In this document: positions 1-64,000 of the stretch, piece after piece
Layout of the letters: every line of letters begins with the position of its first letter
Position numbering within the stretch: position 1 is the stretch's first letter
Origin: a virus
Lineage: Duplodnaviria; Heunggongvirae; Uroviricota; Caudoviricetes
IMG/VR virus record: IMGVR_UViG_3300012996_000001
Coordinates: 1-64,000 of that record
Length of the DNA: 64,000 nt
Direction: 5' to 3' (one strand)
The notes under the pieces: generated by a model
The model's database searches: none
What the model was told of the DNA's origin: nothing
Seen by the model: only the letters and a program-made list of their open reading frames with translations
Program-made: the position numbers and the translations under genes

Positions 1-47
1 CCCGGTCACCACGGGAAGAGGCGGCTATGCCTGTACCTGCTAACTTC

Positions 48-122
<75 letters not shown>

Positions 123-126
123 AATT

Positions 127-801
127 TTACTCTACCAGTTCTAAAACTGGTCGCCAACCCATGTTGTTGTATGTGTTGGACTGGTTCTGGAAAACACCTG
201 CTGCACTGTTTACAGAGTTGTATCCTCGCATCCATACACGGTTGCTAAGATCGGTGTTAACCTCTTGACAGATTACGTAATCTCCATTCCCTTGGTTAAA
301 GCCAAGCTGAGAAGGTGTGAAAAGGTTACTACCCCACTTCCCACCTTCTTGGCGAGGAAGATTTGTTTCTGTGCAAATATTACTAAGCAGCCTGTCCCAC
401 TCATTACCTGCTGTTACGCTTGCCGCCTGGCTCTGTCCCGGAGGTAGAGTTTTGAAAGATCGGCACTTATACTTCTTACCTTTGATAGTGACAACTTTCT
501 GACCAAAAATAAGCCCCTGAGCATTCAAAGAGTCCCAGTTACCAGAGTAAGTCAGAGATAGCCGACTAACGAAAAGAGTTTTTCCATCGAGGGTGAATTT
601 TAACCAAGAGGTATTAGCGTTGACCGCAGTTCCTGCCGGGTTGAGCATAGATCGAAGATCGTTTGCACTGATGAATCCTGATTCAGGTACTTCACCATAA
701 TAGCCAGCCAACTGACCCTGAGCACGACTATAACTGCCTACAAGAGTTGTTGGACCGGGTGGTAAAGGGTTTGCCTTAGCCATCGCTAAAATTTCTAACA
801 T
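127..801 (-). CDS. hypothetical protein (224 aa)
   Basis: Long ORF immediately upstream of tRNA-Gly on the same strand. No motif recognised. Confidence 0.5.
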   Translation of the reverse strand: MLEILAMAKANPLPPGPTTLVGSYSRAQGQLAGYYGEVPESGFISANDLRSMLNPAGTAVNANTSWLKFTLDGKTLFVSRLSLTYSGNWDSLNAQGLIFGQKVVTIKGKKYKCRSFKTLPPGQSQAASVTAGNEWDRLLSNICTETNLPRQEGGKWGSNLFTPSQLGFNQGNGDYVICQEVNTDLSNRVWMRGYNSVNSAAGVFQNQSNTYNNMGWRPVLELVE

Positions 802-823
802 CTCTTCACCTTAGGCTTATAAT

Positions 824-900
824 TGGTCTCCGCAGGGCGACTCGAACACCCGACCCCCTGGTCCCAAACCAGGTGCTCTACCAAGCTGAGCTATGCGGAG
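824..900 (-). tRNA. tRNA-Pro (anticodon UGG)
   Basis: GCTCAGCTTGGTAGAGC D-arm, anticodon loop TTTGGGA and GGTTCGAGTCG T-arm. The C1-G72 acceptor pair is typical of tRNA-Pro. 3' CCA is encoded. Confidence 0.7.
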
Positions 901-906
901 AAAATA

Positions 907-983
907 TGGCAGTCCCGACGGGTATCGAACCCGCGACCTCTCCCGTGACAGGGGAGTATTGTAACCGTCTCAACTACGGGACT
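907..983 (-). tRNA. tRNA-Asp (anticodon GUC)
   Basis: Anticodon stem-loop CTCCC-CTGTCAC-GGGAG, GGTTCGATACC T-arm and a CCA end. Confidence 0.65.
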
Positions 984-987
984 AAGA

Positions 988-1072
988 TGGTGCTTGCGAC
1001 AGGAGTTTAACCTGCAAGGTCACTGACCGTAGGATACTTCCGTACCAACGCGTTTATTTTCGCCACGCAAGC
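988..1072 (-). ncRNA. tRNA-like element / possible pseudo-tRNA, no canonical anticodon arm
   Basis: Has a perfect 7-bp acceptor stem (GCTTGCG/CGCAAGC), a discriminator A plus CCA, and a T-like arm GCAGG-TTAAACT-CCTGT. It is wedged 4-5 nt from tRNA-Asp and tRNA-Trp. I could not find a 5-bp anticodon stem; the best candidate has a C-C mismatch and loop GAAGTAT. Confidence 0.3.
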
Positions 1073-1077
1073 ATAAT

Positions 1078-1154
1078 TGGCAGGGATACTAGGATTCGAA
1101 CCCAGAACCTATGGATTTGGAATCCATTGCACTAGCCGATTGTGCTACATCCCT
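1078..1154 (-). tRNA. tRNA-Trp (anticodon CCA)
   Basis: Anticodon stem-loop ATGGA-TTCCAAA-TCCAT, GGTTCGAATCC T-arm and a CCA end. Confidence 0.7.
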
Positions 1155-1353
1155 AAATGTCTTTTTCTGCCTTTCTTTCGGCCCTTGCTCCTGCATAAGC
1201 AGAGAGGTGACCAACAAAATTGGCATACAAGCTTAAAAATATTACCCAAAGAATGCTGTCTTTCCACCAGATCACTGATGGTATTAAAAGCACAGCCCAG
1301 AGAATCATCATGAAGATGTGAAATCTCTTCATACCCTTCGCAGTTATTTTCAA
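1153..1353 (-). CDS. small hydrophobic membrane protein (66 aa)
   Basis: ORF with two predicted TM helices sitting between tRNA genes. Weak. Confidence 0.25.
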   Translation of the reverse strand: MKITAKGMKRFHIFMMILWAVLLIPSVIWWKDSILWVIFLSLYANFVGHLSAYAGARAERKAEKDI

Positions 1354-1521
1354 TCTATCACCTTCTGATCGTCCTGCCAGGCTGGTGAATTTTACCAGTT
1401 TTCTACCAAGACTTAACGAATAGCCATCAGAGATGACTATTGATTAAGCAAGGGTATGTGTTCGATGGCTTGCATTTTTCAGCGTCGCAGGGAGAGTGCC
1501 GTCTCTTGTTCCCTACCGAAT

Positions 1522-1695
1522 TTACAACGGTGTACGAGGTCCACGACCAGTGAAAAAGCTTATGATCCAGATGATTAGTGCAACCACGAAAATTATTTTA
1601 GCTGCCGCCATTGCAGTACCTACCAAGAGGCCACCGAAGCCTAAAAAGGCAGCGACGATTGCAATCAGCAGAAATGCCAATCCCCAACTAAGCAT
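1522..1695 (-). CDS. YtjA/DUF1328-like small membrane protein (57 aa)
   Basis: Not in the ORF track because it is under 60 aa. Translation is [57 protein letters not shown], which matches the UPF0391/YtjA pattern (AAxLGFGGxAGxAAxIAKI). An AAAGGAG RBS lies 6 nt upstream. The opposite-strand ORF 1496..1714 is probably spurious. Confidence 0.55.
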
Positions 1696-1850
1696 ACCTA
1701 CTCCTTTCGGTTAAGTTGTTGGTGCCACACTAACGCAGTGGCCTCGGGGCTTTAACGTCTTCCGAGTACCGACATCTCTCGCCATTATTTTTGGCTCCTT
1801 GACCCCGCGCTTTTCATGGCGCAGGCGGGCACCTCACACGACTCTGGATT

Positions 1851-1926
1851 TGGCGACTCCACGAGGGTTCGAACCTCGGACCTGCGACTTAACGGGACGC
1901 CGCTCTACCTACTGAGCTATAGAGTC
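1851..1926 (-). tRNA. tRNA-Asn (anticodon GUU), one T-T mismatch in the anticodon stem
   Basis: GCTCAGTAGGTAGAGC D-arm, loop CCGTTAA, GGTTCGAACC T-arm and CCA. Confidence 0.55.
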
Positions 1927-2107
1927 AATTATAGGGTGCGCCCCTTCGGGTGATGAGATGAACAAGCCTTAAACCGGACATTTCTGTACGAATTAAGACA
2001 AACGCCAAATCAGGGACCTTCAGTTGGACGACTTACGGTTGGCCTGTTGTCTGGGCTGAGGGCTACCTGATGGCTACCGCATTTACCAGTTCAACACCGC
2101 TTCTTTA

Positions 2108-2184
2108 TGGTCGCCCCTGCTGGAATCGAACCAGCTACCTCCCGATTATGAGTCGGATGCTCTAACCAAATGAGCTAAGGGGCA
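2108..2184 (-). tRNA. tRNA-Met or tRNA-Ile2 (anticodon CAU)
   Basis: GCTCATTTGGTTAGAGC D-arm, anticodon stem-loop TCCGA-CTCATAA-TCGGG, GGTTCGATTCC T-arm and CCA. Confidence 0.65.
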
Positions 2185-2187
2185 ATT

Positions 2188-2261
2188 GGTTGGGGATGAT
2201 GGGCTTGAACCAGCGACCTAACGGTTATCGACCGTTTGCTCTGCCACTGAGCTAATCCCCA
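2188..2261 (-). tRNA. tRNA-Ile (anticodon GAU)
   Basis: GCTCAGTGGCAGAGC D-arm, anticodon stem-loop AACGG-TCGATAA-CCGTT, TTCAAGC T-loop and CCA. Confidence 0.6.
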
Positions 2262-2319
2262 TTTGTCATAACATCTCTGTCATGACAGGTCAGGTTGAAT
2301 CAGAGCCTAACCTTTTGTT

Positions 2320-2395
2320 TGGTCGGTTGTACAGGGATCGAACCTGTGACCTCGATATTAAAAGTATCTTGCTCTACCGTCTGAGCTAACAACCG
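2320..2395 (-). tRNA. tRNA-Lys (anticodon UUU)
   Basis: GCTCAGACGGTAGAGC D-arm, anticodon loop CTTTTAA, GGTTCGATCCC T-arm and CCA. Confidence 0.65.
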
Positions 2396-2399
2396 TGAA

Positions 2400-2493
2400 T
2401 GGCAGTAGAAGAGAGATTCGAACTCTCGGGCCACGGAGACCGCAGCCGACGCCTTTCCAAGGCGCTGCCTTAAACCACTCAGCCATTCTACTA
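2400..2493 (-). tRNA. tRNA-Ser (anticodon GGA), type II with a long variable arm
   Basis: Anticodon stem-loop GCGCC-TTGGAAA-GGCGT, variable-arm hairpin CGGCTGCGGTCTCCG, GAGAGTTCGAATCTCTC T-arm and CCA. Confidence 0.6.
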
Positions 2494-2611
2494 GTCAGCC
2501 TGCAACCGCAGGCATTATCACTGGTCCTCTCCGGTCCTACCTTCAACGAGGAAATCAGTGCCTTAATAAATCCCTTCCCTAATGCGCCGTTAGGCGGGGA
2601 AGGTGTACTTA

Positions 2612-2694
2612 TGGTGGGGCCGGGTGGATTCGAACCACCGTGTGATATACATGATTTACAGTCATGCGCCTTCAACCGCTCGGCCACGTCCCCT
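2612..2694 (-). tRNA. tRNA-Tyr (anticodon GUA), type II
   Basis: Anticodon stem-loop CATGA-CTGTAAA-TCATG, a long variable arm, GGTGGTTCGAATCCACC T-arm and CCA. One A-G mismatch in the acceptor stem. Confidence 0.6.
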
Positions 2695-2882
2695 TAAATC
2701 TCTCGCCACATAGTCTATTCGGAATACGGAGCCTATGCGCACCGCTTACAGCTTTTGATCTCGGTTTGAGGTCATCAGATTCCTTATTCGACGAGTTAAA
2801 ACTTTTCTTCAATGCTCCAACGAGCACTCAAGAAAAGCCCCGTGGCGAACAGGCTCTAATTGCCATATCGCCCGGGACATCA

Positions 2883-3263
2883 TTAATCATCGTCCTCTGT
2901 TCCGGTCATCTTATATTCACGAATCTCGGTTGTCAAAGGGATAGCCCTTTTAACTTCCTCAGAGGATCCTGAATGAGCCGGAGCATTTGCAGAAGCAGTA
3001 CCGCCAGCAGCCGTGTCTTCGTTATCTTCCTGAGTGTAGAGGTTGTTGGCCTCTTTTGCTTGCTCAAGAATATACTTGGCTGTTGTCTCTTTTACCTTTT
3101 CGGTCCCTGTTTGCAGAAGACCTTCCAGGGTTGCGACAGCTTTAGGGGTTAGCCTGGCTAAATCTCCCCTCAGCGAGATCATCGCTTTTTCAAGAGCAAT
3201 CGCTGTACTTTCTTCTGAAGTAGGACGGCCCCGCTTACGAGTAACAATCGCAGCCTTAGTCAT
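2883..3263 (-). CDS. hypothetical protein with AT-hook-like RKRGRP motif and acidic tail (126 aa)
   Basis: ORF; RKRGRPTSE near the N-terminus. Confidence 0.45.
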   Translation of the reverse strand: MTKAAIVTRKRGRPTSEESTAIALEKAMISLRGDLARLTPKAVATLEGLLQTGTEKVKETTAKYILEQAKEANNLYTQEDNEDTAAGGTASANAPAHSGSSEEVKRAIPLTTEIREYKMTGTEDDD

Positions 3264-3565
3264 AAAGCCTCCTATCGAATCAGTGCAACCATCTTAACAT
3301 TTAAGTTGCACTATGTCAATAGGTTACATAGTTGGGCAGAGGACGTATGCCCGTGGGTTGACTTCCCTTAACGTTCAGAATAGACCTGTTTCGCGTCACG
3401 GGTGGACTAATCTAATCCAAAAGCAACCGCCGCTATTCCGAGGTCAGTCGATGGAGCCGCTGTCGCATCCGGCTGAACTGAACAACATTAAAAAATCGTC
3501 CACTTTATCCATCCCCCTACTAGATTGTCATCTCGTTCGGTACATTTCAAAGATTACAGATGAAC

Positions 3566-3754
3566 CTATTCTTTGTCAACAGTCTTTTTGCCTTTTAAAC
3601 AAGAAAAACATGCAACGCTGAACTTAGGTCCTGAGAAACCCTTGCCGCATCCATAGCACTTCTGTGAATAAGGACTTTTTACGTTTGGATGATCTCTTTC
3701 CGAGCCTTCAAAGGCTTCCTTGACTTGGTCGGAAGTTAGCATCAAACTAACCAA
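3566..3754 (-). CDS. small zinc-ribbon protein (62 aa)
   Basis: Two cysteine pairs, CYGC...CFSC. Confidence 0.4.
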   Translation of the reverse strand: MVSLMLTSDQVKEAFEGSERDHPNVKSPYSQKCYGCGKGFSGPKFSVACFSCLKGKKTVDKE

Positions 3755-3907
3755 TCTTCTTCATTGGCTAGCAGATCAAAGTCTTCTTGATTTACCATCC
3801 CCAATCCTCTTCATTACGAATAAAGTCCGGATGTTCATCGAAAAAATCTACGTCTTCCGCTTGGCGGATACCTTCGCCATAGCCGATCTCAATGCAACCT
3901 GAATTGA

Positions 3908-4159
3908 TCATGCTGACTCCTTTACGATTGAAAGTTTATAACGTGAGGTCTTGTCGGCCTCATTAGGGTAAAACGAGTATAAGTGGTTACCTTCGCCGAA
4001 GTCAACATTATTCCAGTCTTCGATTGGGAAACCTACGGTAGTGAAAGCCAAATCATCAGCCTCTTCGATAGCATCTTCTAAGTTGTCAAAATAGTTGATG
4101 CATTCTTCGGAGGTATATTCAGGGGTTATGTAGCTGAGGGTGATTTTGAAATTATCCAT
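3908..4159 (-). CDS. hypothetical acidic protein (83 aa)
   Basis: ORF on the operon strand. Confidence 0.4.
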   Translation of the reverse strand: MDNFKITLSYITPEYTSEECINYFDNLEDAIEEADDLAFTTVGFPIEDWNNVDFGEGNHLYSFYPNEADKTSRYKLSIVKESA

Positions 4160-4218
4160 AAGTCCAACAGTAAGTTAATGAGGGTTAATCATCATTTTAC
4201 TGGAGGACTGTATGATAG

Positions 4219-4581
4219 TCAACGATGGGCTAGCGCTTCCATGAGTTCGTCTAGCGCAGTATTCTGAGGGGTAAATATAATCTCAAAGCGAAGGATACGA
4301 TCTTTCTTATCCTGCTCGGTAAGTTCGACAGGTATTATGTCGACAGGAGTCATAGGTAAGATATAGGAATCGTCCGGCATCATTCCAACCACATGGTTAT
4401 CACTATTGCGAGAAAGTACGACTCTATCACACGTATCCTTGTAAACCTCCTGTGCGACGTTGTGAGCGTTTTCCGCGTAGTAGTCGAGCAAACCCTCCTC
4501 TACGCTTGTCTGTGGCATCTTAGAGCGATCTGGATGCACTGCTGCACGGTTATGATTGTGCTTGGCAACTGGATTTCTCAT
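4219..4581 (-). CDS. hypothetical protein (120 aa)
   Basis: ORF on the operon strand, downstream of nadV. Confidence 0.45.
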   Translation of the reverse strand: MRNPVAKHNHNRAAVHPDRSKMPQTSVEEGLLDYYAENAHNVAQEVYKDTCDRVVLSRNSDNHVVGMMPDDSYILPMTPVDIIPVELTEQDKKDRILRFEIIFTPQNTALDELMEALAHR

Positions 4582-4695
4582 CTTCTTTCTCCTTGCGGTA
4601 AATTTCTTGCTTAGCCAAGATTACGTCCATAGCATAGATGGGTTTATTTGTACCCTGATACTCTAAAGGCTTAATACTCATCATATCTCCGTTAA

Positions 4696-4722
4696 ATAAA
4701 CCGCCCCGGAGGGCGGCTGTTG
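4696..4722 (-). terminator. rho-independent terminator after nadV
   Basis: On the minus strand: stem CCGCCC/GGGCGG with loop TCCG, followed by TTTAT. Confidence 0.5.
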
Positions 4723-6528
4723 TTATTTAAGGTTGGCTGTAACACGTTCACGAATTTCTGTGAGCGTCTCATCAACCAACAGTTTTCCGTCACGGAATAC
4801 CGGACGAAGTTCGTTGTCGGCATCATTAACCTGCTCCAGTGACAGGTTATCAACCAGTTTAAGTACGCCGTCTTCGCCACGAACAACCTTGAGGAAGCCT
4901 TGTGCAGATTTCTTACCAAGGTCGGTCTTCGGCTCTTTGACGACCATAATCTGCTGACCATCGATAACTGCGCCAGTTGCTTTCACAGCCATCCCCAGTG
5001 AATCACGGGTGGTGTACTGGGTAGTATAAGAGCCAACACCATACACAATGTTGCTGGATGCAAAGCCCTTGGCCTCCAGGCGCTCAAAGATCTCTTTGGC
5101 ACGAGCAACAGTGATGGAGTCACCATAGATAAGGCCAACATGACTGTCGAGGGTACGGTAACCCTTAGAGTTCACGTCACCACCGAAAACATCCCAAAGG
5201 AGTTCAACCGAGCCTTTCTGCTCGTTATTAAGTTCAGCCTTCTCGTAAGAGATTACGCCGCTACCGTCAATGTAGTAGTACGTCTTGTCGTGGCGGTTCC
5301 ACTCAATCTCTCCCTTCATCAGGTACAGTTCACCGTCAAACAGGAAGTAGCGCTCAACTTCCGTCTCGCCACGCTCACCGTGCGGAGTTTCTTTGCTGAC
5401 TTTCTCCACTGCACTTTCCAGTGCCCAGTCAGCCGCTGCGTACAGATTGCCAGCTTTGTCGAGGTTCTCGACTTCACGCCAGTCCAGTGTGCCGCAGATA
5501 ATGTCTTCCGGTACGCCGGAGTCCGGGCGGAACACTACACGACCATCACGGGCCATGATTTCGTCTTTCAGGGTACTAACACCCTCGGTGATCAGACGGA
5601 ACCAGTCGTAGCTGTCTCCAACATAAGATACGAAACCTTTTGGGAAAAATTCCGTAATGTAGCGGTACAGGAACTCGACCTCCGCATGGAAACGAAGATC
5701 ATCTAAAGACATCCCCGGATGTTCATAACGAAGACGACCGATGATGAAGCCGATGTTGGTTGTTGCAACACTATGCTCCGATGCTGGGATTGACCCGGCA
5801 ACAAACTTACCCTTCATACCGTAATAGCGGTTAGCATACAAAATGGCCGGGATAGTGTCGGTGCCCTGTGAGTTGATCAGTTGACCAAATTCAGACTGAG
5901 CGGCATCGTGTGTACCTGCCTGACCACGATAAGCGAAACAGTGGATCTGGAATGGTACATGGAGGTTGTTGTCACAGGTTTTCTCCGCCCAAGCCTCGGC
6001 CAGCTTACGGTACTGCCAAAAAACAGTCGCTGTTGTAATGGTCTTCCAGTTCTCAGCAGAGATCACAGACTCCAGATAGTTAGGGAGCCAGTAGAAATCC
6101 TTGTGAGTGTTCTGGATGGTAAATACCGGGACCTGCACTGGAGAAAGAGTACCTTCTGGCAGAGCGCGGATTTCAACAGGCAGGTATCCGAGGTCATGGA
6201 GCTTTTCAAAACCCCAAGTTTCTACCATGTCAGGACCGATAGCCAGATCACAAGTTTCTTTGAACTCACCAATGACTTCATGTTTAGGACGACCGAAGAA
6301 TTCACGATTAAAGTGTTCGATCAGGAACCATTTGATGAAGCCTTGCAGGCCAGCAGACATCACGTTATTCTCATCATCACTGAAATGAGTGAAGTATTTG
6401 CTGGAGCGGGGTGTCATATTGTCCTGAACGATTTCAGATTTTTTGCTGTACATCGAGATATGTGCGGGCTTATAGAAATCCGCGAATAAGGTAGGGGATT
6501 CATTATGTAACATATCATTCTCCTTCAA
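4723..6528 (-). CDS. nadV: nicotinamide phosphoribosyltransferase (NAMPT/NadV family)
   Basis: 601 aa, the full-length NAMPT size. The family pattern is recognised across the protein, for example ...FHAEVEFLYRYITEFFPKGFVSYVGDSYD... and GSIPASEHS. Confidence 0.8.
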   Translation of the reverse strand: MKENDMLHNESPTLFADFYKPAHISMYSKKSEIVQDNMTPRSSKYFTHFSDDENNVMSAGLQGFIKWFLIEHFNREFFGRPKHEVIGEFKETCDLAIGPDMVETWGFEKLHDLGYLPVEIRALPEGTLSPVQVPVFTIQNTHKDFYWLPNYLESVISAENWKTITTATVFWQYRKLAEAWAEKTCDNNLHVPFQIHCFAYRGQAGTHDAAQSEFGQLINSQGTDTIPAILYANRYYGMKGKFVAGSIPASEHSVATTNIGFIIGRLRYEHPGMSLDDLRFHAEVEFLYRYITEFFPKGFVSYVGDSYDWFRLITEGVSTLKDEIMARDGRVVFRPDSGVPEDIICGTLDWREVENLDKAGNLYAAADWALESAVEKVSKETPHGERGETEVERYFLFDGELYLMKGEIEWNRHDKTYYYIDGSGVISYEKAELNNEQKGSVELLWDVFGGDVNSKGYRTLDSHVGLIYGDSITVARAKEIFERLEAKGFASSNIVYGVGSYTTQYTTRDSLGMAVKATGAVIDGQQIMVVKEPKTDLGKKSAQGFLKVVRGEDGVLKLVDNLSLEQVNDADNELRPVFRDGKLLVDETLTEIRERVTANLK

Positions 6529-7168
6529 GTAAAGTTAAGACAGGCTCTCTGTCGTTCAATTTCTTCTCTAGCATGGCAACTATGTTTTCCAGTCTTACCG
6601 ATAGAGTTGAACCATCGTAATCTATGTGTTCCTTCAATGCAACAACTTTTTCTTCAACCCAGCGAAGATGTGCATCAAGCTCTGTGTCAAACTGGCCGAG
6701 AGTCTTTTTCTTTCCGTTCATAGTAATCTGAGAAGTAACTCTGTGACCACGCTGGTGAGGATAAGCACCCGGGAGGTATTTCCTTCCACGATTTCCATGC
6801 ATGTTAAAAAACTTATTCAATTCCTGACTCACGAAAACACACTTCTCTGGACCATACTCCTTGTTACCCGGGATAAGGATGTCTTTATCCAATTGCTTCC
6901 CTACATAGTCCTGCTTAATCATCCACGCACGAAAATTACTAAACTTCAACCACTCTTCACAAACAGTCGGGTAATATCTGTATGTATACTTACGTCGATA
7001 TGCCTCACTGTAACAACGATACATCATCTGGAACCAAGTCTTATAGAATGGACAACCCCATACTTCCACGGTCTTTCCATTTACCGTGGTTGTCTCTCTA
7101 ACAGGGGTTTTGGAGTCGTTAATGCCGACCCCATACACTACCCCTTTAACCTCAGCCGAACGAGACAC
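6515..7168 (-). CDS. HNH homing endonuclease (AP2/NUMOD-type), free-standing
   Basis: N-terminus GKTVEVWGCPFYKTWFQM.. is typical of phage HNH_3 plus AP2-like homing endonucleases. It is inserted between nadV and prs. Confidence 0.55.
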   Translation of the reverse strand: MSRSAEVKGVVYGVGINDSKTPVRETTTVNGKTVEVWGCPFYKTWFQMMYRCYSEAYRRKYTYRYYPTVCEEWLKFSNFRAWMIKQDYVGKQLDKDILIPGNKEYGPEKCVFVSQELNKFFNMHGNRGRKYLPGAYPHQRGHRVTSQITMNGKKKTLGQFDTELDAHLRWVEEKVVALKEHIDYDGSTLSVRLENIVAMLEKKLNDREPVLTLLEGE

Positions 7169-8027
7169 TGGTATCTACCATTTTGAAAATGCCTTTTTCA
7201 TTTCGACCCTGAATATTCTTCTGCCAAGGATATGCACAATAGACCTCGTCAACCGAACCGTCGAATACGTCAACGCCGTAGGAGAAAATACCGTGGGTTG
7301 CGTAAAGAATAATTTCAGAAGCTCCAGATGTTCTCAGTACACGACCCAGTTCAATAAACGTGCGTCCCCCGTCGATCAGATCATCTGTCATGATAACCCG
7401 CTTACCTTCAACACTCGGACCACTGTAAGTGGTATTGGTGATCTCGTTGGTTACGAGATTCCTTTGTTTAGCGCCAACACCGACAGTCTCATGACCAACA
7501 ATCTGAGCCAGCTTTGTAACTTTCTTAACAGCCCCCGCGTCCGGGGCAACAATAACAGCGTCTTTGAAAAAGCCCTCTCCCAGAATCTTCAGTGCCAGTT
7601 CGTGTTGCTGATAGATTCGCACATTGTTGATATGGGAGGGTGCGACATCCGAATGAGGATCGCAAACAATCACCTCATCAAAGCCGCAGAGGTTAATAAG
7701 CTTACCAAACAGAGCAGATGACAAAGCCTCTCCGTTGACCATTACACGATCCTGGCGAGCATATGGGATGTAGGGCAGGTAGAGAGTCTTTTCGACTTTA
7801 TGCCCTGTACCACGTCCCATGCGATTAAACGCATCGATAAATAATAAAAGGTCAATGGGGTCCTGTGGACTATCCATATGGGCATGAACAGTCAAACCAC
7901 CGACACTCGTAATATTATGCTCCAATGAAACCGGAGAATTAGAGCCGATGCGAACATTGCGCTCACCACCTGCAAAGGTTTTAAATTCGATATCCAGGCG
8001 GTGACCGCCTAAAGATGCTCTGATCAT
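7152..8027 (-). CDS. prs: ribose-phosphate pyrophosphokinase (PRPP synthetase)
   Basis: 291 aa. Carries the PRPP-binding loop VIMTDDLIDGGRT and the motif VIVAPDAGAVKKV. Confidence 0.8.
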   Translation of the reverse strand: MIRASLGGHRLDIEFKTFAGGERNVRIGSNSPVSLEHNITSVGGLTVHAHMDSPQDPIDLLLFIDAFNRMGRGTGHKVEKTLYLPYIPYARQDRVMVNGEALSSALFGKLINLCGFDEVIVCDPHSDVAPSHINNVRIYQQHELALKILGEGFFKDAVIVAPDAGAVKKVTKLAQIVGHETVGVGAKQRNLVTNEITNTTYSGPSVEGKRVIMTDDLIDGGRTFIELGRVLRTSGASEIILYATHGIFSYGVDVFDGSVDEVYCAYPWQKNIQGRNEKGIFKMVDTSVSFG

Positions 8028-8410
8028 TTTATCTCCTCGTTGAAGTTAGAAAATTTTAAAATATTAGGGTCATTGACCGTTATGTAGAGTCGGGTCTTGA
8101 CCTTTTCACCTGTACCAATGTTTTCCTTGATGGTGGATATGTATCCCATTTCCTCCATACGCTTAAGAAACTGCCCTACCTTGGTTCTTGAATTCACAGA
8201 CATACCGAATAGCTCAGCCAGCTTAGCTTGCGACTCATAGTAGCATCTGTCAAGAGGATCACCATTCCGTACAGCCTTTCTTGCAAAGAAACCATACCTC
8301 CAGTGAAGAATTATCATCTTCTTCACATCATCAGTCCGCATTCTCACCACCCACTGCATCGGGAACTGTGTGAATGATCCCTCAGGGATGGAAATACCAT
8401 ACTCTTCCAC
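8024..8410 (-). CDS. winged-HTH DNA-binding protein (putative transcription regulator)
   Basis: GTG start with an AAGGAGGG RBS. Helix-turn-helix segment SQAKLAELFGMSVNSRTKVGQFLKRMEEMGYI. First gene of the leftward operon. Confidence 0.45.
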   Translation of the reverse strand: MEEYGISIPEGSFTQFPMQWVVRMRTDDVKKMIILHWRYGFFARKAVRNGDPLDRCYYESQAKLAELFGMSVNSRTKVGQFLKRMEEMGYISTIKENIGTGEKVKTRLYITVNDPNILKFSNFNEEIK

Positions 8411-8705
8411 TCACCCTCCTTACGAAAACCACCAGAGTCTCTCACCTAAAAACAGCCCTGTCAACCCATGTGTCCTAAAAGGCACACAAGAGTATATAAA
8501 ACATAAACCCCTCACTCCGTTCGCCCTCCGGGTCCGGGTTTATTAATCTTATAATTTATTCGTTACACTCATAAATTATTATATTTATAACTATTATTCA
8601 TATCCATTCATAATAGTTATTAAAACAATATGATCTTATAGTCTACGCCTATTAAAACAAAGATCTTTATATAGATCTTATCCTAAAAATTCAAAATTTA
8701 AAGTA

Positions 8706-8734
8706 TTGACATGCATTTTATGATCAACTAAACT
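8706..8734 (+). promoter_or_regulatory. sigma70-type promoter TTGACA-N17-TAAACT for the rightward gene block
   Basis: Lies in the AT-rich divergent intergenic region 8411-8772, which also contains the 10-bp inverted repeat ATAACTATTA/TAATAGTTAT (8590-8623) and AAGATCT/AGATCTT (8660-8680). Confidence 0.35.
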
Positions 8735-8772
8735 CCCACCTATAAAGTAAGAGACTAAGAGGATACTTTATA

Positions 8773-9054
8773 ATGTTATCGAATAAGAAAAGAACTGAAA
8801 TGAATGAACTGGAATTAGAGCATCTCCAAGCTGTACGTGAGGCATGGCGTTCAGCCAAAGCTGGTATGGTGGTGTGTATGGTTTCTGTCTATGAATGTGG
8901 ATGGGAGACTCTACTAGGTCGCTATTATGATGTGGTGATCAAATATGTGGAAGAGGGCCTGATCTACCACCGTGTGGAAAACAGTGATCAACCCGGCCTC
9001 AAGTTGGAGACTTCCGACTTAGATAATAAATTTATTGAAATGGGGATGATTTGA
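8773..9054 (+). CDS. hypothetical protein (93 aa)
   Basis: First ORF of the rightward block. RBS GAGGA. Confidence 0.45.
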   Translation: MLSNKKRTEMNELELEHLQAVREAWRSAKAGMVVCMVSVYECGWETLLGRYYDVVIKYVEEGLIYHRVENSDQPGLKLETSDLDNKFIEMGMI

Positions 9055-9195
9055 TGGACACGTTTATTCGTCTGGGGTACTATACCCTCTGGATCTTCTT
9101 GGTAGTCAAGTATGGGCTTCCTTGGCTATCTGCTAACCTTTGGGACAAGGGCGAAGATCGTTACAGTTACAGAAAATCAAGCAAAGGAGAATGAA

Positions 9196-9399
9196 ATGAA
9201 AGATTGTGTAAATAGCATAGTGGCCTTTGGGATGAATCAAAAAGAACTCGACATTGTCTGTTTTGTGGCATTCGTCACAGGAATCGTCCTGTTTGGTCGT
9301 TGGATGATCAACTATCTTAACGCCCCTGTTGGAAAAGAGATGGATCGTTCATTCTTATCTGTTGACTTGGAGAGAGAAAATGCATCTCGTCGTAAGTGA
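9196..9399 (+). CDS. small membrane protein
   Basis: Internal ATG preceded by a GGAGA RBS. One TM helix. Confidence 0.35.
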   Translation: MKDCVNSIVAFGMNQKELDIVCFVAFVTGIVLFGRWMINYLNAPVGKEMDRSFLSVDLERENASRRK

Positions 9400-9685
9400 A
9401 AATTTGGCCGAACATTTAGAAAAAATATACCTGGCACAGCCTAAACCTCGTTTCTACGGCTGGTGCTTGGATATCAATAACCAACTGGAGTTCTTAGAGA
9501 GCAAACTCAAGCAGTTTGACTTGGAATTCACAGTTGAAGATTTCACTCAAGACGGCGATAGCCTGCGTGTTACAGTGTCAGGCGATCCTGACCAAGTATC
9601 TCGTATGGATATGGCTCTTCTTGTCTACTCAAATGCAAAGTCAATGCAATACTTGGTTACTTTGCGACATATGGATAAGGAATAA
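9380..9685 (+). CDS. hypothetical protein
   Basis: ATG with a GGAGAGAGAAA RBS. The ORF track starts it at 9329. Confidence 0.4.
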   Translation: MHLVVSENLAEHLEKIYLAQPKPRFYGWCLDINNQLEFLESKLKQFDLEFTVEDFTQDGDSLRVTVSGDPDQVSRMDMALLVYSNAKSMQYLVTLRHMDKE

Positions 9686-9686
9686 C

Positions 9687-10442
9687 ATGCCAAGACGTTT
9701 AATCATTATCTCTGGGGCGGGCACGGGTGCGGAGAGTGGTATCCGTACTTTCAGGACCGACGAAGTTTCGGGCAAGTCGCTGTGGGACGAGTACGATGTT
9801 GAAGAAGTCTGCAACATCCACTCATTCAATGTGGGTTTTTACTCAAAAACCCATGAGTTTTATAATGACCGCCGTGTAGAGTTAGCCGGGGTGCAGCCTA
9901 ATGCTTTCCACCACCAAGTTGCGGAGTGGTACAAGTCTTACCCGGGGCTTGTTAAGAACATCACGACGAACGTCGATGATCTTCTTGAGCGGGCCGGAAT
10001 ACCTGCCCCTGCTATCCTGCATGTTCATGGATACCTACCTGAGGTAATTTTGCAAAAGGGGCCGGGCGATCCTAAAAAGATCGTAGATATAGGATACTCT
10101 CGCCTTAACCCTGAGGATTACCACTGGTGTAAACCCAACGTGGTATTTTTCGGAGAGTATCCTCCTCAGTACGCAGAAATGAACCGGGAACTTAGCGATC
10201 TTAGTGGTCAAGATTTGGTGATTGTGGTAGGTTGCAGTGGTGTGGTTATAGATTTTATCTATGAGCTTGTAACCTACCAGCACTACGGCAATTACAAGAT
10301 CTGGTGTGTTAATCCCAAGCCGAGCAATTATGAAGTGCAAAAAGGGGAGGATGGGGATATCGTCCTTTGGAAAGGAACGGCTGTTGAGGTTTTTGAGAGT
10401 AAAAACTTCATTGCGGCGGTAGAGAAACATATGGAGGGCTAA
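9687..10442 (+). CDS. Sir2-family NAD-dependent protein (deacylase / ADP-ribosyltransferase-like)
   Basis: N-terminal Rossmann motif IISGAGTGAESGIRTFR matches the sirtuin GAGISAESGIPTFRG motif. ATG at 9687 is in the 9516 ORF frame. Confidence 0.7.
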   Translation: MPRRLIIISGAGTGAESGIRTFRTDEVSGKSLWDEYDVEEVCNIHSFNVGFYSKTHEFYNDRRVELAGVQPNAFHHQVAEWYKSYPGLVKNITTNVDDLLERAGIPAPAILHVHGYLPEVILQKGPGDPKKIVDIGYSRLNPEDYHWCKPNVVFFGEYPPQYAEMNRELSDLSGQDLVIVVGCSGVVIDFIYELVTYQHYGNYKIWCVNPKPSNYEVQKGEDGDIVLWKGTAVEVFESKNFIAAVEKHMEG

Positions 10443-10867
10443 TGAGTAATAAAGAGTTAAGTTCTTTCCTTGAGCGGTTGAAGGAAACTTCTGCCATTGT
10501 GGAAACGTGGCCGGATTGGAAGAAAAATCAGTTAGGTGCTGAATATGTTACAAGGAACCATCAAGAAGAATTAGATCCTGACGAAATGGAGTTTGAAAGT
10601 CCCGAGGGTAGCGTATGGATCGTTGCTGTAGACATACAGGGCCTGGTTACTATTCTTAAAGCACCCAATATCCATTACAGTTATTTTGATAATGGTAAAA
10701 GTGCGGAAGACATTGGTTTGCCTTGCGAAGTGGAAGATGTTGGCCCTGGCGTATATCGCTGGACTTGCGACTTGATTTCAAGCAAAGACTGGGAAACTGG
10801 GATTGTGGACGACTACGAGTTCCAAGTAGAAAAGCAAGAGCTGTTGTGGTCACCGGAAAGTGCTTGA
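10442..10867 (+). CDS. hypothetical protein (141 aa)
   Basis: ATGA overlap with the Sir2 stop, suggesting translational coupling. Confidence 0.45.
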   Translation: MSNKELSSFLERLKETSAIVETWPDWKKNQLGAEYVTRNHQEELDPDEMEFESPEGSVWIVAVDIQGLVTILKAPNIHYSYFDNGKSAEDIGLPCEVEDVGPGVYRWTCDLISSKDWETGIVDDYEFQVEKQELLWSPESA

Positions 10868-10953
10868 CGTCTTAAATTTTATTGCGGTATTCTTAATCGG
10901 CAGCGGGCTTTCTCTCGCTGCCTTGACAATAGTTGCTTTACGAAGGAGAAACA

Positions 10954-12321
10954 ATGTCCAATGTGACAAGTATTATCGCCCAACTGGCGGCGACACGATC
11001 ACCCAAAGAGAAAGAAGTAATTCTCCGGGCTAACCAAGACAACGCAGTTTTACGCGAGGTGTTTCGCCTGGCGTACTCTAAAGAGATGAATTTCTTTGTC
11101 AGAAACTTCAAAGTGGTCCCTATTGCAACACCGGGACTGAATACGCTGGCAGAATCTCTGGACATGCTGGTAGAGAACATTGCTGGCCGTGTTTACACGG
11201 GCGATGATGCACGCTCTTTTCTGACACAACTTGTACAGACCTGCTCAGAGCCGGACACCCTGCTAAAAGTTATCAATCGTGACTTAGAATGCGGGATCCA
11301 AACCACGCTGACTAACAAGGTCTGGAAGGATTTGGTCACCGAACCTCCATACCAGAGCTACACCCTGTTCAAAGAGGATCTGCTGCGTAAGTTCAACTAT
11401 GTCGGTGCTTTCTCCGACGAAAAGATGGACGGCCTGTATGCGGACATCATGGTGTGGCCTGAGCAGGTGATCTATCGCTCACGTTCAGGCAAGGAACTTA
11501 ACTTCCGAGTCCCTTCTGTCGTAGAAGATGAATTACGTCAAGCCGCTGTTGGATTAGGCCCTTTCGTAGTTCACGGAGAGGGTCTTGTTATCGACGATAG
11601 CCCTAATGGTTTCATGGAGAGGGCAGAGGGCAACGGTTACCTTAATCAAGACTCTGATGAAATAGACCGTGATCGTGTCTGCCTGGTGGTTTGGGATATG
11701 GTATCGATGGAAGAATATATCTCTCGAAAATCAAAAACACCCTACTCCGAGCGCAGAACAAATACCCGAGCCTTGGCTGCTGGTGTCTTTCAATATCGTC
11801 ACTTCAAGATGGTCAAGGGTCGCGAGATTAACAGCCTCAAAGAGGCTATCGAGCACTTCATCGAGATGCGTCTCCAGAAGAAGGAAGGGACTGTACTTAA
11901 AGAGGCAGCTATGCCTTGGGGAGACAACAAAACCAAGAAAGGTGTCAAGCTGAAGAATGAGTTTGACGTTGACCTGGAAGTTGTAGCCACTTTGCCACAC
12001 AAGAAGGATCCTTCTTTGGTCGGGGCTCTTATTTGCCAAACCCGTGATGGTCTCTTGGAAGTTGGTGTTGGATCAGGTCTGACTGATGCTCTTCGTAAGC
12101 AGCCTCCTGAGTATTTTATCGGTCAGATTATCACAATCAAGGCTAACGATATTACGAAATCTGAGACCAAGTTGTTGCAGTCTTTGTTCCTGCCGCGCCT
12201 GAACTACAAGTTTGTTGAGATCCGCCGGGACAAGTCGGTGGCTAACAGCTTAGAGGAAGTGATTGAGGCTTCGGATTCTCTGCTGGAACTGCTTCGTAAA
12301 ATTGCGGAGGAGATTGTATGA
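10954..12321 (+). CDS. ATP-dependent DNA ligase, T4 gp30-like
   Basis: Aligns by eye with T4 ligase: N-terminal ...KEKEVIL..NAVLREVFRLAYS, RDLECGI, motif I KMDG (T4 has KADG) and C-terminal LPHKKDPSLVGALIC (T4: HRKDPTKAGGFILE). Confidence 0.75.
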   Translation: MSNVTSIIAQLAATRSPKEKEVILRANQDNAVLREVFRLAYSKEMNFFVRNFKVVPIATPGLNTLAESLDMLVENIAGRVYTGDDARSFLTQLVQTCSEPDTLLKVINRDLECGIQTTLTNKVWKDLVTEPPYQSYTLFKEDLLRKFNYVGAFSDEKMDGLYADIMVWPEQVIYRSRSGKELNFRVPSVVEDELRQAAVGLGPFVVHGEGLVIDDSPNGFMERAEGNGYLNQDSDEIDRDRVCLVVWDMVSMEEYISRKSKTPYSERRTNTRALAAGVFQYRHFKMVKGREINSLKEAIEHFIEMRLQKKEGTVLKEAAMPWGDNKTKKGVKLKNEFDVDLEVVATLPHKKDPSLVGALICQTRDGLLEVGVGSGLTDALRKQPPEYFIGQIITIKANDITKSETKLLQSLFLPRLNYKFVEIRRDKSVANSLEEVIEASDSLLELLRKIAEEIV

Positions 12322-12743
12322 GTCCGGGAGGTGTATTGTGGTTAGTTTTAGCTGCGTTGGCGTTGTTTGGGTGGACTTATATCAGTAAAATACACCCGCT
12401 AGTTATGACTCGACCTCCGGTGAAGAAAATTCTCGAATTGGTTTCTTGCCAGGATGGTTTTTGCATTGATGATAACCCAGCAGACAAGAGTTGTGATTTC
12501 ATCTTGCACGACACGGTGACCGCCGCTAAGACAGAGATAACGCGAGATTGTTTTTCTGGACATATTCTTTTCGAAGGTGACTTTGATTGGATGAACCAGT
12601 TCGAAAGAAAACGGCTGCATGATGTTCTGTGCAAAATCCATAAGGATCGCGTTTCAAAATACCAAGAAGCTTGTCGTGTGGAGAAAAAGGCCAGCGATGA
12701 AAGAAATCGTGAGGCTGCAATTAAAATTTACGAAAACCGTTGA
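12318..12743 (+). CDS. hypothetical membrane-anchored protein (141 aa)
   Basis: N-terminal TM segment; overlaps the ligase stop. Confidence 0.4.
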   Translation: MSPGGVLWLVLAALALFGWTYISKIHPLVMTRPPVKKILELVSCQDGFCIDDNPADKSCDFILHDTVTAAKTEITRDCFSGHILFEGDFDWMNQFERKRLHDVLCKIHKDRVSKYQEACRVEKKASDERNREAAIKIYENR

Positions 12744-12767
12744 CAGTTTGAAGGGGTCGTGTAGAAT
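12740..12767 (+). promoter_or_regulatory. promoter TTGACAGT-N16-TAGAATGA
   Basis: Nearly identical to the nrdB promoter at 27558-27585. Confidence 0.45.
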
Positions 12768-12796
12768 GACCCCTACCACAACAGAAGGAGTTATTG

Positions 12797-13210
12797 ATGT
12801 CAAAGCAGTTCATTAAAGATGCAATCCGTACCGAGTCACCAAATTTCTTTATCGAAAAGGTCGACCCGCGTCTTCTCCATGCCGCAATTGGATTGGGGAC
12901 TGAAGCAGGAGAGATCCAAGACGCTCTTAAAAAGACTATCTATTACGGCAAAGACCTCGACTTAGTTAACCTGAAAGAGGAAGTCGGCGACATTTTGTGG
13001 TACTTAGCAATTGCAATGGATGTTCTCAACACAGATTTCGATAGTGAGCAGGACCGTGTTATCCGCAAGCTGAAGGCTCGTTACCCGAGTAAGTTCGAGA
13101 ACGACCTGGCGGAAAACCGCGACATTGCAGCCGAGCGCAAGATTCTGGAAACTGAATCCAAAGGATTCAACAAAGGTCATCCCGCATATGTTCCGGGAAT
13201 TGACGATTAG
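12797..13210 (+). CDS. MazG-like nucleoside triphosphate pyrophosphohydrolase
   Basis: All-alpha NTP-PPase pattern HAAIGLGTEAGEIQD ... EEVGDILWYL. Confidence 0.6.
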   Translation: MSKQFIKDAIRTESPNFFIEKVDPRLLHAAIGLGTEAGEIQDALKKTIYYGKDLDLVNLKEEVGDILWYLAIAMDVLNTDFDSEQDRVIRKLKARYPSKFENDLAENRDIAAERKILETESKGFNKGHPAYVPGIDD

Positions 13211-13275
13211 AAGTTGTTGACACACTAATATTTAACGGGCACAATGGCCCTACTTTAAACAAAGAGGAGATTAAG

Positions 13276-13605
13276 ATGTCTAAGCAAGACCTGATTAACA
13301 CCATCCCTTCAGACGAAGTGGCTCGTAAAAAGCTGGTGAACACTGTTAACGCGGCGGTCCAGTTAATGAAGGATATCAAAGGTTCTCAGGAAGACCTGAA
13401 AACCGTAATCGCGGTGGCGAAAGAGGATCAGAACATCGATCCTAAGTTCCTGAAGACACTTGTCAAGTTTGAATTTGACACCCAAGTGACAGCCGAGAAG
13501 AAGCGTGCTGAACTGGAGGCCCAAGTCGAACAGGTTAATGAACTGGACATCCTGATGGGACGTTCTGATATTGCAAAAACTGCCGTATTCGGCGGCGCTG
13601 AGTAA
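13276..13605 (+). CDS. hypothetical coiled-coil protein (109 aa)
   Basis: RBS AGGAGA. Confidence 0.45.
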   Translation: MSKQDLINTIPSDEVARKKLVNTVNAAVQLMKDIKGSQEDLKTVIAVAKEDQNIDPKFLKTLVKFEFDTQVTAEKKRAELEAQVEQVNELDILMGRSDIAKTAVFGGAE

Positions 13606-13796
13606 TGAAAATCCTGATCAATGTCTTACTGATGTTGATCTTCGCGGCAACGATGGTGGGATTTGTAATCCCACCTCTAATCTCCGGGGATACAATCAGC
13701 GCTATTCTGGGTGTTGTCTTACTGTTCGCGACTATCGTAGCTGAAGCGTACTGGGGCAAAAAGGTTTTCAAAAACGTCGTTAAGGAGAAACAATGA
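13605..13796 (+). CDS. small 2-TM membrane protein (63 aa)
   Basis: Directly upstream of the SPFH gene and overlapping it. Confidence 0.4.
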   Translation: MKILINVLLMLIFAATMVGFVIPPLISGDTISAILGVVLLFATIVAEAYWGKKVFKNVVKEKQ

Positions 13797-14635
13797 AATT
13801 TTTAAAAGGTATTCTGCTCACTGTAGCAATGATCTTCGCAGCTTCCGCACTAACTGGCTGCGACCGTGTAGTACCTGGTGAAGTAGGTATCAAGGTTAAC
13901 AAGCTGGGCGACGACAAAGGTGTGGGTGAGGTGGTTGGTGTAGGCCGATACTGGACCGGGTGGAACACCGAAGTATACACCTTCCCAACTTTCAAACAGA
14001 TGAAAACTTACGACGAACCCTTTAGTTTTCAGATGAGTGATGGTACGGCAATTGGTCACAAAATTGGTGTTGCTTACCGCGTAGATCCGGCTAAAGTTGC
14101 CACTGTTTTCCAAACCTACCGTAAAGGTGTTGATGACATTACGGAATCAGATTTGCGACAGAAGATTGCGGATAGTCTCAACCGTCTTGCATCCCGAATG
14201 ACGACAGACAAGTTCATCGACGGTGGTAAGGCAGACGTATTATCGGATGCGCTTAAAGATATTCAACGCGAGATGGGTCCGGTAGGTATTGATATTATCA
14301 GCCTGTCTTGGGTAGATAAGCCGATTTATCCAGATACAGTCATTGCTTCTATCAACGCAAAGGTAACGGCCAACCAGACTACATTGCAGCGTATTCAGGA
14401 AGTCCAACAGTCTAAGGCTGAGGCGGACAAAAAGATTGAAGAGGCCCGTGGTGAAGCTGAGTCTACCAAGCTGAAAGCACAGGCAGAAGCTGATGCAATT
14501 AACATTCGTGGTAATGCTTTACGATCAAACCCCGAGGTTCTGAAGCTTAACCTAATTGATAAGTGGGACGGTAAGCTGCCTGTGTACCAAGCAGGTGATG
14601 CACAGAATATTATTTCTCTGCCCTCTTCAAAATAA
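13793..14635 (+). CDS. SPFH/Band-7 (stomatin/prohibitin-like) lipoprotein
   Basis: Signal peptide with lipobox LTGC, followed by an SPFH-like core (GEVGIKVNKLG..., coiled-coil Q/A/E-rich C-terminus). Confidence 0.6.
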   Translation: MKFLKGILLTVAMIFAASALTGCDRVVPGEVGIKVNKLGDDKGVGEVVGVGRYWTGWNTEVYTFPTFKQMKTYDEPFSFQMSDGTAIGHKIGVAYRVDPAKVATVFQTYRKGVDDITESDLRQKIADSLNRLASRMTTDKFIDGGKADVLSDALKDIQREMGPVGIDIISLSWVDKPIYPDTVIASINAKVTANQTTLQRIQEVQQSKAEADKKIEEARGEAESTKLKAQAEADAINIRGNALRSNPEVLKLNLIDKWDGKLPVYQAGDAQNIISLPSSK

Positions 14636-14719
14636 GTCTTTACTTGTCGTAAAGAAAGCTGTAAATTGTAATCAAGCCGGGGATATTCCCCGGTATATAA
14701 TAATCAAAGGAGACCTTTT

Positions 14720-14956
14720 ATGAACATCAACTTCAACGACTCAACTTACGAGAAACTGCGCTTCCTGGCTGATAAAGAAGGCCGCTCAGTTGCTGCATTC
14801 GTCTCCATGCGTATGGATGAACTGACAGGCCAACTGGTCAATGTCGAATTTTCTCTGAATGATCTTCCCGAGGGTGTTCTCCCGGCGCACATGGACCCAA
14901 CCCCTCGCCCAGCGCCGAAGAATAAAGACCCGGTAACGTTCGACCCTTACCAGTAA
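14720..14956 (+). CDS. hypothetical protein (78 aa)
   Basis: RBS AAGGAG. Preceded by the palindrome CCGGGGATATTCCCCGG. Confidence 0.45.
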   Translation: MNINFNDSTYEKLRFLADKEGRSVAAFVSMRMDELTGQLVNVEFSLNDLPEGVLPAHMDPTPRPAPKNKDPVTFDPYQ

Positions 14957-14963
14957 AATAACA

Positions 14964-14985
14964 GCCGCCTTACGGCGGCTTTTTA
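14964..14985 (+). terminator. rho-independent terminator
   Basis: Stem GCCGCC/GGCGGC with loop TTAC, then a T5 run. Confidence 0.6.
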
Positions 14986-14986
14986 G

Positions 14987-15014
14987 TTGACAGCCTAAAA
15001 TTATCATGTATGCT
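14987..15014 (+). promoter_or_regulatory. promoter TTGACA-N16-TATGCT
   Basis: Immediately after the terminator. Confidence 0.4.
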
Positions 15015-15040
15015 GAAAATACCAAGCAAAGGAGATCATT

Positions 15041-15244
15041 ATGAACAATACTAAACTGATTGTAGCGAGTGTTCTGGCAGGATTATTTTTATCCTTTTCT
15101 GTGGCAGCGGCCAATACGTTGGACTTGGAAGACAGCTACCGAGATGGTGATCAGACTGTTTGCGTTTACAGCGATGGCCGACACACAGCGGTAGTTTACA
15201 AAGATGGCGCGGGTTCATGTCCTTCTAAGCATACGACGCACTGA
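15041..15244 (+). CDS. small secreted protein with signal peptide (67 aa)
   Basis: N-terminal signal peptide, AAA cleavage site and paired cysteines. Confidence 0.45.
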   Translation: MNNTKLIVASVLAGLFLSFSVAAANTLDLEDSYRDGDQTVCVYSDGRHTAVVYKDGAGSCPSKHTTH

Positions 15245-15250
15245 GGTAAT

Positions 15251-15625
15251 ATGGATTTTTTGGAAAAACCTATCCCCGAAAACCTGCCGGAAGTTTGCTA
15301 CAAAGTGGCAGATTGGTGGGATGGTCGAAAATTGCAAAGACGTATTGTGTGCGCCGCTAACCGCTTTAAACTGAAAGCGGGAGGTTTTGTTGTTGTACCT
15401 GGTGCAAGGCACTACTCGCCAGATATGGCTGCGGTTATTGACCTTATTGAAGGTCAGTTGGATACTCGCCACGTCTATGACGTAAACCAAGGATTCATCG
15501 ATCAATGGGGTGATTACCATACCCGGAAAGATGCTTTAGTTATCGCTACATACGCGGGCCAAATAAACACGGTAAGGCAGAAAGGTGCCCCTTATGATGA
15601 ACTTTTTAGTGAGGATCTGTACTGA
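15251..15625 (+). CDS. hypothetical protein (124 aa)
   Basis: ORF. No confident motif. Confidence 0.4.
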   Translation: MDFLEKPIPENLPEVCYKVADWWDGRKLQRRIVCAANRFKLKAGGFVVVPGARHYSPDMAAVIDLIEGQLDTRHVYDVNQGFIDQWGDYHTRKDALVIATYAGQINTVRQKGAPYDELFSEDLY

Positions 15626-15966
15626 TGAAAAAAGCCATATTGGAAGTGTCGGCAGTTGATGAGGAATCCCTTGTTGGTTTCCGAAAGATTGAACCCACAG
15701 GGCCCGCAGGGGAGAGGTTCGGCCTTTTCTTGCCTTCCTCTAAGGTGGGGTTAGAAAATATTGCTTTCGGGGAGCTTGCGACAATCGTCGAGAACAATAT
15801 TGGATTTGGAAGTAAATTCGATTATAAATTTAGCTATATCCATATTGGACAGGATCGGTTTAACCAAGACTCTATCGATCTTATCGTCGGGTGGATTAAT
15901 GATTTCCCGAGGACTGCGGATTGCCGCATAAGCCTGCCATTCTCACTTCTTTATGGGGAAGATTGA
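15625..15966 (+). CDS. hypothetical protein (113 aa)
   Basis: ORF. Confidence 0.4.
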   Translation: MKKAILEVSAVDEESLVGFRKIEPTGPAGERFGLFLPSSKVGLENIAFGELATIVENNIGFGSKFDYKFSYIHIGQDRFNQDSIDLIVGWINDFPRTADCRISLPFSLLYGED

Positions 15967-16537
15967 AATGAAAGTAACTGACAAACACGTCTTGTTCTAC
16001 TCTTACCAGGATATTTTTAGCAACCATTTCCGTTGTAAAAAGCCATTTGCCCTCCCTCGTCAAGAACAGGAGGGTGCCCAGTTTTACACGGGCGAACACT
16101 TCATGATGTACGAGAAGGCTAAACTTTTCGCGGATGATGACATCGCCCAAAAGATCCTGAAAGTTTGGCACCCGATGGAGGCTAAAAAACTTGGCCGACA
16201 GGTCCAGGGTTTCAAACAGGGGCTTTGGGAAGAGGTCCGTGAGAATGTCATGCAAGATCTGGTTTACTGCCGGATGCTCTATGATGATGTGGTTCGTAAG
16301 CAAGCGATAGAGCATCGCCTGGCGGGCCGCTCCTTCGTAGAAGCTTCTGACCGCGACCTTATCTGGGGTGTGGGTCTGTCAGAAAATAACCCGCTTATCC
16401 ATGATGAGCGTAACTGGCGCGGATTGAATCTTCTAGGCAAGTCTTGGGACAAATCAACAGATAAGCTGATGAATATGTATGGAGGCTATGATCGAGTAAG
16501 GAAACAGTTTGAAATAGCCGACATTATTCGAGGTTAA
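15953..16537 (+). CDS. NADAR-domain protein (YbiA/DUF1768-like)
   Basis: Core pattern FSNHF...EHFMMYEKAKLFADDDIAQKI...AKKLGR..W...V.....Y..V..KF.Q.P.L...L..T....L.E.S..D..WG.G...N..G.NLLG..LM matches the NADAR family signature. An alternative start at 15968 is possible. Confidence 0.6.
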   Translation: MGKIEMKVTDKHVLFYSYQDIFSNHFRCKKPFALPRQEQEGAQFYTGEHFMMYEKAKLFADDDIAQKILKVWHPMEAKKLGRQVQGFKQGLWEEVRENVMQDLVYCRMLYDDVVRKQAIEHRLAGRSFVEASDRDLIWGVGLSENNPLIHDERNWRGLNLLGKSWDKSTDKLMNMYGGYDRVRKQFEIADIIRG

Positions 16538-16540
16538 ATT

Positions 16541-17044
16541 TTGAAGATTAAACATAAGATTTGTCTGATACCCCAAACCGCATGGGACAATAACCTGCGC
16601 TCTTATCTTACAAAAGCGGGTTGGGATAAAGTCCGGCGTAAGTGCTATGCCGAACACAACCACACCTGCCAGATATGTGGGGGACAGGGGGGCAATGGAA
16701 GAAAACATCCGGTAGAGTGTCATGAGGAGTGGACATTCTCTGATGGTGAGGTTAAGCTGGTTGGCTTAATGTGTTTATGCCCTCCATGCCATGAATTTCA
16801 CCACCCCGGTCTTGCCCAAGTGAACGGTAAGCTTGACAGGGCTATCCGTCAGTTTATGAAGGTTAATAACATCAGCCGAGAAGAGGCTATTAGTTACTTC
16901 AAGGCTGAGTTTACCCTTTGGAGGGCAAGAAGTAACCAAGATTGGTCATTAAATATCGACTACTTGAGTGAGTACATGGGGGCGGATTTTAAGTACAAGC
17001 GCCCAGTTAAGGAAGACAAAGACGACTTTGGTGATGCGTTTTAA
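16541..17044 (+). CDS. HNH/zinc-binding nuclease-like protein
   Basis: Cys/His cluster CQICGG...HPVECHEEW...LCPPCHEFHH. Confidence 0.4.
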   Translation: MKIKHKICLIPQTAWDNNLRSYLTKAGWDKVRRKCYAEHNHTCQICGGQGGNGRKHPVECHEEWTFSDGEVKLVGLMCLCPPCHEFHHPGLAQVNGKLDRAIRQFMKVNNISREEAISYFKAEFTLWRARSNQDWSLNIDYLSEYMGADFKYKRPVKEDKDDFGDAF

Positions 17045-17055
17045 TAGGAGCGAGT

Positions 17056-18168
17056 ATGCCTTATCCGGTTGTTGAAAACTGGCGAGATATTGTTGCAAGT
17101 GATGCCACGATTGTTTTAGACTTAGACCAGACCTGTTATGTAGCAGCGGCGGGAGCGGAGAAGAGAACAATCATAGTCAAACACCTTAAATCAGGCCGGG
17201 AAATGGAGTTTAAGAACCGTACTGATTTTTATGGCCGTCAGAAAAACGTAGTTGGTGGGTGGCTAAAGGATCAGAACACCAACATGGAAGCGAAGGCGGT
17301 TGCCGCAGGAAAAACCTTCACACCTTGGACCCGAGATGATTTTGTAATCACGGACAAACAAGAGGCTGAGCCTGTAGAAAATTGCCTTCACCTGTTGAAG
17401 ATCAAGATCAATGCTATCCTTGAGCACATGGAATCCTCAAATGGCTTGGGTGTTCTTGGTGGTGATAATAATTTCCGCCTGGTTCTTCCTACCCCTGAAA
17501 TTTATAAGGGGAACCGTGAAGATACCATCCGACCTCTTCTTTTGGCAGAGACTCGTGCTTACGTTCAGAGGAAATACGGTGCGATTGTGATTGACGGCAT
17601 TGAAGCCGATGACTACCTGACGATGAAACAGTATCAGGGTTGGTTGGATTACAAGAAAACAGGTAAATTCAGTCATGTTGTTGCATCGTTCGATAAGGAT
17701 CAGGTGCAGTGCCCCGGGCTCATCTTCAATACGATGCGGGATTCCACTGAAAAGAACTGGAAGCATCCTTTACCTTGGATGATCGACGAGTCTATGGGTG
17801 AGATCTGGATGGAGAAGAGTAAGGTCAAGGGTTGGGGTAAGAAATTCTTTGGCTACCAGATGTTGTTTGGTGATACATCAGATAACGTGAAGCCATACCA
17901 GAACTTTGATAAGATCAAATTCGGTGAGACAGCGGCTTTCAAGGTTATTTCTCCTTGCCAAGATGAGAAGGAGATGTGGACTGCGATTGTCGATCAGTAC
18001 AAGAAATGGTTCCCTGACGGTGTTGAGTTTACTGACCACATGGGGATCGCTCGTAAGTTCACCCCCGGTCAGTGGGCTTCGGTTATTTTCCAGGCTGTCT
18101 ATATGAAGCGCACGGAAAAAGACTCAACAACACTGGCGAAGGTTCTCAGAAAACAAGGCGTGGTCTAA
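17056..18168 (+). CDS. 5'-3' exonuclease / flap endonuclease, T4 RNase H / T5 D15-like
   Basis: YKGNRED (T4 RNase H YKKNRG, T5 D15 YKGNRDE) and GIEADDYLT (T4 YEADDHIA, T5 GVEADD) acidic metal-binding motifs, plus N-terminal LDLDQ. Confidence 0.65.
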   Translation: MPYPVVENWRDIVASDATIVLDLDQTCYVAAAGAEKRTIIVKHLKSGREMEFKNRTDFYGRQKNVVGGWLKDQNTNMEAKAVAAGKTFTPWTRDDFVITDKQEAEPVENCLHLLKIKINAILEHMESSNGLGVLGGDNNFRLVLPTPEIYKGNREDTIRPLLLAETRAYVQRKYGAIVIDGIEADDYLTMKQYQGWLDYKKTGKFSHVVASFDKDQVQCPGLIFNTMRDSTEKNWKHPLPWMIDESMGEIWMEKSKVKGWGKKFFGYQMLFGDTSDNVKPYQNFDKIKFGETAAFKVISPCQDEKEMWTAIVDQYKKWFPDGVEFTDHMGIARKFTPGQWASVIFQAVYMKRTEKDSTTLAKVLRKQGVV

Positions 18169-18488
18169 TGACTAAATTTTTGGACGCAGATATTGAAAAA
18201 ATGATGCGTGCAGACGCTATAAGGGCAGCTATGCTGCCCGGTAAGCGTAAGACGTTCTATCTGGTTGAGCAACCTTGGACAATGCGGGAGGAGCCTTGGA
18301 GGATTCAGTGGACAGATCCTAAGTCGAAAGAACTTTGCGAGGTTACTCCGGTTGGTGTTCCGGTTACCGGGGATCGTTACTGCATGTTCACTACGTTCTC
18401 CAAAGAGGAGAATGTAGTACGTAATTACGTGTTTTTGGCAGACCAATACCATTTTAGTGGAGAATCAGATGCGCCTGTTGACGATTGA
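18168..18488 (+). CDS. hypothetical protein (106 aa)
   Basis: ATG overlaps the upstream stop (TAATG). Confidence 0.4.
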   Translation: MTKFLDADIEKMMRADAIRAAMLPGKRKTFYLVEQPWTMREEPWRIQWTDPKSKELCEVTPVGVPVTGDRYCMFTTFSKEENVVRNYVFLADQYHFSGESDAPVDD

Positions 18489-19065
18489 TCAGAGTATGGC
18501 ATCTTGTGCCTATGTTGTACTTGAGGATGGTGTACCTATCTTTAAGGAGGTATTACACACCACAGGCTCCGACAAGGCTAAAGACTGGCAGCGTCGCTTT
18601 GATAATCCGGTAGAGCAGATGGCTTTTATTAGCGGTAACATTTCAGGGGTTTGTGAATCATTCAAAGTTGACCACATTGTCTTAGAATCACTCAGCTTCG
18701 GATCGGCAGGAAATGCCACAAGGGACTTGGCAGGATTATTTTTCTGTATCCAGTTGACCTTGTTGCGGGACGGGTATACGATGGACCAGATTCATACAGT
18801 GGCCCCAACCTCTGTTAAATCTTGGGCAAGAAAGCAGTTGCCTGGGGAAGAGCAGGAGGTCATGAATGAGAAGGGTACTAAAATGGTACTCATAAAAATG
18901 GGCAAAGACGAAATGATGAGGGTCTGCGAGCAACTGCAACCGGGATTCCTAGCCGGATATACTAAGTCAGGAAAGAACGGTGGAGCAACTGACCTTGCGG
19001 ATGCCTACCTGATCGGGAGGTGTTTCCTTGAAAGAAATGGGAGTCGACTGGGATTCAGTAGTTAA
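18469..19065 (+). CDS. RuvC-like Holliday-junction resolvase (tentative)
   Basis: N-terminus MRLLTIDQSMASCAYVVLEDG resembles the RuvC/YqgF first acidic motif (IDPG..GYAV). GGAGA RBS. Confidence 0.4.
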   Translation: MRLLTIDQSMASCAYVVLEDGVPIFKEVLHTTGSDKAKDWQRRFDNPVEQMAFISGNISGVCESFKVDHIVLESLSFGSAGNATRDLAGLFFCIQLTLLRDGYTMDQIHTVAPTSVKSWARKQLPGEEQEVMNEKGTKMVLIKMGKDEMMRVCEQLQPGFLAGYTKSGKNGGATDLADAYLIGRCFLERNGSRLGFSS

Positions 19066-19678
19066 CAGTGCAAATCGTAAAATTGTACTGTGTTACGACA
19101 GGGGAGAAAAACAATCTTGGCTCTGGTTTATTAAAGGGATTATTGAGCGAGATCAGACTTATCAGTACCCACAAATGGCTGACAGGTCTGAATGGCTAGT
19201 GTTAAGAGATTCCCTGCTGGGAACCAGTATGGTTATAAATTTTTATTGTACTAACCAGTGGTCTTGGTTGGATAAGGTGAGGGGCAGGATTTATGACGAG
19301 GTTATTGTTACCCGCCAGGCTTTAAGTAAGATGGAATATCCTGAAAACCTGCCCTCTGCTTTATCCGGTTGTCGATTATCGGGGGATATTTCAGACAGCG
19401 CCTTGTTCTTATTGACACAAAATGACGAGAGGGCAATGGATACCACAGGTTCGTTTATTGGAAAAACAAGCAGGGGTGGTGAAAGATCCGCGTCTGAAGA
19501 TTTCGATTTCCCTATATCTCTTTTCAGACGTCGGATGGTTGATTATTTCGTCAACTGGAAGAAACCCACCCGTGAAGAATTTATCTTCGCTCTTACAATG
19601 GAGGGGATTAGTGGCAGTACGGACAGGGAGAAAAAGGCGATCGAGGAGGCCAAGCTTTACCTCGAAAGCCAAAAGTGA
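19028..19678 (+). CDS. hypothetical protein (216 aa)
   Basis: ORF. Confidence 0.4.
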   Translation: MKEMGVDWDSVVNSANRKIVLCYDRGEKQSWLWFIKGIIERDQTYQYPQMADRSEWLVLRDSLLGTSMVINFYCTNQWSWLDKVRGRIYDEVIVTRQALSKMEYPENLPSALSGCRLSGDISDSALFLLTQNDERAMDTTGSFIGKTSRGGERSASEDFDFPISLFRRRMVDYFVNWKKPTREEFIFALTMEGISGSTDREKKAIEEAKLYLESQK

Positions 19679-19706
19679 CCAGGCAACAAAACCTATCCGA
19701 GTTACG

Positions 19707-20195
19707 TTGGACAAGGTTAAGTGGGTAAATGGCTCTAAGAGTATAGCAGCCTATCGAGATCAGCTTATTGCCGAACAAGGCGGTGTGTGCGCGATACTTG
19801 GTGAGCCTATGGAAAAGCCATGCTTGGATCACGACCATATAGAAGGAAAATGCAGGGGTGTTATTGGTTCTGAAATAAACATGTTTGAAGGCCAAGTGCA
19901 AAAGCTTTGGGGAAAGCATGTTGAGGGAAAAACGCAGTTGACAATGACAGAGGTGTTGCGTAGACTGGCTGACTATCTTGAAGAGGACAAAAAACACTTT
20001 AAGTTTCATGCCGGGGTTATCGCCGAAGTCAAGTCCGCCCTAAAAAGAAGGACCAAAGAAACAATAGCGAGGAACGCTCTTTTTCACTTAAATTTGGTTA
20101 TTGACCAGGATCTCGATAAAGGGGATATGATTGCTATCTACCTGCGAGAGTTTGTTAAGCAACTTGAGGAGAGCTACAGCAGTGAGTTTGATTGA
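19707..20195 (+). CDS. endonuclease VII (T4 gp49)-like recombination endonuclease, start codon uncertain
   Basis: LIAEQGGVCAILGEPMEKPCLDHDHIEGKCRGVIGSEINMFEGQ matches the T4 endo VII zinc/HNH motif (GGKCLIC....HLDHDH..G...G.VRGLLCNLCN..EG). There is no in-frame ATG after the upstream stop. Candidates are the TTG at 19707, or translation entering from frame 19028 via the 256-nt overlap. Confidence 0.5.
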   Translation: MDKVKWVNGSKSIAAYRDQLIAEQGGVCAILGEPMEKPCLDHDHIEGKCRGVIGSEINMFEGQVQKLWGKHVEGKTQLTMTEVLRRLADYLEEDKKHFKFHAGVIAEVKSALKRRTKETIARNALFHLNLVIDQDLDKGDMIAIYLREFVKQLEESYSSEFD

Positions 20196-20214
20196 CCGAA
20201 GTCTGTACGCAGGA

Positions 20215-20415
20215 ATGGATTGCCCAACCATTCGATTTTTCTATCGCAACTGGCGAGGTGAGCAGGGTTATCGGACCATCAGTGGTGTCCCTATGTTCTG
20301 GTATGGCGAAAGTCAGTACCACAAGGGTGCTCAGTGGTTCATCAAGGCGCATGATGTCGACAAAGACGATATTCGTGACTTCGCATTGGTAGATATTATC
20401 GAATTTTGTAAGTAA
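20215..20415 (+). CDS. hypothetical protein (66 aa)
   Basis: AGGA RBS. Confidence 0.35.
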   Translation: MDCPTIRFFYRNWRGEQGYRTISGVPMFWYGESQYHKGAQWFIKAHDVDKDDIRDFALVDIIEFCK

Positions 20416-20429
20416 CTGGAGAGTCAATT

Positions 20430-21506
20430 TTGTCAAATGTATCTTTCACACTAGAGCAGGTTATTGCACTTCTGAAAGCTGGCCTGTCTCAACGTGAAGT
20501 GGCCCGTAAACTGGGCCGTGAATCTCAAGAGTCTACAGTCCGCAGTATGCTTCGTCGTGAAGCGCAAGATCGTGGTTTTGAAAAGGTAAGCGACATGCTT
20601 GACAGTATTCCTGTCCCGGAAGGTTATGATGCCTTTATGCAGGGACTGGAGACTGGAGACATCGAGCAAGCGCAGGAATCTTTCATTGAAAGTATTCGCA
20701 ACAACAACCCGGGGGCGAAGGTTTTCCTCGGGGATGTTGAGACTTCATACACGATCTCTTATCACTTTGGCCGTTTTAAACAGTTCATCAGTCCAACACA
20801 GGTTATTCAAGAGCCTTATCTGTTGACTTTTGCTGGGAAGTGGTTGCACAACACAGCGATCTTCAGCCGTAAGCTTCCTGACTATCCGCAGGAATTTGAA
20901 AGGGATCACACATCCGATCGTCTTCTGGTAGAAGACCTGTGGAAAGTGTTGGACGAGTGCGACATCTTCATCGCACATAATGCACGTTTTGACCGTGGTT
21001 GGGCCAATCAGCGATTCGCTTTCTATGGGATGCAGCCACCAAGCCCTTATATCACTATCGACACGCTGGCGGCTTTGAAAGAGGCTTTCTCTTTACCATC
21101 TAACTCGCTAGAGGCGGCATGTAATTACTTTGAACTGGAGAGCCGCAAACTGTCCAATGAAGGTGCCCGCCTGTGGAAGCGTTGTATGGAAGGTGAAGTG
21201 GCCGCTTTTGAAGAGATGGAAGAATACAACATCGGGGATATCCCTACCCTAGAAGAGATGTACCTGACGGTGCGGCCTTTCATGCGTAAACACCCCAACA
21301 TTGCTCTGTTCCACCCGGATCAGTCAGTGATGCGTTGTGTTCGTTGTGGTTCCGATGATTTGGAAGAAGAGGTTGGCAAGACTGCCCATACTTTCCTCTC
21401 CAAATTCAAAGTTTACCGCTGCATGGAATGCGGATCTTGTGCTCGTGATCGTAAGAATATCCGTGACAAGGTAGCAATGAAGTTTACACTGGCAAACATT
21501 CTGTAA
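20430..21506 (+). CDS. DEDDh 3'-5' exonuclease (DnaQ/RNase T-like) with N-terminal HTH and C-terminal zinc ribbon
   Basis: Exo III motif FIAHNARFD, HTH LSQREVARKLG and a CxxC...CxxC tail. Confidence 0.55.
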   Translation: MSNVSFTLEQVIALLKAGLSQREVARKLGRESQESTVRSMLRREAQDRGFEKVSDMLDSIPVPEGYDAFMQGLETGDIEQAQESFIESIRNNNPGAKVFLGDVETSYTISYHFGRFKQFISPTQVIQEPYLLTFAGKWLHNTAIFSRKLPDYPQEFERDHTSDRLLVEDLWKVLDECDIFIAHNARFDRGWANQRFAFYGMQPPSPYITIDTLAALKEAFSLPSNSLEAACNYFELESRKLSNEGARLWKRCMEGEVAAFEEMEEYNIGDIPTLEEMYLTVRPFMRKHPNIALFHPDQSVMRCVRCGSDDLEEEVGKTAHTFLSKFKVYRCMECGSCARDRKNIRDKVAMKFTLANIL

Positions 21507-21511
21507 TTTAT

Positions 21512-21533
21512 CCGCCCTTCGGGGCGGTTTTTA
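21512..21533 (+). terminator. rho-independent terminator (CCGCCC-TTCG-GGGCGG-T5)
   Basis: An identical hairpin recurs at 27524 and, as a variant, at 43898 and 4696(-). Confidence 0.65.
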
Positions 21534-21544
21534 GCGAGAGCGAT

Positions 21545-22204
21545 ATGATCCTGATTAATCTGAACGCCCCGCCAGGGGCTGGAAAGGACACTCTGTGCGG
21601 TGGTGTGCATGACTACATTAACCACCCTGATTACGAAGTGGTTCATATGGAGTTTAAGAACCTGCTTTTCGATATTGCGATCCGGGCATCCGGGCTGAGC
21701 GAAAAAGTCTGGTTTGCCCATTACGAGAGAGAGTATAAAGAAAAACCGTGCCCTTACTTAATGGTAAACGGTGTGAATGTCAGTCCTCGTGACTGGATGA
21801 TCCATTGCTCTGAAAACCTGATGAAACCTGTTTTTGGTAACGATGTATTTGGGCAGGCTTTCCGTAAAAGGCTTGAAAGGATCCGAGAAGAGACGGATGC
21901 CAGCAAGGAATTGGTCATCATCGTCAGTGACGGAGGTTTTCTTGAAGAGTCGATTCCTGTTGTCAGCTTGGTAGGTCCGGAAAATTACTTTTTGGTACGT
22001 ATCCACCGACTCAAAGCTGATGGCACAGAATACGACTTTGCCGGGGATTCTCGTAGATATCTGTATGCCAAAGAGTTTCCTGCGGGACTAATCCCCCATG
22101 AAACGGATATCCTTAACGAAGAGGGTAAGGTAAACCAGACGGTTGAGCAGATTGTTGACTTTGTCAAAAGTTTAAAAGGGGATACCTTCAATGGGCACGT
22201 ATAA
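21545..22204 (+). CDS. deoxynucleoside monophosphate kinase (T4 gp1 / T5 Dnk-like)
   Basis: P-loop NLNAPPGAGKDT (T4 gp1 SGKDT). Confidence 0.55.
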   Translation: MILINLNAPPGAGKDTLCGGVHDYINHPDYEVVHMEFKNLLFDIAIRASGLSEKVWFAHYEREYKEKPCPYLMVNGVNVSPRDWMIHCSENLMKPVFGNDVFGQAFRKRLERIREETDASKELVIIVSDGGFLEESIPVVSLVGPENYFLVRIHRLKADGTEYDFAGDSRRYLYAKEFPAGLIPHETDILNEEGKVNQTVEQIVDFVKSLKGDTFNGHV

Positions 22205-22805
22205 TAAAACTCCGATCATTATCGACGTGGATCTGACGGTAGTTGATTCTGGCTGGCCTTGGATGGACTGGATGGCAACAGTGTATGACATGCCGCCAAA
22301 TCAAGAAATGTTGGACAAAGATAGTGCCAACGGAGGTTTGATTAATTATAACCTTTCGGTTTATTTTCCGGATCGTTGCAAAGAGGCCATCCCTCCTTAC
22401 GAGTTCTGGGAAGATCCTCACCTGTATGATAAGCTGCGGCCTATCCCGGGTGTTGTCGAAGCAGTCAAGGCATTGCATGAGGCAGGTCACCCTATTCGCT
22501 TCGTGTCTTACTGTAAGAAAGGTCACTTTAGCAGTAAGGTCCGCTTCCTCAAGCGCTTGTTCCCTTTCTTGGATTTGGATGGGGGATCCGATGGCTGCGG
22601 GTTCTGGGCAACAAAGAATAAGGCCGGAGTTAAGGGCGGTGTCATCATTGATGATCGACATCAATTCCTGAATCAGTTTGAAGATGACGTGATTAAGATT
22701 AAATTCGACACGCCGTTTACTCAGGACGAAGCGCCTCGTGTGAAATACGATTTGGTTTCATCTTCTTGGGGTGAAATCAAAGACTACCTGCTAGAAACTT
22801 TGTAA
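22191..22805 (+). CDS. HAD-family 5'(3')-deoxyribonucleotidase (NT5C-like; T5 Dmp analogue)
   Basis: HAD motif I IIIDVDLTVV (DxDxT/V) and a C-terminal IIDDR acidic motif. Confidence 0.5.
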   Translation: MGTYNKTPIIIDVDLTVVDSGWPWMDWMATVYDMPPNQEMLDKDSANGGLINYNLSVYFPDRCKEAIPPYEFWEDPHLYDKLRPIPGVVEAVKALHEAGHPIRFVSYCKKGHFSSKVRFLKRLFPFLDLDGGSDGCGFWATKNKAGVKGGVIIDDRHQFLNQFEDDVIKIKFDTPFTQDEAPRVKYDLVSSSWGEIKDYLLETL

Positions 22806-22987
22806 TGAAATGCCGAAAAGGTGAATGGATAGTCAGGTATGGTGAGCATGTAGAGGTTTATTCGGAGGAGGGCAACCTCCTCGCCTCTTTCAGGGTGACA
22901 AAAGATATGTGCAAAGAGATGTTTGACATATACTTGGCCGTCCGTCATGATATCGAAGGACCTTATAGGATTAGGAGATTGAAATGA
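22805..22987 (+). CDS. hypothetical protein (60 aa)
   Basis: ORF overlapping the upstream stop. Confidence 0.3.
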   Translation: MKCRKGEWIVRYGEHVEVYSEEGNLLASFRVTKDMCKEMFDIYLAVRHDIEGPYRIRRLK

Positions 22988-23214
22988 TAGTCACTGTTTT
23001 CTTAGGTGAAGATTGGCAAGGGCTGTATATCGATGGCGAATTACAACAACAGGGCCATCGATTAGACCTTCTCCGTGTACTACACAACCTGAAAGATCAT
23101 GGTGGTGAGAGTATAACCGCCATTGAGGAAGTAGAAGAAGAGGGGGATTGGTTGGTGTATGAAGGTTATCTCCCCGAAACTACCAAAGAACTATTTGAAA
23201 AGAACAAGGAGTAA
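22984..23214 (+). CDS. hypothetical protein (76 aa)
   Basis: ORF, ATGA overlap. Confidence 0.35.
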   Translation: MIVTVFLGEDWQGLYIDGELQQQGHRLDLLRVLHNLKDHGGESITAIEEVEEEGDWLVYEGYLPETTKELFEKNKE

Positions 23215-23215
23215 T

Positions 23216-24259
23216 ATGAGCCAGGTTTTCAGTAAGGGTAACATCGAAGTTCAAATCATTGCGGATTCCGTTGGGCAGCGTAGTGGTCGTATTACGACTT
23301 TTGAATTGACTTATCCTCGCATCATTCATAGCGAGTTTATGACTCACCGTTTATTCAGCCGTAACGCGATGTCATCCCGTGCGGTTCCGATCAAGAAGAT
23401 GGTCGAGTTGATCCGTACCAACATGGCGATGCCTGTACGCTTCGGCTCTAACCAGCCGGGTATGCAGGATAAAGGCACCGAACACAACGGCCAGGTTTGG
23501 TACGATTGGGTGGAAGTTAACGGGGAGTTCAAAGAACTTTATTGTTCAGGGCGAGAAGCATGGGCCAAGGCTGCGGAGGACGCTTGTTCGTGGGCAGAGC
23601 GCTTTGACACCGCCGGGTATCACAAGCAGATTGCTAATCGTCTGATCGAGCCGTTCCAGATGATGAAGACGGTTATGACCACAACTGAAATGGAAAACTT
23701 CCTGTGGTTACGTGTTGATGCAGACGCCGATCCAACAATCGAAGTGCTGGCTAACCTCATGAAAGAGGCGCTGGAAAACTCCGAACCTGAATGGCTGCAA
23801 CCAGGTACGTGGCATACGCCTTATGTTGACCACGTTTATGGATTCGGTCCGGAGGGTGAAGGACATATCTTCGAGGGTTACTGTGTTCTGGATGAGAATA
23901 ATTGTCCGGTGATGCTGACTGAAGAAGAGGCTCTGCGGATCTCGGCTTCTTGCTGCGGCCAGGTAAGTTACCGTCGTCTTAACAGCACCAAGGACAAAGC
24001 TCTGGACATCTATACTCGCCTGGTGGCGGGTAAGAAAGTACACGCCTCTCCTTTCGAGCACCAAGCGAAAGAAATTGCTGAGGAATATCACAAAACTAAT
24101 GAATATGGTGAGGTATTGTGGTCGATTAACCTACCTACCAATTTCAGATCTTGGGAAAATGGAATTACACACGTCGATCGTGAAGGCAACTTCTGGTCAG
24201 GTAATTTCAAAGGATATATTCAGCACCGCCAGTTAATTCCGGGCCACGTTGCTAAATAA
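23216..24259 (+). CDS. thyX: flavin-dependent thymidylate synthase ThyX
   Basis: ThyX signature region EFMTHRLFSRNAMSSRA aligns with QWFRHRIASYNELSGRY. C-terminal HASPFEH matches the ThyX HxSPFEH motif. AAGGAG RBS. Confidence 0.65.
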   Translation: MSQVFSKGNIEVQIIADSVGQRSGRITTFELTYPRIIHSEFMTHRLFSRNAMSSRAVPIKKMVELIRTNMAMPVRFGSNQPGMQDKGTEHNGQVWYDWVEVNGEFKELYCSGREAWAKAAEDACSWAERFDTAGYHKQIANRLIEPFQMMKTVMTTTEMENFLWLRVDADADPTIEVLANLMKEALENSEPEWLQPGTWHTPYVDHVYGFGPEGEGHIFEGYCVLDENNCPVMLTEEEALRISASCCGQVSYRRLNSTKDKALDIYTRLVAGKKVHASPFEHQAKEIAEEYHKTNEYGEVLWSINLPTNFRSWENGITHVDREGNFWSGNFKGYIQHRQLIPGHVAK

Positions 24260-24261
24260 GT

Positions 24262-24290
24262 TTGACAAAGTTAGGGCCTTGCCCTATTCT
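24262..24290 (+). promoter_or_regulatory. promoter TTGACA-N17-TATTCT, followed by palindrome CCGGGGAAATTCCCCGG (24297-24313)
   Basis: Same palindrome as at 14672-14688. Confidence 0.35.
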
Positions 24291-24333
24291 GATGTTGCCG
24301 GGGAAATTCCCCGGTTTAAGCGAGGATATGTAA

Positions 24334-24828
24334 ATGGCGTTTGGTAAGACTCTGAAGTATGGCTCGGTTACATTGGACTTCGTGGTTGAGTGTGCGAAGA
24401 TGTTGGGTGTAGATCTCCAGAAGAAAGAAAATTTCCGTCAGGTGATGTTCCTGATCGGTTTTGAAGTTTCAGTCCTGAATGAAGAGACTGGATTGTACGT
24501 CCCTTGCAAGATTGACCAGATGAATAACGTGAATGTTCGCTGTGTCGGTGCGCCTTACAAGTGCCGCCCAACCACTGTTTTTTCAGGGCGAGTCCGAGAC
24601 GTCCGGGACTTCCCGAATGCCTCGATTTATGATAAAGTAGATATCCTTGATGTTGGTGACTCCGTAGGAAAAACGATGGTTAACTCTCTCCCTTACGACA
24701 TCCCGTCAGTAGAGAAAGTGAACACTCGTAAGTACACCAAACAAGAGAATCGTAGCGACGTTGTTATCCTGGACCTTCCAGAAATTGACGACATGGGACA
24801 GATCTTCAACCTGGGTGCAGGGGTTTAA
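24334..24828 (+). CDS. hypothetical protein (164 aa)
   Basis: RBS GAGGA. Confidence 0.45.
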   Translation: MAFGKTLKYGSVTLDFVVECAKMLGVDLQKKENFRQVMFLIGFEVSVLNEETGLYVPCKIDQMNNVNVRCVGAPYKCRPTTVFSGRVRDVRDFPNASIYDKVDILDVGDSVGKTMVNSLPYDIPSVEKVNTRKYTKQENRSDVVILDLPEIDDMGQIFNLGAGV

Positions 24829-24829
24829 T

Positions 24830-25060
24830 ATGGCTAAGAAAAATAGTGCTGTTCCGGATGAGCAGACTAAGTGGTTTCAACGTGGCTTCGAAGGTAAGGC
24901 AGATTATATTGGTTGGTTGCGGTTCAATGATCTTTGTGATGAGTCAATGGATTATGATGACACTTATCACGACCCTTACTTGGGTAAAACTATCCGTTTA
25001 GGTCAGGCTCCTGTCGAAGACATTGAGCAGTACGACACCACAGTTGAAATTAAGCAGTAA
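24830..25060 (+). CDS. hypothetical protein (76 aa)
   Basis: ATG immediately after the upstream stop. Confidence 0.4.
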   Translation: MAKKNSAVPDEQTKWFQRGFEGKADYIGWLRFNDLCDESMDYDDTYHDPYLGKTIRLGQAPVEDIEQYDTTVEIKQ

Positions 25061-25074
25061 ATAAGGAGTTATAC

Positions 25075-27333
25075 TTGACCAGCATTTCTGTTGTAAAATC
25101 TTCCGGCAAGAAAGAACCTTTCATCGCGGAGAAAGCGAATCGTGTTGTAGAGTGGGCCTGTGAAAATCTGGATGCCAGTCCTTCTGAAGTTCTGATGAAG
25201 GCACACCTGCAACTGTTCGATGGTATTACAACTAAAGAGATCCACGAGACACTGATCAAAGCGGCGGCGGACCTTATTTCAGTTTCCGCACCTGACTACC
25301 AGTATGTCGCAGCACGTCTCCTGCTGTTCAAGATTCGTAAAGAAGCTTACGGGGATTTCACTCCCCGTTCGCTAAAAAGTCAAATCTCAAGCATGGTTGC
25401 CATTGGTAAGTATGACAGGCACCTGCTCGATGATTACGCGGATCATGAATTGGATCTGCTGGATAGTGCGATCGATCACGACCGTGATTTCGATTACACA
25501 TATGCAGCAATGCGGCAGTATGAGGACAAATACCTCGTGCAAGACCGTATTACTCGGGAGATCTATGAATCTCCGCAAATGGCACTCATGCTGATCGCAA
25601 TGGGGCTGATGTCCAAGGAAGACAAAAAGACCCGACTGAGTAAGGTTGTGGAACTGTACGAGAGCGTTTCTAGCATGGCCCTCTCCCTGCCAACACCTAT
25701 TATGGCGGGAGTTCGTACGCCTACTCGCCAGTTCAGTTCTTGTGTACTGATTGAGGCAGGAGATAGCATTGATCAAATCTTCAATGCGAATACTGCCCAA
25801 GGTAAGTATGCAGCACAGCGTGCAGGGATCGGTCTCAACTTTGGCCGAATTCGTGGTCAGGATGCACCTATCCGTGGTGGAGAGGTTAAACATTCCGGCA
25901 CTGTGCCTATCGTACGTATGTATCAGGAATCGTTAGGCTGGACATCTCAGGGCGGGGTACGCAAGGCTGCGGCAAACTATTTCTATCCAATGTGGCATTG
26001 GGACTTTGAGTCACTGATCGTCATGAAGAACAACCGGGGTTCAGAAGAGACCCGTGCTCGTCATGTCGACTACGGCCTTCAAATTAACAAATTGCTGTAC
26101 ACCCGTTTGCAGAAAGGGCAGAATATCGCGTTGTTCCACCCGAATGTTGCCGACGGTAAGCTTTATGATTACTTCTTCTCTAACCAAGAGAAGTTCCAAG
26201 AGCTTTACGAAGCCCTTGAGAACGATCCAAAGGTGCCGAAGAAGACAATCTCGGCAGTGGATGCCTTCTCTGTGTTTGCTCAAGAGAGATCACAGACTGG
26301 GCGTATTTATCTACAGAACGTAGACCACTGCAACACGAACAGCCCATTTGACCAGGAAGTTGCCCCGGTTAAGCAGTCTAATTTGTGTATGGAGATCGCA
26401 TTACCTACCCATCCTATTGATGATATCAACGATCCGGATGACAAAGGTGAGATTGCGCTGTGTACGCTGTCGGCGATTAACCTGGGGAAGGTCGAGAAGG
26501 TTGAGGATATGCGAGCGCCTATCCGTATTGCGGTAAGGGCCCTTGATGACCTCTTAGACTATCAAGATTACCCAGTCATGGCTGCGGAGAAAACAAAACT
26601 TCGCCGTACTTTGGGTATTGGATGGACTAACCTGGCTTACTACCTGGCTAAACGTGGTGTAAAGTATAGCGATCCTGCGGCGGCTAACTTAGTGCACGAG
26701 TTGGCAGAGGCTTTCCAATTCTATTTGCTGGAAGCTTCGGTTGATTTAGCTAAAGAGCGCGGGGCTTGTGAGTTATATCACGAGACCAGCTACTCGAAAG
26801 GGATTCTGCCAATTGATCGGTATAAGAAAGAGGTTGATAATCTCCACACAACAGATTTAAAGATGGATTGGGAATGGCTGCGTGTGCAAATTGCTCTGCA
26901 TGGCCTGCGGAACTCAACTCTGTCAACAATGATGCCGTGTGAGACTTCTAGCCAGATAACTAACTCAACTAACGGATTTGAGCCGCCACGCGATGCGATT
27001 TCATTTAAGAAGTCCAGCGCAGGTATGCTGCCTGTATTGGTGCCCGGCGTTGGTGAGGAGGGTGTAGTCTACGAGTTCAAATGGGATATGGATTCACCTA
27101 TCCCTTACCTGAACTTGGTAGCCCTGATGCAGAAGTTTATCGACCAGGCAGCGTCCGCCAACACTTTCTACAAACCTTGGAATTTCCCGGGTGGGAAACT
27201 GCCAATGAAAGTGGTATTGCGGGATATCCTCTATGCGTACAAGCACGGCGTCAAGACTCTTTATTACCAAGAGACTAAAGACGGCGAAGAAGAGGAAGAT
27301 GACGGTTGTGAGTCAGGTGCCTGCAAGCTGTAA
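25075..27333 (+). CDS. nrdA: ribonucleoside-diphosphate reductase alpha subunit (class Ia)
   Basis: TTG start with an AAGGAG RBS. Collinear with E. coli NrdA from the ATP-cone (FDGITTKEIHETLIKAAADLIS) to the C-terminal DDGCESGACKL (E. coli DDGCESGACKI). Confidence 0.9.
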   Translation: MTSISVVKSSGKKEPFIAEKANRVVEWACENLDASPSEVLMKAHLQLFDGITTKEIHETLIKAAADLISVSAPDYQYVAARLLLFKIRKEAYGDFTPRSLKSQISSMVAIGKYDRHLLDDYADHELDLLDSAIDHDRDFDYTYAAMRQYEDKYLVQDRITREIYESPQMALMLIAMGLMSKEDKKTRLSKVVELYESVSSMALSLPTPIMAGVRTPTRQFSSCVLIEAGDSIDQIFNANTAQGKYAAQRAGIGLNFGRIRGQDAPIRGGEVKHSGTVPIVRMYQESLGWTSQGGVRKAAANYFYPMWHWDFESLIVMKNNRGSEETRARHVDYGLQINKLLYTRLQKGQNIALFHPNVADGKLYDYFFSNQEKFQELYEALENDPKVPKKTISAVDAFSVFAQERSQTGRIYLQNVDHCNTNSPFDQEVAPVKQSNLCMEIALPTHPIDDINDPDDKGEIALCTLSAINLGKVEKVEDMRAPIRIAVRALDDLLDYQDYPVMAAEKTKLRRTLGIGWTNLAYYLAKRGVKYSDPAAANLVHELAEAFQFYLLEASVDLAKERGACELYHETSYSKGILPIDRYKKEVDNLHTTDLKMDWEWLRVQIALHGLRNSTLSTMMPCETSSQITNSTNGFEPPRDAISFKKSSAGMLPVLVPGVGEEGVVYEFKWDMDSPIPYLNLVALMQKFIDQAASANTFYKPWNFPGGKLPMKVVLRDILYAYKHGVKTLYYQETKDGEEEEDDGCESGACKL

Positions 27334-27523
27334 GGAGCTTTTGTGAGTAAAACGGTTATCTGGTGGTTTATTTATCGGCGCTGGCGTCTGATAGCTTGGA
27401 CGAAAAGTTATGACAAAGTAGCAAGGCGGACATTGGTGGCTAATGCCTATCTTGTTAACCTATGCTACTGTCGTGATCACAGGCTGATATACAAAGACAT
27501 GCAGAGAATCCTAAAGTAATAAA

Positions 27524-27546
27524 CCGCCCTTCGGGGCGGTTTTTCT
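27524..27546 (+). terminator. rho-independent terminator (CCGCCC-TTCG-GGGCGG-T5)
   Basis: Identical to the terminator at 21512. Confidence 0.65.
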
Positions 27547-27557
27547 TTCTGAGACTA

Positions 27558-27585
27558 TTGACAGTCTTCAGGATAGTTGTAGAAT
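27558..27585 (+). promoter_or_regulatory. promoter TTGACAGT-N16-TAGAATGA upstream of nrdB
   Basis: The -10 overlaps the track's ATG at 27584, so the real nrdB start is 27614. Confidence 0.5.
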
Positions 27586-27613
27586 GAGTGTAAGTTTAAC
27601 AAGGGAGATTAAG

Positions 27614-28714
27614 ATGTCGTCATACAGTACCTTCAACCGTAACGAGTTCGATTTCATGACTCAACCTATGTTTTTGGGAGAGACCCCAAATGTATCTCGT
27701 TATGACAAACAAAAACATGCCAAATTCGAAAAGCTAATTGAAAAGCAGCTAGCATTTTTCTGGCGTCCGGAAGAGATTAACGTGACACGGGATCGCGGTG
27801 ATTACCTCAATCTGCCCGACCATGAAAAGCACATTTTCACAAGCAATCTGAAATATCAGATCCTTTTGGATTCTGTACAGGGTCGTGGACCAAATGCTGT
27901 TCTTTTGCCAATTGCCTCTGATACTTCTTTGGAGACTTGGATCGAGACATGGGCGTTTAGTGAGACGATCCACAGCCGTTCCTATACGCATATTATTAGA
28001 AACATCCTGGCAGACCCGAGTCTGGTATTTGACAACATCATGCAGACTCCCGAAATCGTGAGCCGTGCAGAGTCGGTGACCAAGCTATATGATGAGCTTT
28101 ACGAGTTAAACTGCCGCAAGGCTCTGAACTTACCTGTTGACCCTTACGAGCACAGCCGGGCGCTGTACCTGTGCCTGCATAACGTGAATGCTCTTGAGGC
28201 AATCCGCTTCTATGTCAGCTTCGCCTGCTCATTTGCTTTTGGTGAGCGCGGTGTGATGATGGGTAATACCGGGATTATTGAACTGATTGCCCGTGATGAA
28301 GCCTTGCATTTGTCAGGTACTCAGTATATGCTGAAAGAGATGCAGAATGGTAACGAAGGCGATCTGCTGGCCCGTGTGGCGGAGGATTGTTACGAAGAGG
28401 CCCGCCAAGGCTTCATCGATGTTCGTAACCAAGAAAAAGATTGGGCAGAATTCCTGTTCAAAGACGGCGCAATGCTCGGCCTGAATAAGAAAATGCTGGA
28501 CGAGTACATTGATTACATTACAGATCAGCGTATGCGTGCAGTAGGGATTGGTAATTTGCTCGAAAAGCCGGGTAAAAACCCGATCCCTTGGATCAATAGC
28601 CACCTGGCGACGGCGAATGTCCAAGTTACTCCTCAAGAGATTGACAATGGTCAGTATCTGACGGGACAGGTTGATTCGGCTATCTCTTCTGATGATTTTA
28701 GTATGGATCTGTAA
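27614..28714 (+). CDS. nrdB: ribonucleoside-diphosphate reductase beta subunit
   Basis: Collinear with E. coli NrdB (FEKLIEKQL.FFWRPEE, WAFSETIHSRSYTHIIRNI, NPIPWIN, C-terminal DDFS). GGGAG RBS. Confidence 0.9.
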   Translation: MSSYSTFNRNEFDFMTQPMFLGETPNVSRYDKQKHAKFEKLIEKQLAFFWRPEEINVTRDRGDYLNLPDHEKHIFTSNLKYQILLDSVQGRGPNAVLLPIASDTSLETWIETWAFSETIHSRSYTHIIRNILADPSLVFDNIMQTPEIVSRAESVTKLYDELYELNCRKALNLPVDPYEHSRALYLCLHNVNALEAIRFYVSFACSFAFGERGVMMGNTGIIELIARDEALHLSGTQYMLKEMQNGNEGDLLARVAEDCYEEARQGFIDVRNQEKDWAEFLFKDGAMLGLNKKMLDEYIDYITDQRMRAVGIGNLLEKPGKNPIPWINSHLATANVQVTPQEIDNGQYLTGQVDSAISSDDFSMDL

Positions 28715-28722
28715 GGAAGGTT

Positions 28723-28944
28723 ATGAGTTCTACAATCGTATGCCGGAAGGTTGGTAAAACCAAAGACAACCCTTTCATTGCTGGCGAGTCTTATCGCTAT
28801 AGTGAAAATTTGAATTTGGTATTTGATAGTGAAGATATACCTTGGGCTCTAGGAACTTTTGAAAATACAGGCCCGCTTGTGGCCTATTCAGACTACTACG
28901 ACCCAAAATCCAAAGTTGTTGCCATGTTTGAGAAAGGAGAGTAG
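28723..28944 (+). CDS. hypothetical protein (73 aa)
   Basis: ORF. Confidence 0.4.
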   Translation: MSSTIVCRKVGKTKDNPFIAGESYRYSENLNLVFDSEDIPWALGTFENTGPLVAYSDYYDPKSKVVAMFEKGE

Positions 28945-29232
28945 ATGTATTATACGGTTTATGGTAAGCAAGACTGCAACTACTGCAAGAAGGCTTTACA
29001 ACTACTCCAGAGTAAGATGTTAGAGTTCGGGTATTACGACATTCTCGCAGACCAACAGGTTTACAAGTTGATGCAGGATGCGGTGGAAAAAGCCACCGGA
29101 CGTTTTGCCGAAACTGTTCCACAGATCTTTGTTGACGGAGCATATGTGGGAGGATACACTGAACTTGCAGCCTCTTTTGAGGCGAAGAAAGAGGTCGTTA
29201 GTCCAGACGATTTCAATATTGGCGAACTGTAA
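28945..29232 (+). CDS. glutaredoxin (NrdH/Grx-like)
   Basis: CNYC active site (CxxC) and TVPQIFVDG..GGY. Confidence 0.65.
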   Translation: MYYTVYGKQDCNYCKKALQLLQSKMLEFGYYDILADQQVYKLMQDAVEKATGRFAETVPQIFVDGAYVGGYTELAASFEAKKEVVSPDDFNIGEL

Positions 29233-29241
29233 GGAGTAGTT

Positions 29242-29646
29242 ATGACCGAAGTTAAAAAGCAATCCGCTCAGGTTGCACGCACCACCGTACTGCATGGCAT
29301 CGTGTCGTATCTTTCCAACGCCGTCCTTGAGGACGCCTTAGACTCAGCGGAGCAATTGCTTGAGTTCTTAGAGGCTATCGAGGACAAAACTGCGGATGAC
29401 CTCCGTAAGGTAAAAGATCAGAAGAAATTTATCGAACGTCTTGGCGGTGAGGGTTATCGTTCCCGTTTGGAACTACTCTACACTGAGGCTTTAGATAAAA
29501 TGTCTGATGAGCACTTGGTACGGTATTACCAAGATCTTCTCTACGAGCAAGCCCTTCGTGAACTCGATTTTAATCTGGCGGTCCCTCTGCAAGAATTGAA
29601 TGAAGAACTCGTGGAGGGCGAAATCGCCAAACCCACACTACAGTAA
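29242..29646 (+). CDS. hypothetical acidic protein (134 aa)
   Basis: ORF. Confidence 0.4.
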   Translation: MTEVKKQSAQVARTTVLHGIVSYLSNAVLEDALDSAEQLLEFLEAIEDKTADDLRKVKDQKKFIERLGGEGYRSRLELLYTEALDKMSDEHLVRYYQDLLYEQALRELDFNLAVPLQELNEELVEGEIAKPTLQ

Positions 29647-29655
29647 GGAGCCGTA

Positions 29656-30213
29656 ATGGAATTGACGCTTGACAAGTTGAACAAAATATTCCCCAATGGA
29701 GCTAAATCGGGCAGGAACCTAAAGTTCTTACCCGGGATCAATGCGACAATGCGGGATTATGAAATCAACACGGTTAATCGTCTCGCAGGATTCCTCTCTC
29801 AGATTGGAGTGGAATCCGAAGAGTTTCTTTATGTTCGGGAACTCGGGAACGATGCTTACTTTAACAAGTATGACATCCGGTTTGCACCGCAAAAAGCCCG
29901 GGAACTCGGAAATACCCAACCTGGCGACGGCGCTAAGTACAAAGGTCGTGGTCTGATACAGGTTACAGGTCGTGCCAACTATCTCGCTTGCGGGAAAGCG
30001 CTGGACCTGGATCTTATCAACAAGCCCGAGCTTTTAGAACAGCCTGTTTATGCTGTGGAAAGTGCCGGGTGGTACTGGGGAATGCGAAAAATCAATGCCG
30101 CTGCTGATGCTGACGATATCGTTAAGATCACTAAGCTGGTAAATGGTGGCCGGATGCACCTTGATCGACGTACTGCCTATTACAATCTGGCAAAGAGCGT
30201 TCTCAAAAACTAA
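29656..30213 (+). CDS. glycoside hydrolase family 19 (chitinase-like) endolysin
   Basis: GH19 lysozyme pattern FLSQIGVESEEF ... YKGRGLIQVTGRANY ... AGWYW ... VNGG. Confidence 0.6.
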   Translation: MELTLDKLNKIFPNGAKSGRNLKFLPGINATMRDYEINTVNRLAGFLSQIGVESEEFLYVRELGNDAYFNKYDIRFAPQKARELGNTQPGDGAKYKGRGLIQVTGRANYLACGKALDLDLINKPELLEQPVYAVESAGWYWGMRKINAAADADDIVKITKLVNGGRMHLDRRTAYYNLAKSVLKN

Positions 30214-30223
30214 GGAGTACCCT

Positions 30224-30973
30224 ATGCGTCATAACAATCGTCAAGAGCGTCAAAGCCGCCGTGAGAAGAAAGTTAGTCGTGGGCGTGAGGTTAATCGCCA
30301 TGCGTTCGTAGAGGTAGAACTGGCACCATCAGTTCGTCCTCAGACTCACTTTCAAACCTTACTGCTGAATGCTATTAACCAGAAAGATGCCGTGTTCGTA
30401 AATGCCCCGGCAGGTACTGGTAAGACTTTCGTTGTGATGAGTACAGTGGTCGACTGGCTGAAGGAGGGTAAGATTGATAAAATCATTCTCTCTCGTCCAA
30501 CTGTCGGGATGGGTCAGAGTATCGGCTTACTTCCGGGAACCATCCGGGAGAAGTTTGAGCCTTACCTAGCGGCGCTGGTTCAGGTAATTGTTGAACGGTA
30601 CGGCGCGGGCTACTATGAGACGCAGTTGTCTAACAAAAACATTGAGTTTGTTCCTCTGGAATATGTCCGAGGGCGGTCATTTGAAAATGCTGTGGTAATT
30701 ATCGATGAGTTCCAAAACACCGATAAGGAAACTGCGTATACAATCATGACCCGATTGGGCGAAGGTTCTAAGATGTTCTGCTTAGGGGACATCACTCAGA
30801 ACGATCTCAAGGTTGCTTCTGGTCTTGACTGGGCCATTGATTTCATTGACCGCCACAATCTGCTGCACCTTGCTGATTATGTGGAAGGAACCAGTGACGC
30901 AATTGTCCGCAGCCCTTTCTGTAAGGCTGTTGTTAAGGCTCGTGAAAAAGACAAGGCACAAGGTAACGACTAA
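30224..30973 (+). CDS. phoH: PhoH-like ATPase
   Basis: Walker A NAPAGTGKTF and Walker B/DEFQN VVIIDEFQN. Confidence 0.65.
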   Translation: MRHNNRQERQSRREKKVSRGREVNRHAFVEVELAPSVRPQTHFQTLLLNAINQKDAVFVNAPAGTGKTFVVMSTVVDWLKEGKIDKIILSRPTVGMGQSIGLLPGTIREKFEPYLAALVQVIVERYGAGYYETQLSNKNIEFVPLEYVRGRSFENAVVIIDEFQNTDKETAYTIMTRLGEGSKMFCLGDITQNDLKVASGLDWAIDFIDRHNLLHLADYVEGTSDAIVRSPFCKAVVKAREKDKAQGND

Positions 30974-30974
30974 T

Positions 30975-31589
30975 ATGGCGGCATACTCAGGGATAGGTTC
31001 CCGAGAAACCCCAGATGAAGTCTTAGGCGTCATGGAGGACGCCGCTTTTCGTCTGGCAAGAATTGGTTTTACATTACGTTCTGGCAAGGCCGCCGGGGCT
31101 GATGCGGCATTTCAACGAGGCGCTGAGAAATATCATGCGCTATTCCCAAGTACACCTTCGCCGTGGATTGCGGAGATATACATACCTTGGCGCGGATTCA
31201 AGGGCGGGGAGGGTCTGTCAGACATTTATGACATCCTGCCAGACGTTCTTGATAAGCAGTACCCGGGATATGACGATATGCGTTGGGAATGGGTCAAGGA
31301 AGTACACGGGGGCTGGGAGAAGCTTTCTCAGGGTGCCCGAAAGCTTCATGAAAGGAACATTCACCAATTGTTTGGACCTAACTTAGGAAATGCCTATGTC
31401 AACCAGAGCAAATTTGTGCTGTACTACGCGCCAGAAACGCGGACAGGCAATCCTAAGGGAGGTACGGCGACGGCGGTGAATCTGGCAAAGAAACAGGGGA
31501 TACGGACTCTCAATCTGTTGAAAGAAGATAATTGGGTTGTATTGGAAAACTTTCTAGTGAGTCTGGAGAAAAAACGTGGCATTAGATAA
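30975..31589 (+). CDS. SLOG/DprA-like Rossmann-fold nucleotide-binding protein
   Basis: LRSGKAAGADAAFQRGA resembles the DprA/SLOG motif (SGxAxGxDxxAHxGA). Confidence 0.35.
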   Translation: MAAYSGIGSRETPDEVLGVMEDAAFRLARIGFTLRSGKAAGADAAFQRGAEKYHALFPSTPSPWIAEIYIPWRGFKGGEGLSDIYDILPDVLDKQYPGYDDMRWEWVKEVHGGWEKLSQGARKLHERNIHQLFGPNLGNAYVNQSKFVLYYAPETRTGNPKGGTATAVNLAKKQGIRTLNLLKEDNWVVLENFLVSLEKKRGIR

Positions 31590-31890
31590 AGACAGCCTGA
31601 ACAGCGTGTATTCGCTGGTTCGTGACGGTAAGAATGGGGAGTGGGTTCTCGGGGAATGGGTAAACCAATCTCTTTGGTCAACTGACGGAACTAATCGTCG
31701 GCTATGTAAGTTCAAGGATCTGGTCATGTGGAAATACTTGACCGAGGTTCGTGAGTACACCTCCGAAGTTACGCTTGTACGCGGTCAGCGTGTGGCGGTG
31801 GAGGTTAAGAAAGGTGTCACCATTTGGCATTTCGTCCTTGCCAACATTAGTGCGGCGGATGGGAAGTTTAGTTACGTAGTCGGTGTGTAA
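31576..31890 (+). CDS. hypothetical protein (104 aa)
   Basis: GTG start overlapping the upstream stop. Confidence 0.35.
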   Translation: MALDKDSLNSVYSLVRDGKNGEWVLGEWVNQSLWSTDGTNRRLCKFKDLVMWKYLTEVREYTSEVTLVRGQRVAVEVKKGVTIWHFVLANISAADGKFSYVVGV

Positions 31891-31899
31891 GGGGTTTTC

Positions 31900-32373
31900 A
31901 TGGATTCAGGTATTTTTGCAACAGTAGAGCACCGCAAGCTGATGGAACTCAAGAACTGTGGGGCCGTGTGCCCTACGGAACTGGAAGACAAAGCACAACT
32001 GACCTTTATCGATGTGAAGGATAAAATCAAAGAGGTCCGTAAAGAGTCTAATAACAAAAAGCATTTTCTAATCCGGCTTGTGCAGCCAACAATGCCTGTT
32101 GAGAGGGAAGTCGACCTAATGTTCGAAACCCGACAGGAATTGATTGATCACTTGGTAATGGTAGACGTTCCTACGGAACTTTGCCCTATCAATCAAGAAC
32201 AAAAAGAACATCTGATCTTTCTTGACAGAGCAGCACGGTATGCGGCAGAGGGTCAGAAAATCTTAGACATGTTTAAGCGCCATCATGATGTTATCGTGGA
32301 CAGCGACAGGTCTTTGATTGTTGAGTGGTTGCTGCAAAATAGTCAGAAAATCCGTTTGTCTTTGGCAGCTTAA
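31900..32373 (+). CDS. hypothetical protein (157 aa)
   Basis: ORF. Confidence 0.45.
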   Translation: MDSGIFATVEHRKLMELKNCGAVCPTELEDKAQLTFIDVKDKIKEVRKESNNKKHFLIRLVQPTMPVEREVDLMFETRQELIDHLVMVDVPTELCPINQEQKEHLIFLDRAARYAAEGQKILDMFKRHHDVIVDSDRSLIVEWLLQNSQKIRLSLAA

Positions 32374-32382
32374 GGGGGTTTT

Positions 32383-33249
32383 ATGGAAGAAGATGATGTA
32401 ATGCTTGATCCGGTGTACAAAGGTAATGTTTGGTGTACACCTCAGGAGAGGAAAGACTGGAGAGTATACCTGACTGATCTTGTTAGTGACCCGCGAAATC
32501 ACATAGAAGGTTTGGATATCATCCGCCAGGCGGGTGAAGATGACGTCGTCGAGATCCTGATAACTTCCCCAGGCGGTAATATCGACCTGGCGGACATGTA
32601 CGTGGCGGCTATGGCAGACAGTAGAGCGAAGATCATTACCCGGGCGATTGGCCTGTGTGCTAGTGCCGCTACTACTATCTTTTTATCGGGCGATGAAAGG
32701 GTGTGCGATCCCGGCTGCTATTTCATGTTCCACAATGTGCAATTCACCAACTCAGGCGGCGATGCGGCCAACGTCTTTGGCAGCGCGAAGTTTTACGAGC
32801 GTCTTTTCAAAGAGAAGTATTACGGGCTTATGTCAGAAGTCCTTACCGAGGATGAGCTTTCTGAGTTATTCGACAGGGCAGGGGAGATTTATCTGACAGG
32901 TCGAGAAATGGAAGAACGATTTACTGCTGTTGACACAGCAAGTCAAACTCCGTCCTATACGGACATTGTTCTGGGAAATGTCGAAAGCCCGGTAACTCTG
33001 CCTTTCAAGCAGATAGAAGTTCCTTTGGCTACGCAGTTTGAATCGAGAGACGACTTCGATATTACGTTAGAGTGTGGGTACAGTAAAACTCTACGTCTAG
33101 GGTCTATACATCCGAAGGATTTTGATGAGTTTAACATGGAAGAGATCCTAGAGATTGGAGACTGCTTTGGTATCGACCTCGACGGATTGACTAGGTCGCA
33201 GGCACTTGAAGATCTGGTCAGCGCAATCCTGAATGGAGGTGGTCGTTAA
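32383..33249 (+). CDS. ClpP-family (S14-like) serine protease homologue
   Basis: ITSPGGNIDLADMYV...GLCASAATTIF...MFHNV matches the ClpP pattern (NSPGG...G.AASMG...MIHQP). Candidate Ser and His catalytic residues are present. Confidence 0.5.
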   Translation: MEEDDVMLDPVYKGNVWCTPQERKDWRVYLTDLVSDPRNHIEGLDIIRQAGEDDVVEILITSPGGNIDLADMYVAAMADSRAKIITRAIGLCASAATTIFLSGDERVCDPGCYFMFHNVQFTNSGGDAANVFGSAKFYERLFKEKYYGLMSEVLTEDELSELFDRAGEIYLTGREMEERFTAVDTASQTPSYTDIVLGNVESPVTLPFKQIEVPLATQFESRDDFDITLECGYSKTLRLGSIHPKDFDEFNMEEILEIGDCFGIDLDGLTRSQALEDLVSAILNGGGR

Positions 33250-33759
33250 GTGGTAGGACTGAAATCTAAGGCAGAAAGAGCACCCTACGACCTGTACGAA
33301 ACACCAGCTTGGGCGGTGAAAGCTTTTCTTGAGCTATCTCCTATCCGACAGGACTGGAAATATTTAGAACCTTGCCGGGCATCTGGCAGGTTTTACAACG
33401 AGATGCCTCTCGGATCGGCCTGGGGAGAGATTAGAGAAGGCGTTGATTACCTGAGCACCAAATATGGCCGGGTAGATTGTATCCTGACTAATCCACCATT
33501 TTCTTTGGCTAAAGAGTTTGTGGAAAAGGCCCACTTAGATGCTGACGTGGTGATCATGTTGCTCCGTTTGGGTTTCTTAGAGAGTATGCGGAGATATGAC
33601 TTTTGGGAGAAATATCCTCTTGATCATTTGGTCACTCTTTCCAAGAGACCCTCGTTTACTGAGGATGGTAAAACAGACGGTGCAGGGTACGCTTATTTTG
33701 TATGGGATAAGCAAGGTAAGCTTGGTTTGAAAAAACCGTTCTACTGGCTGAGTCCGTAA
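33250..33759 (+). CDS. small DNA N6-adenine/N4-cytosine methyltransferase
   Basis: GTG start. Motif I-like EPCRASG and motif IV TNPPF. Confidence 0.45.
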   Translation: MVGLKSKAERAPYDLYETPAWAVKAFLELSPIRQDWKYLEPCRASGRFYNEMPLGSAWGEIREGVDYLSTKYGRVDCILTNPPFSLAKEFVEKAHLDADVVIMLLRLGFLESMRRYDFWEKYPLDHLVTLSKRPSFTEDGKTDGAGYAYFVWDKQGKLGLKKPFYWLSP

Positions 33760-33765
33760 TTTAAA

Positions 33766-33791
33766 AGGTCACCTTCGGGTGGCCTTTTTTG
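33766..33791 (+). terminator. rho-independent terminator
   Basis: AGGTCACC-TTCG-GGTGGCCT followed by T6. A TTGACA-N16-TATACT promoter follows directly at 33792-33819. Confidence 0.6.
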
Positions 33792-33840
33792 TTGACAGGG
33801 CTAACTGGCCGTGTATACTTCTCTCAACAAAGGAGATTAC

Positions 33841-34176
33841 ATGCTGATTTACATATACCACCTACCTGTTTTCGAAAAGCGGAGCAAGAAACTCTCTGGC
33901 TGGGAGATGTTGGTATCTGTCAAAGCCAACGATCCGATTTGCCAGGGAATGGATGTTTTAAGTTTCGAAGGTAACGAGAGCCATCTGGTAAGGTTAAGGC
34001 AGATGTTTCGGCAGCAATATGAATACTACCGAGACAGTGCAGAATTTGTTGAAAAAAGCCCTGTGCAGATAATGAGGTATGTGTTAGGATTGCCGGAAAT
34101 AAAACCACCAAAAGACGATGCGTGGGAAGTCAGCATAGCTGAATGGACAGTAAACTACAGAGCGGAGAAAATATGA
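33841..34176 (+). CDS. hypothetical protein (111 aa)
   Basis: AAGGAG RBS. Confidence 0.45.
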   Translation: MLIYIYHLPVFEKRSKKLSGWEMLVSVKANDPICQGMDVLSFEGNESHLVRLRQMFRQQYEYYRDSAEFVEKSPVQIMRYVLGLPEIKPPKDDAWEVSIAEWTVNYRAEKI

Positions 34177-34319
34177 CAAAAGAATATATGGAGGGGCACC
34201 ACTGGGGCTTTAAACACGGTATGTTTGAAAACAAAAATCCCTACCGTCCAGGATCTCTCCAGTTTGAACACTGGGAGTTAGGCTTTAAAAAAGGTTATCA
34301 ATCTAAGGGGTGGTTATGA
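34173..34319 (+). CDS. RMF (ribosome modulation factor)-like mini-protein, 48 aa
   Basis: Not in the track because it is under 60 aa. MTKEYMEGHHWGFKHGMFENKNPYRPGSLQFEHWELGFKKGYQSKGWL parallels E. coli Rmf (..RGYQAGIAGRSKEMCPYQ...QRSQWLGGWREA), with the pattern G[FY].xG......PY......W..G[FW]..G. ATGA overlap on both sides. Confidence 0.35.
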   Translation: MTKEYMEGHHWGFKHGMFENKNPYRPGSLQFEHWELGFKKGYQSKGWL

Positions 34320-34537
34320 GCGGAGGTATAGAAAAAACGTACCTGTTCGAAGGTGGCACAGTACCAGGTAAATTTTTTGATGATGTCTATAAACCGCCTT
34401 GTGGTGAGAAACATCTCCGGGTTTTTGAGTCCGGTGTAACCAACTGGGGTGATGATACCGAGGTGGTTGTGTCGGGAGATTGCGAAGAGACCTTTGACGA
34501 ATATATGTCAAACTGGGCAGGGAATATTAAAAAATGA
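34316..34537 (+). CDS. hypothetical protein (74 aa)
   Basis: AAGGGG RBS. Confidence 0.4.
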   Translation: MSGGIEKTYLFEGGTVPGKFFDDVYKPPCGEKHLRVFESGVTNWGDDTEVVVSGDCEETFDEYMSNWAGNIKK

Positions 34538-35778
34538 AAGTTTACTTAGTCGGTGGTGCAGTACGTGACGAGATCATGGGTGTAAAAAGTAAAGATCGAG
34601 ACTACGTTGTTGTAGGGTCAACCCATGAAGAGATGATTTACTTAGGTTACACCCAAGTTGGTGCAGCGTTTCCTGTTTATCTTCATCCTGAGACCAAAGA
34701 GGAGTATGCCCTCGCCCGAACTGAGAAATCAACCGGACCAGGATACCACGACTTTGAGGTAGTCTTTGGACCTGAGGTGACTATCGAAGAAGACCTTTAT
34801 CGCCGTGATCTCACGATCAATGCCATCGCCAAAGATTTAGATACCGGAGAGTACATCGATCCTTTCTTCGGTGAGGCGGATATCCAAAATCGCAGCCTAC
34901 GCCCTGTGTCGGAAGATTCTTTCAAAGAGGATCCTCTCCGCATTTATCGCTTGGCTCGGTTTGCGGCCCGATATTCGGATTTCTCTATTACAGATGAGGC
35001 TTACCTGTTGTGCCGAAAGGCAAGCGCGGGATTACCCCATCTGCCCAAAGAGCGGAAATTTGCAGAGATCAATAAATGTTTCTCAGACACGAGTGTTGCC
35101 AACAAGCCCTCTAAGATGATCGAGCTTTTGGTAAATCTTGGTGAATTCCCTGAACTCCGGGCTTTGGTGGGTATTCCTCAGCCGGAAAAATATCACGCGG
35201 AAGGCGACCCGTTTACTCATACACTGATGGTATTGGATGCTGCAAACGACAAAGGATGCCACCCTGAAACGCAGTGGGCGTGCCTGTGTCATGATTTAGG
35301 TAAGGTTTGCTACGACACGTTTGGTAATCTGCACGGACATGAGTCCTATGGCGTTCCTATCGCAGAGCAAATGTGTGATCGATACGGAGTACCTAAGTAT
35401 TGGAAACGTCTTGCCTTGGTTGTGACTGAGAACCACGGTCGTATGCACAAAGTCTTGGAGATGACTCCTAAAAAGGTGTACAGTCTGATGCAACGGATCT
35501 CTGCTGAAAAAGATAGTGATTTCGCTCATAAGGTTATGGATGTGTCTGTTGCGGACAGTCAGGGGAGAATCCCAAGTGTGCAAAACTACCCGCAGGCATT
35601 TGTTATGACCCAGTGCATGTCAGAACTGAAAAAGAATATCGATGAGATTTCGGATGAGTGTTCGAAGATTGCTAAAAAATATGCTGGACGACCCGAACTA
35701 ATTCGTGATAATGTTACTGCGTTGAAGGTAAGGTATGTTGCCAAGGCGCTTAAAGAAGCGAAAAACCTAATAAACTAA
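34534..35778 (+). CDS. cca: CCA-adding tRNA nucleotidyltransferase with HD domain
   Basis: Very close to E. coli Cca: MKVYLVGGAVRDEIMGVKSKDRDYVVVGST...FPVYLHPETKEEYALARTE...RRDLTINA...EDPLRIYRLARFAARY, plus HD motif CHDLGK. Confidence 0.85.
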   Translation: MKVYLVGGAVRDEIMGVKSKDRDYVVVGSTHEEMIYLGYTQVGAAFPVYLHPETKEEYALARTEKSTGPGYHDFEVVFGPEVTIEEDLYRRDLTINAIAKDLDTGEYIDPFFGEADIQNRSLRPVSEDSFKEDPLRIYRLARFAARYSDFSITDEAYLLCRKASAGLPHLPKERKFAEINKCFSDTSVANKPSKMIELLVNLGEFPELRALVGIPQPEKYHAEGDPFTHTLMVLDAANDKGCHPETQWACLCHDLGKVCYDTFGNLHGHESYGVPIAEQMCDRYGVPKYWKRLALVVTENHGRMHKVLEMTPKKVYSLMQRISAEKDSDFAHKVMDVSVADSQGRIPSVQNYPQAFVMTQCMSELKKNIDEISDECSKIAKKYAGRPELIRDNVTALKVRYVAKALKEAKNLIN

Positions 35779-35787
35779 GGAGACGAC

Positions 35788-36114
35788 ATGACAATTTATT
35801 TGGTAGGGGCGATTGTAAGCTGCATTGTCTGGTTTTTGCTGACAAAGGCACGTATCCGTGGATTTTATATCCCCGGTCCTAATATCCTTGATTTAGAGGG
35901 GCCGATCCTACCACCCCTCGGAGTAAAAGATCGATTTGAATTACGTGCGGTGATGGTGGTTTGGCTACTTTTTACTTTCGCTTGGCCTTTATGCTGGGCT
36001 TGGCTAATTTTCTTCACAACGGTAGTTTGGTTGGCGTATGCAATTGTGAAACTTTGGTCAGTTACGTTGGGAAATGAAAAGCTTTTGCGTAAAATCTTTG
36101 GGGTGGAAAAATGA
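35788..36114 (+). CDS. membrane protein (108 aa, 3 TM)
   Basis: Hydrophobic ORF. Confidence 0.4.
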   Translation: MTIYLVGAIVSCIVWFLLTKARIRGFYIPGPNILDLEGPILPPLGVKDRFELRAVMVVWLLFTFAWPLCWAWLIFFTTVVWLAYAIVKLWSVTLGNEKLLRKIFGVEK

Positions 36115-36578
36115 AAAGCCGTATGTATTTCTTGGTCAATCAGTATATTCTAGGTATCCAAGCCGGGATTCAGGCAGGTCATGCGGCTGTTGAACTTTTA
36201 AACGACTACCGGGACGCTGATCCGGGCTTGTGCCCAAAGAAGAGGCTGATCGATGACTGGGCAGATAACCACAAGACCTTTATCCTCTTGGAGGGTGGTT
36301 ATCAGCAAAGAATGTACGATTTTGTGGAAGATGTTTTGTTACCTGTTAACGAAATAATTCCCTACGCCACGTTCAAAGAGGAAGTTGATGCTTTGAACGG
36401 TGCATTAACGGCTGTAGCCTTTGTACTACCTGAGTACATCTATAACTGTACGGTGTTTGATGACGGGACGGCACCTTTGCACTACTGGCATCCGGAGACA
36501 GATCATCTTGCTGAGTTCACACAGGAAGAAAGAACGTTAATCAGTGAACTTAAAAAGTTCCGTTTAAAAGGGGGTTGA
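36111..36578 (+). CDS. hypothetical protein, weak PTH2-like (peptidyl-tRNA hydrolase 2) resemblance
   Basis: N-terminus FLVNQYILGIQAGIQAGHAAVELL loosely parallels Pth2 [25 protein letters not shown]. Unverified. Confidence 0.3.
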   Translation: MKSRMYFLVNQYILGIQAGIQAGHAAVELLNDYRDADPGLCPKKRLIDDWADNHKTFILLEGGYQQRMYDFVEDVLLPVNEIIPYATFKEEVDALNGALTAVAFVLPEYIYNCTVFDDGTAPLHYWHPETDHLAEFTQEERTLISELKKFRLKGG

Positions 36579-36579
36579 T

Positions 36580-36876
36580 ATGTTAGAGTATTTTGAACAC
36601 GCGGCGACAGCAAGTATATTTCTGAGGGATCTCGTGGCCCACTGGTATGTTTGGTGGCCCGTTGGGATAGTGATCTTCGTTATCATGGTGAGGTGTTGTC
36701 GAGATGAGTTCTGCGATGCTTTTTCAGGGACCGTAGCCGGGGCGGTGATGGGTTCAGTTCTTGGATTTATTTGGCCCGGTATCGTTGTTACTGCACCCTT
36801 TTGGTTGCCTATCCTGTTGGTAATGGTGATCGCAGTAGTTGCGGCATGTATCGTTAATAAAGTATGGAGTCGTTAA
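36580..36876 (+). CDS. membrane protein (98 aa)
   Basis: Hydrophobic ORF. Confidence 0.4.
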   Translation: MLEYFEHAATASIFLRDLVAHWYVWWPVGIVIFVIMVRCCRDEFCDAFSGTVAGAVMGSVLGFIWPGIVVTAPFWLPILLVMVIAVVAACIVNKVWSR

Positions 36877-37259
36877 TGAAAGTAAAAGACTTGATCGCTG
36901 AATTAGAGCAATGTAACCCTGAGGATAATGTGGTTATCCCGGTGGAACTCGGATACCCGACACTGGGTGGACATCCGATTGTTAATGTTACCCGGATTCA
37001 GCGAGGTTTTGACTGGGATAGCCGTAAAGTATTTTTGTATCCTGACGAAGGAAATAGTTTGACACCTATGTCGAAGGATCAGTATACTTCCCTCATCCAA
37101 TACAAACAGCTTGTAATGGGTATGCGTGGGAAGGAAGAACTGGCGGGTCTGTCGGACATCTTTGTCCGGAAAGAGTTTGTTATTAATCTGCTTAAGACAC
37201 TTAGCGAAGTACCTTTCGACACTGAAATCATGACTGCAATCAAAGAGGAACAACTGTAA
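36876..37259 (+). CDS. hypothetical protein
   Basis: GGAG RBS. Confidence 0.4.
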   Translation: MKVKDLIAELEQCNPEDNVVIPVELGYPTLGGHPIVNVTRIQRGFDWDSRKVFLYPDEGNSLTPMSKDQYTSLIQYKQLVMGMRGKEELAGLSDIFVRKEFVINLLKTLSEVPFDTEIMTAIKEEQL

Positions 37260-37657
37260 TGGAACCTATCTGGCAATATGTGACGCTGACTGTATTTTTC
37301 TCCTTGGGTGTTATTCTGCACATCCTTGGGGTGGGGATTATCGCTGCGGCAAACAGCGTCAAAGCCAACATGGAGAAAAAACCTATTGAACCGCTGACGA
37401 GTAATGGGCTATTTTTCAAACTGCTCATCGGTTCTTTCGCGATGTACTTGTCCTACAGCCTGTATGTTTGGTCACCAGGATTTTTAGGTACAACTATCTT
37501 GATTATTCACTGGGCATCTGTGATCTCTTCCTTCTTGGGTCAGTTACTTTCCGCAGGCCGCTATCCTAAGTATAGCGTAGCTAAAGAAGTTTTCGGTCTG
37601 CTACGTTCACTGTTCATGTTAGGCTTGATTATTAGTTACGGTGTTGTATGTCTCTAA
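37259..37657 (+). CDS. membrane protein (132 aa, 4 TM)
   Basis: Hydrophobic ORF. Confidence 0.4.
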   Translation: MEPIWQYVTLTVFFSLGVILHILGVGIIAAANSVKANMEKKPIEPLTSNGLFFKLLIGSFAMYLSYSLYVWSPGFLGTTILIIHWASVISSFLGQLLSAGRYPKYSVAKEVFGLLRSLFMLGLIISYGVVCL

Positions 37658-37744
37658 CAAGAGACTGTACTAATTGTGACAACTTCATCCGGGTGAAAAA
37701 GCCCGGGTGGGTTGGTCTCTGCGATTTGCACGACTGGAGGATTG

Positions 37745-38239
37745 ATGGAAAACTTGATGATCCCGGGTGAGTTGGCCCGGGCATTGAGCATAGACTACCA
37801 CAGGACTTTCCTGTGTGTACGTTGGGCAGAATCGCATATCGCGGAAGGGAAGATAGACGACTATGGAGGACAGGCTAAGGAGGTTGTTGAGGGAATTTAT
37901 GTCCGGCTAGAGTCTAATCACTTGGAGTACGATGTCAAAGAAGGTAAAATTATAAATTTAAGCCAAGGGATTTTAAAGAATTATCTTGAGGATATCTCCA
38001 AGCCAAAGGGAGAAGAATTGTCACTCTTCCGATTGTGTGAACCTCAGGAATATGATAGACTTTGTAAAGAAGCATCAAAGTACAGTATGATTTTTAGTAG
38101 GCCCCACAGTTGTATGTTGCATTACATAATTCAAGAGAAGCTTTGTTCGGGTTGTAATTCGATCCGCAGTCGTGTTAACTACGATACGGGAAGTGAGTGG
38201 AAATATTTTTGCGGACGAGGCCCACGCTGCTGTCCGTAA
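37745..38239 (+). CDS. hypothetical Cys-rich protein
   Basis: GGAGG RBS. C-terminal CSGC...CGRGPRCC. Confidence 0.4.
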   Translation: MENLMIPGELARALSIDYHRTFLCVRWAESHIAEGKIDDYGGQAKEVVEGIYVRLESNHLEYDVKEGKIINLSQGILKNYLEDISKPKGEELSLFRLCEPQEYDRLCKEASKYSMIFSRPHSCMLHYIIQEKLCSGCNSIRSRVNYDTGSEWKYFCGRGPRCCP

Positions 38240-38248
38240 GGAGGATTA

Positions 38249-38509
38249 ATGGACAGTAAGAAAGGTTATCATTTAGCAGATATAGAAAAAAGGCGTTACG
38301 GATCTCTTGGCAAAATCCAAGAAGAAGCCGAGGAGCTACTCGATGCTCATCGCCAAGGGTGCCACATCATGGTGCTGATTGAACTGGCGGATCTTTACGG
38401 GGCCATTGAAGGTTTCTTGGCCGAAAATTATCCAGACAGGACTATGGCGGACTTGAAAAAGTTCTCCGACATAACCCGAAGAGCATTTGTCAACGGGCAC
38501 AGGCAGTAA
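38249..38509 (+). CDS. small MazG/HisE-like NTP pyrophosphohydrolase (86 aa)
   Basis: EEAEELLDAH....VLIELADLYGAIEGF matches the all-alpha NTP-PPase EExxE / ELADL pattern. Confidence 0.4.
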   Translation: MDSKKGYHLADIEKRRYGSLGKIQEEAEELLDAHRQGCHIMVLIELADLYGAIEGFLAENYPDRTMADLKKFSDITRRAFVNGHRQ

Positions 38510-38527
38510 TAACCCAACGGAGAAGTT

Positions 38528-39127
38528 ATGAAACACCCGGTAGATTTGAAACTGATAACGGATGCAGCTTTCTGGTGGTCTTCTCGTGGGTTCAGGGAAA
38601 CCGCTGTGCCTGCAATGGTATGCAAAGAGGTGATGGACCATACGGTTCCGCCTGGCGCTGTTGACCTTCGACTAGAAGGTTTTGATCGTGATTGCGTGGT
38701 GGCATCGGCTGAGCAGTCTTTTCTCCAGTTAGAGCTTGACGGGGAGTTGAGCTACGGTGACTGGATGGCACTCACCCCGTGCTACCGCTATGAAACCAAC
38801 CATGACGAGATTCACTTACCCGTTTTCCTCAAGCTGGAGTTATTCTCGCTTCCGGAGGGGCCGGATGAGAAAGAGATGCAGACAGCAGCACTACGTCTTG
38901 CCACCAAATTCCAAGATATGTTTTTTGATATCCGAGGCATCCCGACGGAGATTAAAGAGACAACCGAAGGTTGGGATGCATATTACCGTGGTATTGAACT
39001 CGGATCCTTCGGTGTAAGACGTACCTTACGCAATCAACTCTACCTTTATGGCACAGGGATCGCGGAACCGAGAGCATCTTTTGTGATCCAAAAACACTCG
39101 GAAGGTGAAATAGCTAATTTTGCATAA
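38528..39127 (+). CDS. minimal class II aminoacyl-tRNA synthetase-like catalytic core (EpmA/LysRS/AsnA-like), 199 aa
   Basis: Motif 2-like CYRYETNHDEIHLPVFLKLELF (class II FRNE...H.PEFT.LE). YYRGIELGSFGVRR parallels EpmA/LysRS EVYYKGIELANGF. Motif 3-like YGTGIAEPRASF (GLGIDRL). Confidence 0.45.
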   Translation: MKHPVDLKLITDAAFWWSSRGFRETAVPAMVCKEVMDHTVPPGAVDLRLEGFDRDCVVASAEQSFLQLELDGELSYGDWMALTPCYRYETNHDEIHLPVFLKLELFSLPEGPDEKEMQTAALRLATKFQDMFFDIRGIPTEIKETTEGWDAYYRGIELGSFGVRRTLRNQLYLYGTGIAEPRASFVIQKHSEGEIANFA

Positions 39128-39330
39128 ATTTGCACTGCAAGGCATAACCTATCGTAACGATCTGTGCGATAGGTATTTTCGATGCATTTAAATTGATTTA
39201 AGCGTATTAATTGTGAAAAGGGTATTTTGTTGTGTAAATTGACAACATCTTAACTTTGTCAATAGTCTTCTGTTGTATTTTTGCATAACATGGTAAAATG
39301 GTTGCGCAGAAACTACAACGGGAGAAAGCT

Positions 39331-39774
39331 ATGTTTTACACATATGTTAATCAACTTCCGATGGTGGAGGGAAACCTCCGGTTGAGCCGGGGTGACCGCT
39401 TGAATTATTCTTGTGGGATCCTGAGGAAATCGAAGCCGGACTCCGAGGGCTTTCGAGCTTTTGTGCTGTATGACAAAGCCCGAGGGGTAGGTTATCGCAT
39501 AAACCGTAATGGTATGATGGTGGAATACCCTGATCACCAGGTTTTTGTAGGTAACCCGGAGGAACTGAAACACACCCCTTTTGCTGTGACTGGAGACGAG
39601 GCTGAGATTAACTCCTTCCTTCTGCTCTGCGGTAGAATAACTGAAGAGCACAAGCATAGACAATCTTTCGTTAACAGATTACGGTATTACACAACAGAGC
39701 CTGTCGGCAAGTTAATCCTTGCAGGCGGGATCATTTACGCCATTATCACACTTATAGTGCTGATCTTTGGGTGA
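39331..39774 (+). CDS. hypothetical protein with C-terminal TM anchor
   Basis: GGGAGAAAG RBS. Preceded by AT-rich promoter region 39135-39300. Confidence 0.4.
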   Translation: MFYTYVNQLPMVEGNLRLSRGDRLNYSCGILRKSKPDSEGFRAFVLYDKARGVGYRINRNGMMVEYPDHQVFVGNPEELKHTPFAVTGDEAEINSFLLLCGRITEEHKHRQSFVNRLRYYTTEPVGKLILAGGIIYAIITLIVLIFG

Positions 39775-39779
39775 CACAG

Positions 39780-39814
39780 GTCGGCTACCGTAAGGTGGTC
39801 GGCCTTTTTCTTTG
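39780..39814 (+). terminator. rho-independent terminator
   Basis: An 11-bp stem with three G-U pairs, GTAA loop and a TTTTTCTTT tail. Confidence 0.5.
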
Positions 39815-39822
39815 GGGGTTTT

Positions 39823-40167
39823 ATGACTCAGGTGGGTATTTTCTTTAAGGGTGCGTTACCGGATGTGACTAAACTACCGCCCAGTGCAGAGAGAGGAGAT
39901 GCCTACTTGGTCGGCGGGGTGACCTACGCCTACATGAACGGAACGTGGTTGCAACTAGGGGCTCAATTGAACAATTTTTTCCAAAACAATTTGTGTTACT
40001 CAGGGGTAGCTGTTACTCTACTTTCAGAAAATGACTTAGAGTCTTTGTTCATCTGCCCAATCGATTTGTCGGAAGAAGATCTGGAGTTTTTCAAGATCAC
40101 CTACCCGGAAGATTACCGTACATTTGAGTATCTCTGGAAAGGGGCGGATAAGGTAAGGGTTGCATAA
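39823..40167 (+). CDS. paralog family member 1 (114 aa)
   Basis: C-terminal module EDLEFFKITYPEDYRTFEYLW. Confidence 0.45.
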   Translation: MTQVGIFFKGALPDVTKLPPSAERGDAYLVGGVTYAYMNGTWLQLGAQLNNFFQNNLCYSGVAVTLLSENDLESLFICPIDLSEEDLEFFKITYPEDYRTFEYLWKGADKVRVA

Positions 40168-40189
40168 AACATAAAGAGGGTAACGGTAA

Positions 40190-40702
40190 GTGAGAAAATC
40201 AACTGAAGAGATATCGAGAGAAGTCTTTGGAAAGGGAGCCAGGATGCTGGGATGGAAAAGTTGGTTCGTATTCCAGCCTTTTTTCAAAGAGATAGAAAAA
40301 CATGTTGCCAAGTCTAAAGAAGTAGGTTCCAGAAAGGACATGCTGATGAAAGGTGGCGTCAGCGCCAGCCACTTCGATGGAAAAGGTATTTATCTCAAAC
40401 TAGATAGCGAAAACGGGGACCTCGTATACTTCTCATTACCGGGGTCGTACAATGCCGAATTGTTAGTATATGCAGAGGATAGTGTTTATTGTCCAAGTAA
40501 AGACATTAAAAAGCCCTTGGGTAATATTTTCGATGACCCTCAGAAACCCAGCTTTGAAGAGTTGGATGCTTTCACCGTAATCTACGGGAATGAAGATGTA
40601 TTGTTGGACATCGCTCATGAATTTTTACCTGCAATAATTGCATTCAATAAATCGGCTGTTAAAAACAGCTTGTCTGTACAGTGGCTGGAGAAATGGTTCT
40701 GA
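40190..40702 (+). CDS. paralog family member 2 (170 aa)
   Basis: GTG start. C-terminal EELDAFTVIYGNEDVLLDIAHEF. Confidence 0.4.
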   Translation: MRKSTEEISREVFGKGARMLGWKSWFVFQPFFKEIEKHVAKSKEVGSRKDMLMKGGVSASHFDGKGIYLKLDSENGDLVYFSLPGSYNAELLVYAEDSVYCPSKDIKKPLGNIFDDPQKPSFEELDAFTVIYGNEDVLLDIAHEFLPAIIAFNKSAVKNSLSVQWLEKWF

Positions 40703-41151
40703 TGACGGATATCAAAGAGACTATCGAGAAGTTAGCTACAGATTGGACTTGGACTGCTGTAAAGGAACATAGAAATCGACATGTGCTGATAAAGGTGCGG
40801 CGTTTCAGAAGCTTGACGGTTAAAGTACCCCATGAGTTTGGGGAGCAGCACTTCGATATTCGGCATGAACCCGAGAAAGGGAAGCATGACCTTAGGATAT
40901 GGACAAAAACTCAAGGTGGCCTTTTGCAGTGGAGGACATGCCCGGTAAAAGGAGATAGATTAGTGTACGTTAAATTTGGGGGACAACCTGAGAAAGAAAA
41001 GGTCGCCTTGGAGGACATCTTCTTGGATCCTCTGCATGTCGACGAAGGTGAGGTGGAGTTTTTCAAGGTCATGTACCCTGACTTGGTAAAACTCCTTCGA
41101 CTTTTTTCTCAGGCTGTTGATTTGGTAGATCAAAAAATAGAGGACGACTAA
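40702..41151 (+). CDS. paralog family member 3
   Basis: N-terminal LATDWTW. C-terminal EGEVEFFKVMYPDLVKLLRLF. Confidence 0.45.
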   Translation: MTDIKETIEKLATDWTWTAVKEHRNRHVLIKVRRFRSLTVKVPHEFGEQHFDIRHEPEKGKHDLRIWTKTQGGLLQWRTCPVKGDRLVYVKFGGQPEKEKVALEDIFLDPLHVDEGEVEFFKVMYPDLVKLLRLFSQAVDLVDQKIEDD

Positions 41152-41179
41152 ATGAACAGTAATATTCTTGTAAAATCTC

Positions 41180-41452
41180 TTGACGGAACGGTGCACAGGG
41201 CCTGTTGGAACACCAGGTCCGCCCGGCAGGGAAACAGTCTACTGTTCTATGGTTTACTGTGGTATAGAATTCGAAGTGAGGATATATCCGGCAAGTAAAC
41301 AATATTTCGAGGACCTTGATAACATAACCGGTGACGAGTTGGACTTCTTAAAGGTCATGTGTCAAGAAGATTTTGACGCCATACGTGAATCGTGGGCGGT
41401 AGCTTGGACAAAGAAGAAAGCCTTTGAGGCTTTTGATAGAGGGGAATTTTAA
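41180..41452 (+). CDS. paralog family member 4, collagen-like GPVGTPGPPGRE
   Basis: TTG start. C-terminal GDELDFLKVMCQEDFDAIRESW. An ATG at 41152 lies in another frame. Confidence 0.4.
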   Translation: MTERCTGPVGTPGPPGRETVYCSMVYCGIEFEVRIYPASKQYFEDLDNITGDELDFLKVMCQEDFDAIRESWAVAWTKKKAFEAFDRGEF

Positions 41453-41453
41453 G

Positions 41454-41879
41454 ATGGGTTGGATTAATAGTCATAATCCCAATCAGATCGTGGTCCCTTA
41501 CTTGCCGACCCCTGCGGATCCGGTGTCACTTTATCAGCAGAGAAAAAAGATTGAGGAAGCTATGTCAGCGACAAGTATAAGCACCGGGCTTGTTAGAAAC
41601 GCACCTGATGTAAGGACTGCGATGGAATCTTGGAATGACATTGTCAAAAAAGTAAATGGTGACAGAAACACACCCAAGAAAAGATCTCTAACTTACAAAG
41701 GTCTGACTTTCTTCCCCCAGTTGAAAGAAGACTCTATGGAGTTCTTCGAAGAAAAGGAAATAAAAACAGAAGAAATTCAACTGCTTGAGATAACATTCCC
41801 GGAAGAGTATACCAAGCTTAAGAAAGCCTGGATGGAGGTTTACCTCCTTAAAATTGCATCGGAAGCTTTCGATAATTGA
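41454..41879 (+). CDS. paralog family member 5
   Basis: C-terminal EEIQLLEITFPEEYTKLKKAW. Confidence 0.4.
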   Translation: MGWINSHNPNQIVVPYLPTPADPVSLYQQRKKIEEAMSATSISTGLVRNAPDVRTAMESWNDIVKKVNGDRNTPKKRSLTYKGLTFFPQLKEDSMEFFEEKEIKTEEIQLLEITFPEEYTKLKKAWMEVYLLKIASEAFDN

Positions 41880-41936
41880 TTGACAGGGGTGTAGGTCGAC
41901 TGCTACAGTTAGCCTACACAAATTAAAGGGGGTTTT

Positions 41937-42098
41937 ATGGACAGATTTTGGATAATCTCGCTTTGTGGAGTATTAGCAGGGGCATTTGCAGCAGGCTTTG
42001 GAATGAATCTGTGGCAGTCTTGTGTAAATGGCCTTGTATTCGGCGCGATAGCTGTCTTAGCCATCTGGATCAAACGGAGGAGAAAGATTAATGGGTAA
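41937..42098 (+). CDS. small membrane peptide (53 aa)
   Basis: AAGGGGG RBS. Two TM segments. Confidence 0.3.
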   Translation: MDRFWIISLCGVLAGAFAAGFGMNLWQSCVNGLVFGAIAVLAIWIKRRRKING

Positions 42099-42384
42099 AT
42101 ACACACGCTGGTCAAGTCTGTTGGTGGAAGCTATGCGGCTCGACCTGCGGGAACAGTTCTTTTCCGGTAAAGAAGAATCACTTGACGAAGAGTGGGATTT
42201 GTTTGAAACTGTCGAGCCTGAAGCAGCGAGAATCCTATACGAGGACGTTTTGAAACCGAAGCTTGATGATCTGATTGAAGACCTCAAGTTCCAAAGAGTA
42301 ATGAACGCTTTCGCAGAGAAAAACGATCATCGTAAAGCCACGATGATGAAAATACAGCATAGTGCTGAAAAACTTAAATGGTAG
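42091..42384 (+). CDS. hypothetical protein (97 aa)
   Basis: ORF. Confidence 0.4.
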   Translation: MGKYTRWSSLLVEAMRLDLREQFFSGKEESLDEEWDLFETVEPEAARILYEDVLKPKLDDLIEDLKFQRVMNAFAEKNDHRKATMMKIQHSAEKLKW

Positions 42385-42394
42385 GAGACAAGAG

Positions 42395-42658
42395 ATGCAA
42401 CAAGGTACAAGAGAGTACACACTGATGATTGGTCAGCCTGCGTATGAAAAATCCGGGGAACGCTTTGCTGTATTTATGCACGATACGTATTATCCTAGCG
42501 GCGGGGCCAAAGATTTTATTGGCTTCGCAGACACACTGGCAGAAGCTTTAGAAATGGTTGAACAAAACAAAGACAATGTGGTATTAGGGCAGTACCATAT
42601 CGCCTCCTCCTCCACGATGAAAATTGTGGCTGAAGGCCAACTTGGGTGGGAAAACTGA
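42395..42658 (+). CDS. hypothetical protein
   Basis: ORF. Confidence 0.4.
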   Translation: MQQGTREYTLMIGQPAYEKSGERFAVFMHDTYYPSGGAKDFIGFADTLAEALEMVEQNKDNVVLGQYHIASSSTMKIVAEGQLGWEN

Positions 42659-42930
42659 TGGGCAAATTCTCATCCGTCTGCTTCATGGTGGTTGATCCTG
42701 ACACAGGCTTAGCCTCGAATGTTGGTTTTGCACCAGATTCAAAGGCCATGCTTAAGCTGGCCTATCCCGGTCTTCCTCGTGAGGTTTTCACAAGGCCAGA
42801 AATTATCAAAATGATGGACGAGTGCGATAACTTAACGGGCGCTCTCTATGTCATTGAGCCAAAAGAGGGTCTTCCTCTTATGGTAAATTCAACGCTCGAA
42901 AAGTTACTTGAGGAGTTAGAAAGTGAATAA
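42646..42930 (+). CDS. hypothetical protein (94 aa)
   Basis: ORF. Confidence 0.4.
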   Translation: MGKLMGKFSSVCFMVVDPDTGLASNVGFAPDSKAMLKLAYPGLPREVFTRPEIIKMMDECDNLTGALYVIEPKEGLPLMVNSTLEKLLEELESE

Positions 42931-43150
42931 GCTGATTGCTGTCTTTACACTGATTTTCCTGTTGGCGTTTAATGCCTCTGCGGCAGAAGAGAAACCAAAA
43001 GAGGCTTGTGCTGTCAGTTCCCCTGTCGCAGGGACTACAGTAATAGCTTGCCCGACGTACATCCTGACAAGAGACCCCGATGGGACGACCATTTGCCGGA
43101 TCATCCCTAGCAACCCTAACGTGTTCTGTAGCAAGGTAGAGGTAAAATAA
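42923..43150 (+). CDS. small secreted Cys-containing protein (75 aa)
   Basis: GTG start with signal peptide. Confidence 0.4.
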   Translation: MNKLIAVFTLIFLLAFNASAAEEKPKEACAVSSPVAGTTVIACPTYILTRDPDGTTICRIIPSNPNVFCSKVEVK

Positions 43151-43746
43151 TGCCTCAGAGCGATTCTAAGGCCCTTGGTCCTCTAGGCAAGGTGTTTGGA
43201 TGGCTTGGCCGTAAAAACCTCTTAAACTCGCGTATAGGGGCCTTACAGGGCGATCCTGAACCAGAGCCTGAGGTAAAGGTAGAAAAGAACTTGTTTCAAT
43301 CCTTCCGAGAGGCTTGTAACTCTGCCGGGTATGCAGGAAGCGATGTAAAGTTTACTGAAGACTTAAGATCGCTTTTTATCCGGTTTAGCCCTCCCTCTAA
43401 AAAGGGTGATACGGGGGCAACTGGGTCTCCGGGGGCACAAGGTTCCCGAGGTAAAGATGCCTTCGATAAGTTTGCTGTAAACTCTCGGGAAGAAACGATG
43501 ATGGCATTCTCTTGGAAGGGTGTGAGATTCGAAGCTCCGATCCCAAATGAGCATGTAGAAGGTTTCCCACACGGACCCCTTAAGCAGGACGATATCGATT
43601 TTATTGAGGTGGTCTATGGGACTAAGGTAATATCCCGGATGGCTACCTTCTGGCGTCGTGAATACGACTACAACGAAGACGTTAGTCTTTTTAAAGGAGA
43701 AAAGCGTGTCTCAAGAAAAAGAAATTCAGCCGTATCAACAGATTAA
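43150..43746 (+). CDS. paralog family member 6, collagen-like GDTGATGSPGAQGSRGKD
   Basis: C-terminal QDDIDFIEVVYGTKVISRMATFW. Confidence 0.45.
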   Translation: MPQSDSKALGPLGKVFGWLGRKNLLNSRIGALQGDPEPEPEVKVEKNLFQSFREACNSAGYAGSDVKFTEDLRSLFIRFSPPSKKGDTGATGSPGAQGSRGKDAFDKFAVNSREETMMAFSWKGVRFEAPIPNEHVEGFPHGPLKQDDIDFIEVVYGTKVISRMATFWRREYDYNEDVSLFKGEKRVSRKRNSAVSTD

Positions 43747-43897
43747 GTTCGTATCTGGAGACTTTGAAGGTCTTCTCGGCAAGACATTAGGCCCGGTATC
43801 TGCCGACGATGACGGTTGTAACTGGTACGTCGAAGTCTACATGGGGCAGAACAGGGTAGTTCGTGAAGTGGCCTTGGAAGATATTGCACCTCTTTAA
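43706..43897 (+). CDS. hypothetical protein
   Basis: GTG start with AGGAGAAAAG RBS. Confidence 0.35.
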   Translation: MSQEKEIQPYQQIKFVSGDFEGLLGKTLGPVSADDDGCNWYVEVYMGQNRVVREVALEDIAPL

Positions 43898-43918
43898 CCG
43901 CCTCCGGGCGGTTTTTTG
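43898..43918 (+). terminator. rho-independent terminator (CCGCC-TCCG-GGCGG-T6)
   Basis: Variant of the recurring terminator at 21512 and 27524. Confidence 0.6.
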
Positions 43919-43970
43919 TTGCATTCTGTTTTTGACAGGTGTAATCTTAGAAAATAACTAAGGAGGACTT

Positions 43971-44159
43971 ATGAGAGATCCAGAAGACATGCATTATCCC
44001 ATGTGGGAAGCTATCCGTATGGAGGCCAATCACTTGGTAGTTTTTGAAGGTATGCCCGCCCGGGTTAAGATGGACATAAGCTTTGTCGATACAGCTATCC
44101 GTAGGACAGGGGTGTTCTCAAAACCGTTGCGAACTATGGCGTGCTGGATTGAAGAATAA
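43971..44159 (+). CDS. hypothetical protein (62 aa)
   Basis: AAGGAGG RBS. Confidence 0.4.
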   Translation: MRDPEDMHYPMWEAIRMEANHLVVFEGMPARVKMDISFVDTAIRRTGVFSKPLRTMACWIEE

Positions 44160-44193
44160 GTTGAAGAATTCAAGAAATACCAAGGGGTGAAAG

Positions 44194-44415
44194 GTGAAGC
44201 TTAAGTGTGTGCGTGTGATAAGCGATTACAACAAGGTTTTCCCGGTAGGCGAGGTATACGAAGCCAGTGAGCTTAAGCATGGCTTCTGCGACGTGACGGG
44301 ATACCGACCCAAACGTAACGGATCCTGTTGGACAGGTGTACTGTCCTTGGGCCATGTGGTTGTATTGGGCGTGGCTAAATTCGAAATCGTGCCGGAGGTT
44401 CAGGATGCAGGTTGA
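44194..44415 (+). CDS. hypothetical protein (73 aa)
   Basis: GTG start. Confidence 0.35.
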   Translation: MKLKCVRVISDYNKVFPVGEVYEASELKHGFCDVTGYRPKRNGSCWTGVLSLGHVVVLGVAKFEIVPEVQDAG

Positions 44416-44941
44416 AGACTTTAAAAGAGAGCAGTTCAAGTCTCTCATGAAGGAACTTACCACCGACTGGACTTGGGCAAATATCCAGCAGCTACCTGGA
44501 GTAGAGAAGCTGGTACGTACAGAGACTGGCCGTTACCGCCGGGACATGCGGACTTCTTTTACTCCGAAGGCGGGATACACCCTTAAATTTGAACTGGGGC
44601 ATGGATCGATGGCTAGCTCGTGCAGTGACAACAAACCCCGTATGGTTATTCGCCGACGGGCCAAAAACCAATATGATGAAAAACTCGTGGTGCAGTGGGA
44701 GGCCGACCACGACAAGGGCCTTTGGATACGCGTCCATAATGAGTTCGTATCAAAGCCTCATCGCTGTCTGGTAAACGTCCAAGAATTCTTTATGGACCCT
44801 TGCGATGTGCAGGATTCCGAGATAGACTTCATGAACACACTATACCCAGACATCTTTTACGCTTTGCCGTACCTGAGTGATTGGATCGCAGAATTGCCGG
44901 GTAAGCTGAGGTATGATGCAACCAAGGGTATTATTCTATGA
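44405..44941 (+). CDS. paralog family member 7
   Basis: N-terminal LTTDWTW (compare member 3). C-terminal DSEIDFMNTLYPDIFYALPYLSDW. Confidence 0.45.
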   Translation: MQVEDFKREQFKSLMKELTTDWTWANIQQLPGVEKLVRTETGRYRRDMRTSFTPKAGYTLKFELGHGSMASSCSDNKPRMVIRRRAKNQYDEKLVVQWEADHDKGLWIRVHNEFVSKPHRCLVNVQEFFMDPCDVQDSEIDFMNTLYPDIFYALPYLSDWIAELPGKLRYDATKGIIL

Positions 44942-45165
44942 AAGCCTGTAGAAGCGCTGAAAGATGGAAGGGCGATCAATACGGCATGGTACTTATGATA
45001 GTCAAAACCCCGCTTCTAAACCGGGCCATCCTCGTGCCAGCAGCGGTAAGGGACTTCCTGAAGGATGAAGACCCGGATTACTGGGTGCAGGGAGATTTCT
45101 CACTCTTACAGGTCGTGTTCCCAGAGTGGCACGACTACATTTTAAAAGAACTTGAAATAATTTAG
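44938..45165 (+). CDS. hypothetical protein (75 aa)
   Basis: ORF. Confidence 0.35.
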   Translation: MKACRSAERWKGDQYGMVLMIVKTPLLNRAILVPAAVRDFLKDEDPDYWVQGDFSLLQVVFPEWHDYILKELEII

Positions 45166-45173
45166 GAGGTTAT

Positions 45174-45359
45174 ATGCAGCATTTGCCAAAACACATCACT
45201 GAGATCGCTCTCAAGTCGCTGACAAACGAGGCGCTGGTAGAGCGCATGTGGGAAGTCCGCGCCCAACTAATGCGGGATCCTCACAATGGCCTGGTCAGGA
45301 ACTTGCTTAAGAATTTCACCAAAGAAATGACACACCGGGGAATGTTGAATGCTGAGTGA
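45174..45359 (+). CDS. hypothetical protein (61 aa)
   Basis: ORF. Confidence 0.35.
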   Translation: MQHLPKHITEIALKSLTNEALVERMWEVRAQLMRDPHNGLVRNLLKNFTKEMTHRGMLNAE

Positions 45360-45534
45360 AAAAGAACTCCAAGAGCGCTACGAGGAGGAAATGGAGAAGA
45401 ACATACAAATGCTGGAACGTCGTAACGCCGGGGAGTGTGAAGGCTGCGGCGGTAAACCTGATCCTGGTGAACCCACTGAAGAAGAGCCTTATCTTCTTTG
45501 TCACTCCTGCTATGTAAAGGCGTTTTGCTTATGA
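45349..45534 (+). CDS. hypothetical Zn-ribbon protein (61 aa)
   Basis: CEGCGG...CHSC. Confidence 0.35.
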   Translation: MLSEKELQERYEEEMEKNIQMLERRNAGECEGCGGKPDPGEPTEEEPYLLCHSCYVKAFCL

Positions 45535-45764
45535 AAAAGTATGTGTATGAATTGTATAACGAAAAGGCAGACTGCCTCGACGGTGTCAAGCGACTGTCGG
45601 TAGGGTACTTCACAAGTTTACCCGAGGTGAGGGCCTACGTTGAAGGTAGTCGGCCCGATTTCAGTCCGGAAGACTTCTCTTGTTTCCGGTACGGTTTCAA
45701 TCCAAAACCTAACGACAAGATTTATGCCGGGATCCGTGTCGATATCTACTCGGAGGTTAAATAA
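45531..45764 (+). CDS. hypothetical protein
   Basis: ORF. Confidence 0.35.
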   Translation: MKKYVYELYNEKADCLDGVKRLSVGYFTSLPEVRAYVEGSRPDFSPEDFSCFRYGFNPKPNDKIYAGIRVDIYSEVK

Positions 45765-46072
45765 TGGGCTGTTTTATTTTCCTTGTGTTGGCGATAATCC
45801 TCGGCTATATTGCATGTATAGCTATTGCGAAGAAAAAGCCTAAGAAGACCCTGATCATGTATGGCTATCCGCCGTACGGTAAGGTCTGGCTATCCATCTA
45901 CCACCGCAGGAAGACTGATGAGTGGATATTTGAATGGGATGACCTGTTTGATGACGGACGCCCCAGCGACTGGGGACACATCAGTGAAGACTTCATGTTT
46001 GCGGACAAGGCGGCAACGAAAGAAGAAATTCAGAGTGCCCGTAAAAAACTGAAAAAGAGAGGATATTACTAA
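45764..46072 (+). CDS. hypothetical membrane-anchored protein (102 aa)
   Basis: ORF. Confidence 0.4.
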   Translation: MGCFIFLVLAIILGYIACIAIAKKKPKKTLIMYGYPPYGKVWLSIYHRRKTDEWIFEWDDLFDDGRPSDWGHISEDFMFADKAATKEEIQSARKKLKKRGYY

Positions 46073-46500
46073 TGACTTACACAATGCAAAAGTACCTGAA
46101 GGACTGGCTATGGTGGGCAACCGCAAGTGAAAAAGATTGCGGCACACTTCGCTACAAACTCCTGTCTACGCGGCTAGTCGGTGGTGTCGGGTTGTGTGAC
46201 AACCCTATTTTCTGGGCTGCGGATCCGGAGACAGCGGAAGGACTGAAGAGGGAGATGGATGCGATGCTGGCAAAAGAGTTTCCAGGCAAGGCTTTCCCTT
46301 TCAATATCGATACCCGTCACTATATTTCAGAGGCGAGCTTCAGCATTTGCCACAAAAATGCAAAGCGTGTTTCTTGGGTACGTGAAAAACTGGCCGAAAT
46401 GGATACTCAGTTGGCGGCAATGCAGGAACTCACTGACTTAGGGCAGGAGATTCAAAAATCAGCCGAAATGCACAATATTTCAGTTAAAATGCAGAAATAG
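46072..46500 (+). CDS. hypothetical protein (142 aa)
   Basis: ORF. Confidence 0.4.
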   Translation: MTYTMQKYLKDWLWWATASEKDCGTLRYKLLSTRLVGGVGLCDNPIFWAADPETAEGLKREMDAMLAKEFPGKAFPFNIDTRHYISEASFSICHKNAKRVSWVREKLAEMDTQLAAMQELTDLGQEIQKSAEMHNISVKMQK

Positions 46501-46558
46501 CTGAAAAATTAGCAAAAATTGCAGGTATTCTTCAAGTTTTAGGCCAAAAAGAGGATTT

Positions 46559-46939
46559 ATGATACCTTTTACTGCAAGGATTGGGCACATAACCGAGATG
46601 TGCCGCACGAAAGAAAACCCCGATACGAGAGCATTCCGCTGGAATACCCCGGGTCCTAAATGGGTTTTACTGCACAGTTCCGCAGAGGAAGCTACCATTT
46701 GTGAGAAAAGGCATGAGCGCAGATGCCGCCTGATGATAAGGGCTATAATAGCGGCACAGGATATTTTCCGGCAGAGAAGGGAGGGAGGAGATTTCCTTTG
46801 CACATACCGCCAACTTAGGCGAATGCTAATTGAACTTGGTAATTTGAAAAAGCCGGAGAGAGAATATCTGCACCACTCGTTTCATGTCGTATCTTTTGGA
46901 GCGACTGCTATCCCTTGGGGATTGGAGAGAATGTCATGA
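46559..46939 (+). CDS. hypothetical protein (126 aa)
   Basis: ORF. Confidence 0.4.
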   Translation: MIPFTARIGHITEMCRTKENPDTRAFRWNTPGPKWVLLHSSAEEATICEKRHERRCRLMIRAIIAAQDIFRQRREGGDFLCTYRQLRRMLIELGNLKKPEREYLHHSFHVVSFGATAIPWGLERMS

Positions 46940-47163
46940 TCAAGAGTTTCATCCTCTGGATGATTTTTGCACCGTTCGGCCTCATGCTAGCTGGGCTTAT
47001 CGCGGCTTGTATGGGGGTTGGTTTGGTTTGCTTTTTGACTTGGGATCCTGAACCTTTTAGAATTTTCCTTGATGGGTTTGATAATGTACCCTGGATGAGT
47101 GTACGACTAGCTTACCTTGTTTCATTTGTCTTATCTGTGGCTGTATGGCCTTTTGGAGACTGA
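46936..47163 (+). CDS. membrane protein
   Basis: ORF. Confidence 0.35.
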   Translation: MIKSFILWMIFAPFGLMLAGLIAACMGVGLVCFLTWDPEPFRIFLDGFDNVPWMSVRLAYLVSFVLSVAVWPFGD

Positions 47164-47167
47164 TCGA

Positions 47168-47548
47168 ATGTCTGATTACCGATACAAAAACCCTCAAGCC
47201 GAGGGCTACGTGAAGTTTATAGTGCCAGTAAAGACTCATAAAAAGTTCTTCCCTAAAAGTGTTACACGCCGGGGATCTTTAATTGAGTATTACTACAATC
47301 CTGAAACAGAGACCCTTAAAATACAACGCTTTACAAAGGCTTGGGCCAGAGTTTTGCTTATACTGCTGTTGTTTATCCCGGCGATTTTTATGCAGGGGAT
47401 CCCTGAGACGATCAAGGACACGAAGGAATTGTTCTTTGAACGCAAGTATGGAAAGTTCGTTGAAGACATTGTCTTCATGAACTACAATGACAACGCAGAC
47501 CTGGAAAAGTTAGTCAAGGCGGAATACTCAAAAAGGAAGGTGATGTAG
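47168..47548 (+). CDS. hypothetical membrane-associated protein
   Basis: ORF. Confidence 0.35.
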   Translation: MSDYRYKNPQAEGYVKFIVPVKTHKKFFPKSVTRRGSLIEYYYNPETETLKIQRFTKAWARVLLILLLFIPAIFMQGIPETIKDTKELFFERKYGKFVEDIVFMNYNDNADLEKLVKAEYSKRKVM

Positions 47549-47805
47549 TGGACTACGTTATTGTAAAGAAAGAAATTTATGAGGGGACGCGGCTGGTAGA
47601 GAAGCGGTATTATATCAAGCGGCGATTTGGTGGTATATTTTACAGATTCCTGACTCAATATGACCACGAAACAGAAAAGCAACTACCTTTGTATTACAAC
47701 GACTTCTCCGATGTGGAAAATCACATCAAAGAAGACCGAAAAAAGCGTAAGATTTTTCGCACAGAGACAACACTACTGGATGAGGTGGGGAGGCCATTGA
47801 AATGA
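47548..47805 (+). CDS. hypothetical protein (85 aa)
   Basis: ORF. Confidence 0.35.
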   Translation: MDYVIVKKEIYEGTRLVEKRYYIKRRFGGIFYRFLTQYDHETEKQLPLYYNDFSDVENHIKEDRKKRKIFRTETTLLDEVGRPLK

Positions 47806-47990
47806 CAACAACCAATAAACTGCCGCTGGTTCCTGACAGCCCTGAAGAAGAGGAACTGGAACAGCGAGTCTTTGATTTCCTTTACAACCAAGAGGATGTC
47901 CGTGTACCTCCGGAGGCAGAAGAGATTATCAAAGAACTGTGGGCTGAGGTTGTCAAGCGCCAGGTTTGGTACGAAGAAAAAACGGAGTGA
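47802..47990 (+). CDS. hypothetical acidic protein (62 aa)
   Basis: ORF. Confidence 0.35.
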   Translation: MTTTNKLPLVPDSPEEEELEQRVFDFLYNQEDVRVPPEAEEIIKELWAEVVKRQVWYEEKTE

Positions 47991-48196
47991 TGATGAAAAA
48001 TTTCCGAGTAGTCCGGGTTGAATACGACCATTTCCTGTGCGGAACCAAGGAGACCTACGCCCTCCAGCGCCGCATCGGTATATTCTTTTGGTACACCGTT
48101 TACCATTGCGACAGCGTGACGCAGTGTATGACCTGTTATCGCAACGTCAAGAATAAGAAGGAGCGTATCATTCGTGTCCTCCATAAGCACCCCTGA
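47990..48196 (+). CDS. hypothetical protein
   Basis: ATGA overlap with the upstream stop. Confidence 0.35.
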   Translation: MMKNFRVVRVEYDHFLCGTKETYALQRRIGIFFWYTVYHCDSVTQCMTCYRNVKNKKERIIRVLHKHP

Positions 48197-48641
48197 GGTA
48201 AACTACGAAGTATGGAATCAGGCCCTTCGTAGAAGTCGCCGGAGAGGTAAAATACTGGTTATCTACCAGGCAGGTAGCTTGTCCCACGCAGAGCTTTGCA
48301 AAAAAGACAAACTGAAGGAATTTTATTTCTTAGGGGGCGATAAAGATCCTGTCCGGTGTGTGTCGGGTATGGAGTTGAGCGGCCTGATCATGGAGCCGGG
48401 GACTGTTTTTAACAGGGACCAGATGGGTTACATCCTTGGCCGGATGAAAGCGCCGGATGATGAGTGGATATTTATTCTTGACGAAAATCAATGGCTAGCC
48501 ACAGCCAGTTATCTCCAAGAGGCTCAGGAGATACTGAACAACAAGGAGAGAATAGCTAAGTTTATGAAAGATATAGACATTGCCCTTGACAGGGGAGAGT
48601 ACCTTAAACGTTGCTGGGGGTATGAAAAATGGCAGCAATAA
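48174..48641 (+). CDS. hypothetical protein (155 aa)
   Basis: ORF. Confidence 0.4.
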   Translation: MSSISTPEVNYEVWNQALRRSRRRGKILVIYQAGSLSHAELCKKDKLKEFYFLGGDKDPVRCVSGMELSGLIMEPGTVFNRDQMGYILGRMKAPDDEWIFILDENQWLATASYLQEAQEILNNKERIAKFMKDIDIALDRGEYLKRCWGYEKWQQ

Positions 48642-48910
48642 AGTTAGACCAGATGACTACTTTACAGATGTTAGCAGCAGAGGCTCTCTATAGGAAATGT
48701 TGTAGCCAGAAAGAAAGTAATTTTTACGCAACAGGTCTTGTGCGTATCTATTACAAGGCATCTATGAATGTGCGTAAGAGATGTTTGCCCCGGGGTAAAG
48801 CTTATGCAAGAGCATACCGCAGAGAAATGAACCCGAACATAGACTTCAGTTTGCCCGTGGGAGACCCGGAAAGATATAGCCACATGAAGAAAAGGTTGTG
48901 GAGTAAGTGA
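48629..48910 (+). CDS. hypothetical protein (93 aa)
   Basis: ORF. Confidence 0.35.
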   Translation: MAAIKLDQMTTLQMLAAEALYRKCCSQKESNFYATGLVRIYYKASMNVRKRCLPRGKAYARAYRREMNPNIDFSLPVGDPERYSHMKKRLWSK

Positions 48911-48955
48911 TCGCCTGATATACTCTTCGTAACCTAAATAAAAAGGAACGCGATC

Positions 48956-49150
48956 ATGACAAAAAACTACGATGCCCCAGACTTGCCTTTCACTCGTGAG
49001 CAAGTCCAAGACATGCTTACTTGGGAACCTTTCGAATCTTTAGATCGGTGCTACAGGAGCTTGGAAAGGAACGGTAGGCTCATGGGAGAGGTACAAAGAT
49101 ACCGCATCCTACTGGTCCTTGGTGTGATAGAGGAGAACATAAGACTATGA
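48956..49150 (+). CDS. hypothetical protein (64 aa)
   Basis: ORF. Confidence 0.35.
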   Translation: MTKNYDAPDLPFTREQVQDMLTWEPFESLDRCYRSLERNGRLMGEVQRYRILLVLGVIEENIRL

Positions 49151-49332
49151 CTTTATCATCTGATTTCAAATCGAGGGTAGATCGTAAAACCAAGGAAATG
49201 TCGGACGAACAAATCCTCCTGATGATAAATTGTTCAAGCAAGATCGCGAATGAGCGACCGGACCTTTTTACTGTGGCTTACGCACTGGTCCACTTTGTAG
49301 AAGAAGCCGAGAAGAGAGGTTTACTGAAATGA
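49147..49332 (+). CDS. hypothetical protein (61 aa)
   Basis: ORF. Confidence 0.35.
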   Translation: MTLSSDFKSRVDRKTKEMSDEQILLMINCSSKIANERPDLFTVAYALVHFVEEAEKRGLLK

Positions 49333-49772
49333 GCATTTACCATCGCACCCAGCCAACTAAAGACTCTTGCATGGCGACCTGCATCGCAATGTTGGCAGAT
49401 TTAGATGTTGACTTTGCCTACGGGCGCTGGCACAAGAAGTTTCAGAACAGGAGCGCCTGGTTAGACACGGCGCTGGATGTGTATAACATCCCGTACTTTT
49501 ACGGCAGTCCTCGCGAAGCTCGTCTGAACAAAGGCTTCGCCTATTTGCTGTGCGTGCCGAGCCTGAACATCCGTGGTGGTCTGCATCAAGTGGTGGCGCT
49601 GTACCCGCACAACGCTGAACCGGGAAAAGTTACGATCCTCGATCCTGTAAAGGGCCGTGGAGGATTTCACTACATATACCATCAAGAACCGAATGAGGAA
49701 GATAAAGAGGTTGAGTTAATATCCTGGACTATCGACCTCGCAATTCCTCTTTGTGAAGGAGCGGCATCATGA
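49329..49772 (+). CDS. papain-like (C39-like) cysteine peptidase candidate
   Basis: N-terminal QPTKDSCMATCIAM resembles the C39 Q...CG.A motif. A later LHQVVALY supplies a candidate catalytic His. Confidence 0.3.
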   Translation: MSIYHRTQPTKDSCMATCIAMLADLDVDFAYGRWHKKFQNRSAWLDTALDVYNIPYFYGSPREARLNKGFAYLLCVPSLNIRGGLHQVVALYPHNAEPGKVTILDPVKGRGGFHYIYHQEPNEEDKEVELISWTIDLAIPLCEGAAS

Positions 49773-49966
49773 GCAATATGGAAAATTCAAGAGTTGAAGA
49801 CGTCCCTCACGTCATAAAGGACTCTGATGGGACAGTTGTAGCTATCGCACGCAATCTCGACATGGCCGAGAGTTTAGCTTCTGCCAGTCGGGAAGGATTC
49901 TGTGTGATAAGGGAAGCGGACGAAGATGACATAGCGGCGTTTGGACGCCGTCTGGTGGACGCATGA
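49769..49966 (+). CDS. hypothetical protein (65 aa)
   Basis: ORF. Confidence 0.35.
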   Translation: MSNMENSRVEDVPHVIKDSDGTVVAIARNLDMAESLASASREGFCVIREADEDDIAAFGRRLVDA

Positions 49967-50118
49967 CTCTCGGCATCGTAATCCTCGGCGGGTTCCTGCT
50001 GATAATAGCGGCGGGGGTGGTTGGGTATTACTTCGAGCGTTACCTAGATAGACGCTGGGCCAAGCAGGCCACAGAACGTATCTGGGAAAAACGCGATCAA
50101 TGGCTAAAGAGGGGCTAG
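49963..50118 (+). CDS. small membrane peptide (51 aa)
   Basis: ATG overlapping the upstream stop. One TM helix. Confidence 0.3.
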   Translation: MTLGIVILGGFLLIIAAGVVGYYFERYLDRRWAKQATERIWEKRDQWLKRG

Positions 50119-50119
50119 T

Positions 50120-50353
50120 ATGACGGAAGTTTACCGCACGATCACCTTTATGAACGATACCCCTGGTGCCGGGCTGGAAGTGGGAATAAAATACCCGATT
50201 ATCGAAATAAATGGGATTAATACGATAGTCGATCAGAACGGGAATTATCACAATGAACCGAAAGATTCTAAGTTTTTAGACTATTGCCAGCCCTACTACT
50301 CTTTGCAAATAGTTAAATACGATGCCGAGACTCGGCTGTGGACGATGGTTTAG
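50120..50353 (+). CDS. hypothetical protein (77 aa)
   Basis: ORF. Confidence 0.35.
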   Translation: MTEVYRTITFMNDTPGAGLEVGIKYPIIEINGINTIVDQNGNYHNEPKDSKFLDYCQPYYSLQIVKYDAETRLWTMV

Positions 50354-50368
50354 GACAGGAGATATACT

Positions 50369-50707
50369 GTGGTAAAAGAAGATGACTGGCTGAAGGGACC
50401 TTTAGGTGTGCAGGAGTACCGCTTGAAAGAAGAGCCGGATTTTCGCGCTAACCTTTCATTCAAGCCGGACGAGAATGGTATTTTCTACGCAACACCGGAG
50501 TTCAGGACGCATGAGGACAGCGAGGATTGTTTCGGATGGTGGGCTTCTTACGGAGGTACGCTGTACGGCCCTGGTCCCAGAGGCCGCACCTTTTTGATTT
50601 CAAAAGAGGGCTTGTCTGAAAAGGAAATGGCATACCTGATCAAAGGCTTCAGTGGATTCGGAGAATTCAAGGAGAGAGGGGATATCCTGATGTGGACCTT
50701 TAAATAA
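50369..50707 (+). CDS. hypothetical protein (112 aa)
   Basis: ORF. Confidence 0.4.
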   Translation: MVKEDDWLKGPLGVQEYRLKEEPDFRANLSFKPDENGIFYATPEFRTHEDSEDCFGWWASYGGTLYGPGPRGRTFLISKEGLSEKEMAYLIKGFSGFGEFKERGDILMWTFK

Positions 50708-50743
50708 AGGTTGGGAGTTGACTCTGAAAAAGGAGATAAAATC

Positions 50744-51028
50744 ATGACACACAAAGACTGCGAGATTTGCCAAGAACAGGAAGACACAGTTAAAGGTATT
50801 CGACTGCTCCAACGGGCCATCGAAACCAGCATCTACCTCATGGTGGATAGGTCGGATAAAGCCGTTAAAGAAGAGCGGGATGCTCGGGCAGCGTTCGAAG
50901 CTTTCGTTGCTGAATTCCCACACTTGGCCCCAACAATAAAGGACTCTCCTGAAGAGTCCCAACAGGAAGAACCGCCTGAAGAGGCTAACCAGTCGTCTGC
51001 CTTAAGAGTCGGACCTGTTCTGTATTGA
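50744..51028 (+). CDS. hypothetical protein
   Basis: AAAGGAGA RBS. Confidence 0.4.
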   Translation: MTHKDCEICQEQEDTVKGIRLLQRAIETSIYLMVDRSDKAVKEERDARAAFEAFVAEFPHLAPTIKDSPEESQQEEPPEEANQSSALRVGPVLY

Positions 51029-51040
51029 GGATTTTGTTAA

Positions 51041-51568
51041 ATGGTAGATTTGATAGAGTTGGTGCTACAGGAGCTGGACAAACAAGGGCTTATGGCGTAT
51101 GTTGCTGGAGGTTTTGCACGGGACATGTTCTTCGGCACAAGCTTTGCCAAGGATGTCGACATAGCTTGTGTTTCGGTCAGTGATCGCGGACGGGCTGCGG
51201 CATTCCTAGAGCAGGCACTCCCTTTAAAAACGGGGTTGATTTTCCAGTCTTCAAGGACACTTCCACTGTCATGTTGCCAAGGGATTACTGACATATTCAA
51301 ATTCAAAAGTAAGTCTGGGTTTGGGTTGGATATCCTGTTGAAGAATAACTGTCAGACATTGCAGCAGGTTATGGATAACGTTGATTATAATCTCTCTCAG
51401 TTTGCATTGGTTGAGGGGACACCTAGATACTTAGGTAAAACCGATCTGAGGGTTCTGCACAAAGTAAGGACTTACGTCAGCGATCCCCGTGAAATAAAGA
51501 TGCAGCAAAGGCACACAGAGTTGTTACCCACAATACGGTCTTGGTATGATAGTGGATTACTGATCTAA
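51041..51568 (+). CDS. minimal Pol-beta-superfamily nucleotidyltransferase (CCA/poly(A)-polymerase head-domain-like), 175 aa
   Basis: AYVAGGFARDMFFGTSFAKDVDIA matches the G[GS]x9-13DxD NTase signature and the Cca head GGAVRDxxxGxxxxDxD. Confidence 0.45.
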   Translation: MVDLIELVLQELDKQGLMAYVAGGFARDMFFGTSFAKDVDIACVSVSDRGRAAAFLEQALPLKTGLIFQSSRTLPLSCCQGITDIFKFKSKSGFGLDILLKNNCQTLQQVMDNVDYNLSQFALVEGTPRYLGKTDLRVLHKVRTYVSDPREIKMQQRHTELLPTIRSWYDSGLLI

Positions 51569-52302
51569 GAAAGACGGGCCCACGGTGGCCCCACCCTTCC
51601 CAACATTCCCAAAATATCTCGCTACGCAGTCACGCCTGTTACCCACACAGCCCTACCTGAAGAGTCATACCTGTACCACTACGTGACCTGCACCTGGCGA
51701 CGCCAGAGTCTGACCTACCTCAAATATCCTGTGTCTACACTGTATGAATATCCAGTCCACTTTTTAGTGAAAATTCCCTCCCGCCAAAATTTTTGATCAC
51801 CGATCTACGGGGGTGGTCTATTCTGTGCATCTCCCAAAATATTTAAGGGCACACCTGAAGGTTCCCGCGTAGCGTGGGCCCTGTGGCGTAGCCTGTCCCA
51901 ACAGTGAAGGTTGTGTCGTGTCTCGTCTGAAGAGACTGAAGAGTCCCGTCTGTTACTTTGCCCAACATAACGAGAGCCTGAAGAGGCAGACTTGCCTCTG
52001 TCCCGATGTCAGATGCCCTGGCCTTGCCCTTGGTCGACGAAGACGGATTTTCAGTCAGTACGTTGGCAGTGGTGTTAGGCACGGCGATCAGGGGTGGGGT
52101 GGGGCCCTATCGATCTTTTGAAAATATCATAACAATCAATGGGTTAGCCTGCATCGCGTAGCTGTTGACACAACGATGATTCTATGATTCTTTTCCTTTT
52201 GGGCCAACATTTGTTTGACAAAGTGACCAACTTTACACTGCTCTGATTGACAGACCACTTCGACTGTGATCCCAACGTGAATACGCATTTAACATAACAT
52301 AC

Positions 52303-52466
52303 CTTATACGCACTCTCTTGAATGAGAATCATTCGCACAGCACACACAACCCGGGCCCGAAGGGCCTCGGGGTGAGAATGGTTATCATTTCCCAACATGA
52401 ATACGAATGATAATGAGTCCCAAGTGCAGATGAGATTCATTCTCCGATGAGAACCATTATCGTTTA
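52303..52466. repeat. array of five 17-19-bp Fur-box-like imperfect palindromes (ATGAGAATnATTATCATT family)
   Basis: Copies: aATGAGAATCATTCg, gTGAGAATGGTTATCATTt, GAATGATAATGAGtc (inverted), gATGAGATTCATTCtc and gATGAGAACCATTATCgt. Confidence 0.5.
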
Positions 52467-52984
52467 CGCAAAAGAAAATAAAAATAAAAATTTCTGTTGA
52501 CACGAAGACCGAATTTTGTCTAGCAAACCATACCCAAACCATACCTGTTAGCGCATTTTGTGAGCAAACACAGCCCTGCACAGGCTTACGGTGCCCTTCA
52601 CCCTGGCCGGGTAGTCACCCGGCACAGGTCCGCCTGTTTACGTATCTATGCACAGAACGCGATTCTTTATTCATGAAATAAACTCTTGACTTTCAAGGCT
52701 TACAGCCTCAATAAAGACCAATAGAAAAAGGGGGTAAAGCACTCAACACAAGTTAAACATAGTTTAACGTTGAGCGCTGGGAACAAGCTGAGACATTTTG
52801 CGTAAACTCAGCTTTTCACGTAGTGGAAAAGTGAATCTACGATTCATCGCTTTAGCGACAGTGTAGCAAAATGGGGCGGGTTGGTTACCCTTTTTCTATT
52901 GGTCGCTCCCTACGGTCGCGCCCTCAACACTCTGAGCGCTGGGAACGAAAGACTAAGGAAAAATTTTGTAAATTGTTGATTTAG

Positions 52985-53000
52985 TTAATGATAATCATTA
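52985..53000. promoter_or_regulatory. perfect Fur-box core AATGATAATCATTATC
   Basis: 16/16 identity to the centre of the E. coli Fur consensus GATAATGATAATCATTATC. Confidence 0.45.
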
Positions 53001-53355
53001 TCGTATGCACAGAAATGCATAAGTATTGTAAAGATTATTCAGGATTTCATGAGTTTACTGATTTAGACTTTATGCACATTTTATAGGTTGAGTCAACAGG
53101 GTTAAATCCTTCGTATAAGCCATCCTGAGCACAGTTAGGGTTGGGCAGTACCCTAGCCCATTTTGGCGGATATGTCGTTAATAAGCACTTTGCTGCATAG
53201 AATTGGATGAGAATAGATCGCATTTCCACAAAAGGGTAGTTTTAGGTTGGATTGTTGAATGATGGGTTACTACAGGTTGGGGGTGGCTGATCTGCCCACT
53301 TACCGTAGGCAAAGAAAAGCCCGCTCAAGGCGGGCCAGTCTCAGTATCTAATCTT

Positions 53356-53505
53356 TTATTCTTTAACTTCCTTTACCTCATACCCTCTCACACCGCGTAT
53401 TTGAGCAAACATGAACTTGCCTGTTTCCGAGGCGTCTTTGTATGTGTTATAAGTACCTTCTAACTCGATTTCGCCATCAAAGTGTTTTACGTAAAGTTGA
53501 AACAT
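53356..53505 (-). CDS. small hypothetical protein (49 aa)
   Basis: Not in the track. AAGGG RBS. Followed on the minus strand by terminator 53305-53340 (GGCCCGCCTTGAGCGGGC plus T-run). Confidence 0.35.
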   Translation of the reverse strand: MFQLYVKHFDGEIELEGTYNTYKDASETGKFMFAQIRGVRGYEVKEVKE

Positions 53506-53565
53506 AATTAAGCCCTTTTAGATCTGGGTTAGCGTTATTGCCTCCCGATGAAAAGATTATACGAC

Positions 53566-53590
53566 AAAAGCCCCTTTCGGGGCAAGTGTT
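53566..53590 (-). terminator. terminator hairpin GCCCC-GAAA-GGGGC, overlapped by the next minus-strand promoter (TTGCCC-N18-TATAAT, 53556-53585)
   Basis: Hairpin followed by TTTTGTCG on the minus strand. On the plus strand it also precedes a T-run. Confidence 0.45.
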
Positions 53591-53605
53591 TTTATGCTTT
53601 TACTG

Positions 53606-53791
53606 TTATTTTCTTTCACCTTCTATTGCGTCAATAAACGCGCTAACGTCCATTGTAAAACTTAAAGCGCCTGACCGCTTACAAGGAAGATCCCGCAAAT
53701 ACTCAATATTTCCTTGCATTACAATGGCTGTTTCTAGGTATCTTAACGCTTTATGTAAAATGTGTGCATTCGGGTAGTTTTCTTTTTTCAC
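53606..53791 (-). CDS. hypothetical protein (61 aa)
   Basis: ORF in the leftward early cluster. Confidence 0.35.
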   Translation of the reverse strand: MKKENYPNAHILHKALRYLETAIVMQGNIEYLRDLPCKRSGALSFTMDVSAFIDAIEGERK

Positions 53792-54003
53792 TCTATCACC
53801 TGATAGCCGATTGTTTCACACCAAGAGAGCGCTTGCTCTTTCGTGTCAAATCTGCATTTCTCTATTGCCTCGTTAGCCCGATAACCTGACTTTATTTTCA
53901 GAGTGTAATCAACTCTGTGACGATAACGATTAGTGATTATCTTAACTTTCATGGCGTTACCCTCATTTATTTTTACTTTCTTTTCACAAGATAGTCTGCC
54001 CAT
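53788..54003 (-). CDS. hypothetical protein (71 aa)
   Basis: ORF with ATGA overlap. Confidence 0.35.
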   Translation of the reverse strand: MGRLSCEKKVKINEGNAMKVKIITNRYRHRVDYTLKIKSGYRANEAIEKCRFDTKEQALSWCETIGYQVIE

Positions 54004-54221
54004 TCGAAAGACAAACTTAAGTTTTCGCCTGTTTCATCACCCACCCAAACCCCGTCGCCTTTGTATGTTGCTGTTGCCTTAAGGAAGTAATCTTCTCTGG
54101 CAACTGACCACTGGAAAGCGTGATAGACACAACCAATCTCAGCACAATAGGCCGGGCCCAATTTTTCAATGTCATTCACGATAGCCAATCTTGACTTAGC
54201 AAAGTAGTATTTTGGTTCCAT
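53973..54221 (-). CDS. hypothetical protein (82 aa)
   Basis: ORF. Confidence 0.35.
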   Translation of the reverse strand: MEPKYYFAKSRLAIVNDIEKLGPAYCAEIGCVYHAFQWSVAREDYFLKATATYKGDGVWVGDETGENLSLSFEWADYLVKRK

Positions 54222-54321
54222 GATTTTTACCTTTTGATTAGTAGATATTTACCCTATAGGAGAAATAATAGCAAAAAGGCCCACACCATGCAAGAGTGTA
54301 GGCCAATTATTTTTGTAAAGA

Positions 54322-54630
54322 TTAGCGGCTATTCGCCTTGAGCCAACGGCGCATAAAGCGATAAGCATTGTCTTTGTGTGGGCCTTCCCGTAGGCTTACC
54401 CTTTCCAGGTAATCAATAGACAATTCTCCGCGCTTACGGACTAAGCGCAAAAGGGACAAAGTGTTGGCTACCTTATGCCGGGGATCGTGCCTGATGCCGC
54501 CTGCATTCAGATTTACGACGCTGTGAATAGTCACTTTAGCCATCTTATCAAAAGCGCCATGAAACAGCTTTAAAGGCGGGGCCTTTCGTTGTTGATACCA
54601 GGCCAACACGGTTAAGGAAGTATTGATCAT
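54322..54630 (-). CDS. hypothetical basic protein (102 aa)
   Basis: ORF. Confidence 0.4.
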   Translation of the reverse strand: MINTSLTVLAWYQQRKAPPLKLFHGAFDKMAKVTIHSVVNLNAGGIRHDPRHKVANTLSLLRLVRKRGELSIDYLERVSLREGPHKDNAYRFMRRWLKANSR

Positions 54631-54800
54631 ATTTCACCCATGCATGATTGTTTGGTAGCAATAGTGTATGACCGGAATCAGGACAATGATCACGGCGTAG
54701 TCGACAACATCAAAAAACTCTTTTAAATCACGGATAACGTTTTTCATCTTTTCACCTGGCTGTAAGGAAGTTATTTCCGGGTCTCTTGCCCGATGAAAAG

Positions 54801-54829
54801 ATTATAGGTTATAACGTGAACCGATGCAA
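54801..54829 (-). promoter_or_regulatory. sigma70 promoter TTGCAT-N17-TATAAT (leftward)
   Basis: Reverse complement of ATGCAAgcgaattttatagctcaATTATA. Downstream 5' leader TCTTTTCATCGGG is shared with the promoters at 53556 and 55730. Confidence 0.5.
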
Positions 54830-54836
54830 GCGAATT

Positions 54837-55181
54837 TTATAGCTCAATGTTGTTTAGGTAAGCTAACATCTGGAAGTGTGATTTTGCCCGGTTTTCACCT
54901 TTGCGGAAACTACCAAAACCAGAGTTGATGATCTTGCTCATTTCCGTGATTTCGTACATTTCACCGCCAATGTGGCGTAGTGTAATGATAGTTGTTTCAT
55001 TCTGTACTTGGGCAATCACACCTTTTGCAGGGGTAAAGTCATTTGCACAGACACGGGGAGCAAAGCAGTTTTTAAGCCATTCAAAAATACACAATACAGA
55101 CCAAACCAGCAAGCACACAACGATAAGCACAAGAAACATTGAGACAATCGGATTTTTGATGATTTCGATTAGTGTGTTCAT
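54837..55181 (-). CDS. membrane protein (114 aa)
   Basis: N-terminal TM helix. Confidence 0.4.
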   Translation of the reverse strand: MNTLIEIIKNPIVSMFLVLIVVCLLVWSVLCIFEWLKNCFAPRVCANDFTPAKGVIAQVQNETTIITLRHIGGEMYEITEMSKIINSGFGSFRKGENRAKSHFQMLAYLNNIEL

Positions 55182-55227
55182 TTTCTATTCTCTGTTGGGT
55201 TGGCTTTATTGCCTGATAAATAATTTA

Positions 55228-55258
55228 TCAAAAGCGCCTGATGAAAGCAAGCGCTTTT
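55228..55258 (-). terminator. bidirectional hairpin terminator AAAAGCGC-CTGATGAAAGCAA-GCGCTTTT
   Basis: Perfect 8-bp stem flanked by A-run and T-run. Confidence 0.5.
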
Positions 55259-55268
55259 ACTAATTATT

Positions 55269-55592
55269 TTAATTTTCCCGACAATCGCAACAATCACAAT
55301 GATCATCGATTATTCTTTTCCGCATCGCCGCCGGGGATAACTCCGCTATAGCATCCTGCATCGCAAAGATCGTTTCCAAGTCCTGGCGATGTTCCGCAAT
55401 GTAATCAAAGGTGCGCTGTTTGTCTCTGAATAGGTTCCCGGTATGGTTACTGTGGAGACCATCAACGAAAGCGCCTAAAACATCATCGCCGTGCTGTTTG
55501 AGTTTTTCGTAGCCTTTGATTTCAATTTCGCCGTGTTTACTTTTAACAGTGTACACAACAACAGATTCGATAGTGAATTTTTCAGTGCTCAT
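55269..55592 (-). CDS. hypothetical protein with C-terminal HCDCCDC cysteine cluster (107 aa)
   Basis: ORF. Confidence 0.4.
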   Translation of the reverse strand: MSTEKFTIESVVVYTVKSKHGEIEIKGYEKLKQHGDDVLGAFVDGLHSNHTGNLFRDKQRTFDYIAEHRQDLETIFAMQDAIAELSPAAMRKRIIDDHCDCCDCREN

Positions 55593-55729
55593 ATTTGATT
55601 ACCATCCGCAAAGAATGCATATTGAGGCTGCACAGACAACAGCGATTAAGGCAGAAATTACGAAGATAGCGAACATGATTTTTACCTCTCTGTCATCTGT
55701 GTGTTTTGGCCTTCTGGCCCGATGAAAGA

Positions 55730-55759
55730 AGTATAGGTCATTTCACTATCTGCCGTCAA
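55730..55759 (-). promoter_or_regulatory. sigma70 promoter TTGACG-N18-TATACT (leftward)
   Basis: Reverse complement of the + strand AGTATAggtcatttcactatctgcCGTCAA. Confidence 0.5.
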
Positions 55760-55931
55760 TAGTTATTTTAGCGATTCCTCAAATGTTTTTTAGCCATAAG
55801 CCGCGCCGTTACTTTACTATGCCCGGCTTCCATGTAATAACGAACCAGGCGATCAAGATTGTGCCGCTTTTCTGCTTTGGTCTCTCCGGTTGGTATCCAT
55901 CCACCCCAATCACTGAATAGCTTACGATCAT

Positions 55932-56234
55932 TCATACTTGAGCCTCTTCCGCTATGGCATCATTAACGATACGGGCAATGACGCCGGGAATCCGGTCCGC
56001 TGCCAAAGGATAGCTTTTCACATGTTCAATAACACCATGCCCTTTAATACTGACCCGATAAGCAACTTGAAAAAAGCCAGGTGACGAACAAGTGACAGCA
56101 AGTTCAATACCGCTGCCGCTATGATCATCCTTATGGCGGAAATTGATCAACGTCTCCGCGTCAAAACGGGAAAAGTCGGTCACAATGTAAGGGTTAACAG
56201 CGGACAGGAAGAAAAATTTATTTGCTTGTTCCAT
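55932..56234 (-). CDS. hypothetical protein (100 aa)
   Basis: ORF. Confidence 0.4.
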   Translation of the reverse strand: MEQANKFFFLSAVNPYIVTDFSRFDAETLINFRHKDDHSGSGIELAVTCSSPGFFQVAYRVSIKGHGVIEHVKSYPLAADRIPGVIARIVNDAIAEEAQV

Positions 56235-56278
56235 TTTGGAGCCTCATTAGGTTTGTGTTTCATCTGTTGATAGCCCGT

Positions 56279-56308
56279 ATTCTACAACGAGCTATCCGCC
56301 GATGTCAA
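56279..56308 (-). promoter_or_regulatory. sigma70 promoter TTGACA-N18-TAGAAT; -10 flanked by IR GATAGC/GCTATC
   Basis: Reverse complement of + ATTCTAcaacgagctatccgccgaTGTCAA. Confidence 0.5.
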
Positions 56309-56484
56309 CGCTTAATTGTAACTTTATCCGCCTCTTTGAAGTAGGCGCGGATCTGTCCCGGCAACAATCGTAAGTCGGCTTGCAGGTGTGACAGACGATA
56401 GGACCGCCCGGCGGTTAAAACATGTTGACCGCAACCATTGCCAATAACGATGTTTACAGTGCATACTAACAGGGAGGCTCTCAT
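56305..56484 (-). CDS. hypothetical protein (59 aa), alternative to track ORF 56324..56527
   Basis: ATGA overlap with the stop of the upstream gene and an AAGGTGG RBS. Frame choice is uncertain. Confidence 0.3.
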   Translation of the reverse strand: MRASLLVCTVNIVIGNGCGQHVLTAGRSYRLSHLQADLRLLPGQIRAYFKEADKVTIKR

Positions 56485-56876
56485 GCTGCCACCTTTGAAC
56501 GGGGGTCATTAGTGACACGGTAGACAAATCGGTAACCTGTGGGGATCTCCACCCGGCGGGCCTCTTTCAATTCATAGCCTAATTGCCCGAGCTTAAATAA
56601 AGGCGTTTCCACACCACGGTTAACAGACTGTTCACGGCGGTAAGGGGAAGTCAAAACAACCGGGCCAAATGCGTTAAGATAACCGTTAGCGGCTGCATCT
56701 TCTGATCCGCCACTGACCAGCCAGGCGGAATATTTGTTGATACTGTTGCCGTTCACGTCGCGGCCAAAATCGAAAGTTTCAAGGACAATGAACAGATCAC
56801 CATCTTGGAAAGCTTCGACGTTCTGCATTGCTGATACTGCATCTTTGAGAGTGTGCTTGATGTTTAACATTTTCAT
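56481..56876 (-). CDS. hypothetical protein (131 aa from MKMLNIK)
   Basis: The track extends it to 56951, but that would run through a consensus promoter. Internal ATG 56876 has an AAAAGG RBS. Confidence 0.4.
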   Translation of the reverse strand: MKMLNIKHTLKDAVSAMQNVEAFQDGDLFIVLETFDFGRDVNGNSINKYSAWLVSGGSEDAAANGYLNAFGPVVLTSPYRREQSVNRGVETPLFKLGQLGYELKEARRVEIPTGYRFVYRVTNDPRSKVAA

Positions 56877-56922
56877 AATGTGTGTACCTTTTAAGGGTTG
56901 ATTTCGTTTGTCTGTAGGCCCT

Positions 56923-56951
56923 ATTATGCAGGACCTACAAACCAGCGTCAA
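56923..56951 (-). promoter_or_regulatory. sigma70 promoter TTGACG-N17-CATAAT; -10 inside IR GTAGGTCC/GGGCCTAC
   Basis: Reverse complement of + ATTATGcaggacctacaaaccagCGTCAA. Confidence 0.5.
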
Positions 56952-57281
56952 TCAATTTAATTCTAAACGCTGCATTTTATCTTTAAAACTGTCGTCTGCG
57001 TCTTGCAGGTTTTGCAAGTAAACTTCTTTCGAAGATAAACCGACCCATTGACCAGGCAACACACGGTAACAACCTGCGATCAAAAACTTGTTGCGATCAT
57101 TGGGCACTAATGTAACCTCTTCTGGATAACGCTGGTTAAGCAGGGTTACACAATCCGCTGCATCGCGGCGATATTCGGAGGCGCTGCCTGCGTAAACCTC
57201 TTCATAAGCAACTTCACATTTTTCAGCGTTGTTGCTGTCTACTGTGCAAAGGAATGAAGCGAGTACGATAGTTGCGATCAT
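56952..57281 (-). CDS. secreted protein with signal peptide (109 aa)
   Basis: N-terminal hydrophobic signal plus cysteines. Confidence 0.4.
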   Translation of the reverse strand: MIATIVLASFLCTVDSNNAEKCEVAYEEVYAGSASEYRRDAADCVTLLNQRYPEEVTLVPNDRNKFLIAGCYRVLPGQWVGLSSKEVYLQNLQDADDSFKDKMQRLELN

Positions 57282-57335
57282 GATATTTTACCTTTATCGG
57301 TTGTTGGTTGATTACTTTCGTTTGTCTATGCCGTC

Positions 57336-57365
57336 ATTATAGGCGACGGCATAACCTAACGTCAA
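57336..57365 (-). promoter_or_regulatory. sigma70 promoter TTGACG-N18-TATAAT; -10 in the loop of 9-bp IR TATGCCGTC/GACGGCATA
   Basis: A 50-nt block is near-identical to the one at 59555-59604. Confidence 0.55.
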
Positions 57366-57369
57366 GCGG

Positions 57370-57681
57370 TTAACGATTATTTTTCAGTTTCCAATCTTCA
57401 TATTGAGAAGGGGATATCATGCAGACCGTCTCACCAACCGGGAAATGATCCCAACCTGTGACGTAGTCTGTTGACAGAAGAATAGCCACACACTGCACAT
57501 TTTCCACTTCATCCTCGGTAACCATAAGATGCGGCGATGGTGCTTCAATTTCTTGCACGGTGATTGCAGTTTCACCCTTGTAAAATACGTCGCCGGGGAC
57601 AAGGTCTAAAACATTTTTAGTGAATTGCATATCAGATACCCCAACGACGAAAAGTGGATGATTTATTAGCCTTAAGTTCAC
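57370..57681 (-). CDS. hypothetical protein (103 aa)
   Basis: ORF. Confidence 0.4.
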   Translation of the reverse strand: MNLRLINHPLFVVGVSDMQFTKNVLDLVPGDVFYKGETAITVQEIEAPSPHLMVTEDEVENVQCVAILLSTDYVTGWDHFPVGETVCMISPSQYEDWKLKNNR

Positions 57682-57874
57682 GCTTAAGACGGTTACAGCG
57701 GTTTGACATTGCGAAGTGTGACGGGGTTACAATCGTTGCGCCCGTGTTAGTGTGGATTTTCATTACTTGCTGTTTCATGATTCGATTCCTGTTTGTTGGC
57801 GTTTCGTCGCCCTGTGATTGCATTATGTATCAACCAAACCAGGGCGTCAATAGCCTAAAACAAAAATATTTAAA

Positions 57875-58111
57875 TTATTTTACTGTGACTCGGACAGCCT
57901 CTAAAGTTGAGAGTGTCGCCGGGTCTGTGACCAGCGCTTGCCCCGTAGAGATCTTGACAGATTCACGGATCGCCGTGGCGGCCAGAGCCTTGCAGGTGGA
58001 GCGATAATTTTTACCATCTGTTACCAGGTACAGGGCAGAAAATCCACGGGGTTTAGTGGCAAGTAAGCGGGTAAACTCGGTAAGGCTGAAAAGGTTTTGC
58101 ATGGTGTACAC
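57875..58111 (-). CDS. hypothetical protein (78 aa)
   Basis: GTG/ATG start with a GAGGTG RBS. Preceded by hairpin GGGCCCATTTAGGGCCC plus T-run. Confidence 0.35.
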   Translation of the reverse strand: MYTMQNLFSLTEFTRLLATKPRGFSALYLVTDGKNYRSTCKALAATAIRESVKISTGQALVTDPATLSTLEAVRVTVK

Positions 58112-58325
58112 CTCAAATCAAAAATAAGGGCCCTAAATGGGCCCGTGTGCGGTTTAAAGTTTTTAGCCTTGTGTTGACCTGGTTCGGAGTTACTCCCAGT
58201 TATAGCGCGTTTTGCGGCGCTGTTGCTTGTTGCTCTTTTCCCGTGGCTGGCGGTCCTGTGCTTCGCTGTAGGACAAGCGGGCCCGGTGTGTTACTTTACT
58301 ACGATTTGCGTTTGTATGTAACATG

Positions 58326-58640
58326 TTAACCTCTGCGTCGTTGGGTTTGTTGTTGGTGCATATGTTGTCGCTGATCGATGATATCACAGATATCATCTTC
58401 ATTACTTTTGTAAACTTCATACACGATAGTAGCGCCCATCTCTTGACGATAGCGGATTGCGCCAACCATATCGATCTCTAGCATGGGGCCGTAATCACGA
58501 GATGATCCGATTTCGCCCCGATAATCATATTCAAAGTAACCGAACATTTTTTGAGCCTTTAACCAATTATGATGTGTTGCTGTCTTCATGCACCAAACAG
58601 CAAACACAACAAGGATGATGATAACGATTATTAAGTACAT
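58326..58640 (-). CDS. membrane-anchored protein (104 aa)
   Basis: N-terminal TM helix. Confidence 0.4.
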   Translation of the reverse strand: MYLIIVIIILVVFAVWCMKTATHHNWLKAQKMFGYFEYDYRGEIGSSRDYGPMLEIDMVGAIRYRQEMGATIVYEVYKSNEDDICDIIDQRQHMHQQQTQRRRG

Positions 58641-58648
58641 AATCAGCC

Positions 58649-59053
58649 TTAATCGATGATCTTATTACGGCGTGCAAGTGTAATCAATGCCATAGCCAGC
58701 ATGGGAAAATAGTTGTCGATAGCGTCGCTAACCTTCTGGATACCTGCTACAGTATTGCTTTCTAAATCCTTTTCTGTCAAGTATTCCCACTTGATCAGCA
58801 ATTCCTGGATTTCATGATTAGTGAAAGCATGGTTGATAGTGCTTGGCAACCCTTGCAGGTAAGAAGTTAAGGACTTTTGAATACCTTTTCGCGGGTTTTC
58901 CCAACCGTATTCGGATTCAAAAGTTTCAAAGAAAAACTTGAGTTTTTCAAAGGTAGAACCCTCGTGATCGATAACAGAAACGGCGTAATCACGGACGGCG
59001 TGAATGTGGATCAGTTTTGCGGAAGTGTTGACAGTATTTGATTTGATAGTCAT
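58649..59053 (-). CDS. hypothetical protein (134 aa)
   Basis: ORF. Confidence 0.4.
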   Translation of the reverse strand: MTIKSNTVNTSAKLIHIHAVRDYAVSVIDHEGSTFEKLKFFFETFESEYGWENPRKGIQKSLTSYLQGLPSTINHAFTNHEIQELLIKWEYLTEKDLESNTVAGIQKVSDAIDNYFPMLAMALITLARRNKIID

Positions 59054-59136
59054 AGTCTTTATCTCGTTTGGTTTGGTAGTGTTTCTCTTAATGGATAGCC
59101 CACTGTAAAGGGCTATCGGTTAAGAGTCAACAAATA

Positions 59137-59541
59137 TTATAAATCTTTTTTGCGTGGAACGTCATACACGTTTTCACTGTAAGGTATTTTCAATTCCTGC
59201 GCTACTTGACAAATGTAGGCAAAGTTACGCCACTCTTTGGGACAATCTTGCACAGCCTCAATGAACAGGACTAAGGCTGTATTCTCAAAATGCCTTTCAT
59301 AGCCGTAAACGTCGGACACATAGGCCAGGTCTATCCAAACATCGCCTACTTTATTGCCGTAAGTGTTGGCGTTTAACCGATCTGCAACTTCGACAGATAC
59401 CAGGACACCAACAGAAACACTATGATAAGTATTCCCGGCGCTGCGTTGGAACCAACGTTTACCAGTGATCGAAATTTCTTTAATGTCTTTTGTCTGGAGT
59501 TCTGTTTGAAAAATCGCGAAATTTTTGCTCATTTTGGTCAT
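59137..59541 (-). CDS. hypothetical protein (134 aa)
   Basis: ORF. Confidence 0.4.
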   Translation of the reverse strand: MTKMSKNFAIFQTELQTKDIKEISITGKRWFQRSAGNTYHSVSVGVLVSVEVADRLNANTYGNKVGDVWIDLAYVSDVYGYERHFENTALVLFIEAVQDCPKEWRNFAYICQVAQELKIPYSENVYDVPRKKDL

Positions 59542-59578
59542 TCCTGTATGTTGATTACTTTCGTTTGTCTATGCCGTC

Positions 59579-59608
59579 ATTATAGGCGACGGCATAACCA
59601 CACGTCAA
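59579..59608 (-). promoter_or_regulatory. sigma70 promoter TTGACG-N18-TATAAT with IR TATGCCGTC/GACGGCATA (duplicate of 57336)
   Basis: Reverse complement of + ATTATAggcgacggcataaccacaCGTCAA. Confidence 0.55.
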
Positions 59609-59610
59609 GC

Positions 59611-59820
59611 TTAAATTACGTCGGTATATAAATTTTCAAGTTCTCCAGAAAAAACAGCTACCGATCCGTAAGCAGACAGATCAAAATCTTCCAGGTCGCC
59701 AAAATCATTTTGGTAATCTTCTTTCGCCGCTGCTACAAAAGCGGCGTGGGGGCCTTCAGCCTCGATACGATAGATTGGGTTCGTATTGTCAATGCTTAAA
59801 ACCACGGTGAATTTTTTCAT
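59611..59820 (-). CDS. hypothetical protein (69 aa)
   Basis: ORF. Confidence 0.35.
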   Translation of the reverse strand: MKKFTVVLSIDNTNPIYRIEAEGPHAAFVAAAKEDYQNDFGDLEDFDLSAYGSVAVFSGELENLYTDVI

Positions 59821-59863
59821 TTTGTTTCCTTTATTTGGGTAATTTTATTTGTCTATGTCGGTT

Positions 59864-59892
59864 ATTATGAAGACAGTGTGCAATGAAGTCAA
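59864..59892 (-). promoter_or_regulatory. sigma70 promoter TTGACT-N17-CATAAT
   Basis: Reverse complement of + ATTATGaagacagtgtgcaatgaAGTCAA. Confidence 0.45.
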
Positions 59893-60125
59893 GCGGTTTT
59901 TACCAAATTATTAAAAAATTCCTGTGGCTTAACATGGGCGTTTTTGCCACCATTACCCAACCAAGCGTTAAGATGGCGGGTTGTCGTGGTGCTATACTTA
60001 CGATCTACCTTGTAGCTGATTCCGCCGATGACCGCCGCCACTGGTGTGCTGTAAGAATAGAAAACCTGTGAGCCGTCGGCCAGGGTGATCATGGTTTGGT
60101 TTGCGCCGATAGTAGTCAGATTCAT
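59889..60125 (-). CDS. hypothetical protein (78 aa)
   Basis: ORF. Confidence 0.4.
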   Translation of the reverse strand: MNLTTIGANQTMITLADGSQVFYSYSTPVAAVIGGISYKVDRKYSTTTTRHLNAWLGNGGKNAHVKPQEFFNNLVKTA

Positions 60126-60177
60126 TTTGTAGCCCCGTTTGTTTGATTGTTGTTACTGTTTCGTTTGCATATGCCGC

Positions 60178-60207
60178 TATTATATGTGGCGGCATAAACC
60201 AACGTCA
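60178..60207 (-). promoter_or_regulatory. sigma70 promoter TTGACG-N18-TATAAT with IR TATGCCGC/GCGGCATA
   Basis: Reverse complement of + ATTATAtgtggcggcataaaccaaCGTCAA. Confidence 0.55.
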
Positions 60208-60217
60208 ACAATTATTT

Positions 60218-60457
60218 TTAGCAAACTGTAACTTTTTCGCCGTCTACCATTATGTAAGTGTGCCCGGCGTTGCTGTACTGGTCAACATAAATCCGGCGGC
60301 GCTTTCCTTGATAGTTAAGCATATAAGAGGTAGGGATCTTTGTGCCATAGCCCGTAGCGGTTTTTTGTAGGCCCTGGCGTTGCCATTCAAGCGGTGCGTA
60401 GATCGGAGCGTAGAAGTCTGAGGCATGATCGGGGTGGCTAATCATTACGGTTTTCAT
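60218..60457 (-). CDS. hypothetical protein (79 aa)
   Basis: ORF. Confidence 0.4.
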   Translation of the reverse strand: MKTVMISHPDHASDFYAPIYAPLEWQRQGLQKTATGYGTKIPTSYMLNYQGKRRRIYVDQYSNAGHTYIMVDGEKVTVC

Positions 60458-60511
60458 TTACGGTTACCTTTTCAGTTTTGGCGGCGGTCATTCCGTCGCT
60501 CTATGGGATAC

Positions 60512-60540
60512 ATTATGGATAGTATCGGGGCCGGAGTCAA
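60512..60540 (-). promoter_or_regulatory. sigma70 promoter TTGACT-N17-CATAAT
   Basis: Reverse complement of + ATTATGgatagtatcggggccggAGTCAA. Confidence 0.45.
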
Positions 60541-60560
60541 TACCCCAAAACAAAAATAAT

Positions 60561-60950
60561 TTAAATATTTATGCCGCTGTCTTTTGGGTCTATAGTACCG
60601 CCGTTGTCGATGATGCAGCGGATCACGGCATCACCCATTGCCTTGCATTCTGCCCAAGTGGGGGCCAGTATTTCAATATAGGGAAAGCAGGCAGCGCCGC
60701 CAGGGAATTGATTGATATCGGCTTGACCGCTCGTTTCTGCATTTGAGGCGGCAACATGAACGGCATTATTTAATTCGTCCCATTCCAGATAGGGAAACTT
60801 TTGATCGCTTTCGTCGTTGATGAACTCCCCGGCCTTATCGTGGGAATCGTAGGATACGTAACAACGAAACATAGGTTGCACAACAACAGAAGGGATTTTG
60901 TTTTTCATGGGACGGACTCCAAAATAAAATAGCCCGGCATCGCCGGGCAT
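60561..60950 (-). CDS. hypothetical protein (129 aa)
   Basis: ORF. Confidence 0.4.
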   Translation of the reverse strand: MPGDAGLFYFGVRPMKNKIPSVVVQPMFRCYVSYDSHDKAGEFINDESDQKFPYLEWDELNNAVHVAASNAETSGQADINQFPGGAACFPYIEILAPTWAECKAMGDAVIRCIIDNGGTIDPKDSGINI

Positions 60951-60956
60951 ATTGTG

Positions 60957-61247
60957 TTAAACTACGGCTTCCCAGGCGGATTTACCAGTATTGGCAACTT
61001 TCACCACGTCACCGCTAGTCACCTGCACATTGTAGAGCGGGTTACCGTCTTTGCCTGTCTCTTTGTCAGAGTACACAGCAACGATTTTATCAAACGGGCT
61101 CAGTGCACCCTTTTTGATGCGTTTGCCGTTACCATCGGTAATGAAACCAATATGCACAGAATCGCCAACCTTTGGATCACGCAATTCAGGGTTAGTTTTT
61201 GCACGATGAGCATTGATCATTTGGGTAGCTGTGGTTTCTTTTTTCAT
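60957..61247 (-). CDS. hypothetical protein (96 aa)
   Basis: ORF. Confidence 0.4.
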   Translation of the reverse strand: MKKETTATQMINAHRAKTNPELRDPKVGDSVHIGFITDGNGKRIKKGALSPFDKIVAVYSDKETGKDGNPLYNVQVTSGDVVKVANTGKSAWEAVV

Positions 61248-61315
61248 CTGTAAATCTCCTCTTGGGTTTAAAGTAGGGCTATCTTAGCACAGCCCTGTTC
61301 ACGGGTAAATAAATA

Positions 61316-61531
61316 TTAACGCTTTTTGATAGATAAAGTGCCGCCAACATGCTTAGCAGTGACGCGCCAACCGGATTCGGTTTTTACTGGCGCTGTCGGC
61401 GTGATACCGCTTTGGCGAAGGCGCTTAGCGATAGCGCGGGCATCGTCCCGAGTACGGAAAGCGGGCATAGTTACAACAGCCGCCAGGTTTACAGCCGGGG
61501 TCGGACGTTTCTTAATCTTAACTGTAGCCAT
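61316..61531 (-). CDS. small basic protein (71 aa), possibly DNA-binding
   Basis: ORF rich in K/R. Confidence 0.35.
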   Translation of the reverse strand: MATVKIKKRPTPAVNLAAVVTMPAFRTRDDARAIAKRLRQSGITPTAPVKTESGWRVTAKHVGGTLSIKKR

Positions 61532-61578
61532 GATATCACCTTTGTTTAGTGGGTTTGTTTCTTCTCTTGATAACCCAT

Positions 61579-61608
61579 ATTCTATTATGGGTTATCCGGC
61601 GAAGTCAA
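61579..61608 (-). promoter_or_regulatory. sigma70 promoter TTGACT-N18-TAGAAT flanked by 10-bp IR ATAACCCATA/TATGGGTTAT
   Basis: Reverse complement of + ATTCTAttatgggttatccggcgaAGTCAA. Confidence 0.5.
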
Positions 61609-61611
61609 CAA

Positions 61612-62052
61612 TTATTTTACGACACGTACATATTTATATTGCTGCTCTGCACTGATGCCGCCCGTACTGTTGGCGCGTGGTACTTCCAGGTGAGACGGTA
61701 ACCAACCTGTAGACACACCTACATTGAAGCGGCGGATCTCACCGTACAAAGTTTCAACCTCAACGCGGCGGCCCTCTAAGCCTTTAAGCTGTGGCGATAG
61801 TTGAACCGGGCACTTAATTTTCTTGTGGTTGCAATAGCGTGAAACCTGAGAGATCACTTTTTGGCAAGCCTCAAAGTGCTTCTTAGTTCCAACACGGGCC
61901 GGGATTTGTGGGATAGCTTGCGGGTCCTGTTTAAAGAGCCAATCACGCAAGGCAATAGCCTGTTTGTTTAAGTAATCGAAACCGTTACAGGTGTAACCTG
62001 TGCCGTGGTTGAGAACATAAAGGCGGCGTGCTTTGTCGATTGAATGTAACAT
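61612..62052 (-). CDS. hypothetical protein (146 aa)
   Basis: ORF. Confidence 0.4.
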   Translation of the reverse strand: MLHSIDKARRLYVLNHGTGYTCNGFDYLNKQAIALRDWLFKQDPQAIPQIPARVGTKKHFEACQKVISQVSRYCNHKKIKCPVQLSPQLKGLEGRRVEVETLYGEIRRFNVGVSTGWLPSHLEVPRANSTGGISAEQQYKYVRVVK

Positions 62053-62104
62053 TTTACTGTCTCTCTTTGTTTGTGGTCGACGTTGTGTCGTCCTGTTGAG
62101 ATGA

Positions 62105-62134
62105 ATTATAGGCCGGGAGGATTCCCGGCGTCAA
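62105..62134 (-). promoter_or_regulatory. sigma70 promoter TTGACG-N18-TATAAT; spacer contains IR CCGGGAATCCTCCCGG
   Basis: Reverse complement of + ATTATAggccgggaggattcccggCGTCAA. Confidence 0.55.
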
Positions 62135-62153
62135 TACAATTTTTAAATTATTT

Positions 62154-62477
62154 TTACTTTTCGTCTAAGCCTTTGTAAATATAAGGCTTTCCGTCGACTA
62201 GGCTATACACAACATAGTTACCCTGGCGATCTTTATTCTTAAGAGTGATCGCTTTTGCTTCACATTGGGACAGGTTGCCAACATAAGCGGGGTCCAAGTC
62301 TGCAATGGTGACGGGACCAGGGGAAGGAAGAATTTTAAAGACAGCATAATCCCGGCTTACACTGTCATAACCTGCGAACCATTCCCCCTGGTTAGCATCG
62401 GATTTGTAACGGCAAGCGCGGATTGATCCTTTATGTGCTGCCTCTTGCCCTTCGATAAAATATTTTGTGTGCTGCAT
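62154..62477 (-). CDS. hypothetical protein (107 aa)
   Basis: First ORF of the leftward cluster. RBS AAGAGGAGG. Confidence 0.45.
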   Translation of the reverse strand: MQHTKYFIEGQEAAHKGSIRACRYKSDANQGEWFAGYDSVSRDYAVFKILPSPGPVTIADLDPAYVGNLSQCEAKAITLKNKDRQGNYVVYSLVDGKPYIYKGLDEK

Positions 62478-62547
62478 AGTAACCTCCTCTTATATAGGTG
62501 TGTTAAGTATGCGCCGAAAATATTGTTTTTGCAACTGTTGACACGCC

Positions 62548-62576
62548 GCTAAGATCTGCCCATAATAGAGACATAA
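62548..62576 (+). promoter_or_regulatory. promoter TTGACA-N17-CATAAT (rightward)
   Basis: Upstream of ORF 62595..62861. Confidence 0.45.
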
Positions 62577-62594
62577 ACAAACGAGGGCAATACG

Positions 62595-62861
62595 ATGAAA
62601 ACAAATACGGAATTATTAATACAGGCGTTAGGCTGGCAAAGCGGCACCGTTCACGAGGTGGCACAGCAGACCGGAATGACTGTCAGTCAAGTGTCAGAAC
62701 TGCACACTTTTGGCGACAGTGTTTACAATACCCCGCGCCGCCGGGGTCACTGGGACGCCAGCCAGGGTACTATCGCCGCTGCACCGTCTGACTTGAACGA
62801 CGCAAGCGGGTTAATCTCTTATTGGTACGGGGTTATCCAATTCCACAGGGGTTATTTTTAA
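62595..62861 (+). CDS. hypothetical protein (88 aa)
   Basis: RBS ACGAGGG. Confidence 0.4.
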   Translation: MKTNTELLIQALGWQSGTVHEVAQQTGMTVSQVSELHTFGDSVYNTPRRRGHWDASQGTIAAAPSDLNDASGLISYWYGVIQFHRGYF

Positions 62862-62868
62862 AATCCTA

Positions 62869-62898
62869 TTGACGGCCCGGAGCAAGGCGGGCTATATT
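62869..62898 (+). promoter_or_regulatory. promoter TTGACG-N18-TATATT driving a non-coding structured region
   Basis: No ORF follows. See the ncRNA candidate at 62905-63060. Confidence 0.4.
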
Positions 62899-62904
62899 AT
62901 TGGA

Positions 62905-63060
62905 ATAAAGAGAGTAAAAGCCACCCACGGCGCTAAACGGGGCTAGCATACCAGGGCACTGGTTGTAAGGTGGATCGCCGGTAGTTCGTCCTTACAAAAC
63001 TTGTGGGCGGTGTGTTATTAAATGGCGCTCGCCCCGTCGCCCCATAGGTGGCACACTAGA
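62905..63060 (+). ncRNA. candidate structured ncRNA
   Basis: Long-range helix GCCACC..CGGCG..ACGGGG (62928-62955) pairs with CCCCGTCGCC..GGTGGC (63027-63052). It encloses hairpins CCAGGGCACTGG and TTGTAAGG...CCTTACAA (8 bp). Confidence 0.3.
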
Positions 63061-63104
63061 AAAATATTAGCGGCTATCTCGTGATCCATTTTTTAAAACT
63101 CCTA

Positions 63105-63290
63105 AACGGCCAGAAAAATTTTTTCCTCTTTCGAAATTTCACAGGAAAATTTTTTGTCATTAGATAATTTTCGCCACCGAAAAAATGCGAGCACATATTT
63201 TTCCCCGCCCGAAAAATCGTACCTCCAAATTTTTGGCGCAAGAAAAATTGGCTCAGGTGAAATGAGAAATCCAAAATTTTCCGGCTAATG
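63105..63290. repeat. phased A5/T5 tracts (GAAAAATTTTTTC / CCAAATTTTTGG-type), about 7 copies at roughly 30-bp spacing
   Basis: Centres near 63113, 63147, 63182, 63213, 63228, 63245 and 63268. Track ORF 63074..63274(-) is probably spurious. Confidence 0.45.
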
Positions 63291-63316
63291 AATTTTGTAA
63301 AGATTGAAATTCCCCA

Positions 63317-63346
63317 TTGACTACGGGCCGGGGTTGATGCATAATC
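63317..63346 (+). promoter_or_regulatory. strong promoter TTGACT-N17/18-CATAAT (rightward)
   Basis: Followed directly by four Fur-box-like repeats. Confidence 0.5.
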
Positions 63347-63404
63347 TTATACATGGCGAGGGGTGACGGGATTCGCGAGGCAAACACGGGAGGTGCCTGT
63401 CGTT

Positions 63405-63520
63405 TTGCAAATGAGAATGATTATCATTCAGCAATGTAAATGAGAAAGATTCGCATTCAAGGTCTCAAATGAGAATGATTATCATTTGACTTTTTAGAAA
63501 TGAGAATGATTCTGATTTGC
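63405..63520. repeat. four tandem Fur-box-like 19-bp repeats AAATGAGAATGATTATCATT (two perfect, two degenerate)
   Basis: Copies start at about 63410, 63437, 63467 and 63496. GAGAATGATTATCATT matches the Fur-box core GATAATGATAATCATT at 14/16 positions. Confidence 0.5.
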
Positions 63521-63569
63521 ATTTTTATTTTCACCTACCACGAGGATTTCGAATACGTTTTTGATTTTA

Positions 63570-63730
63570 AAATTTCGATCGAGACCCCGGCGCGAGACCT
63601 CTGTCGAGAAACCGAACACGATCGAGAAATTAAAAAAGCGATCGAGACCCCAGTTTTTATAGCTCGACTTCTTGCTTTTGCTCTGGAGATAGTTTACGAT
63701 TGCCAAGCTAAAAAGTCGATCGAGACCCTG
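63570..63730. repeat. iteron-like repeats CGATCGAGACCCC (three full copies plus partials)
   Basis: Full copies at about 63579, 63640 and 63716; partials CGATCGAGAAA (63614), GTCGAGAAACC and GCTCGAC. Confidence 0.45.
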
Positions 63731-64000
63731 TAAAATCATGAACGGATACTGTCCCGCGTCTACTACGCTGAAGGTGATTGGCTGTTTCGGTAGGTGGAGT
63801 GCGATGATGAAGGTTAACCCTTCCTCCATGCATCAACTGACATACTGCCTGACTTTTGCCGCCGCACGGAAGTTAGACAGAGAGTTTTCCATGCCCACCT
63901 AGAAATCTAAAATAGAATCTCGAATGGAATTTTGATTTGAAAACTGATTTCAAATATTGATACAAATATCATATCATCTCAATTAGAATTTGGTTTTGAA

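Follow-up and report, generated by a model that had tools for sequence, protein, structure and literature searches.

We identified ten copies of the palindrome AAATGAGAATsATTmTCATTT in a 64-kb stretch of phage DNA (the window): five at 52320-52465 (left array), a single copy at 52986-53006 and a further four at 63409-63518 (right array). As originally predicted, the two arrays bound a leftward early cluster of ~26 small ORFs (53356-62477, minus strand). Judging from sequence comparisons, the arrays are candidate host-Fur sites that may form boundary elements around a terminal early segment. We hold this reading tentatively, as quite possible rather than probable.

The sites are real and confined to a few places. 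At up to three mismatches, the pattern AATGAGAATGATTATCATT gave nine matches in the window, representing six distinct sites (shuffle control: mean 0.02 matches; 0 of 100 shuffles reached nine). A position matrix recovered all ten sites, and outside both intergenic regions it returned only weak matches in the window, at 53208 (15.4 bits) and 38257 (14.1 bits). Across the whole 142-kb phiTE genome, strong matrix matches were limited to the two homologous intergenic arrays and three singles. Both arrays and the perfect 16-bp core of the original prediction were confirmed, with the core AATGATAATCATTATC at 52987-53002 rather than 52985-53000. This core lies in the lone box taaTGATAATCATTATCGtat (52986-53006, no strand assigned; 15-mer start 52989), which matches the E. 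coli 19-bp Fur consensus at 18 of 19 positions (52984-53002) and sits at the same place in CR9 (locus position 2133), phiTE (locus position 2355) and SSBI34.

The left array (no strand assigned) consists of five degenerate Fur-box-like palindromes with irregular spacing (50, 35, 23 and 17 bp). The matrix placed their 15-mer starts at 52323, 52373, 52408, 52431 and 52448, and the layout was kept in CR9 and phiTE. These sites carry 4-7 mismatches to AATGATAATnATTATCATT, compared to 1-4 in the right-array and lone sites. The right array, likewise without an assigned strand, holds boxes at 63412, 63441, 63470 and 63501, phased by 29, 29 and 31 bp. Two of them are perfect AAATGAGAATGATTATCATT copies, for which the predicted agreement with the Fur consensus at 14/16 core positions was correct. 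Position 4 of the half-sites switched independently between G and T and the spacers were not conserved, which fits protein-DNA recognition and not an RNA repeat.

The consensus AAATGAGAATsATTCTCATTT equals the 7-1-7 Fur palindrome AATGATAATnATTATCATT, the Vibrio/E. coli Fur consensus (PMC7536154), save for one symmetric T-to-G position. The strongly conserved positions of the phage sites (G2/C14, central AAT-n-ATT, A/T flanks) correspond to known Fur contact elements, as structures and EMSA place Arg57 on the guanine, Tyr56 on the thymines and Fur over an A/T-rich narrow minor groove (PMC4506495; PMC7536154). When a matrix built from phage sites only was run on 50 kb of E. coli K-12, its top six matches were in the fepB-entC, fepA-fes and fepD-entS promoters. 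These ent/fep regions span 726 bp, 1.5% of the scanned sequence and 16% of its intergenic DNA (counting four independent clusters and intergenic DNA alone, P is still about 6e-4). The G-for-T variant has a bacterial counterpart, with the TGAGAAT half-site present in the classic iucA (aerobactin) Fur operator directly upstream of iucA. The phage sites share with the iucA and ent/fep operators the 7-1-7 spacing, conserved G, central AAT-n-ATT and A/T flanks. However, the enterobacterial operators overlap the -35/-10 elements of iron-regulated genes and, in many cases, one another in 6-bp steps, whereas the phage sites are isolated 7-1-7 units, 29-bp phased, in gene-free DNA, with G favoured at position 4. 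The selection of real E. coli Fur operators by a phage-trained matrix supports the predicted Fur-box-likeness as functional, beyond resemblance to the eye.

The window is not T5-like; it belongs to an rV5-like myovirus (rV5 group) close to Certrevirus. The arrays were present in relatives with their positions kept (Certrevirus, Seunavirus, Mydovirus and Phapecoctavirus), and the right array usually retained its 29-bp phasing, as in CR9, CR3, phiTE, ukendt, Schickermooser, KP2025, KE23 and KPP-1. A blastn query with 63300-63530 matched 551 phage records. Boxes also occurred in Klebsiella phage KP2025, Aeromonas Plateaulakevirus and the T5-like Demerecviridae. Box-bearing lineages differ in their early proteins; the motif is unchanged between them. 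The same boxes adjoin TTGTTGATAA repeats in an unrelated A/T-rich viral contig.

Left-array homologues lie at mapped genome ends in two relatives. The conserved motif CATTTAACATAACATACCTTATACGCACTC (52284-52317, plus strand), just left of the array, is an invariant block in alignment A3 and is 87% identical to KPP-1 116519-116557, inside the mapped 514-bp terminal repeat of KPP-1, which holds two boxes (repeat: PMC9862379). Just right of the array lies a conserved TTGACA-N18-TAGCAA element (52497-52527, plus strand). The reported KPP-1 repeat boundary (116,829; PMC9862379) falls within the homologue of this element, the corresponding window position being set by homology only. The 329-bp terminal repeat of Schickermooser (PMC6563267) contains two strong boxes, and a 29-bp-phased array follows 13.7 kb from the end. 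With the left-array homologue inside a mapped short terminal repeat in both phages, the window's own end may lie at the left array. Against such a fixed end, PhageTerm has also classed Vequintavirus genomes as circularly permuted (PMC8407724). Between the left array and the lone box, we observed a structured non-coding element (52716-52904, plus strand) with a 17-bp closing stem and a multi-branch fold (z = -4.67). A compensatory change preserves stem pairing in CR9 and phiTE, and an Rfam search of the element gave no match.

The right array sits behind a conserved orphan sigma-70 promoter (63284-63345, plus strand) with an UP-like tract TTTTGTAAAGAnnnGnAA. The promoter predicted at 63317 exists (TTGACT-17-CATAAT, 63317-63345; 10/12 match) and reads rightward into the array, and all neighbouring genes are oppositely oriented. 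Its blocks are invariant in alignment A1 (7 phages, 4 genera). A G+C-rich leader of ~57 nt (63352-63408, plus strand) separates it from the first box; the leader's closing stem is weakly supported (8 pairs, one GC<->AU compensatory pair; z only -1.2). A T-rich tract GCATTTTTATTTT follows box 4, and a second repeat family, (C)GATCGAGAC(C), occupies 63575-63728 (plus strand; copies at 63577, 63620, 63640 and 63718, plus degenerate ones). This family also lies downstream of the array in Certrevirus and Aeromonas phage 2L372X.

We observed the same boxes in phage T5: the palindromic repeats in its annotated injection stop signal, iss (9140-10149), are built from them. The T5 boxes (9554-9713) surround the calculated 7.9% shear point, 9618, and blastn with the window's array matches T5-like genomes directly. 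The iss corresponds to Repeat Region 3, with DRC/DRE direct repeats and PalE-PalJ palindromes (Heusterspreute, Wang, Davison). T5 resembles the window in several respects: the same 21-bp palindrome (at 9658, aaaTGAGAATCATTATCAttt), of which the T5 array contains five or six; a long non-coding region along the inner side of a ~10-kb end-proximal early block of small, mostly end-directed genes; a second direct-repeat family after the boxes, in T5 nine GTGCAAATCCGACA (DRD) at the equivalent position; and a perfect box 233 bp from the left end, like the terminal-repeat boxes of Schickermooser and KPP-1. In contrast, the T5 block is itself a 10.2-kb terminal repeat (about 330-510 bp in the window's relatives), paired DnaA boxes stand beside the T5 array, the boxes of that array are unevenly spaced (35, 23, 46 and 35 bp, compared with mostly 29 bp in the window's right array), and the window, unlike T5, has a conserved promoter and leader ahead of the array. 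The identity with the iss palindromes and the placement of left-array homologues in mapped terminal repeats both go beyond the original prediction.

We propose that the binder would be a dimeric protein that recognises double-stranded DNA with Fur specificity, most likely Fe2+-loaded host Fur, with each 7-1-7 palindrome taking one dimer. BLAST-level searches found no phage DNA-binding protein common to the box-bearing lineages, although remote homologues could escape them, and host Fur is therefore the most economical candidate. The sites would be part of a conserved non-coding boundary module and not classical operators over promoters. One box set would lie at the physical end of the genome, in or beside a short terminal repeat, and the phased four-box set ~11 kb inward, behind an outward-facing orphan promoter and ahead of the second repeat family, so that both would bracket the terminal early-gene block. 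Because the boxes are the palindromes of the T5 stop signal, we suggest that a nucleoprotein block made with host protein forms on the arrays and marks the inner boundary of the DNA segment expressed first. Until the early functions have done their work, such a block may restrain transcription starting at the orphan promoter, further entry of DNA, or both. Both Fur binding and barrier function are proposed from sequence.

Several findings count against host Fur. Two thirds of the half-sites have G where every Fur-family consensus has T; G at position 4 could signal either another binder or a tuned affinity. A regular phasing of 29 bp resembles iterons more than Fur operators with 6-bp steps, and the left-array sites are weak matches. 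Fur is cytoplasmic, which counts against arrest of DNA crossing the envelope. To our knowledge, two-step DNA entry is documented solely for T5-like phages and has never been reported in rV5-like phages. In addition, searches at BLAST level could have missed remote homologues of T5 A1/A2 or some other phage protein shared by the box-bearing lineages.

As an alternative, a phage-encoded protein with Fur-resembling or Fur-mimicking specificity may recognise the boxes, which we consider unlikely. Candidates include an early DNA-binding protein, a T5 A2-like DNA-transfer protein, a palindrome-cutting nuclease and a small terminase. Consistent with such a protein, 67% of half-sites have G in preference to the Fur-consensus T at position 4, the strict 29-bp phasing points to a dedicated protein assembling cooperatively, boxes lie in terminal repeats where packaging and end-processing proteins act, and Davison proposes that the T5 palindromes are A1/A2 cleavage sites. 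However, searches of the window, of the complete phiTE genome and of the ukendt, Schickermooser, CR9 and KPP-1 early regions detected no homologue of T5 A1 or A2. The one T5 pre-early gene in common is T5.007/DUF7177 (window 60957-61247, in the early cluster), and it is missing from phiTE. The predicted phage-encoded Fur-like regulator was not found: 24 of the 26 early-cluster ORFs matched no Pfam family and the other two matched DUF7177 and the SPOR domain, neither a recognised sequence-specific DNA-binding fold. A gene for a small HTH-like protein, orf88 (62595-62861, plus strand), points toward the right array and adjoins it in the window, phiTE (phiTE_079, 51% identity, E 9e-26) and ukendt (36%, E 8e-8), but orf88 is absent from CR9, CR3, KE23 and KP2025, all of which retain the right array. 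A motif constant across families with unrelated early proteins is also hard to square with co-evolving protein-site pairs.

Alternatively, the replicating genome could act as a decoy, titrating host Fur and derepressing its regulon to give more iron for iron-dependent phage enzymes or more receptor. We regard this as doubtful, and distinctly improbable overall. Fur is present at thousands of molecules per cell, and by our own estimate hundreds of genome copies with ten sites each would be of similar size to this pool. Each genome has at least ten near-consensus sites, and genes in the window code for homologues of class Ia and anaerobic ribonucleotide reductases. Many high-quality Fur boxes on a replicon reaching high copy recall FURTA-type titration, but that is a laboratory artefact of cloned sites, and positional conservation in the phage suggests more than titration. 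We know of no natural phage Fur decoy. The virulent phage PAK_P4 does switch on host iron-uptake genes (PMC5563952), yet it has no Fur-box cluster, so this precedent works otherwise and lends no weight to the predicted derepression of siderophore-receptor genes (fhuA, fepA). Titration also has no need for conserved end or boundary positions, 29-bp phasing or a neighbouring promoter and second repeat family, and the T5 boxes belong to DNA that is already there when replication has yet to begin.

Classical iron-responsive repression, in which Fur-bound boxes shut phage promoters in iron-replete cells, is in our view very unlikely. Its targets would be the 63317 promoter, together with the non-coding RNA made from it, and the promoter-like sites adjoining the left array and the lone box. 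A weak promoter-like site (52966-52995) has its -10 overlapped by the lone box, the right array falls among the first 170 nt of the transcript from a strong conserved promoter, and the left array stands upstream of the conserved TTGACA element (52497), at a distance of 80-210 bp. However, the 52966 site is not kept in CR9 or phiTE, the right-array boxes stand at +60 to +165, not where Fur represses initiation, and the downstream genes include no iron-related one. The early cluster has repeated strong sigma-70-like promoters (TTGACG-18-TATAAT type), all without a box. Because the boxes do not overlap these promoters, promoter repression is unsupported, and the predicted iron- or Fur-dependent control of early transcription does not hold in the classical operator sense. 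Least probable is a transcription-activated replication origin. The four phased dyad-symmetric iterons, the inward-reading promoter and the A/T-rich tract do recall lambda-type origins, DnaA boxes accompany the T5 boxes, and in the unrelated A/T-rich viral contig the boxes have TTGTTGATAA repeats beside them, but no initiator gene adjoins, the motif matches a host regulator, no DnaA-box cluster was found at the window's right array, GC skew follows transcription direction with no origin signal, the two arrays differ in architecture, and in T5 the homologous array does not serve as an origin, T5 origins mapping near the genome centre and not in the terminal repeat (10.1101/866236).

The boundary reading with host Fur as candidate binder bears on T5 itself. 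The T5 stop requires no phage protein synthesis and is absent in FhuA proteoliposomes, and its host factor is an open question in the literature (10.1101/866236). Since the T5 injection stop signal carries the same boxes, host Fur becomes a testable candidate for this old question.

The window belongs to an rV5-like myovirus and is not T5-like. In its conserved genes, the DNA is ~75% identical to that of Certrevirus phages (Cronobacter phages CR3/CR9, Pectobacterium phage phiTE, Klebsiella phage KaOmega). The last rightward gene stops at 51568 and is followed by 1.8 kb without genes. The early cluster (53356-62477, minus strand) comprises ~26 small ORFs with repeated strong sigma-70-type promoters, and a second gene-free region extends from ~62.9 kb to the window end. 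GC skew was uninformative as an origin signal. Elsewhere, the window carries a cluster of ten tRNA genes (48-2693, minus strand; Gly, Pro, Asp, Trp, Asn, Met, Ile, Lys, Ser, Tyr). A 71-aa early ORF (61316-61531, minus strand) has a SPOR (peptidoglycan-binding) domain barely over the Pfam threshold (23.0 vs. 21 bits).

The palindromic repeat arrays described earlier do exist. The 19-mer used to define them matched six sites with ≤3 mismatches, compared to 0.02 expected, and a position matrix recovered all ten sites in the window. The 15-mers start at 52323, 52373, 52408, 52431, and 52448 in the left array, at 52989 in a lone box, and at 63412, 63441, 63470, and 63501 in the right array. Spacing is 29, 29, and 31 bp in the right array and irregular in the left. 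Compared with the Fur inverted repeat AATGATAATnATTATCATT, left-array sites, with 4-7 mismatches, are weaker than the right-array sites and the lone box, which have 1-4. The lone box (52984-53002) agrees with the 19-bp Fur consensus GATAATGATAATCATTATC at 18/19 positions, and right-array sites agree with the 7-1-7 form TGATAATnATTATCA at 14/15. The perfect 16-mer also reported is present, but it lies at 52987-53002, two bases from where it had been placed. The consensus of 36 phage sites from the window, phiTE, and CR9 was AAATGAGAATsATTCTCATTT, with information content peaking at G2/C14, the central AAT-n-ATT, and the A/T flanks. Only this 21-bp palindrome is kept; the inter-box spacers (8-10 nt) are not conserved. 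Because G and T also switch independently between half-sites, the pattern is better explained by a protein dimer bound to double-stranded DNA than by RNA repeats or hairpins.

We observed that the phage consensus departs from the Fur inverted repeat (PMC7536154) at a single symmetric position, where 67% of half-sites have G in place of T. In Fur-DNA structures and by EMSA, the recognition elements are a guanine that Arg57 binds, thymines that Tyr56 contacts, and an A/T-rich narrow minor groove that a lysine reads (PMC4506495; PMC7536154). The strongly kept positions of the phage sites correspond to these elements. In a reciprocal test, a matrix built from phage boxes alone was scanned over 50 kb of E. 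coli K-12 (595-645 kb). Its top six matches all fell in the fepB-entC, fepA-fes, and fepD-entS divergent promoters, which are the three Fur-controlled regions of that stretch and total 726 bp (1.5% of the sequence, 16% of intergenic DNA). This result upholds the proposed likeness to Fur boxes. The published aerobactin operator sequence was found in 641 plasmids at 100% identity, immediately 5' of iucA. The operator has the TGAGAAT half-site and includes TGAGAATCATTAT, which shows that the G variant can be part of a proven Fur site of high affinity. The consensus sequences of other E. coli regulators (ArgR, Cra, Zur, FNR, CRP, and NsrR) are not known to fit the 15-bp odd palindrome.

Conservation of the arrays in relatives was borne out. 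In the complete phiTE genome, apart from two single sites and the homologue of the lone box (49212), every strong match fell within the two homologous intergenic regions, at 39476-39571 and 49600-50023. CR9 has the same layout. The right array with its 29-bp phasing also occurs in CR3, Phapecoctavirus ukendt and Schickermooser, Klebsiella phage KP2025, Seunavirus KE23 (two boxes), and Mydovirus KPP-1 (two boxes). A blastn search with 63300-63530 matched 551 phage records, T5-like Demerecviridae included; their hosts are nearly all Enterobacterales or Aeromonas, and a few records name Acinetobacter or Campylobacter. An Aeromonas Plateaulakevirus among them carries the complete module: the promoter and leader, two boxes spaced by 28 bp, and GATCGAGACC-like repeats. 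We regard the feature as real, conserved, and genuinely Fur-box-like. An IMG/VR scan with the exact 15-mer returned nearly all single chance matches; only two contigs were noteworthy, L026 with at least seven boxes and L011 with two. L026 (3300026512_000013) is a very A/T-rich viral contig unrelated to the window, with at least seven TGAGAATnATTATCA boxes in one non-coding stretch (2340-2770) adjoining TTGTTGATAA(C) repeats. It appears to be an independent case of a Fur-box array in a phage.

The boxes are accompanied by other conserved elements. An alignment of seven genomes (the window, CR9, CR3, phiTE, ukendt, KE23, and KP2025) showed a sigma-70 promoter (63317-63345, plus strand), a UP-like tract, and a ~57-nt G+C-rich leader (63352-63408) ahead of the right array. 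In all seven, this orphan promoter and leader are directed into the array, opposite to the flanking genes. The closing stem of the leader has one compensatory pair, and its fold is not significant. Downstream of the right array, a second repeat family, (C)GATCGAGAC(C), is present in 4-6 copies (63575-63728, plus strand) and is conserved in Certrevirus and Aeromonas phage 2L372X. The left array is flanked by two conserved non-coding blocks, CATTTAACATAACATACCTTATACGCACTC (52284-52317) and TTGACA-N18-TAGCAA (52497-52527), which may serve in packaging or end processing. Between the left array and the lone box lies a 189-nt structured non-coding element (52716-52904, plus strand; fold z = -4.67) with a 17-bp closing stem, ACCAAUAGAAAAAGGGG / CCCUUUUUCUAUUGGU. 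The stem is preserved in CR9 and phiTE via an A:U to G:C change, and an invariant -35-like CTTGACTTT lies upstream. The element has no Rfam family and may be a phage small RNA gene. On either side of it, at 52776-52789 and 52931-52944, is TGAGCGCTGGGAAC; the two copies appear to change in concert, since CR9 and phiTE carry CCGTGGGAACG at both places.

We did not find a phage-encoded reader for the boxes. Pfam detected no Fur-like or other regulator among the 26 early ORFs, orf88, and two CR9 neighbours, and 24/26 early ORFs had no Pfam family at all. CR9 gp146, annotated 'DNA binding protein', was rejected as it has a pyrimidine-dimer glycosylase fold. The 88-aa orf88 (62595-62861, plus strand) has an HTH-like segment, GTVHEVAQQTGMTVSQVSEL, and a near-consensus promoter (62538-62566), with homologues in phiTE (phiTE_079) and, unannotated, in Escherichia phage ukendt. 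It is absent from the array-bearing CR9, CR3, KE23, and KP2025, which excludes it as a general binder. Homologues of T5 A1/A2 were not detected at BLAST level in the window, whole phiTE, or the early regions of four other relatives. The only T5 pre-early gene in common is a homologue of T5.007 (60957-61247, minus strand; 96 aa, DUF7177, 51% identical); missing from phiTE, it was rejected as a universal binder. T5.007 is itself among the few ORFs kept in all T5-like terminal repeats, and two phage groups that are otherwise unrelated both carry the gene in their early blocks. A motif constant across phage families whose early proteins are unrelated, and whose hosts are nearly all Enterobacterales or Aeromonas, would most simply have a conserved host protein as its reader, and Fur is the one with the matching code. 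We expect that Fur probably binds these predicted sites in vitro; that such binding is their selected function we would put at even chances.

The same motif occurs in the T5 genome (NC_005859), where boxes at 9554, 9589, 9612, 9658 (a perfect aaaTGAGAATCATTATCAttt), and 9693/9699 score 20-32 bits. They lie in the 10.2-kb left terminal repeat within the annotated injection stop signal (9140-10149), span the calculated 7.9% first-step-transfer point (9618), and are a short way left of the 9748/9 nick. They are followed by nine GTGCAAATCCGACA repeats, in the place that the (C)GATCGAGAC(C) repeats occupy in the window. The Klebsiella T5-like phage Sealy has four boxes (9576-9675). The window shares the repeat array of the T5-type stop region (Repeat Region 3), with the same motif and a blastn link to T5-like genomes. 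With its end placed by homology, the window would also parallel the T5 left end in layout: first the end and the early genes directed toward it, next a divergent promoter zone and a few genes directed inward, and finally the boxes and a second repeat family. They differ in that the T5 boxes are inside a ~10-kb terminal repeat, whereas the right-array homologue in relatives of the window lies outside their much shorter repeats. Separately, a perfect 7-1-7 box, TGATAATCATTATCA, lies within the dmp coding region of T5 (233-247), 233 bp from the left end.

In a comparative study of this part of Repeat Region 3, Davison described DRC and DRE direct repeats and PalE-PalJ palindromes, and stressed that the repeats are conserved while neighbouring ORFs are not (10.1101/866236). 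By position, these listed repeats should include the T5 Fur-like boxes. The T5 stop occurs without protein synthesis and not in FhuA proteoliposomes, and the host protein behind it was called unsolved; the only recent proposal is DnaA boxes with membrane-bound DnaA, and Fur is never mentioned (10.1101/866236). The paired DnaA boxes of the T5 stop-signal region (IRD'-spacer-IRC') have no counterpart next to the window's right array, where no TT[AT]TnCACA cluster was found around 62.5-63.5 kb. DnaA boxes were therefore ruled out as a common feature, none being at the right array. Matches were limited to a single TTATGCACA (53070) and, close to the lone box, two copies of TATGCACA. The three TATGCACA copies there (52647, 53004, and 53071, plus strand) include the full DnaA-box consensus at 53070; DnaA binding near the lone box is doubtful because CR9 and phiTE have TATGCAGA instead. 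Among the papers accessible to the search, we found none tying Fur to Vequintavirinae, Phapecoctavirus, or T5 repeats. The homology of the window boxes to the T5 stop-signal repeats is newly observed here.

Boxes are also associated with mapped genome ends. The terminal repeat of Schickermooser, reported as 328 bp (PMC6563267), is present at both ends of its record (1-329 = 150,866-151,194). Two strong boxes lie within the repeat, one box 680 bp outside it, and the phased array 13.7 kb from the mapped end; the early genes are directed toward that end. The 514-bp repeat of KPP-1 (116,316-116,829; PMC9862379) sits at the strand switch, in the homologue of the window's left region, 8.4 kb from the array. 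It contains two boxes and a conserved CATTTAACATAA... motif (87% identical to window 52284-52317), and its inner end falls within the homologue of the window's TTGACA-N18-TAGCAA element. The left-end box of T5 mirrors these boxes in short terminal repeats. Among relatives, the repeats measure 328, 458, and 514 bp, and the right-array homologue lies outside them. By homology, we infer that the left array is in, or at the inner edge of, the window's terminal repeat, roughly at 52.08-52.55 kb. With an end there, the early cluster would occupy the 11 kb next to it, and the right array would mark the inner boundary of the cluster. Some Vequintavirus genomes have been called circularly permuted by PhageTerm (PMC8407724). 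The association of boxes with terminal repeats is likewise newly observed here.

The best-supported reading is that the arrays would act as a host-factor boundary element of the terminal early segment, of the same kind as the T5 stop-signal repeats. In a more conservative version, in which a cytoplasmic protein need not stop DNA entry, they would be a transcriptional roadblock to the conserved orphan promoter. A further step, which we consider rather improbable, makes host Fur the cellular factor of the T5-type injection stop. The arrays, common to T5-like siphoviruses, rV5-like and phAPEC8-like myoviruses, and some Aeromonas phages, would then serve as an iron-sensing checkpoint for genome entry or for progression from early to middle stages. 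In an iron-replete cell, holo-Fur on the phased array, possibly bridged to boxes in the terminal repeat, would stall the genome where the early segment ends, to be released later by early proteins.

Other readings fit less well. If the boxes were purely a decoy that titrates host Fur, as had been suggested, their positional conservation, phasing, and companion elements would be left unexplained; the PAK_P4 precedent lends no support, because its full 93-kb genome has no site ≥15 bits and no box cluster. Classical Fur repression of early promoters, the iron-dependent control first envisaged, is unlikely because no early promoter bears a box. The boxes are at +60 to +165 from the orphan promoter at 63317 and far upstream (-80 to -210) of the 52497 element, overlap no -35/-10 of an iron-responsive gene promoter, and have no iron gene downstream. 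Of an iteron-type replication origin, repeats and a short T-rich tract are present, but this reading is unlikely because the homologous array of T5 is not an origin, the search for initiator-like genes was negative, and DnaA boxes are missing at the right array. Type III antitoxin RNA repeats (ToxI or pseudo-ToxI) were rejected because the spacers are unconserved and the G/A asymmetry of half-sites breaks hairpin pairing; no Rfam family was found at gathering or E ≤ 1, and the pseudo-ToxI of phiTE sits at 106,714, away from its arrays.

The boundary-element reading bears on an old problem, as the T5 entry pause at 7.9% has had no known mechanism for >50 years. Our comparison shows the conserved palindromes at that site to be predicted near-consensus Fur boxes. 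What T5 has in common with the boundary regions of several large virulent phage groups is Fur-like boxes, not DnaA boxes. If true, this would be the first virulent-phage architecture built on a host iron regulator, and iron in the gut or at infection sites would bear on therapeutic rV5-like, phAPEC8-like, and T5-like phages. Even were another protein the selected binder, a genome that carries ten near-consensus Fur sites should disturb the host Fur regulon as it replicates.

Follow-up and report, generated by a model that had tools for sequence, protein, structure and literature searches.

Between 53.3 and 62.2 kb of the window (the whole stretch of 64,000 nucleotides analysed here, from IMG/VR virus record IMGVR_UViG_3300012996_000001), a leftward cluster of small genes is punctuated by promoter-like sequences with inverted repeats, which raises the question of what these symmetric elements do. 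The promoters themselves far exceed chance expectation, with 14 near-consensus sigma70 sites (score ≥ 10/12) on the minus strand of 53301–62200 compared to 0.88 ± 0.95 in 300 dinucleotide shuffles, and one on the plus strand. Scanning for TTGAC[GTA]-N17/18-(TATAAT, CATAAT, TAGAAT or TATACT) gave eleven minus-strand matches (-35 starts at 62134, 61608, 60540, 60208, 59892, 59608, 57850, 57365, 56951, 56308 and 55759), and weaker sites start at 59130 (TACAGT), 61309 (TTTACC/TAAGAT), 54829 and 53585. By our count from a listing of the gaps, 16–17 of about 19 hold a promoter-like site, much as had been predicted, and the remaining promoter-free gaps hold plain intrinsic terminators; the phage uses canonical terminators where they are needed. 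The spacer is 18 nt at each TATAAT, TAGAAT or TATACT site and 17 nt at each CATAAT site, so that seven of the eleven, not eight as first claimed, have 18-nt spacers. Three promoters were also said to share one transcribed leader, CTTTTCATCGGG; this follows the -10 hexamer at 54829 and 53585, but 55759 has TCTTTCATCGGG, and the shared motif is mostly discriminator (-6 to -1).

We regard the sites as very probable early sigma70 promoters. They match in sequence and location, amid short hypothetical ORFs, the early promoter AAAA(N3-4)TGTTGAC(N17-19)TATAAT described at 13–21 sites per genome in Certrevirus and its members CR3, CR8, CR9 and CB7, in a paper that treats the promoter alone and uses neither the word stem-loop nor palindrome (Buttimer et al. 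2020, PMC7344957). The region is the early-gene cluster of an rV5/Certrevirus-like phage, and a series of strong host-type promoters drives it. The early proteins tested all fall in phage families of unknown function, and a literature search for start-site data on this phage or its subfamily found none.

At least seven promoters had been predicted to carry the -10 hexamer within an inverted repeat, and we found palindromes centred on it at 7–8 of the minus-strand sites. The repeats are real but longer than the 6–10 bp proposed: they begin at the -35 hexamer, end near +18 and span ~55 nt with 19–23 pairs, the -10 hexamer lying in the loop, and the full arms of 16–19 nt are 78–88% complementary. 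Perfect cores of 8–11 bp surround the -10 hexamer at 61608, 60208, 59608, 59130 and 57365; all except the 8-bp core at 60208, which lay beyond the loop limit of the first scan and was scored separately, have shuffle P ≤ 0.002, and at 56951 and 56308 the arms are 10 bp with one mismatch each. Folded as single strands, the window hairpins reach -22 to -27 kcal/mol (z = -4.3 to -7.9). The inverted repeat noted at 62134 (CCGGGA-N4-TCCCGG) is present, but in the spacer rather than around the -10 hexamer. Among 114 promoter-like sites from the window and five relatives, 41% have perfect stems ≥ 6 bp compared to 4.8% of shuffles, and 14% have stems ≥ 8 bp compared to 0.2%, with stem centres at only two places, mid-spacer (n = 24) and the -10 hexamer (n = 18). 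The hairpins of these sites are non-random. A covariance model matched exactly the seven strong cassettes of the window, all in gene sense, and also untrained members in L107 and L128. Coordinates are collected in Table 1.

Table 1. Promoter cassettes and terminators of the leftward early cluster (hairpin energies as single strands; bits from the covariance model)
Feature	Position	Strand	Promoter elements	Hairpin and other details	Gene driven
Cassette P62134 (type 2)	62075..62141	-	-35 TTGACG 62129-62134, -10 TATAAT 62105-62110, 18-nt spacer		ORF 61612-62052
P62134 hairpin	62112-62129	-		GCCGGGA-N4-TCCCGGC within spacer; CCGGGA..TCCCGG also in CR3 and phiTE
P62134 5' leader hairpin	~62075-62093	-
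Cassette P61608 (type 1)	61549..61617	-	TTGACT-N18-TAGAAT	arms GATAACCCATA / TATGGGTTATC, perfect 11 bp around -10; outer stem CTTC/GAAG; -23.7 kcal/mol, z = -6.7; 69.8 bits	ORF 61316-61531
Weak type-1 cassette	61275..61309	-	TTTACC-N17-TAAGAT	AGGGCT (61291-61296) / AGCCCT (61275-61280) flank -10	window-specific ORF 60957-61247
Plain intrinsic terminator	60932..60948	-		GCCCGGC..GCCGGGC + TATTTTATTT; promoter-free gap
Cassette P60540 (type 2)	60481..60546	-	TTGACT-N17-CATAAT	GGGGT/GCCCC around -35; 5-bp GATAC/GTATC pair around -10	ORF 60218-60457
P60540 5' leader hairpin	60481-60499	-		GCGACGG..CCGCCGC
Cassette P60208 (type 1)	60150..60217	-	TTGACG-N18-TATAAT	arms TATGCCGC / GCGGCATA; loop 11 nt; -22.4 kcal/mol, z = -5.1; 75.2 bits	ORF 59889-60125
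Promoter P59892	59857..59892	-	TTGACT-N17-CATAAT	screened for inverted repeats: no significant hairpin, 4-bp repeat only	window-specific ORF 59611-59820
Cassette P59608 (type 1)	59550..59617	-	TTGACG-N18-TATAAT	arms TATGCCGTC / GACGGCATA, extension to 17 nt at 82%; predicted start A 59572	ORF 59137-59541
Cassette P59130 (type 1)	59073..59139	-	TTGACT-N17-TACAGT	arms GATAGCCC / GGGCTATC; outer stem CTCTTAA / TTAAGAG; -24.7 kcal/mol, z = -7.9; 46.9 bits	ORF 58649-59053
Plain intrinsic terminator	58128..58144	-		GGGCCC..GGGCCC + TTATTTTT; promoter-free gap
Cassette P57850 (type 2)	57798..57850	-	TTGACG-N17-CATAAT	CGCCCTG (57840-57846) / CAGGGCG (57808-57814) span spacer, -10 and predicted start site; leader hairpin GGCG..CGCC
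Cassette P57365 (type 1)	57307..57374	-		second copy of TATGCCGTC cassette	ORF 56952-57281, unrelated to gene behind P59608 copy
Cassette P56951 (type 1)	56893..56960	-	TTGACG-N17-CATAAT	arms TGTAGGTCCT / AGGGCCTACA, one T.G; -26.7 kcal/mol, z = -6.4
Cassette P56308 (type 1)	56249..56317	-	TTGACA-N18-TAGAAT	arms GATAGCTCGT / ACGGGCTATC, one T.G; -22.8 kcal/mol, z = -4.8	ORF 55932-56234
Promoter P55759	55718..55759	-	TTGACG-N18-TATACT, then TCTTTCATCGGG	first of distal class
Type-3 terminator-in-promoter	55222..55257	-	TTGCTT (55245-55250)-N17-TAAATT (55222-55227)	overlapped by hairpin AAAGCGC..GCGCTTT + T-run
Promoter P54829	54789..54829	-	TTGCAT-N17-TATAAT, then CTTTTCATCGGG
Type-3 cassette	54265..54304	-	TTGCAT (54288-54293) in hairpin loop; -10-like TATTAT 54265-54270	terminator hairpin 54278-54304 with T-run
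Type-3 cassette	53544..53585	-	TTGCCC-N18-TATAAT; leader motif CTTTTCATCGGG	spacer carries terminator GCCCCGAAAGGGGC-TTTTG (53570-53583)
Intrinsic terminator	53318..53336	-		end of leftward cluster

The symmetric elements recur in the relatives compared, and across 24 cassettes of the -10 type from the window and five related phages the arm sequences differ while complementarity is kept. Paired cells make up 88.4%, compared to 34–43% with partners slid; compensatory changes occur in 13 of 20 pairs, and double-change cells number 77 compared to 7–18 in slid controls, a value reached by none of 500 shuffles. The covariation reaches even the -35 hexamer, whose sixth base changes together with a position near +10 (GC 14, UA 8, AU 2, broken 0). 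Because of this covariation we regard the symmetric elements as a real, selected feature, and change on both arms with complementarity kept is the mark of a strand that folds rather than of a sequence recognised by a single protein. The main idea of the original prediction, that the palindromes are operators through which a dimeric phage or host repressor shuts off early transcription, is therefore the least probable of the readings considered here. Overlap with the -10 hexamer would be an effective position for repression, and an 88-aa ORF with no assigned function (62595–62861) adjoins the cluster; yet among the seven window palindromes there are five or more arms of unrelated sequence (TATGCCGTC, TATGCCGC, GATAACCCATA, GATAGCCC and TGTAGGTCCT), their symmetry of ~55 bp with internal loops is far beyond operator size, and (C/T)AT(A/C), the sole letters common to them all, falls on the start-site motif.

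Standard sigma70 geometry would place the start of host RNA polymerase at the A of the conserved cATAG, within the 3' arm. A promoter's own transcript would then lack the 5' arm, so the -10 palindrome would not serve it as a 5' stem-loop, as had also been suggested (true 5' leader hairpins occur at other promoters, 62134, 60540 and 57850), and the hairpin would form only in read-through RNA from upstream or in unwound DNA.

The layout recalls T5 less than the promoter-early stem-loop (PeSL) cassettes, a closer relative that the comparison with T5 early promoters had missed, known from the T4-like phages RB49/phi1, T4/PST and KVP40/nt-1 (Arbiol et al. 2010, PMC2839356; Comeau et al. 2014, PMC4122927). 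Both have a near-consensus sigma70 early promoter with an A/T-rich tract 5' of the -35 hexamer, a stem-loop between -35 and -10 or overlapping -10, and a Shine-Dalgarno sequence and small-ORF start codon at the 3' end, in many copies amid small genes of unknown function. In a direct scan, the RB49 cassettes looked nearly interchangeable with those of the window, with both designs and a similar leader (..CATACCGAAACGAA). The present phage, however, is Vequintavirinae-related (Certrevirus-like) rather than T4-like, its spacers are often 18 nt, and its dominant hairpin is longer (~20 pairs), with +8 to +18 also paired to the -35 hexamer. Terminator activity and mini-circles have been shown only for RB49/phi1, and the sole PeSL stem-loop assayed as a terminator is apparently of the spacer type, since we identify PeSL211/210 as the RB49 spacer-type site.

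We therefore think it probable that the cluster consists of PeSL-type cassettes, each a self-contained expression unit, whose hairpins act on read-through RNA as insulators. Ahead of each small early gene, or group of two or three, come an A-rich UP-like tract, a near-consensus sigma70 promoter with its hairpin, a short leader rich in A, a Shine-Dalgarno sequence and the start codon. The hairpin occupies one of two positions. It may surround -10 as a long imperfect stem (7–8 in the window), in which -6 to about +18 pairs with the spacer and the adjoining 3' half of the -35 hexamer. The second position is the spacer, which holds a GC clamp or, among the distal cassettes, a complete terminator including its T-run. 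On read-through RNA it may separate neighbouring units by attenuation or pausing, serve as an RNase processing site, or form a 3'-end barrier; as an insulator, it would make each gene's own promoter the main determinant of that gene's expression.

The structures bear on how such a hairpin could work. The three type-3 cassettes resemble intrinsic terminators, with a GC hairpin and T-run between -35 and -10, whereas the seven -10-enclosing hairpins have loops of 5–11 nt and are followed by AAACGAAAG without a U-run, and so are not canonical intrinsic terminators. In T7, RNase III sites are intercistronic hairpins of ~50–60 nt that contain internal loops and lack a U-run, in an early region likewise transcribed by host polymerase, although they are not superimposed on promoters. 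A more specific version of the RNA-level reading, fairly unlikely in our judgement, is that the hairpins are processing sites for RNase III or another endonuclease built into the promoters, at which polycistronic read-through RNA would be cleaved in the gaps between genes, so that the upstream message would keep a stabilising hairpin at its 3' end. Their intercistronic position, ~55-nt length, 19–23 pairs with small internal loops and lack of a U-run resemble the geometry of T7 R-sites, and the Shine-Dalgarno sequence downstream would be left free; but the stems are near the lower length limit for RNase III, whose cleavage here is hypothetical, and the window has no strand bias.

Mean fold energies in the window are indeed alike on the two strands (-23.5 and -23.4 kcal/mol), so a role at the DNA level is possible. 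The sense strand gives the more stable fold for 13 of 19 cassettes, though for only 9 of the 14 independent clusters (p = 0.07), and wobble cells across relatives comprise 43 G.U compared to 15 A.C. Horwitz and Loeb (1988) reportedly regulated an engineered E. coli promoter by cruciform extrusion. Negative supercoiling, or melting of the -10 region by polymerase, might similarly extrude a hairpin or cruciform here, removing -10 and -35 from the duplex so that early promoter strength would follow the superhelicity of the injected genome. The AT-rich -10 hexamer at the centre is the easiest nucleation point, and several cores (R11S6 at 61608, R8S8 at 59130) fall within the usual limits for cruciform potential, a repeat ≥ 5 bp and spacer ≤ 8 (PMC6060812). 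We nevertheless consider this unlikely, as the imperfect arms and the 9–11 nt loops of three cassettes raise the cost of extrusion, the spacer-type hairpins (6–7 bp, GC-rich) are too short for easy extrusion yet occupy an equivalent niche, and a two-strand cruciform does not predict the sense-strand G.T lean of mismatches across relatives.

The equal antisense folds would also suit cassettes doubling as plus-strand terminators of antisense transcription entering from convergent genes, where each long hairpin leads into the complement of the A-rich UP tract (e.g. CAACAAUUAUUUU), with U/A-rich tails after the outer stem at 61549 and 60150. This is very unlikely: a plus-strand terminator scan called none of the cassettes, the stem beside the U-rich tail is weak, AU-rich and bulged, several cassettes have no U-rich tail (the one at 57307 reads GGUUAAC), the A-tract needs no explanation beyond the UP element, and relatives have more sense- than antisense-strand wobble pairs. 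Early promoters dependent on an inverted repeat also occur in phage N4, where a 5–7-bp stem with a 3-nt loop is read by the virion RNA polymerase, but the present hairpins have a sigma70 -10 hexamer as their loop. Certrevirus genomes lack an RNA polymerase gene (PMC7344957).

The cassettes also reassort with genes. The 50-bp block reported to recur does so exactly, at 57307–57356 and 59550–59599 (2,243 bp apart) rather than at 57303–57352 and 59555–59604. The same cassette precedes unrelated genes at w57365, w59608, CR3_8063, Tr1_8054 and SSBI34_7586, while homologous genes have different cassettes (w60208, type A; CR3_11085, spacer type), and one cassette is 89% identical to CR3 over a 73-bp island, outside which similarity is absent. 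Window-specific ORFs (60957–61247, 59611–59820, 57370–57778 and 56952–57281) are inserted in conserved gene order and bounded by cassettes. PeSLs likewise precede unrelated genes and lie at indel or replacement boundaries, in copies similar enough to recombine, and the conserved 50–70 bp here may provide homology for inserting, deleting or swapping promoter-plus-ORF modules. Cassette conservation might come from selection on the promoter instead of recombination.

The hairpins could be RNA insulators, processing sites, cruciforms or recombination sites. Both the PeSL layout, in T4-like phages, and the Certrevirus promoter consensus are already published, and since the layout has been described as PeSL, the cluster represents a known design in a new example and not a new repressor system.

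Approximately 28 small ORFs lie on the minus strand at 53.3–62.5 kb of the window, and a sigma70-like site is present in nearly every intergenic gap of this early cluster. Fourteen sites with 17- or 18-nt spacers score at least 10/12, compared to 0.88 ± 0.95 expected from 300 dinucleotide shuffles; five of the cluster's promoter sites reach 11/12, and the plus strand of the same stretch holds only one site of 10/12 or better. The original prediction counted 18-nt spacers at eight of eleven sites; our recount gives seven of the eleven TTGAC sites, the spacer being 18 nt at every TATAAT, TAGAAT or TATACT hexamer and 17 nt at every CATAAT, a rule that is also true of phage CR3. An AT-rich tract lies 5' of the -35 (nearly all cassettes in A1, our alignment of 24 -10-enclosing cassettes, start with AAATAAT or AAAAAC), and at the 3' end of the cassette, 28–54 nt past the -10, is the start codon of a small ORF with its Shine-Dalgarno sequence. 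All ten early proteins tested fall into phage families (PHROGs) of unknown function.

Two further promoter arrangements were observed. A divergent pair stands back to back at 62500–62570, in which a plus-strand TTGACA-N17-CATAAT (62538) precedes an 88-aa ORF (62595–62861, PHROG of unknown function) and a minus-strand TTGCAA-N17-CATACT precedes the first gene of the leftward cluster (ORF 62154–62477). The window has four copies of TATA(A/C)T-(C)TTTTCATCGGG, against 0.07 expected (see table), and the motif is also present in CR3 (L001, near 5241) and phiTE (L003, near 8329), while TATACT-TCYCTCA is found at the plus-strand promoters 33792 and 37059. The former motif could denote a distinct class of promoters that share a conserved discriminator, perhaps one of different timing.

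The predicted combination of promoters with inverted repeats in the early cluster was confirmed and is extended here. Seven strong cassettes, named by the first base of the minus-strand -35 hexamer, enclose the -10 in a hairpin. Five of these (61608, 60208, 59608, 59130 and 57365) have perfect cores of 8–11 bp around the -10, with shuffle P ≤ 0.002 wherever the loop limit of the test admitted them; at 56951 and 56308 the 10-bp arms are interrupted by one T.G each, and a weak TTTACC/TAAGAT site at 61309 carries a 6-bp version. The palindromes thus exist as proposed but had been reported too short, since a repeat search finds arms of 16–19 nt at 78–88%. Folding of the -10-enclosing cassettes gives a single stereotyped structure, in which an outer stem pairs the TT of the -35 and the two bases in front of it with +14 to +18, followed by a GA bulge, a second stem (bases 5–6 of the -35 and the first spacer bases, paired with AACG or AAGAG of the leader), an internal loop, an inner stem of 8–14 pairs, and a loop that holds the -10 hexamer. 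Fold energies of the window hairpins range from -22 to -27 kcal/mol, with z-scores of -4.3 to -7.9. One -10-centred inverted repeat was also seen outside the early cluster on the opposite (plus) strand, at 12740–12775 (TTGACA-N16-TAGAAT with GGGGTC-gtgTAGAAT-GACCCC).

Other promoters carry hairpins of different design (see table). The leader hairpins of promoters 62134, 60540 and 57850, which have no -10-enclosing hairpin, start near +5 of the transcript as predicted (catagGGCGAC..GTCGCC type); such hairpins are frequent in CR3, SSBI34, Tr1 and Kashira, and these structures are probably 5' stabilising stem-loops.

Hairpin designs and the TATA(A/C)T-(C)TTTTCATCGGG motif in the window and in phage RB49
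Feature	Position or sequence	Strand	Associated promoter
TATA(A/C)T-(C)TTTTCATCGGG	53544-53561, 54789-54806, 55718-55735	minus	
TATA(A/C)T-(C)TTTTCATCGGG	32673-32690	plus	
GC hairpin CCGGGA-N4-TCCCGG	inside spacer	minus	62134
Hairpins around -35 or whole core		minus	60540, 57850
Terminator hairpin and T-run	between -35 and -10	minus	distal cassettes at about 55250, 54293 and 53585
GC-rich 5' leader hairpins	62075-62093, 60481-60499, about 57798-57812		62134, 60540, 57850
RB49 spacer design	aaaaagttgTTGACAggggatc..gatccccTATAATacacacataccgaaacgaa		
RB49 -10-overlapping design	GGGGATATagCATAATATCCCC		

Evidence that these structures are not fortuitous comes from related phages. The early regions of CR3, Tr1, phiTE, SSBI34 and Kashira were scanned for promoter-like sites, and perfect stems of at least 6 bp were found at 41% of 114 such sites in these phages and the window compared to 4.8% of shuffles (at least 8 bp: 14% compared to 0.2%). 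The stem centres are bimodal, with 24 in the middle of the spacer, 18 on the -10 hexamer and none elsewhere. These perfect-stem statistics were used in place of RNAfold classes (hairpins of at least five pairs), which did not discriminate (37 'A' and 51 'S' of 114 observed, 29 and 36 in shuffles) and were dropped. In A1, RNAalifold predicted 14 pairs, ten of which show compensatory changes. When a 20-pair structure is placed on the same alignment, 88.4% of cells are paired compared to 34–43% with slid partners, and double-change cells number 77 compared to 7–18 in the slid controls; the observed value was matched by none of 500 shuffles. Position six of the -35 and a base near +10 covary in every cassette (GC 14, UA 8, AU 2). 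Searched against the 64 kb, a covariance model trained on A1 finds the seven strong window cassettes and no other site, each of them in gene sense; it also picks up untrained members with new arm sequences in the sequences L107 and L128. Among curated Rfam models, none matched at 53–64 kb, with only two sub-threshold chance matches. Together, the stem statistics, covariation and covariance-model matches establish that the -10-enclosing hairpin is real and under selection, and that it is maintained by compensatory evolution in rV5/Certrevirus-like phages.

The palindromes were originally read as a possible operator or promoter-hairpin system, but the window has five or more unrelated arm sequences and relatives show compensatory changes. 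Since the arms vary from promoter to promoter in this genome and both sides change between genomes, with no half-site sequence common to all promoters, a shared operator is unlikely. It was also suggested that the repeats may act as RNA 5' stem-loops. In the promoter's own mRNA this is excluded for the -10-enclosing type given normal initiation geometry, as the conserved cATAG places the predicted +1 (deduced from sigma70 geometry) inside the 3' arm. The predicted 5' ends of the seven strong cassettes fall at about 61572, 60172, 59572, 59095, 57329, 56916 and 56272; only in the leader hairpins at 62134, 60540 and 57850 do both arms lie 3' of the predicted start site. Canonical termination is unlikely for the -10-enclosing hairpins, because they are followed by the tail AAACGAAAG rather than a U-run. 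GC-rich hairpins with U-runs do occur at 53570–53583, 54278–54304 and 55230–55257, none of the seven -10-enclosing hairpins being of this kind; T-runs are present in the distal cassettes and absent from the -10-enclosing ones, and plain T-run terminators occur elsewhere in the early cluster.

Whether the structure is formed in RNA or DNA was considered by comparing strands. Wobble across relatives leans to the sense strand (43 G.U compared to 15 A.C cells). Sense folds are stabler in 22/26 cassettes in a set picked by sense-strand folds, and with strand-neutral choice in 13/19 cassettes, or 9/14 independent clusters (p = 0.07); in the window itself both strands fold equally well. We think it improbable, though worth stating, that the long covarying hairpin, which joins the -35 hexamer to the first 18 transcribed bases and displays the -10 in its loop, is a true nucleic-acid switch rather than a passive insulator. 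Such a switch could operate as DNA, with hairpin or cruciform extrusion tuning early promoters or switching them off in step with the superhelicity of the injected genome, or as RNA, with the structure marking read-through RNA for cleavage and so parting own-promoter from read-through messages. Either form, if true, would be a principle of regulation yet to be shown for PeSLs (promoter-early stem-loops, below) or for any rV5-like phage.

The nearest relatives of the window phage are Certrevirus/Vequintavirinae myoviruses (CR3, phiTE, PBES02, the F1M1E group and PcCB7V), with 75–82% identity over only 6–25% of the compared segments. The cassette is more widely conserved than the genes: 57299–57371 matches 29 phage records with no similarity beyond the cassette, including Citrobacter phage Tr1 (Stephanstirmvirinae) at 95% identity and CR3 at 89% (a 73-bp island). 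Unrelated genes follow the TATGCCGTC cassette at two places in the window and in CR3, Tr1 and SSBI34, and different cassette types precede homologous genes in different phages. Gene order is shared with CR3, phiTE, SSBI34 and L128; window-specific ORFs (60957–61247, 59611–59820, 57370–57778 and 56952–57281) are inserted or replaced between the conserved anchors, each with cassettes at its bounds. A recurring 50-bp block noted previously is indeed an exact repeat, with coordinates that were 4–5 nt off (57307–57356 = 59550–59599), and recombination at this direct repeat is predicted to yield a circle of 2,243 bp. This reassortment of cassettes and genes fits the PeSL shuffling model but does not prove recombination as its mechanism.

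A loose IMG/VR pattern scan (TTGAC-N17-20-YATAAT-N10-16-AAACGAAA) returned mostly single chance matches, with only L081, L107 and a few others useful, and when closer relatives were sought with a 134-aa early protein, the only hits were phiTE and one further Certrevirus-like contig. L081 (IMGVR_UViG_3300020682_000004), a 60-kb phage contig apparently unrelated to the window phage, has 30 near-consensus sigma70 sites in 14 kb (plus strand, 200–13600), of which 14 have an 8–12-bp perfect inverted repeat over the -10, e.g. GTGTCCATTAgttTATAATGGACAC. These cassettes imply that the design is widespread beyond T4-like and rV5-like phages.

Other repeats lie to the right of the early cluster. AAATGAGAATGATTATCATTT repeats are present at 63.40–63.53 kb, where four copies of palindromic AAATGAGAATGATT(A/C)TCATTT (63400–63530) lie 3' of plus-strand promoter 63317 (TTGACT-N17-CATAAT) and resemble the E. 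coli Fur box at ~13/19 positions by eye; GAGAATGATTCTCATTT after a promoter is also seen in CR3 (L001, near 1022) and phiTE (L003, near 5088). These repeats, in contrast to the -10 palindromes, all have the same sequence and therefore look like candidate operators, for Fur or a phage protein. A further sequence, GGTCTCGATCG, is repeated four or five times in non-coding DNA at 63570–63740 and could be an origin or binding-site array. Ten tRNA genes are clustered on the minus strand at 51–2693.

The window feature is best classed with the PeSLs, as promoter/stem-loop cassettes of this type in a Vequintavirinae-like phage. PeSLs were defined in T4-like phages (Arbiol et al. 2010, PMC2839356; Comeau et al. 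2014, PMC4122927), where they cluster beside ORFans in hyperplastic regions, where one stem-loop lowered the expression of lacZ placed after it to about the same extent as the rrnB T1 terminator, and where recombination between PeSLs gives rise to indels and mini-circles (PMC2839356, PMC4122927). The window cassettes share with them strong sigma70-like early promoters with an AT-rich tract before the -35, stable stem-loops in the spacer or over the -10, a terminal Shine-Dalgarno sequence and small-ORF start codon, clustering among small genes of unknown function in a plastic region, at the borders of indels or replacements that set related phages apart, and repetition with enough conservation for homologous recombination. 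Our scan of RB49 found both hairpin designs, with an upstream tract and leader similar to those of the window. The window phage is not T4-like, its nearest relatives being Certrevirus/Vequintavirinae; this is a difference of taxonomic range and not of mechanism. A Certrevirus early promoter, AAAA(N3-4)TGTTGAC(N17-19)TATAAT, has been described at 13–21 sites per genome with hairpins not mentioned (Buttimer et al. 2020, PMC7344957), the rV5 paper lists promoters only, and our search of the literature on Vequintavirinae found neither start-site data nor hairpin descriptions. New here are the covariation evidence for selection on the long hairpin and its pairing of the -35 hexamer with the initial transcribed region.

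Defined sequences are now available for testing the role of the hairpin, and for phage engineering, compact strong promoters that carry their own insulation are of practical interest. A promoter cassette with a built-in hairpin, described only for T4-like phages, also organises the early regions of rV5/Certrevirus-like phages. Its presence in these phages, with the hairpin kept by compensatory evolution, and in at least one unrelated contig, L081, supports the view that the cassette is a general way to pack in many small early genes that are expressed independently and exchanged easily.

Follow-up and report, generated by a model that had tools for sequence, protein, structure and literature searches.

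A putative family of small structured RNAs encoded by large virulent phages of Enterobacterales and Aeromonas

Comparative sequence analysis identifies a 93-nt element, RNA1, as one member of what is, by its conservation and predicted fold, an undescribed family of phage-encoded small structured RNAs, carried by over 200 large virulent phages that infect enterobacteria or Aeromonas. The element lies in the window, a 64,000-nt stretch of viral DNA. Its core has a purine-rich leader and a compact H-type pseudoknot, then a hairpin that varies in length and sequence, followed by a constant segment, AAGGUNNAUCGCC(GGKAG). An earlier, sequence-only reading of the locus had proposed a promoter-driven structured non-coding RNA of about 150 nt closed by a long-range helix. 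The structured non-coding RNA is borne out by homologues and covarying helices, but the unit conserved family-wide is the 5′ 93 nt of the region and not the 150-nt closed domain. The coordinates of all features are collected in Table 1.

Table 1. Positions of RNA1, its parts, and neighboring elements in the window.
Feature	Position	Strand	Details
Promoter P1	62869..62898	+	TTGACG (62869-62874), 18-nt spacer, TATATT (62893-62898)
G+C-rich hairpin in P1 spacer	62874..62893	+	flagged terminator-like
RNA1 core	62904..62996	+	covariance model R1: 89.7 bits, E = 2e-21, full model length
H-type pseudoknot (predicted)	62920..62942	+	S1 GCC 62920-22/GGC 62929-31; S2 CCC 62924-26/GGG within 62939-42
Hairpin P3	62946..62966	+	62947-48 and 62950-54 pair with 62959-65; U62949 bulged; loop GGCA
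Constant motif AAGGU-GG-AUCGCCGG-U-AG	62967..62984	+	follows P3; family form AAGGUNNAUCGCCGGKAG
Probable P2 remnant (KP2025-type) and RNA2 start (CTTGTGGGCGGTGTGTTATTAAATGGCG)	63001..63026	+	from alignment
Lineage-specific C-rich 3′ arm	63027..63052	+	pairs with 62920-62925, 62929-62932, 62937-62943
A/T-tract array	63058..63300	.	~31-nt repeat spacing; this position shared only with L200; context
Promoter P2	63317-63345	+	TTGACT, 17-nt spacer, CATAAT; context
RNA2, second conserved element	~63350-63405	+	6-bp closing stem; context
Four palindromic iterons AAATGAGAATGATTATCATT	63409..63527	.	29-31 nt apart, Fur-box-like (14-15 of 19 consensus matches); context

A sensitive BLAST search with positions 62840-63080 returned 221 phage records, which matched only about 62860-62995. 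The carriers belong to the Vequintavirinae, the Stephanstirmvirinae, and the Aeromonas phages of Plateaulakevirus. Loci were read from GenBank phages and IMG/VR contigs, and a covariance model (R1) was trained on 37 sequences. The first covariance-model searches gave 41 matches at 57-108 bits, representing 40 distinct sequences; one further true member each was found afterward in the loci L195 and L200, for a total of 42 distinct members. Chance loci in which the 18-nt search pattern is present scored at most 26 bits, compared with 57-108 bits for members, and the ~120 loci from a metagenome motif scan, none of which exceeded 26 bits, were accordingly assigned to chance. Scanning 185,579 genomes of bacteria and archaea for the pattern gave five hits, a single one of them true, and this was a phage fragment binned in a metagenome-assembled genome; RNA1 was not found by blastn against E. 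coli genomes. Because the sole true member from the genome scan is itself a phage fragment, RNA1 appears to be confined to phages. The genome of Aeromonas phage 4L372D holds a second place that matches the RNA1 query.

The absence of coding potential noted in the sequence-only reading was confirmed: no ORF of at least 30 aa occurs on either strand between 62862 and 63073. Together with length differences among homologues that are not multiples of 3, this marks RNA1 as non-coding, and a coding reading was rejected. The Rfam scan that had been suggested as a check (4227 models) gave no match in the RNA1 region, either at the gathering score or at E ≤ 10. ARAGORN and the Rfam tRNA/tmRNA models detected nothing in the RNA1 region and only the ten tRNA genes clustered at 48-2693 of the window, to which RNA1 has short and unremarkable local similarity. 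Likenesses to SRP RNA, to L15 of RNase P, and, within tRNAs, to the tRNA-Ala acceptor stem and positions 5-13 were rejected, as the tools used gave them no support. Type III antitoxin RNAs are built of tandem 34-36-nt repeats that are processed by the toxin; ToxI and pseudo-ToxI were rejected as identities for RNA1 because there are no tandem repeats within 62904-62996. A riboswitch comprises an aptamer and, after it, an expression platform through which a same-strand downstream gene is controlled; neither the window nor the annotated relatives have a same-strand ORF downstream, and no Rfam riboswitch matched. A description of RNA1 was not found in the searched literature on non-coding RNA or replication origins of the Vequintavirinae, rV5, phAPEC8, PVP-SE1, and Plateaulakevirus.

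In database comparison, the window phage comes closest to Vequintavirinae myophages, Certrevirus among them, which share ~77% identity with it over no more than 5% of a 24-kb query; it is therefore a new, distant rV5-like member. Given this low overall similarity, RNA1 is among its most conserved DNA. The promoter claimed in the sequence-only reading (TTGACG-N18-TATATT, here P1) is present and conserved in relatives. It matches the consensus at 10 of 12 positions, is of the sigma-70 early type, has an AAAA-N3-TATTGAC upstream element 5′ of it, and is predicted to start transcription at about 62905. An early-promoter class with its consensus has been published for Certrevirus, and P1 fits it (PMC7344957). 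Across three phage groups, the relatives that we read have an equivalent −35/−10 pair at the same distance from RNA1. This promoter, together with a terminator in the Aeromonas phages described below, argues that the element is transcribed as a plus-strand RNA.

The P1 spacer holds a dyad of its own. Relatives carry other perfect dyads at this site (e.g., GCCCCA..TGGGGC and AGCCC..GGGCT), with compensatory substitutions between phages, and the dyad looks like an intrinsic terminator of the upstream 88-aa ORF, nested in the next promoter. This ORF (62595-62861) belongs to phrog_33408, a family with no assigned function, and has subthreshold helix-turn-helix-like Pfam matches. In L200, the ORF has shrunk to a short remnant and RNA1 is retained, indicating that RNA1 is independent of it.

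In some 40 relatives, the core folds as an H-type pseudoknot, one hairpin, and the constant motif. In the pseudoknot, the GCC and GGC strands of S1 pair around the 5′ strand of the S2 helix: the 4 nt before GGCUA..., upstream of P3, partner with the 4 nt between GCC and GGC. The A-rich third loop, (G)CUAAAC, occupies 62932-38. S2 occurs as CCCC/GGGG, CUCC/GGGG, CCAA/UUGG, CCAG/CUGG, or CCAU/AUGG, and its two variable pairs are distributed as CG 11/AU 6 and CG 10/AU 3/GC 1/UA 1. S1 covariation is limited to one lineage, with a single C-G to A-U change in Aeromonas phage 2L372X (GGAC/GUCU); one GU variant was seen in L048. Because the pseudoknot loops shift by 1-2 nt between clades, column-based counts fail, and we set the register by hand and fitted it to the model. 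In this N-padded, hand-registered alignment, 95.6% of pseudoknot cells were paired, compared with 30-52% in slid controls, and four pairs had changed on both sides. Two interleaved helices preserved by compensatory changes identify the predicted fold as an H-type pseudoknot, in the hand-set register. The third loop contains a structured 52-53-nt insert in L068/L191 and L032 (Aeromonas phages 4L372D and 4L372XY).

In hairpin P3, all six model pairs had changed on both sides, 89% of cells were paired (12-40% when slid), and none of 500 shuffles did as well. Its stems range from GC-GAAA-GC to helices of 9 bp, and one is flipped. The flanking positions 62946/62966 covary as well (A.G 28, G.U 6, G-C 5, A.A 1). 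The covariation check called for by the sequence-only reading came out in favor of P3 and, in the hand-registered alignment, the pseudoknot in the wider family, and in favor of the closing helix in two genomes only. Both hairpins of that reading are present: the first (62950-62963) is part of the family-wide P3, and a perfect form of the second (GUAAGG...CCUUAC, 62964-62995) is confined to this window.

The constant motif follows P3. AAGGUNNAUCGCC is identical in all 42 distinct members, L200 included; GGKAG is retained in every member but L200, where the motif continues as CGCAAC. The apparent invariance of the full 18-mer is due in part to the way in which loci were collected, and only AAGGUNNAUCGCC is truly constant. 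Among the aligned members, no conserved intramolecular partner for the motif was found. A CGGCG/CGCCG pairing between the pseudoknot and the motif was rejected, since Aeromonas phage 2L372X has CGUCU with the motif unchanged. In a three-way-junction closure (GGCU/AGYU) proposed by RNAalifold and in a GGU/GCC mini-hairpin, the pairs are invariant or vary only as G-U/G-C, and L200 is without the UAG strand.

The long-range helix of the sequence-only reading was recovered with both of its arm pairs (62920-62933/63039-63052 and 62937-62947/63027-63037) and corresponds to the minimum-energy structure from RNAfold (−58.3 kcal/mol). Against dinucleotide shuffles, the plus strand gave a marginal z = −2.0 (8 of 200 shuffles fold as well) and the minus strand z = −4.1. 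The C-rich 3′ arm that completes this helix is missing from ~40 other members, in which the core runs straight into TTTGTAAAGAnnTGTAAAGA and P2. L200, a metagenomic relative that lies on a 153-kb IMG/VR contig and was found by searching with the upstream 88-aa ORF, alone shares the layout of the window: RNA1, a degenerate P2-like stretch, the C-rich arm, the A/T-tract array, P2, RNA2, and iterons. No further members of this lineage were found in IMG/VR or GenBank phages.

When the window and L200 were aligned, 33 of 34 closing-helix cells were paired, L200 keeping 16 of the 17 pairs, and 4 of 17 pairs had changed on both sides (GC to CG, CG to UA, GC to CG, and GC to UG). Slid controls were paired at 32-59% with zero to one double-sided changes, and enforcing the helix in L200 cost little (−47.7 kcal/mol vs. 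a minimum of −48.4). The closing helix, with its compensatory changes, therefore appears real but specific to one lineage, on the thin basis of two sequences. Moreover, it uses both strands of the pseudoknot, with which it competes, so the two folds are mutually exclusive.

Between the core and the 3′ arm, positions 63001-63026 are probably a remnant of a KP2025-type second promoter with the start of RNA2, with moderate support from alignment. The A/T-tract array announced downstream by the sequence-only reading begins at about 63058, with its repeats spaced at 31 nt. Window positions 63001-63300 and L200 positions 1720-1990 form a common inserted module between RNA1 and P2. Similar A/T-tract arrays are placed after the iterons in other phages. 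The shared module suggests a rearrangement or recombination scar.

Throughout the Vequintavirinae and Stephanstirmvirinae, RNA1 sits in a non-coding region of ~1 kb with a common order: a small plus-strand ORF, P1 with RNA1, TTTGTAAAGAnnTGTAAAGA, P2, RNA2, three to five palindromic iterons, arrays of A/T tracts or GATCGAGAC repeats, and an opposite-strand gene. The loci of these two subfamilies have no intrinsic terminator after the RNA1 core. RNA2 has a closing stem in which one pair varies (AU 6, GC 6, GU 3, AC 2), has a constant AGACAAACA loop, and extends exactly to the first iteron. Half of the lineages have AUA in place of its leading AUG, which covaries as a base pair; RNA2 is thus not a leaderless ORF, and a coding reading of it was rejected.

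The 19-bp iterons (AATGAGAATGATTATCATT; window, L001, L004, L005, L013, and L200) match the E. coli Fur box at 14-16 of 19 positions, in overlapping 6-nt registers, and 5 of the 15 window sites with at least 14 Fur-box matches cluster there. The iterons could be Fur sites, serving iron control or Fur titration, instead of or besides being origin iterons. The best Fur box of the window is a near-perfect site elsewhere, at 52984-53002 (GTTAATGATAATCATTATC, one mismatch; shuffled sequence gave 0.05 hits at three or fewer mismatches). Beyond the iterons, positions 63550-63729 contain three 39-nt repeats, each ending in CGATCGAGACCC, with extra copies of GATCGAGA between them; these repeats also occur in the Certrevirus phage phiTE, and phi92-like phages have AAACTTTAAATAAT-type arrays instead.

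RNA1 is arranged differently in Plateaulakevirus. There it is a stand-alone gene in a 310-nt gap between two ORFs, both of which lie on the other strand; it has a promoter of its own and, ~45 nt past the core, an intrinsic terminator that is bidirectional. These loci are without iterons, A/T array, or RNA2, and the ORFs beside RNA1 are not homologous to those in the window. This arrangement argues for a self-contained module that acts in trans. Two further proteins of the window, both on the minus strand, have relatives in the RNA1-carrying Aeromonas phages: a 63-aa basic protein related to T7 gp0.5/0.6A (57632-57823) and a 217-aa protein related to an HNH endonuclease of Aeromonas phage 2L372X (6515-7168). 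The small basic protein, which lies near RNA1 in both groups, was rejected as a specific partner: such T7 gp0.5/0.6A-like proteins also occur in many phages in which RNA1 was not seen.

We consider a trans-acting RNA working through its constant segment to be the best reading of RNA1, with a probability of about 0.4, because RNA1 stands alone in Aeromonas phages, has a strong early promoter, and carries this constant segment. On this reading, host RNA polymerase would make RNA1 early in infection as a discrete, non-translated molecule, the pseudoknot and hairpin would form a stable scaffold for action in trans, and the constant segment would be the recognition site for a conserved partner. This partner may be a protein or an RNA, of the host or the phage, and RNA1 may serve as a decoy, sponge, or guide. 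A trans-acting base-pairing small RNA would be expected to have its own promoter and terminator, a conserved single-stranded seed, and a complementary target; for RNA1, a promoter is found everywhere, a terminator only in the Aeromonas phages, and the constant motif is present.

Among the three functions put forward in the sequence-only reading (regulatory small RNA, 6S-like RNA, and replication-priming RNA), a regulatory small RNA fits best, but target searches found none: there was no complementary target site within the 64-kb window, and duplexes with E. coli rRNA (rrn operon) were no better than those of shuffled motifs. Nucleotides 104-112 of E. coli 23S rRNA (2363-2371 of the searched sequence L197), ACCGGCGAU, are the exact complement of AUCGCCGGU in the motif. 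A 9-mer match of this kind has a few-percent chance of arising in 4.5 kb, and its duplex energies are no higher than those of shuffled motifs. A more specific and rather doubtful idea is that RNA1 represents a new class of phage RNA effector, in which the constant AAGGUNNAUCGCC segment would capture a conserved host component and the 3′ arm would switch the fold in the window lineage. Candidates for this component are a defense or RNA-processing protein, a signaling nucleotide, and nascent 23S rRNA (nt 104-112).

Some observations count against action in trans. The 3′ half of the motif is not retained in L200, and the enterobacterial core, with no terminator, is invariably found a short way 5′ of P2, RNA2, and the iterons, a fixed place that fits a cis-acting or origin-linked role. 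An origin-associated transcript is the first alternative to be weighed: P1, and then P2, would fire into iteron-bearing and A/T-rich DNA, and RNA1 would prime or activate replication through an R-loop or through transcriptional activation. It stays in play because of this fixed position beside the iterons in enterobacterial phages, where the ~1-kb block also holds P2, three to five iterons 29-31 nt apart, and A/T-tract or GATCGAGAC arrays, where the core lacks a terminator, and where, in the window, the A/T-tract array directly follows the RNA1 region. We nevertheless regard it as unlikely, if well worth keeping in view. Aeromonas RNA1 lies in its 310-nt gap with its own terminator and with neither iterons nor A/T array, the iterons, with their likeness to Fur boxes, may be something other than origin repeats, and primer RNAs are not known to depend on a conserved pseudoknot and a constant 13-nt motif. 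There is also no mapped origin in carriers of the enterobacterial type; the rV5 paper gives skew analysis only (PMC3606486).

The promoter-proximal position of RNA1 would suit a cis regulatory leader, either an aptamer that senses a ligand or protein or a polymerase-modifying, put-like element, controlling read-through from P1 into the non-coding DNA downstream. The compact pseudoknot with its A-rich third loop and constant junction nucleotides is reminiscent of small riboswitch aptamers, and the two mutually exclusive folds of the window and L200, each of them supported, could be switch states in that lineage. However, there is no same-strand ORF, ribosome-binding site, or terminator downstream to control; in Aeromonas phages, the terminator follows immediately and the next genes are on the opposite strand; the alternative helix is restricted to two genomes; and no Rfam riboswitch matches. 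A leader of this kind therefore seems quite improbable.

It is also conceivable that the conserved entity is the DNA, in the form of protein-binding sites or single-stranded hairpins, for instance a site at an origin where a primosome or primase is loaded. Of the 166-nt stretch, the minus strand folds better (z −4.1) than the plus strand (z −2.0); the constant motif, in which no covariation is seen, could be bound by a protein; and the surroundings are full of DNA repeats. We think this very unlikely, since three phage groups have a conserved promoter aimed into RNA1, which in Aeromonas phages is also followed by a terminator, since a few wobble pairs (U.G in S2 of L013, G.U in S1 of L048, and U.G in L200) would be A.C mismatches on the other strand, and since a hairpin free in length with its pairing kept is typical of RNA. 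Finally, 6S RNA is a rod of ~180 nt whose central bubble imitates an open promoter, and a 6S-like RNA sequestering RNA polymerase, which drew on the earlier picture of a closed promoter-driven RNA of ~150 nt, can be dismissed almost entirely, as there is no 6S-family match at E ≤ 10, the conserved unit is a 93-nt pseudoknot plus hairpin with no long rod or extended duplex with a central bubble, and the closing helix is absent in ~40 of 42 members.

Phages of the rV5-like, phi92-like, and related groups are widely isolated, serve in therapy and biocontrol work, and have hundreds of sequenced genomes, in whose annotations the ~1-kb block has been left blank; in the rV5 genome paper, the block bearing RNA1 is drawn as a gray “non-coding” box (PMC3606486). 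A discrete predicted RNA gene can now be placed in this block; its sequence is better conserved than the remaining genome, its predicted fold is pseudoknotted, and an unrelated group of Aeromonas phages has it as well. Should RNA1 turn out to be a decoy or regulator, the very short list of known functional RNAs from virulent phages would grow; should RNA1 be linked to an origin, it would locate the unmapped replication origin of the enterobacterial carriers. Under either reading, covariance model R1 permits RNA1 to be annotated.

Among known systems, RNA1 is comparable to the orphan structured motifs in Rfam, several of them phage-associated, in that it combines conserved sequence and a covarying fold in non-coding DNA with no assigned function. 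It differs in matching none of the 4227 models, in occurring only in large virulent phages whose hosts are Enterobacterales or Aeromonas, and in having its own consensus promoter. Origin transcripts and primer RNAs are known from ColE1 (RNA II), T4 (oriF/oriG), and T7 (primary origin). They are like RNA1 in that promoters for the host polymerase fire into iteron-bearing, A/T-rich non-coding DNA, but RNA1 combines a constant motif with a conserved fold of tertiary type, and its Aeromonas copies lie away from iterons. The pseudoknot of T4 gene 32 resides in an mRNA leader and serves translational autoregulation; it shares with RNA1 a compact form with two stems of 3-4 bp near the 5′ end of a phage transcript, whereas no ORF follows RNA1. 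The put element of HK022, likewise a promoter-proximal structured phage RNA, consists of two stem-loops that act in cis on polymerase and cause read-through of terminators ahead of genes; RNA1, in contrast, is itself terminated in the Aeromonas phages, with no genes beyond to be served. The remaining comparison is with pseudo-ToxI of Pectobacterium phage phiTE, a non-coding RNA that acts as a decoy against host defense (PMC3475682). Identity with RNA1 was rejected because the two loci are 67 kb apart in phiTE: pseudo-ToxI, with its 36-nt tandem repeats, is at 106,714-106,772, and RNA1, which has no repeats and a different fold, is at 39,709-39,847. Nevertheless, the presence of such a decoy in the same phage group indicates that phages of this kind use RNA mimics (PMC3475682).
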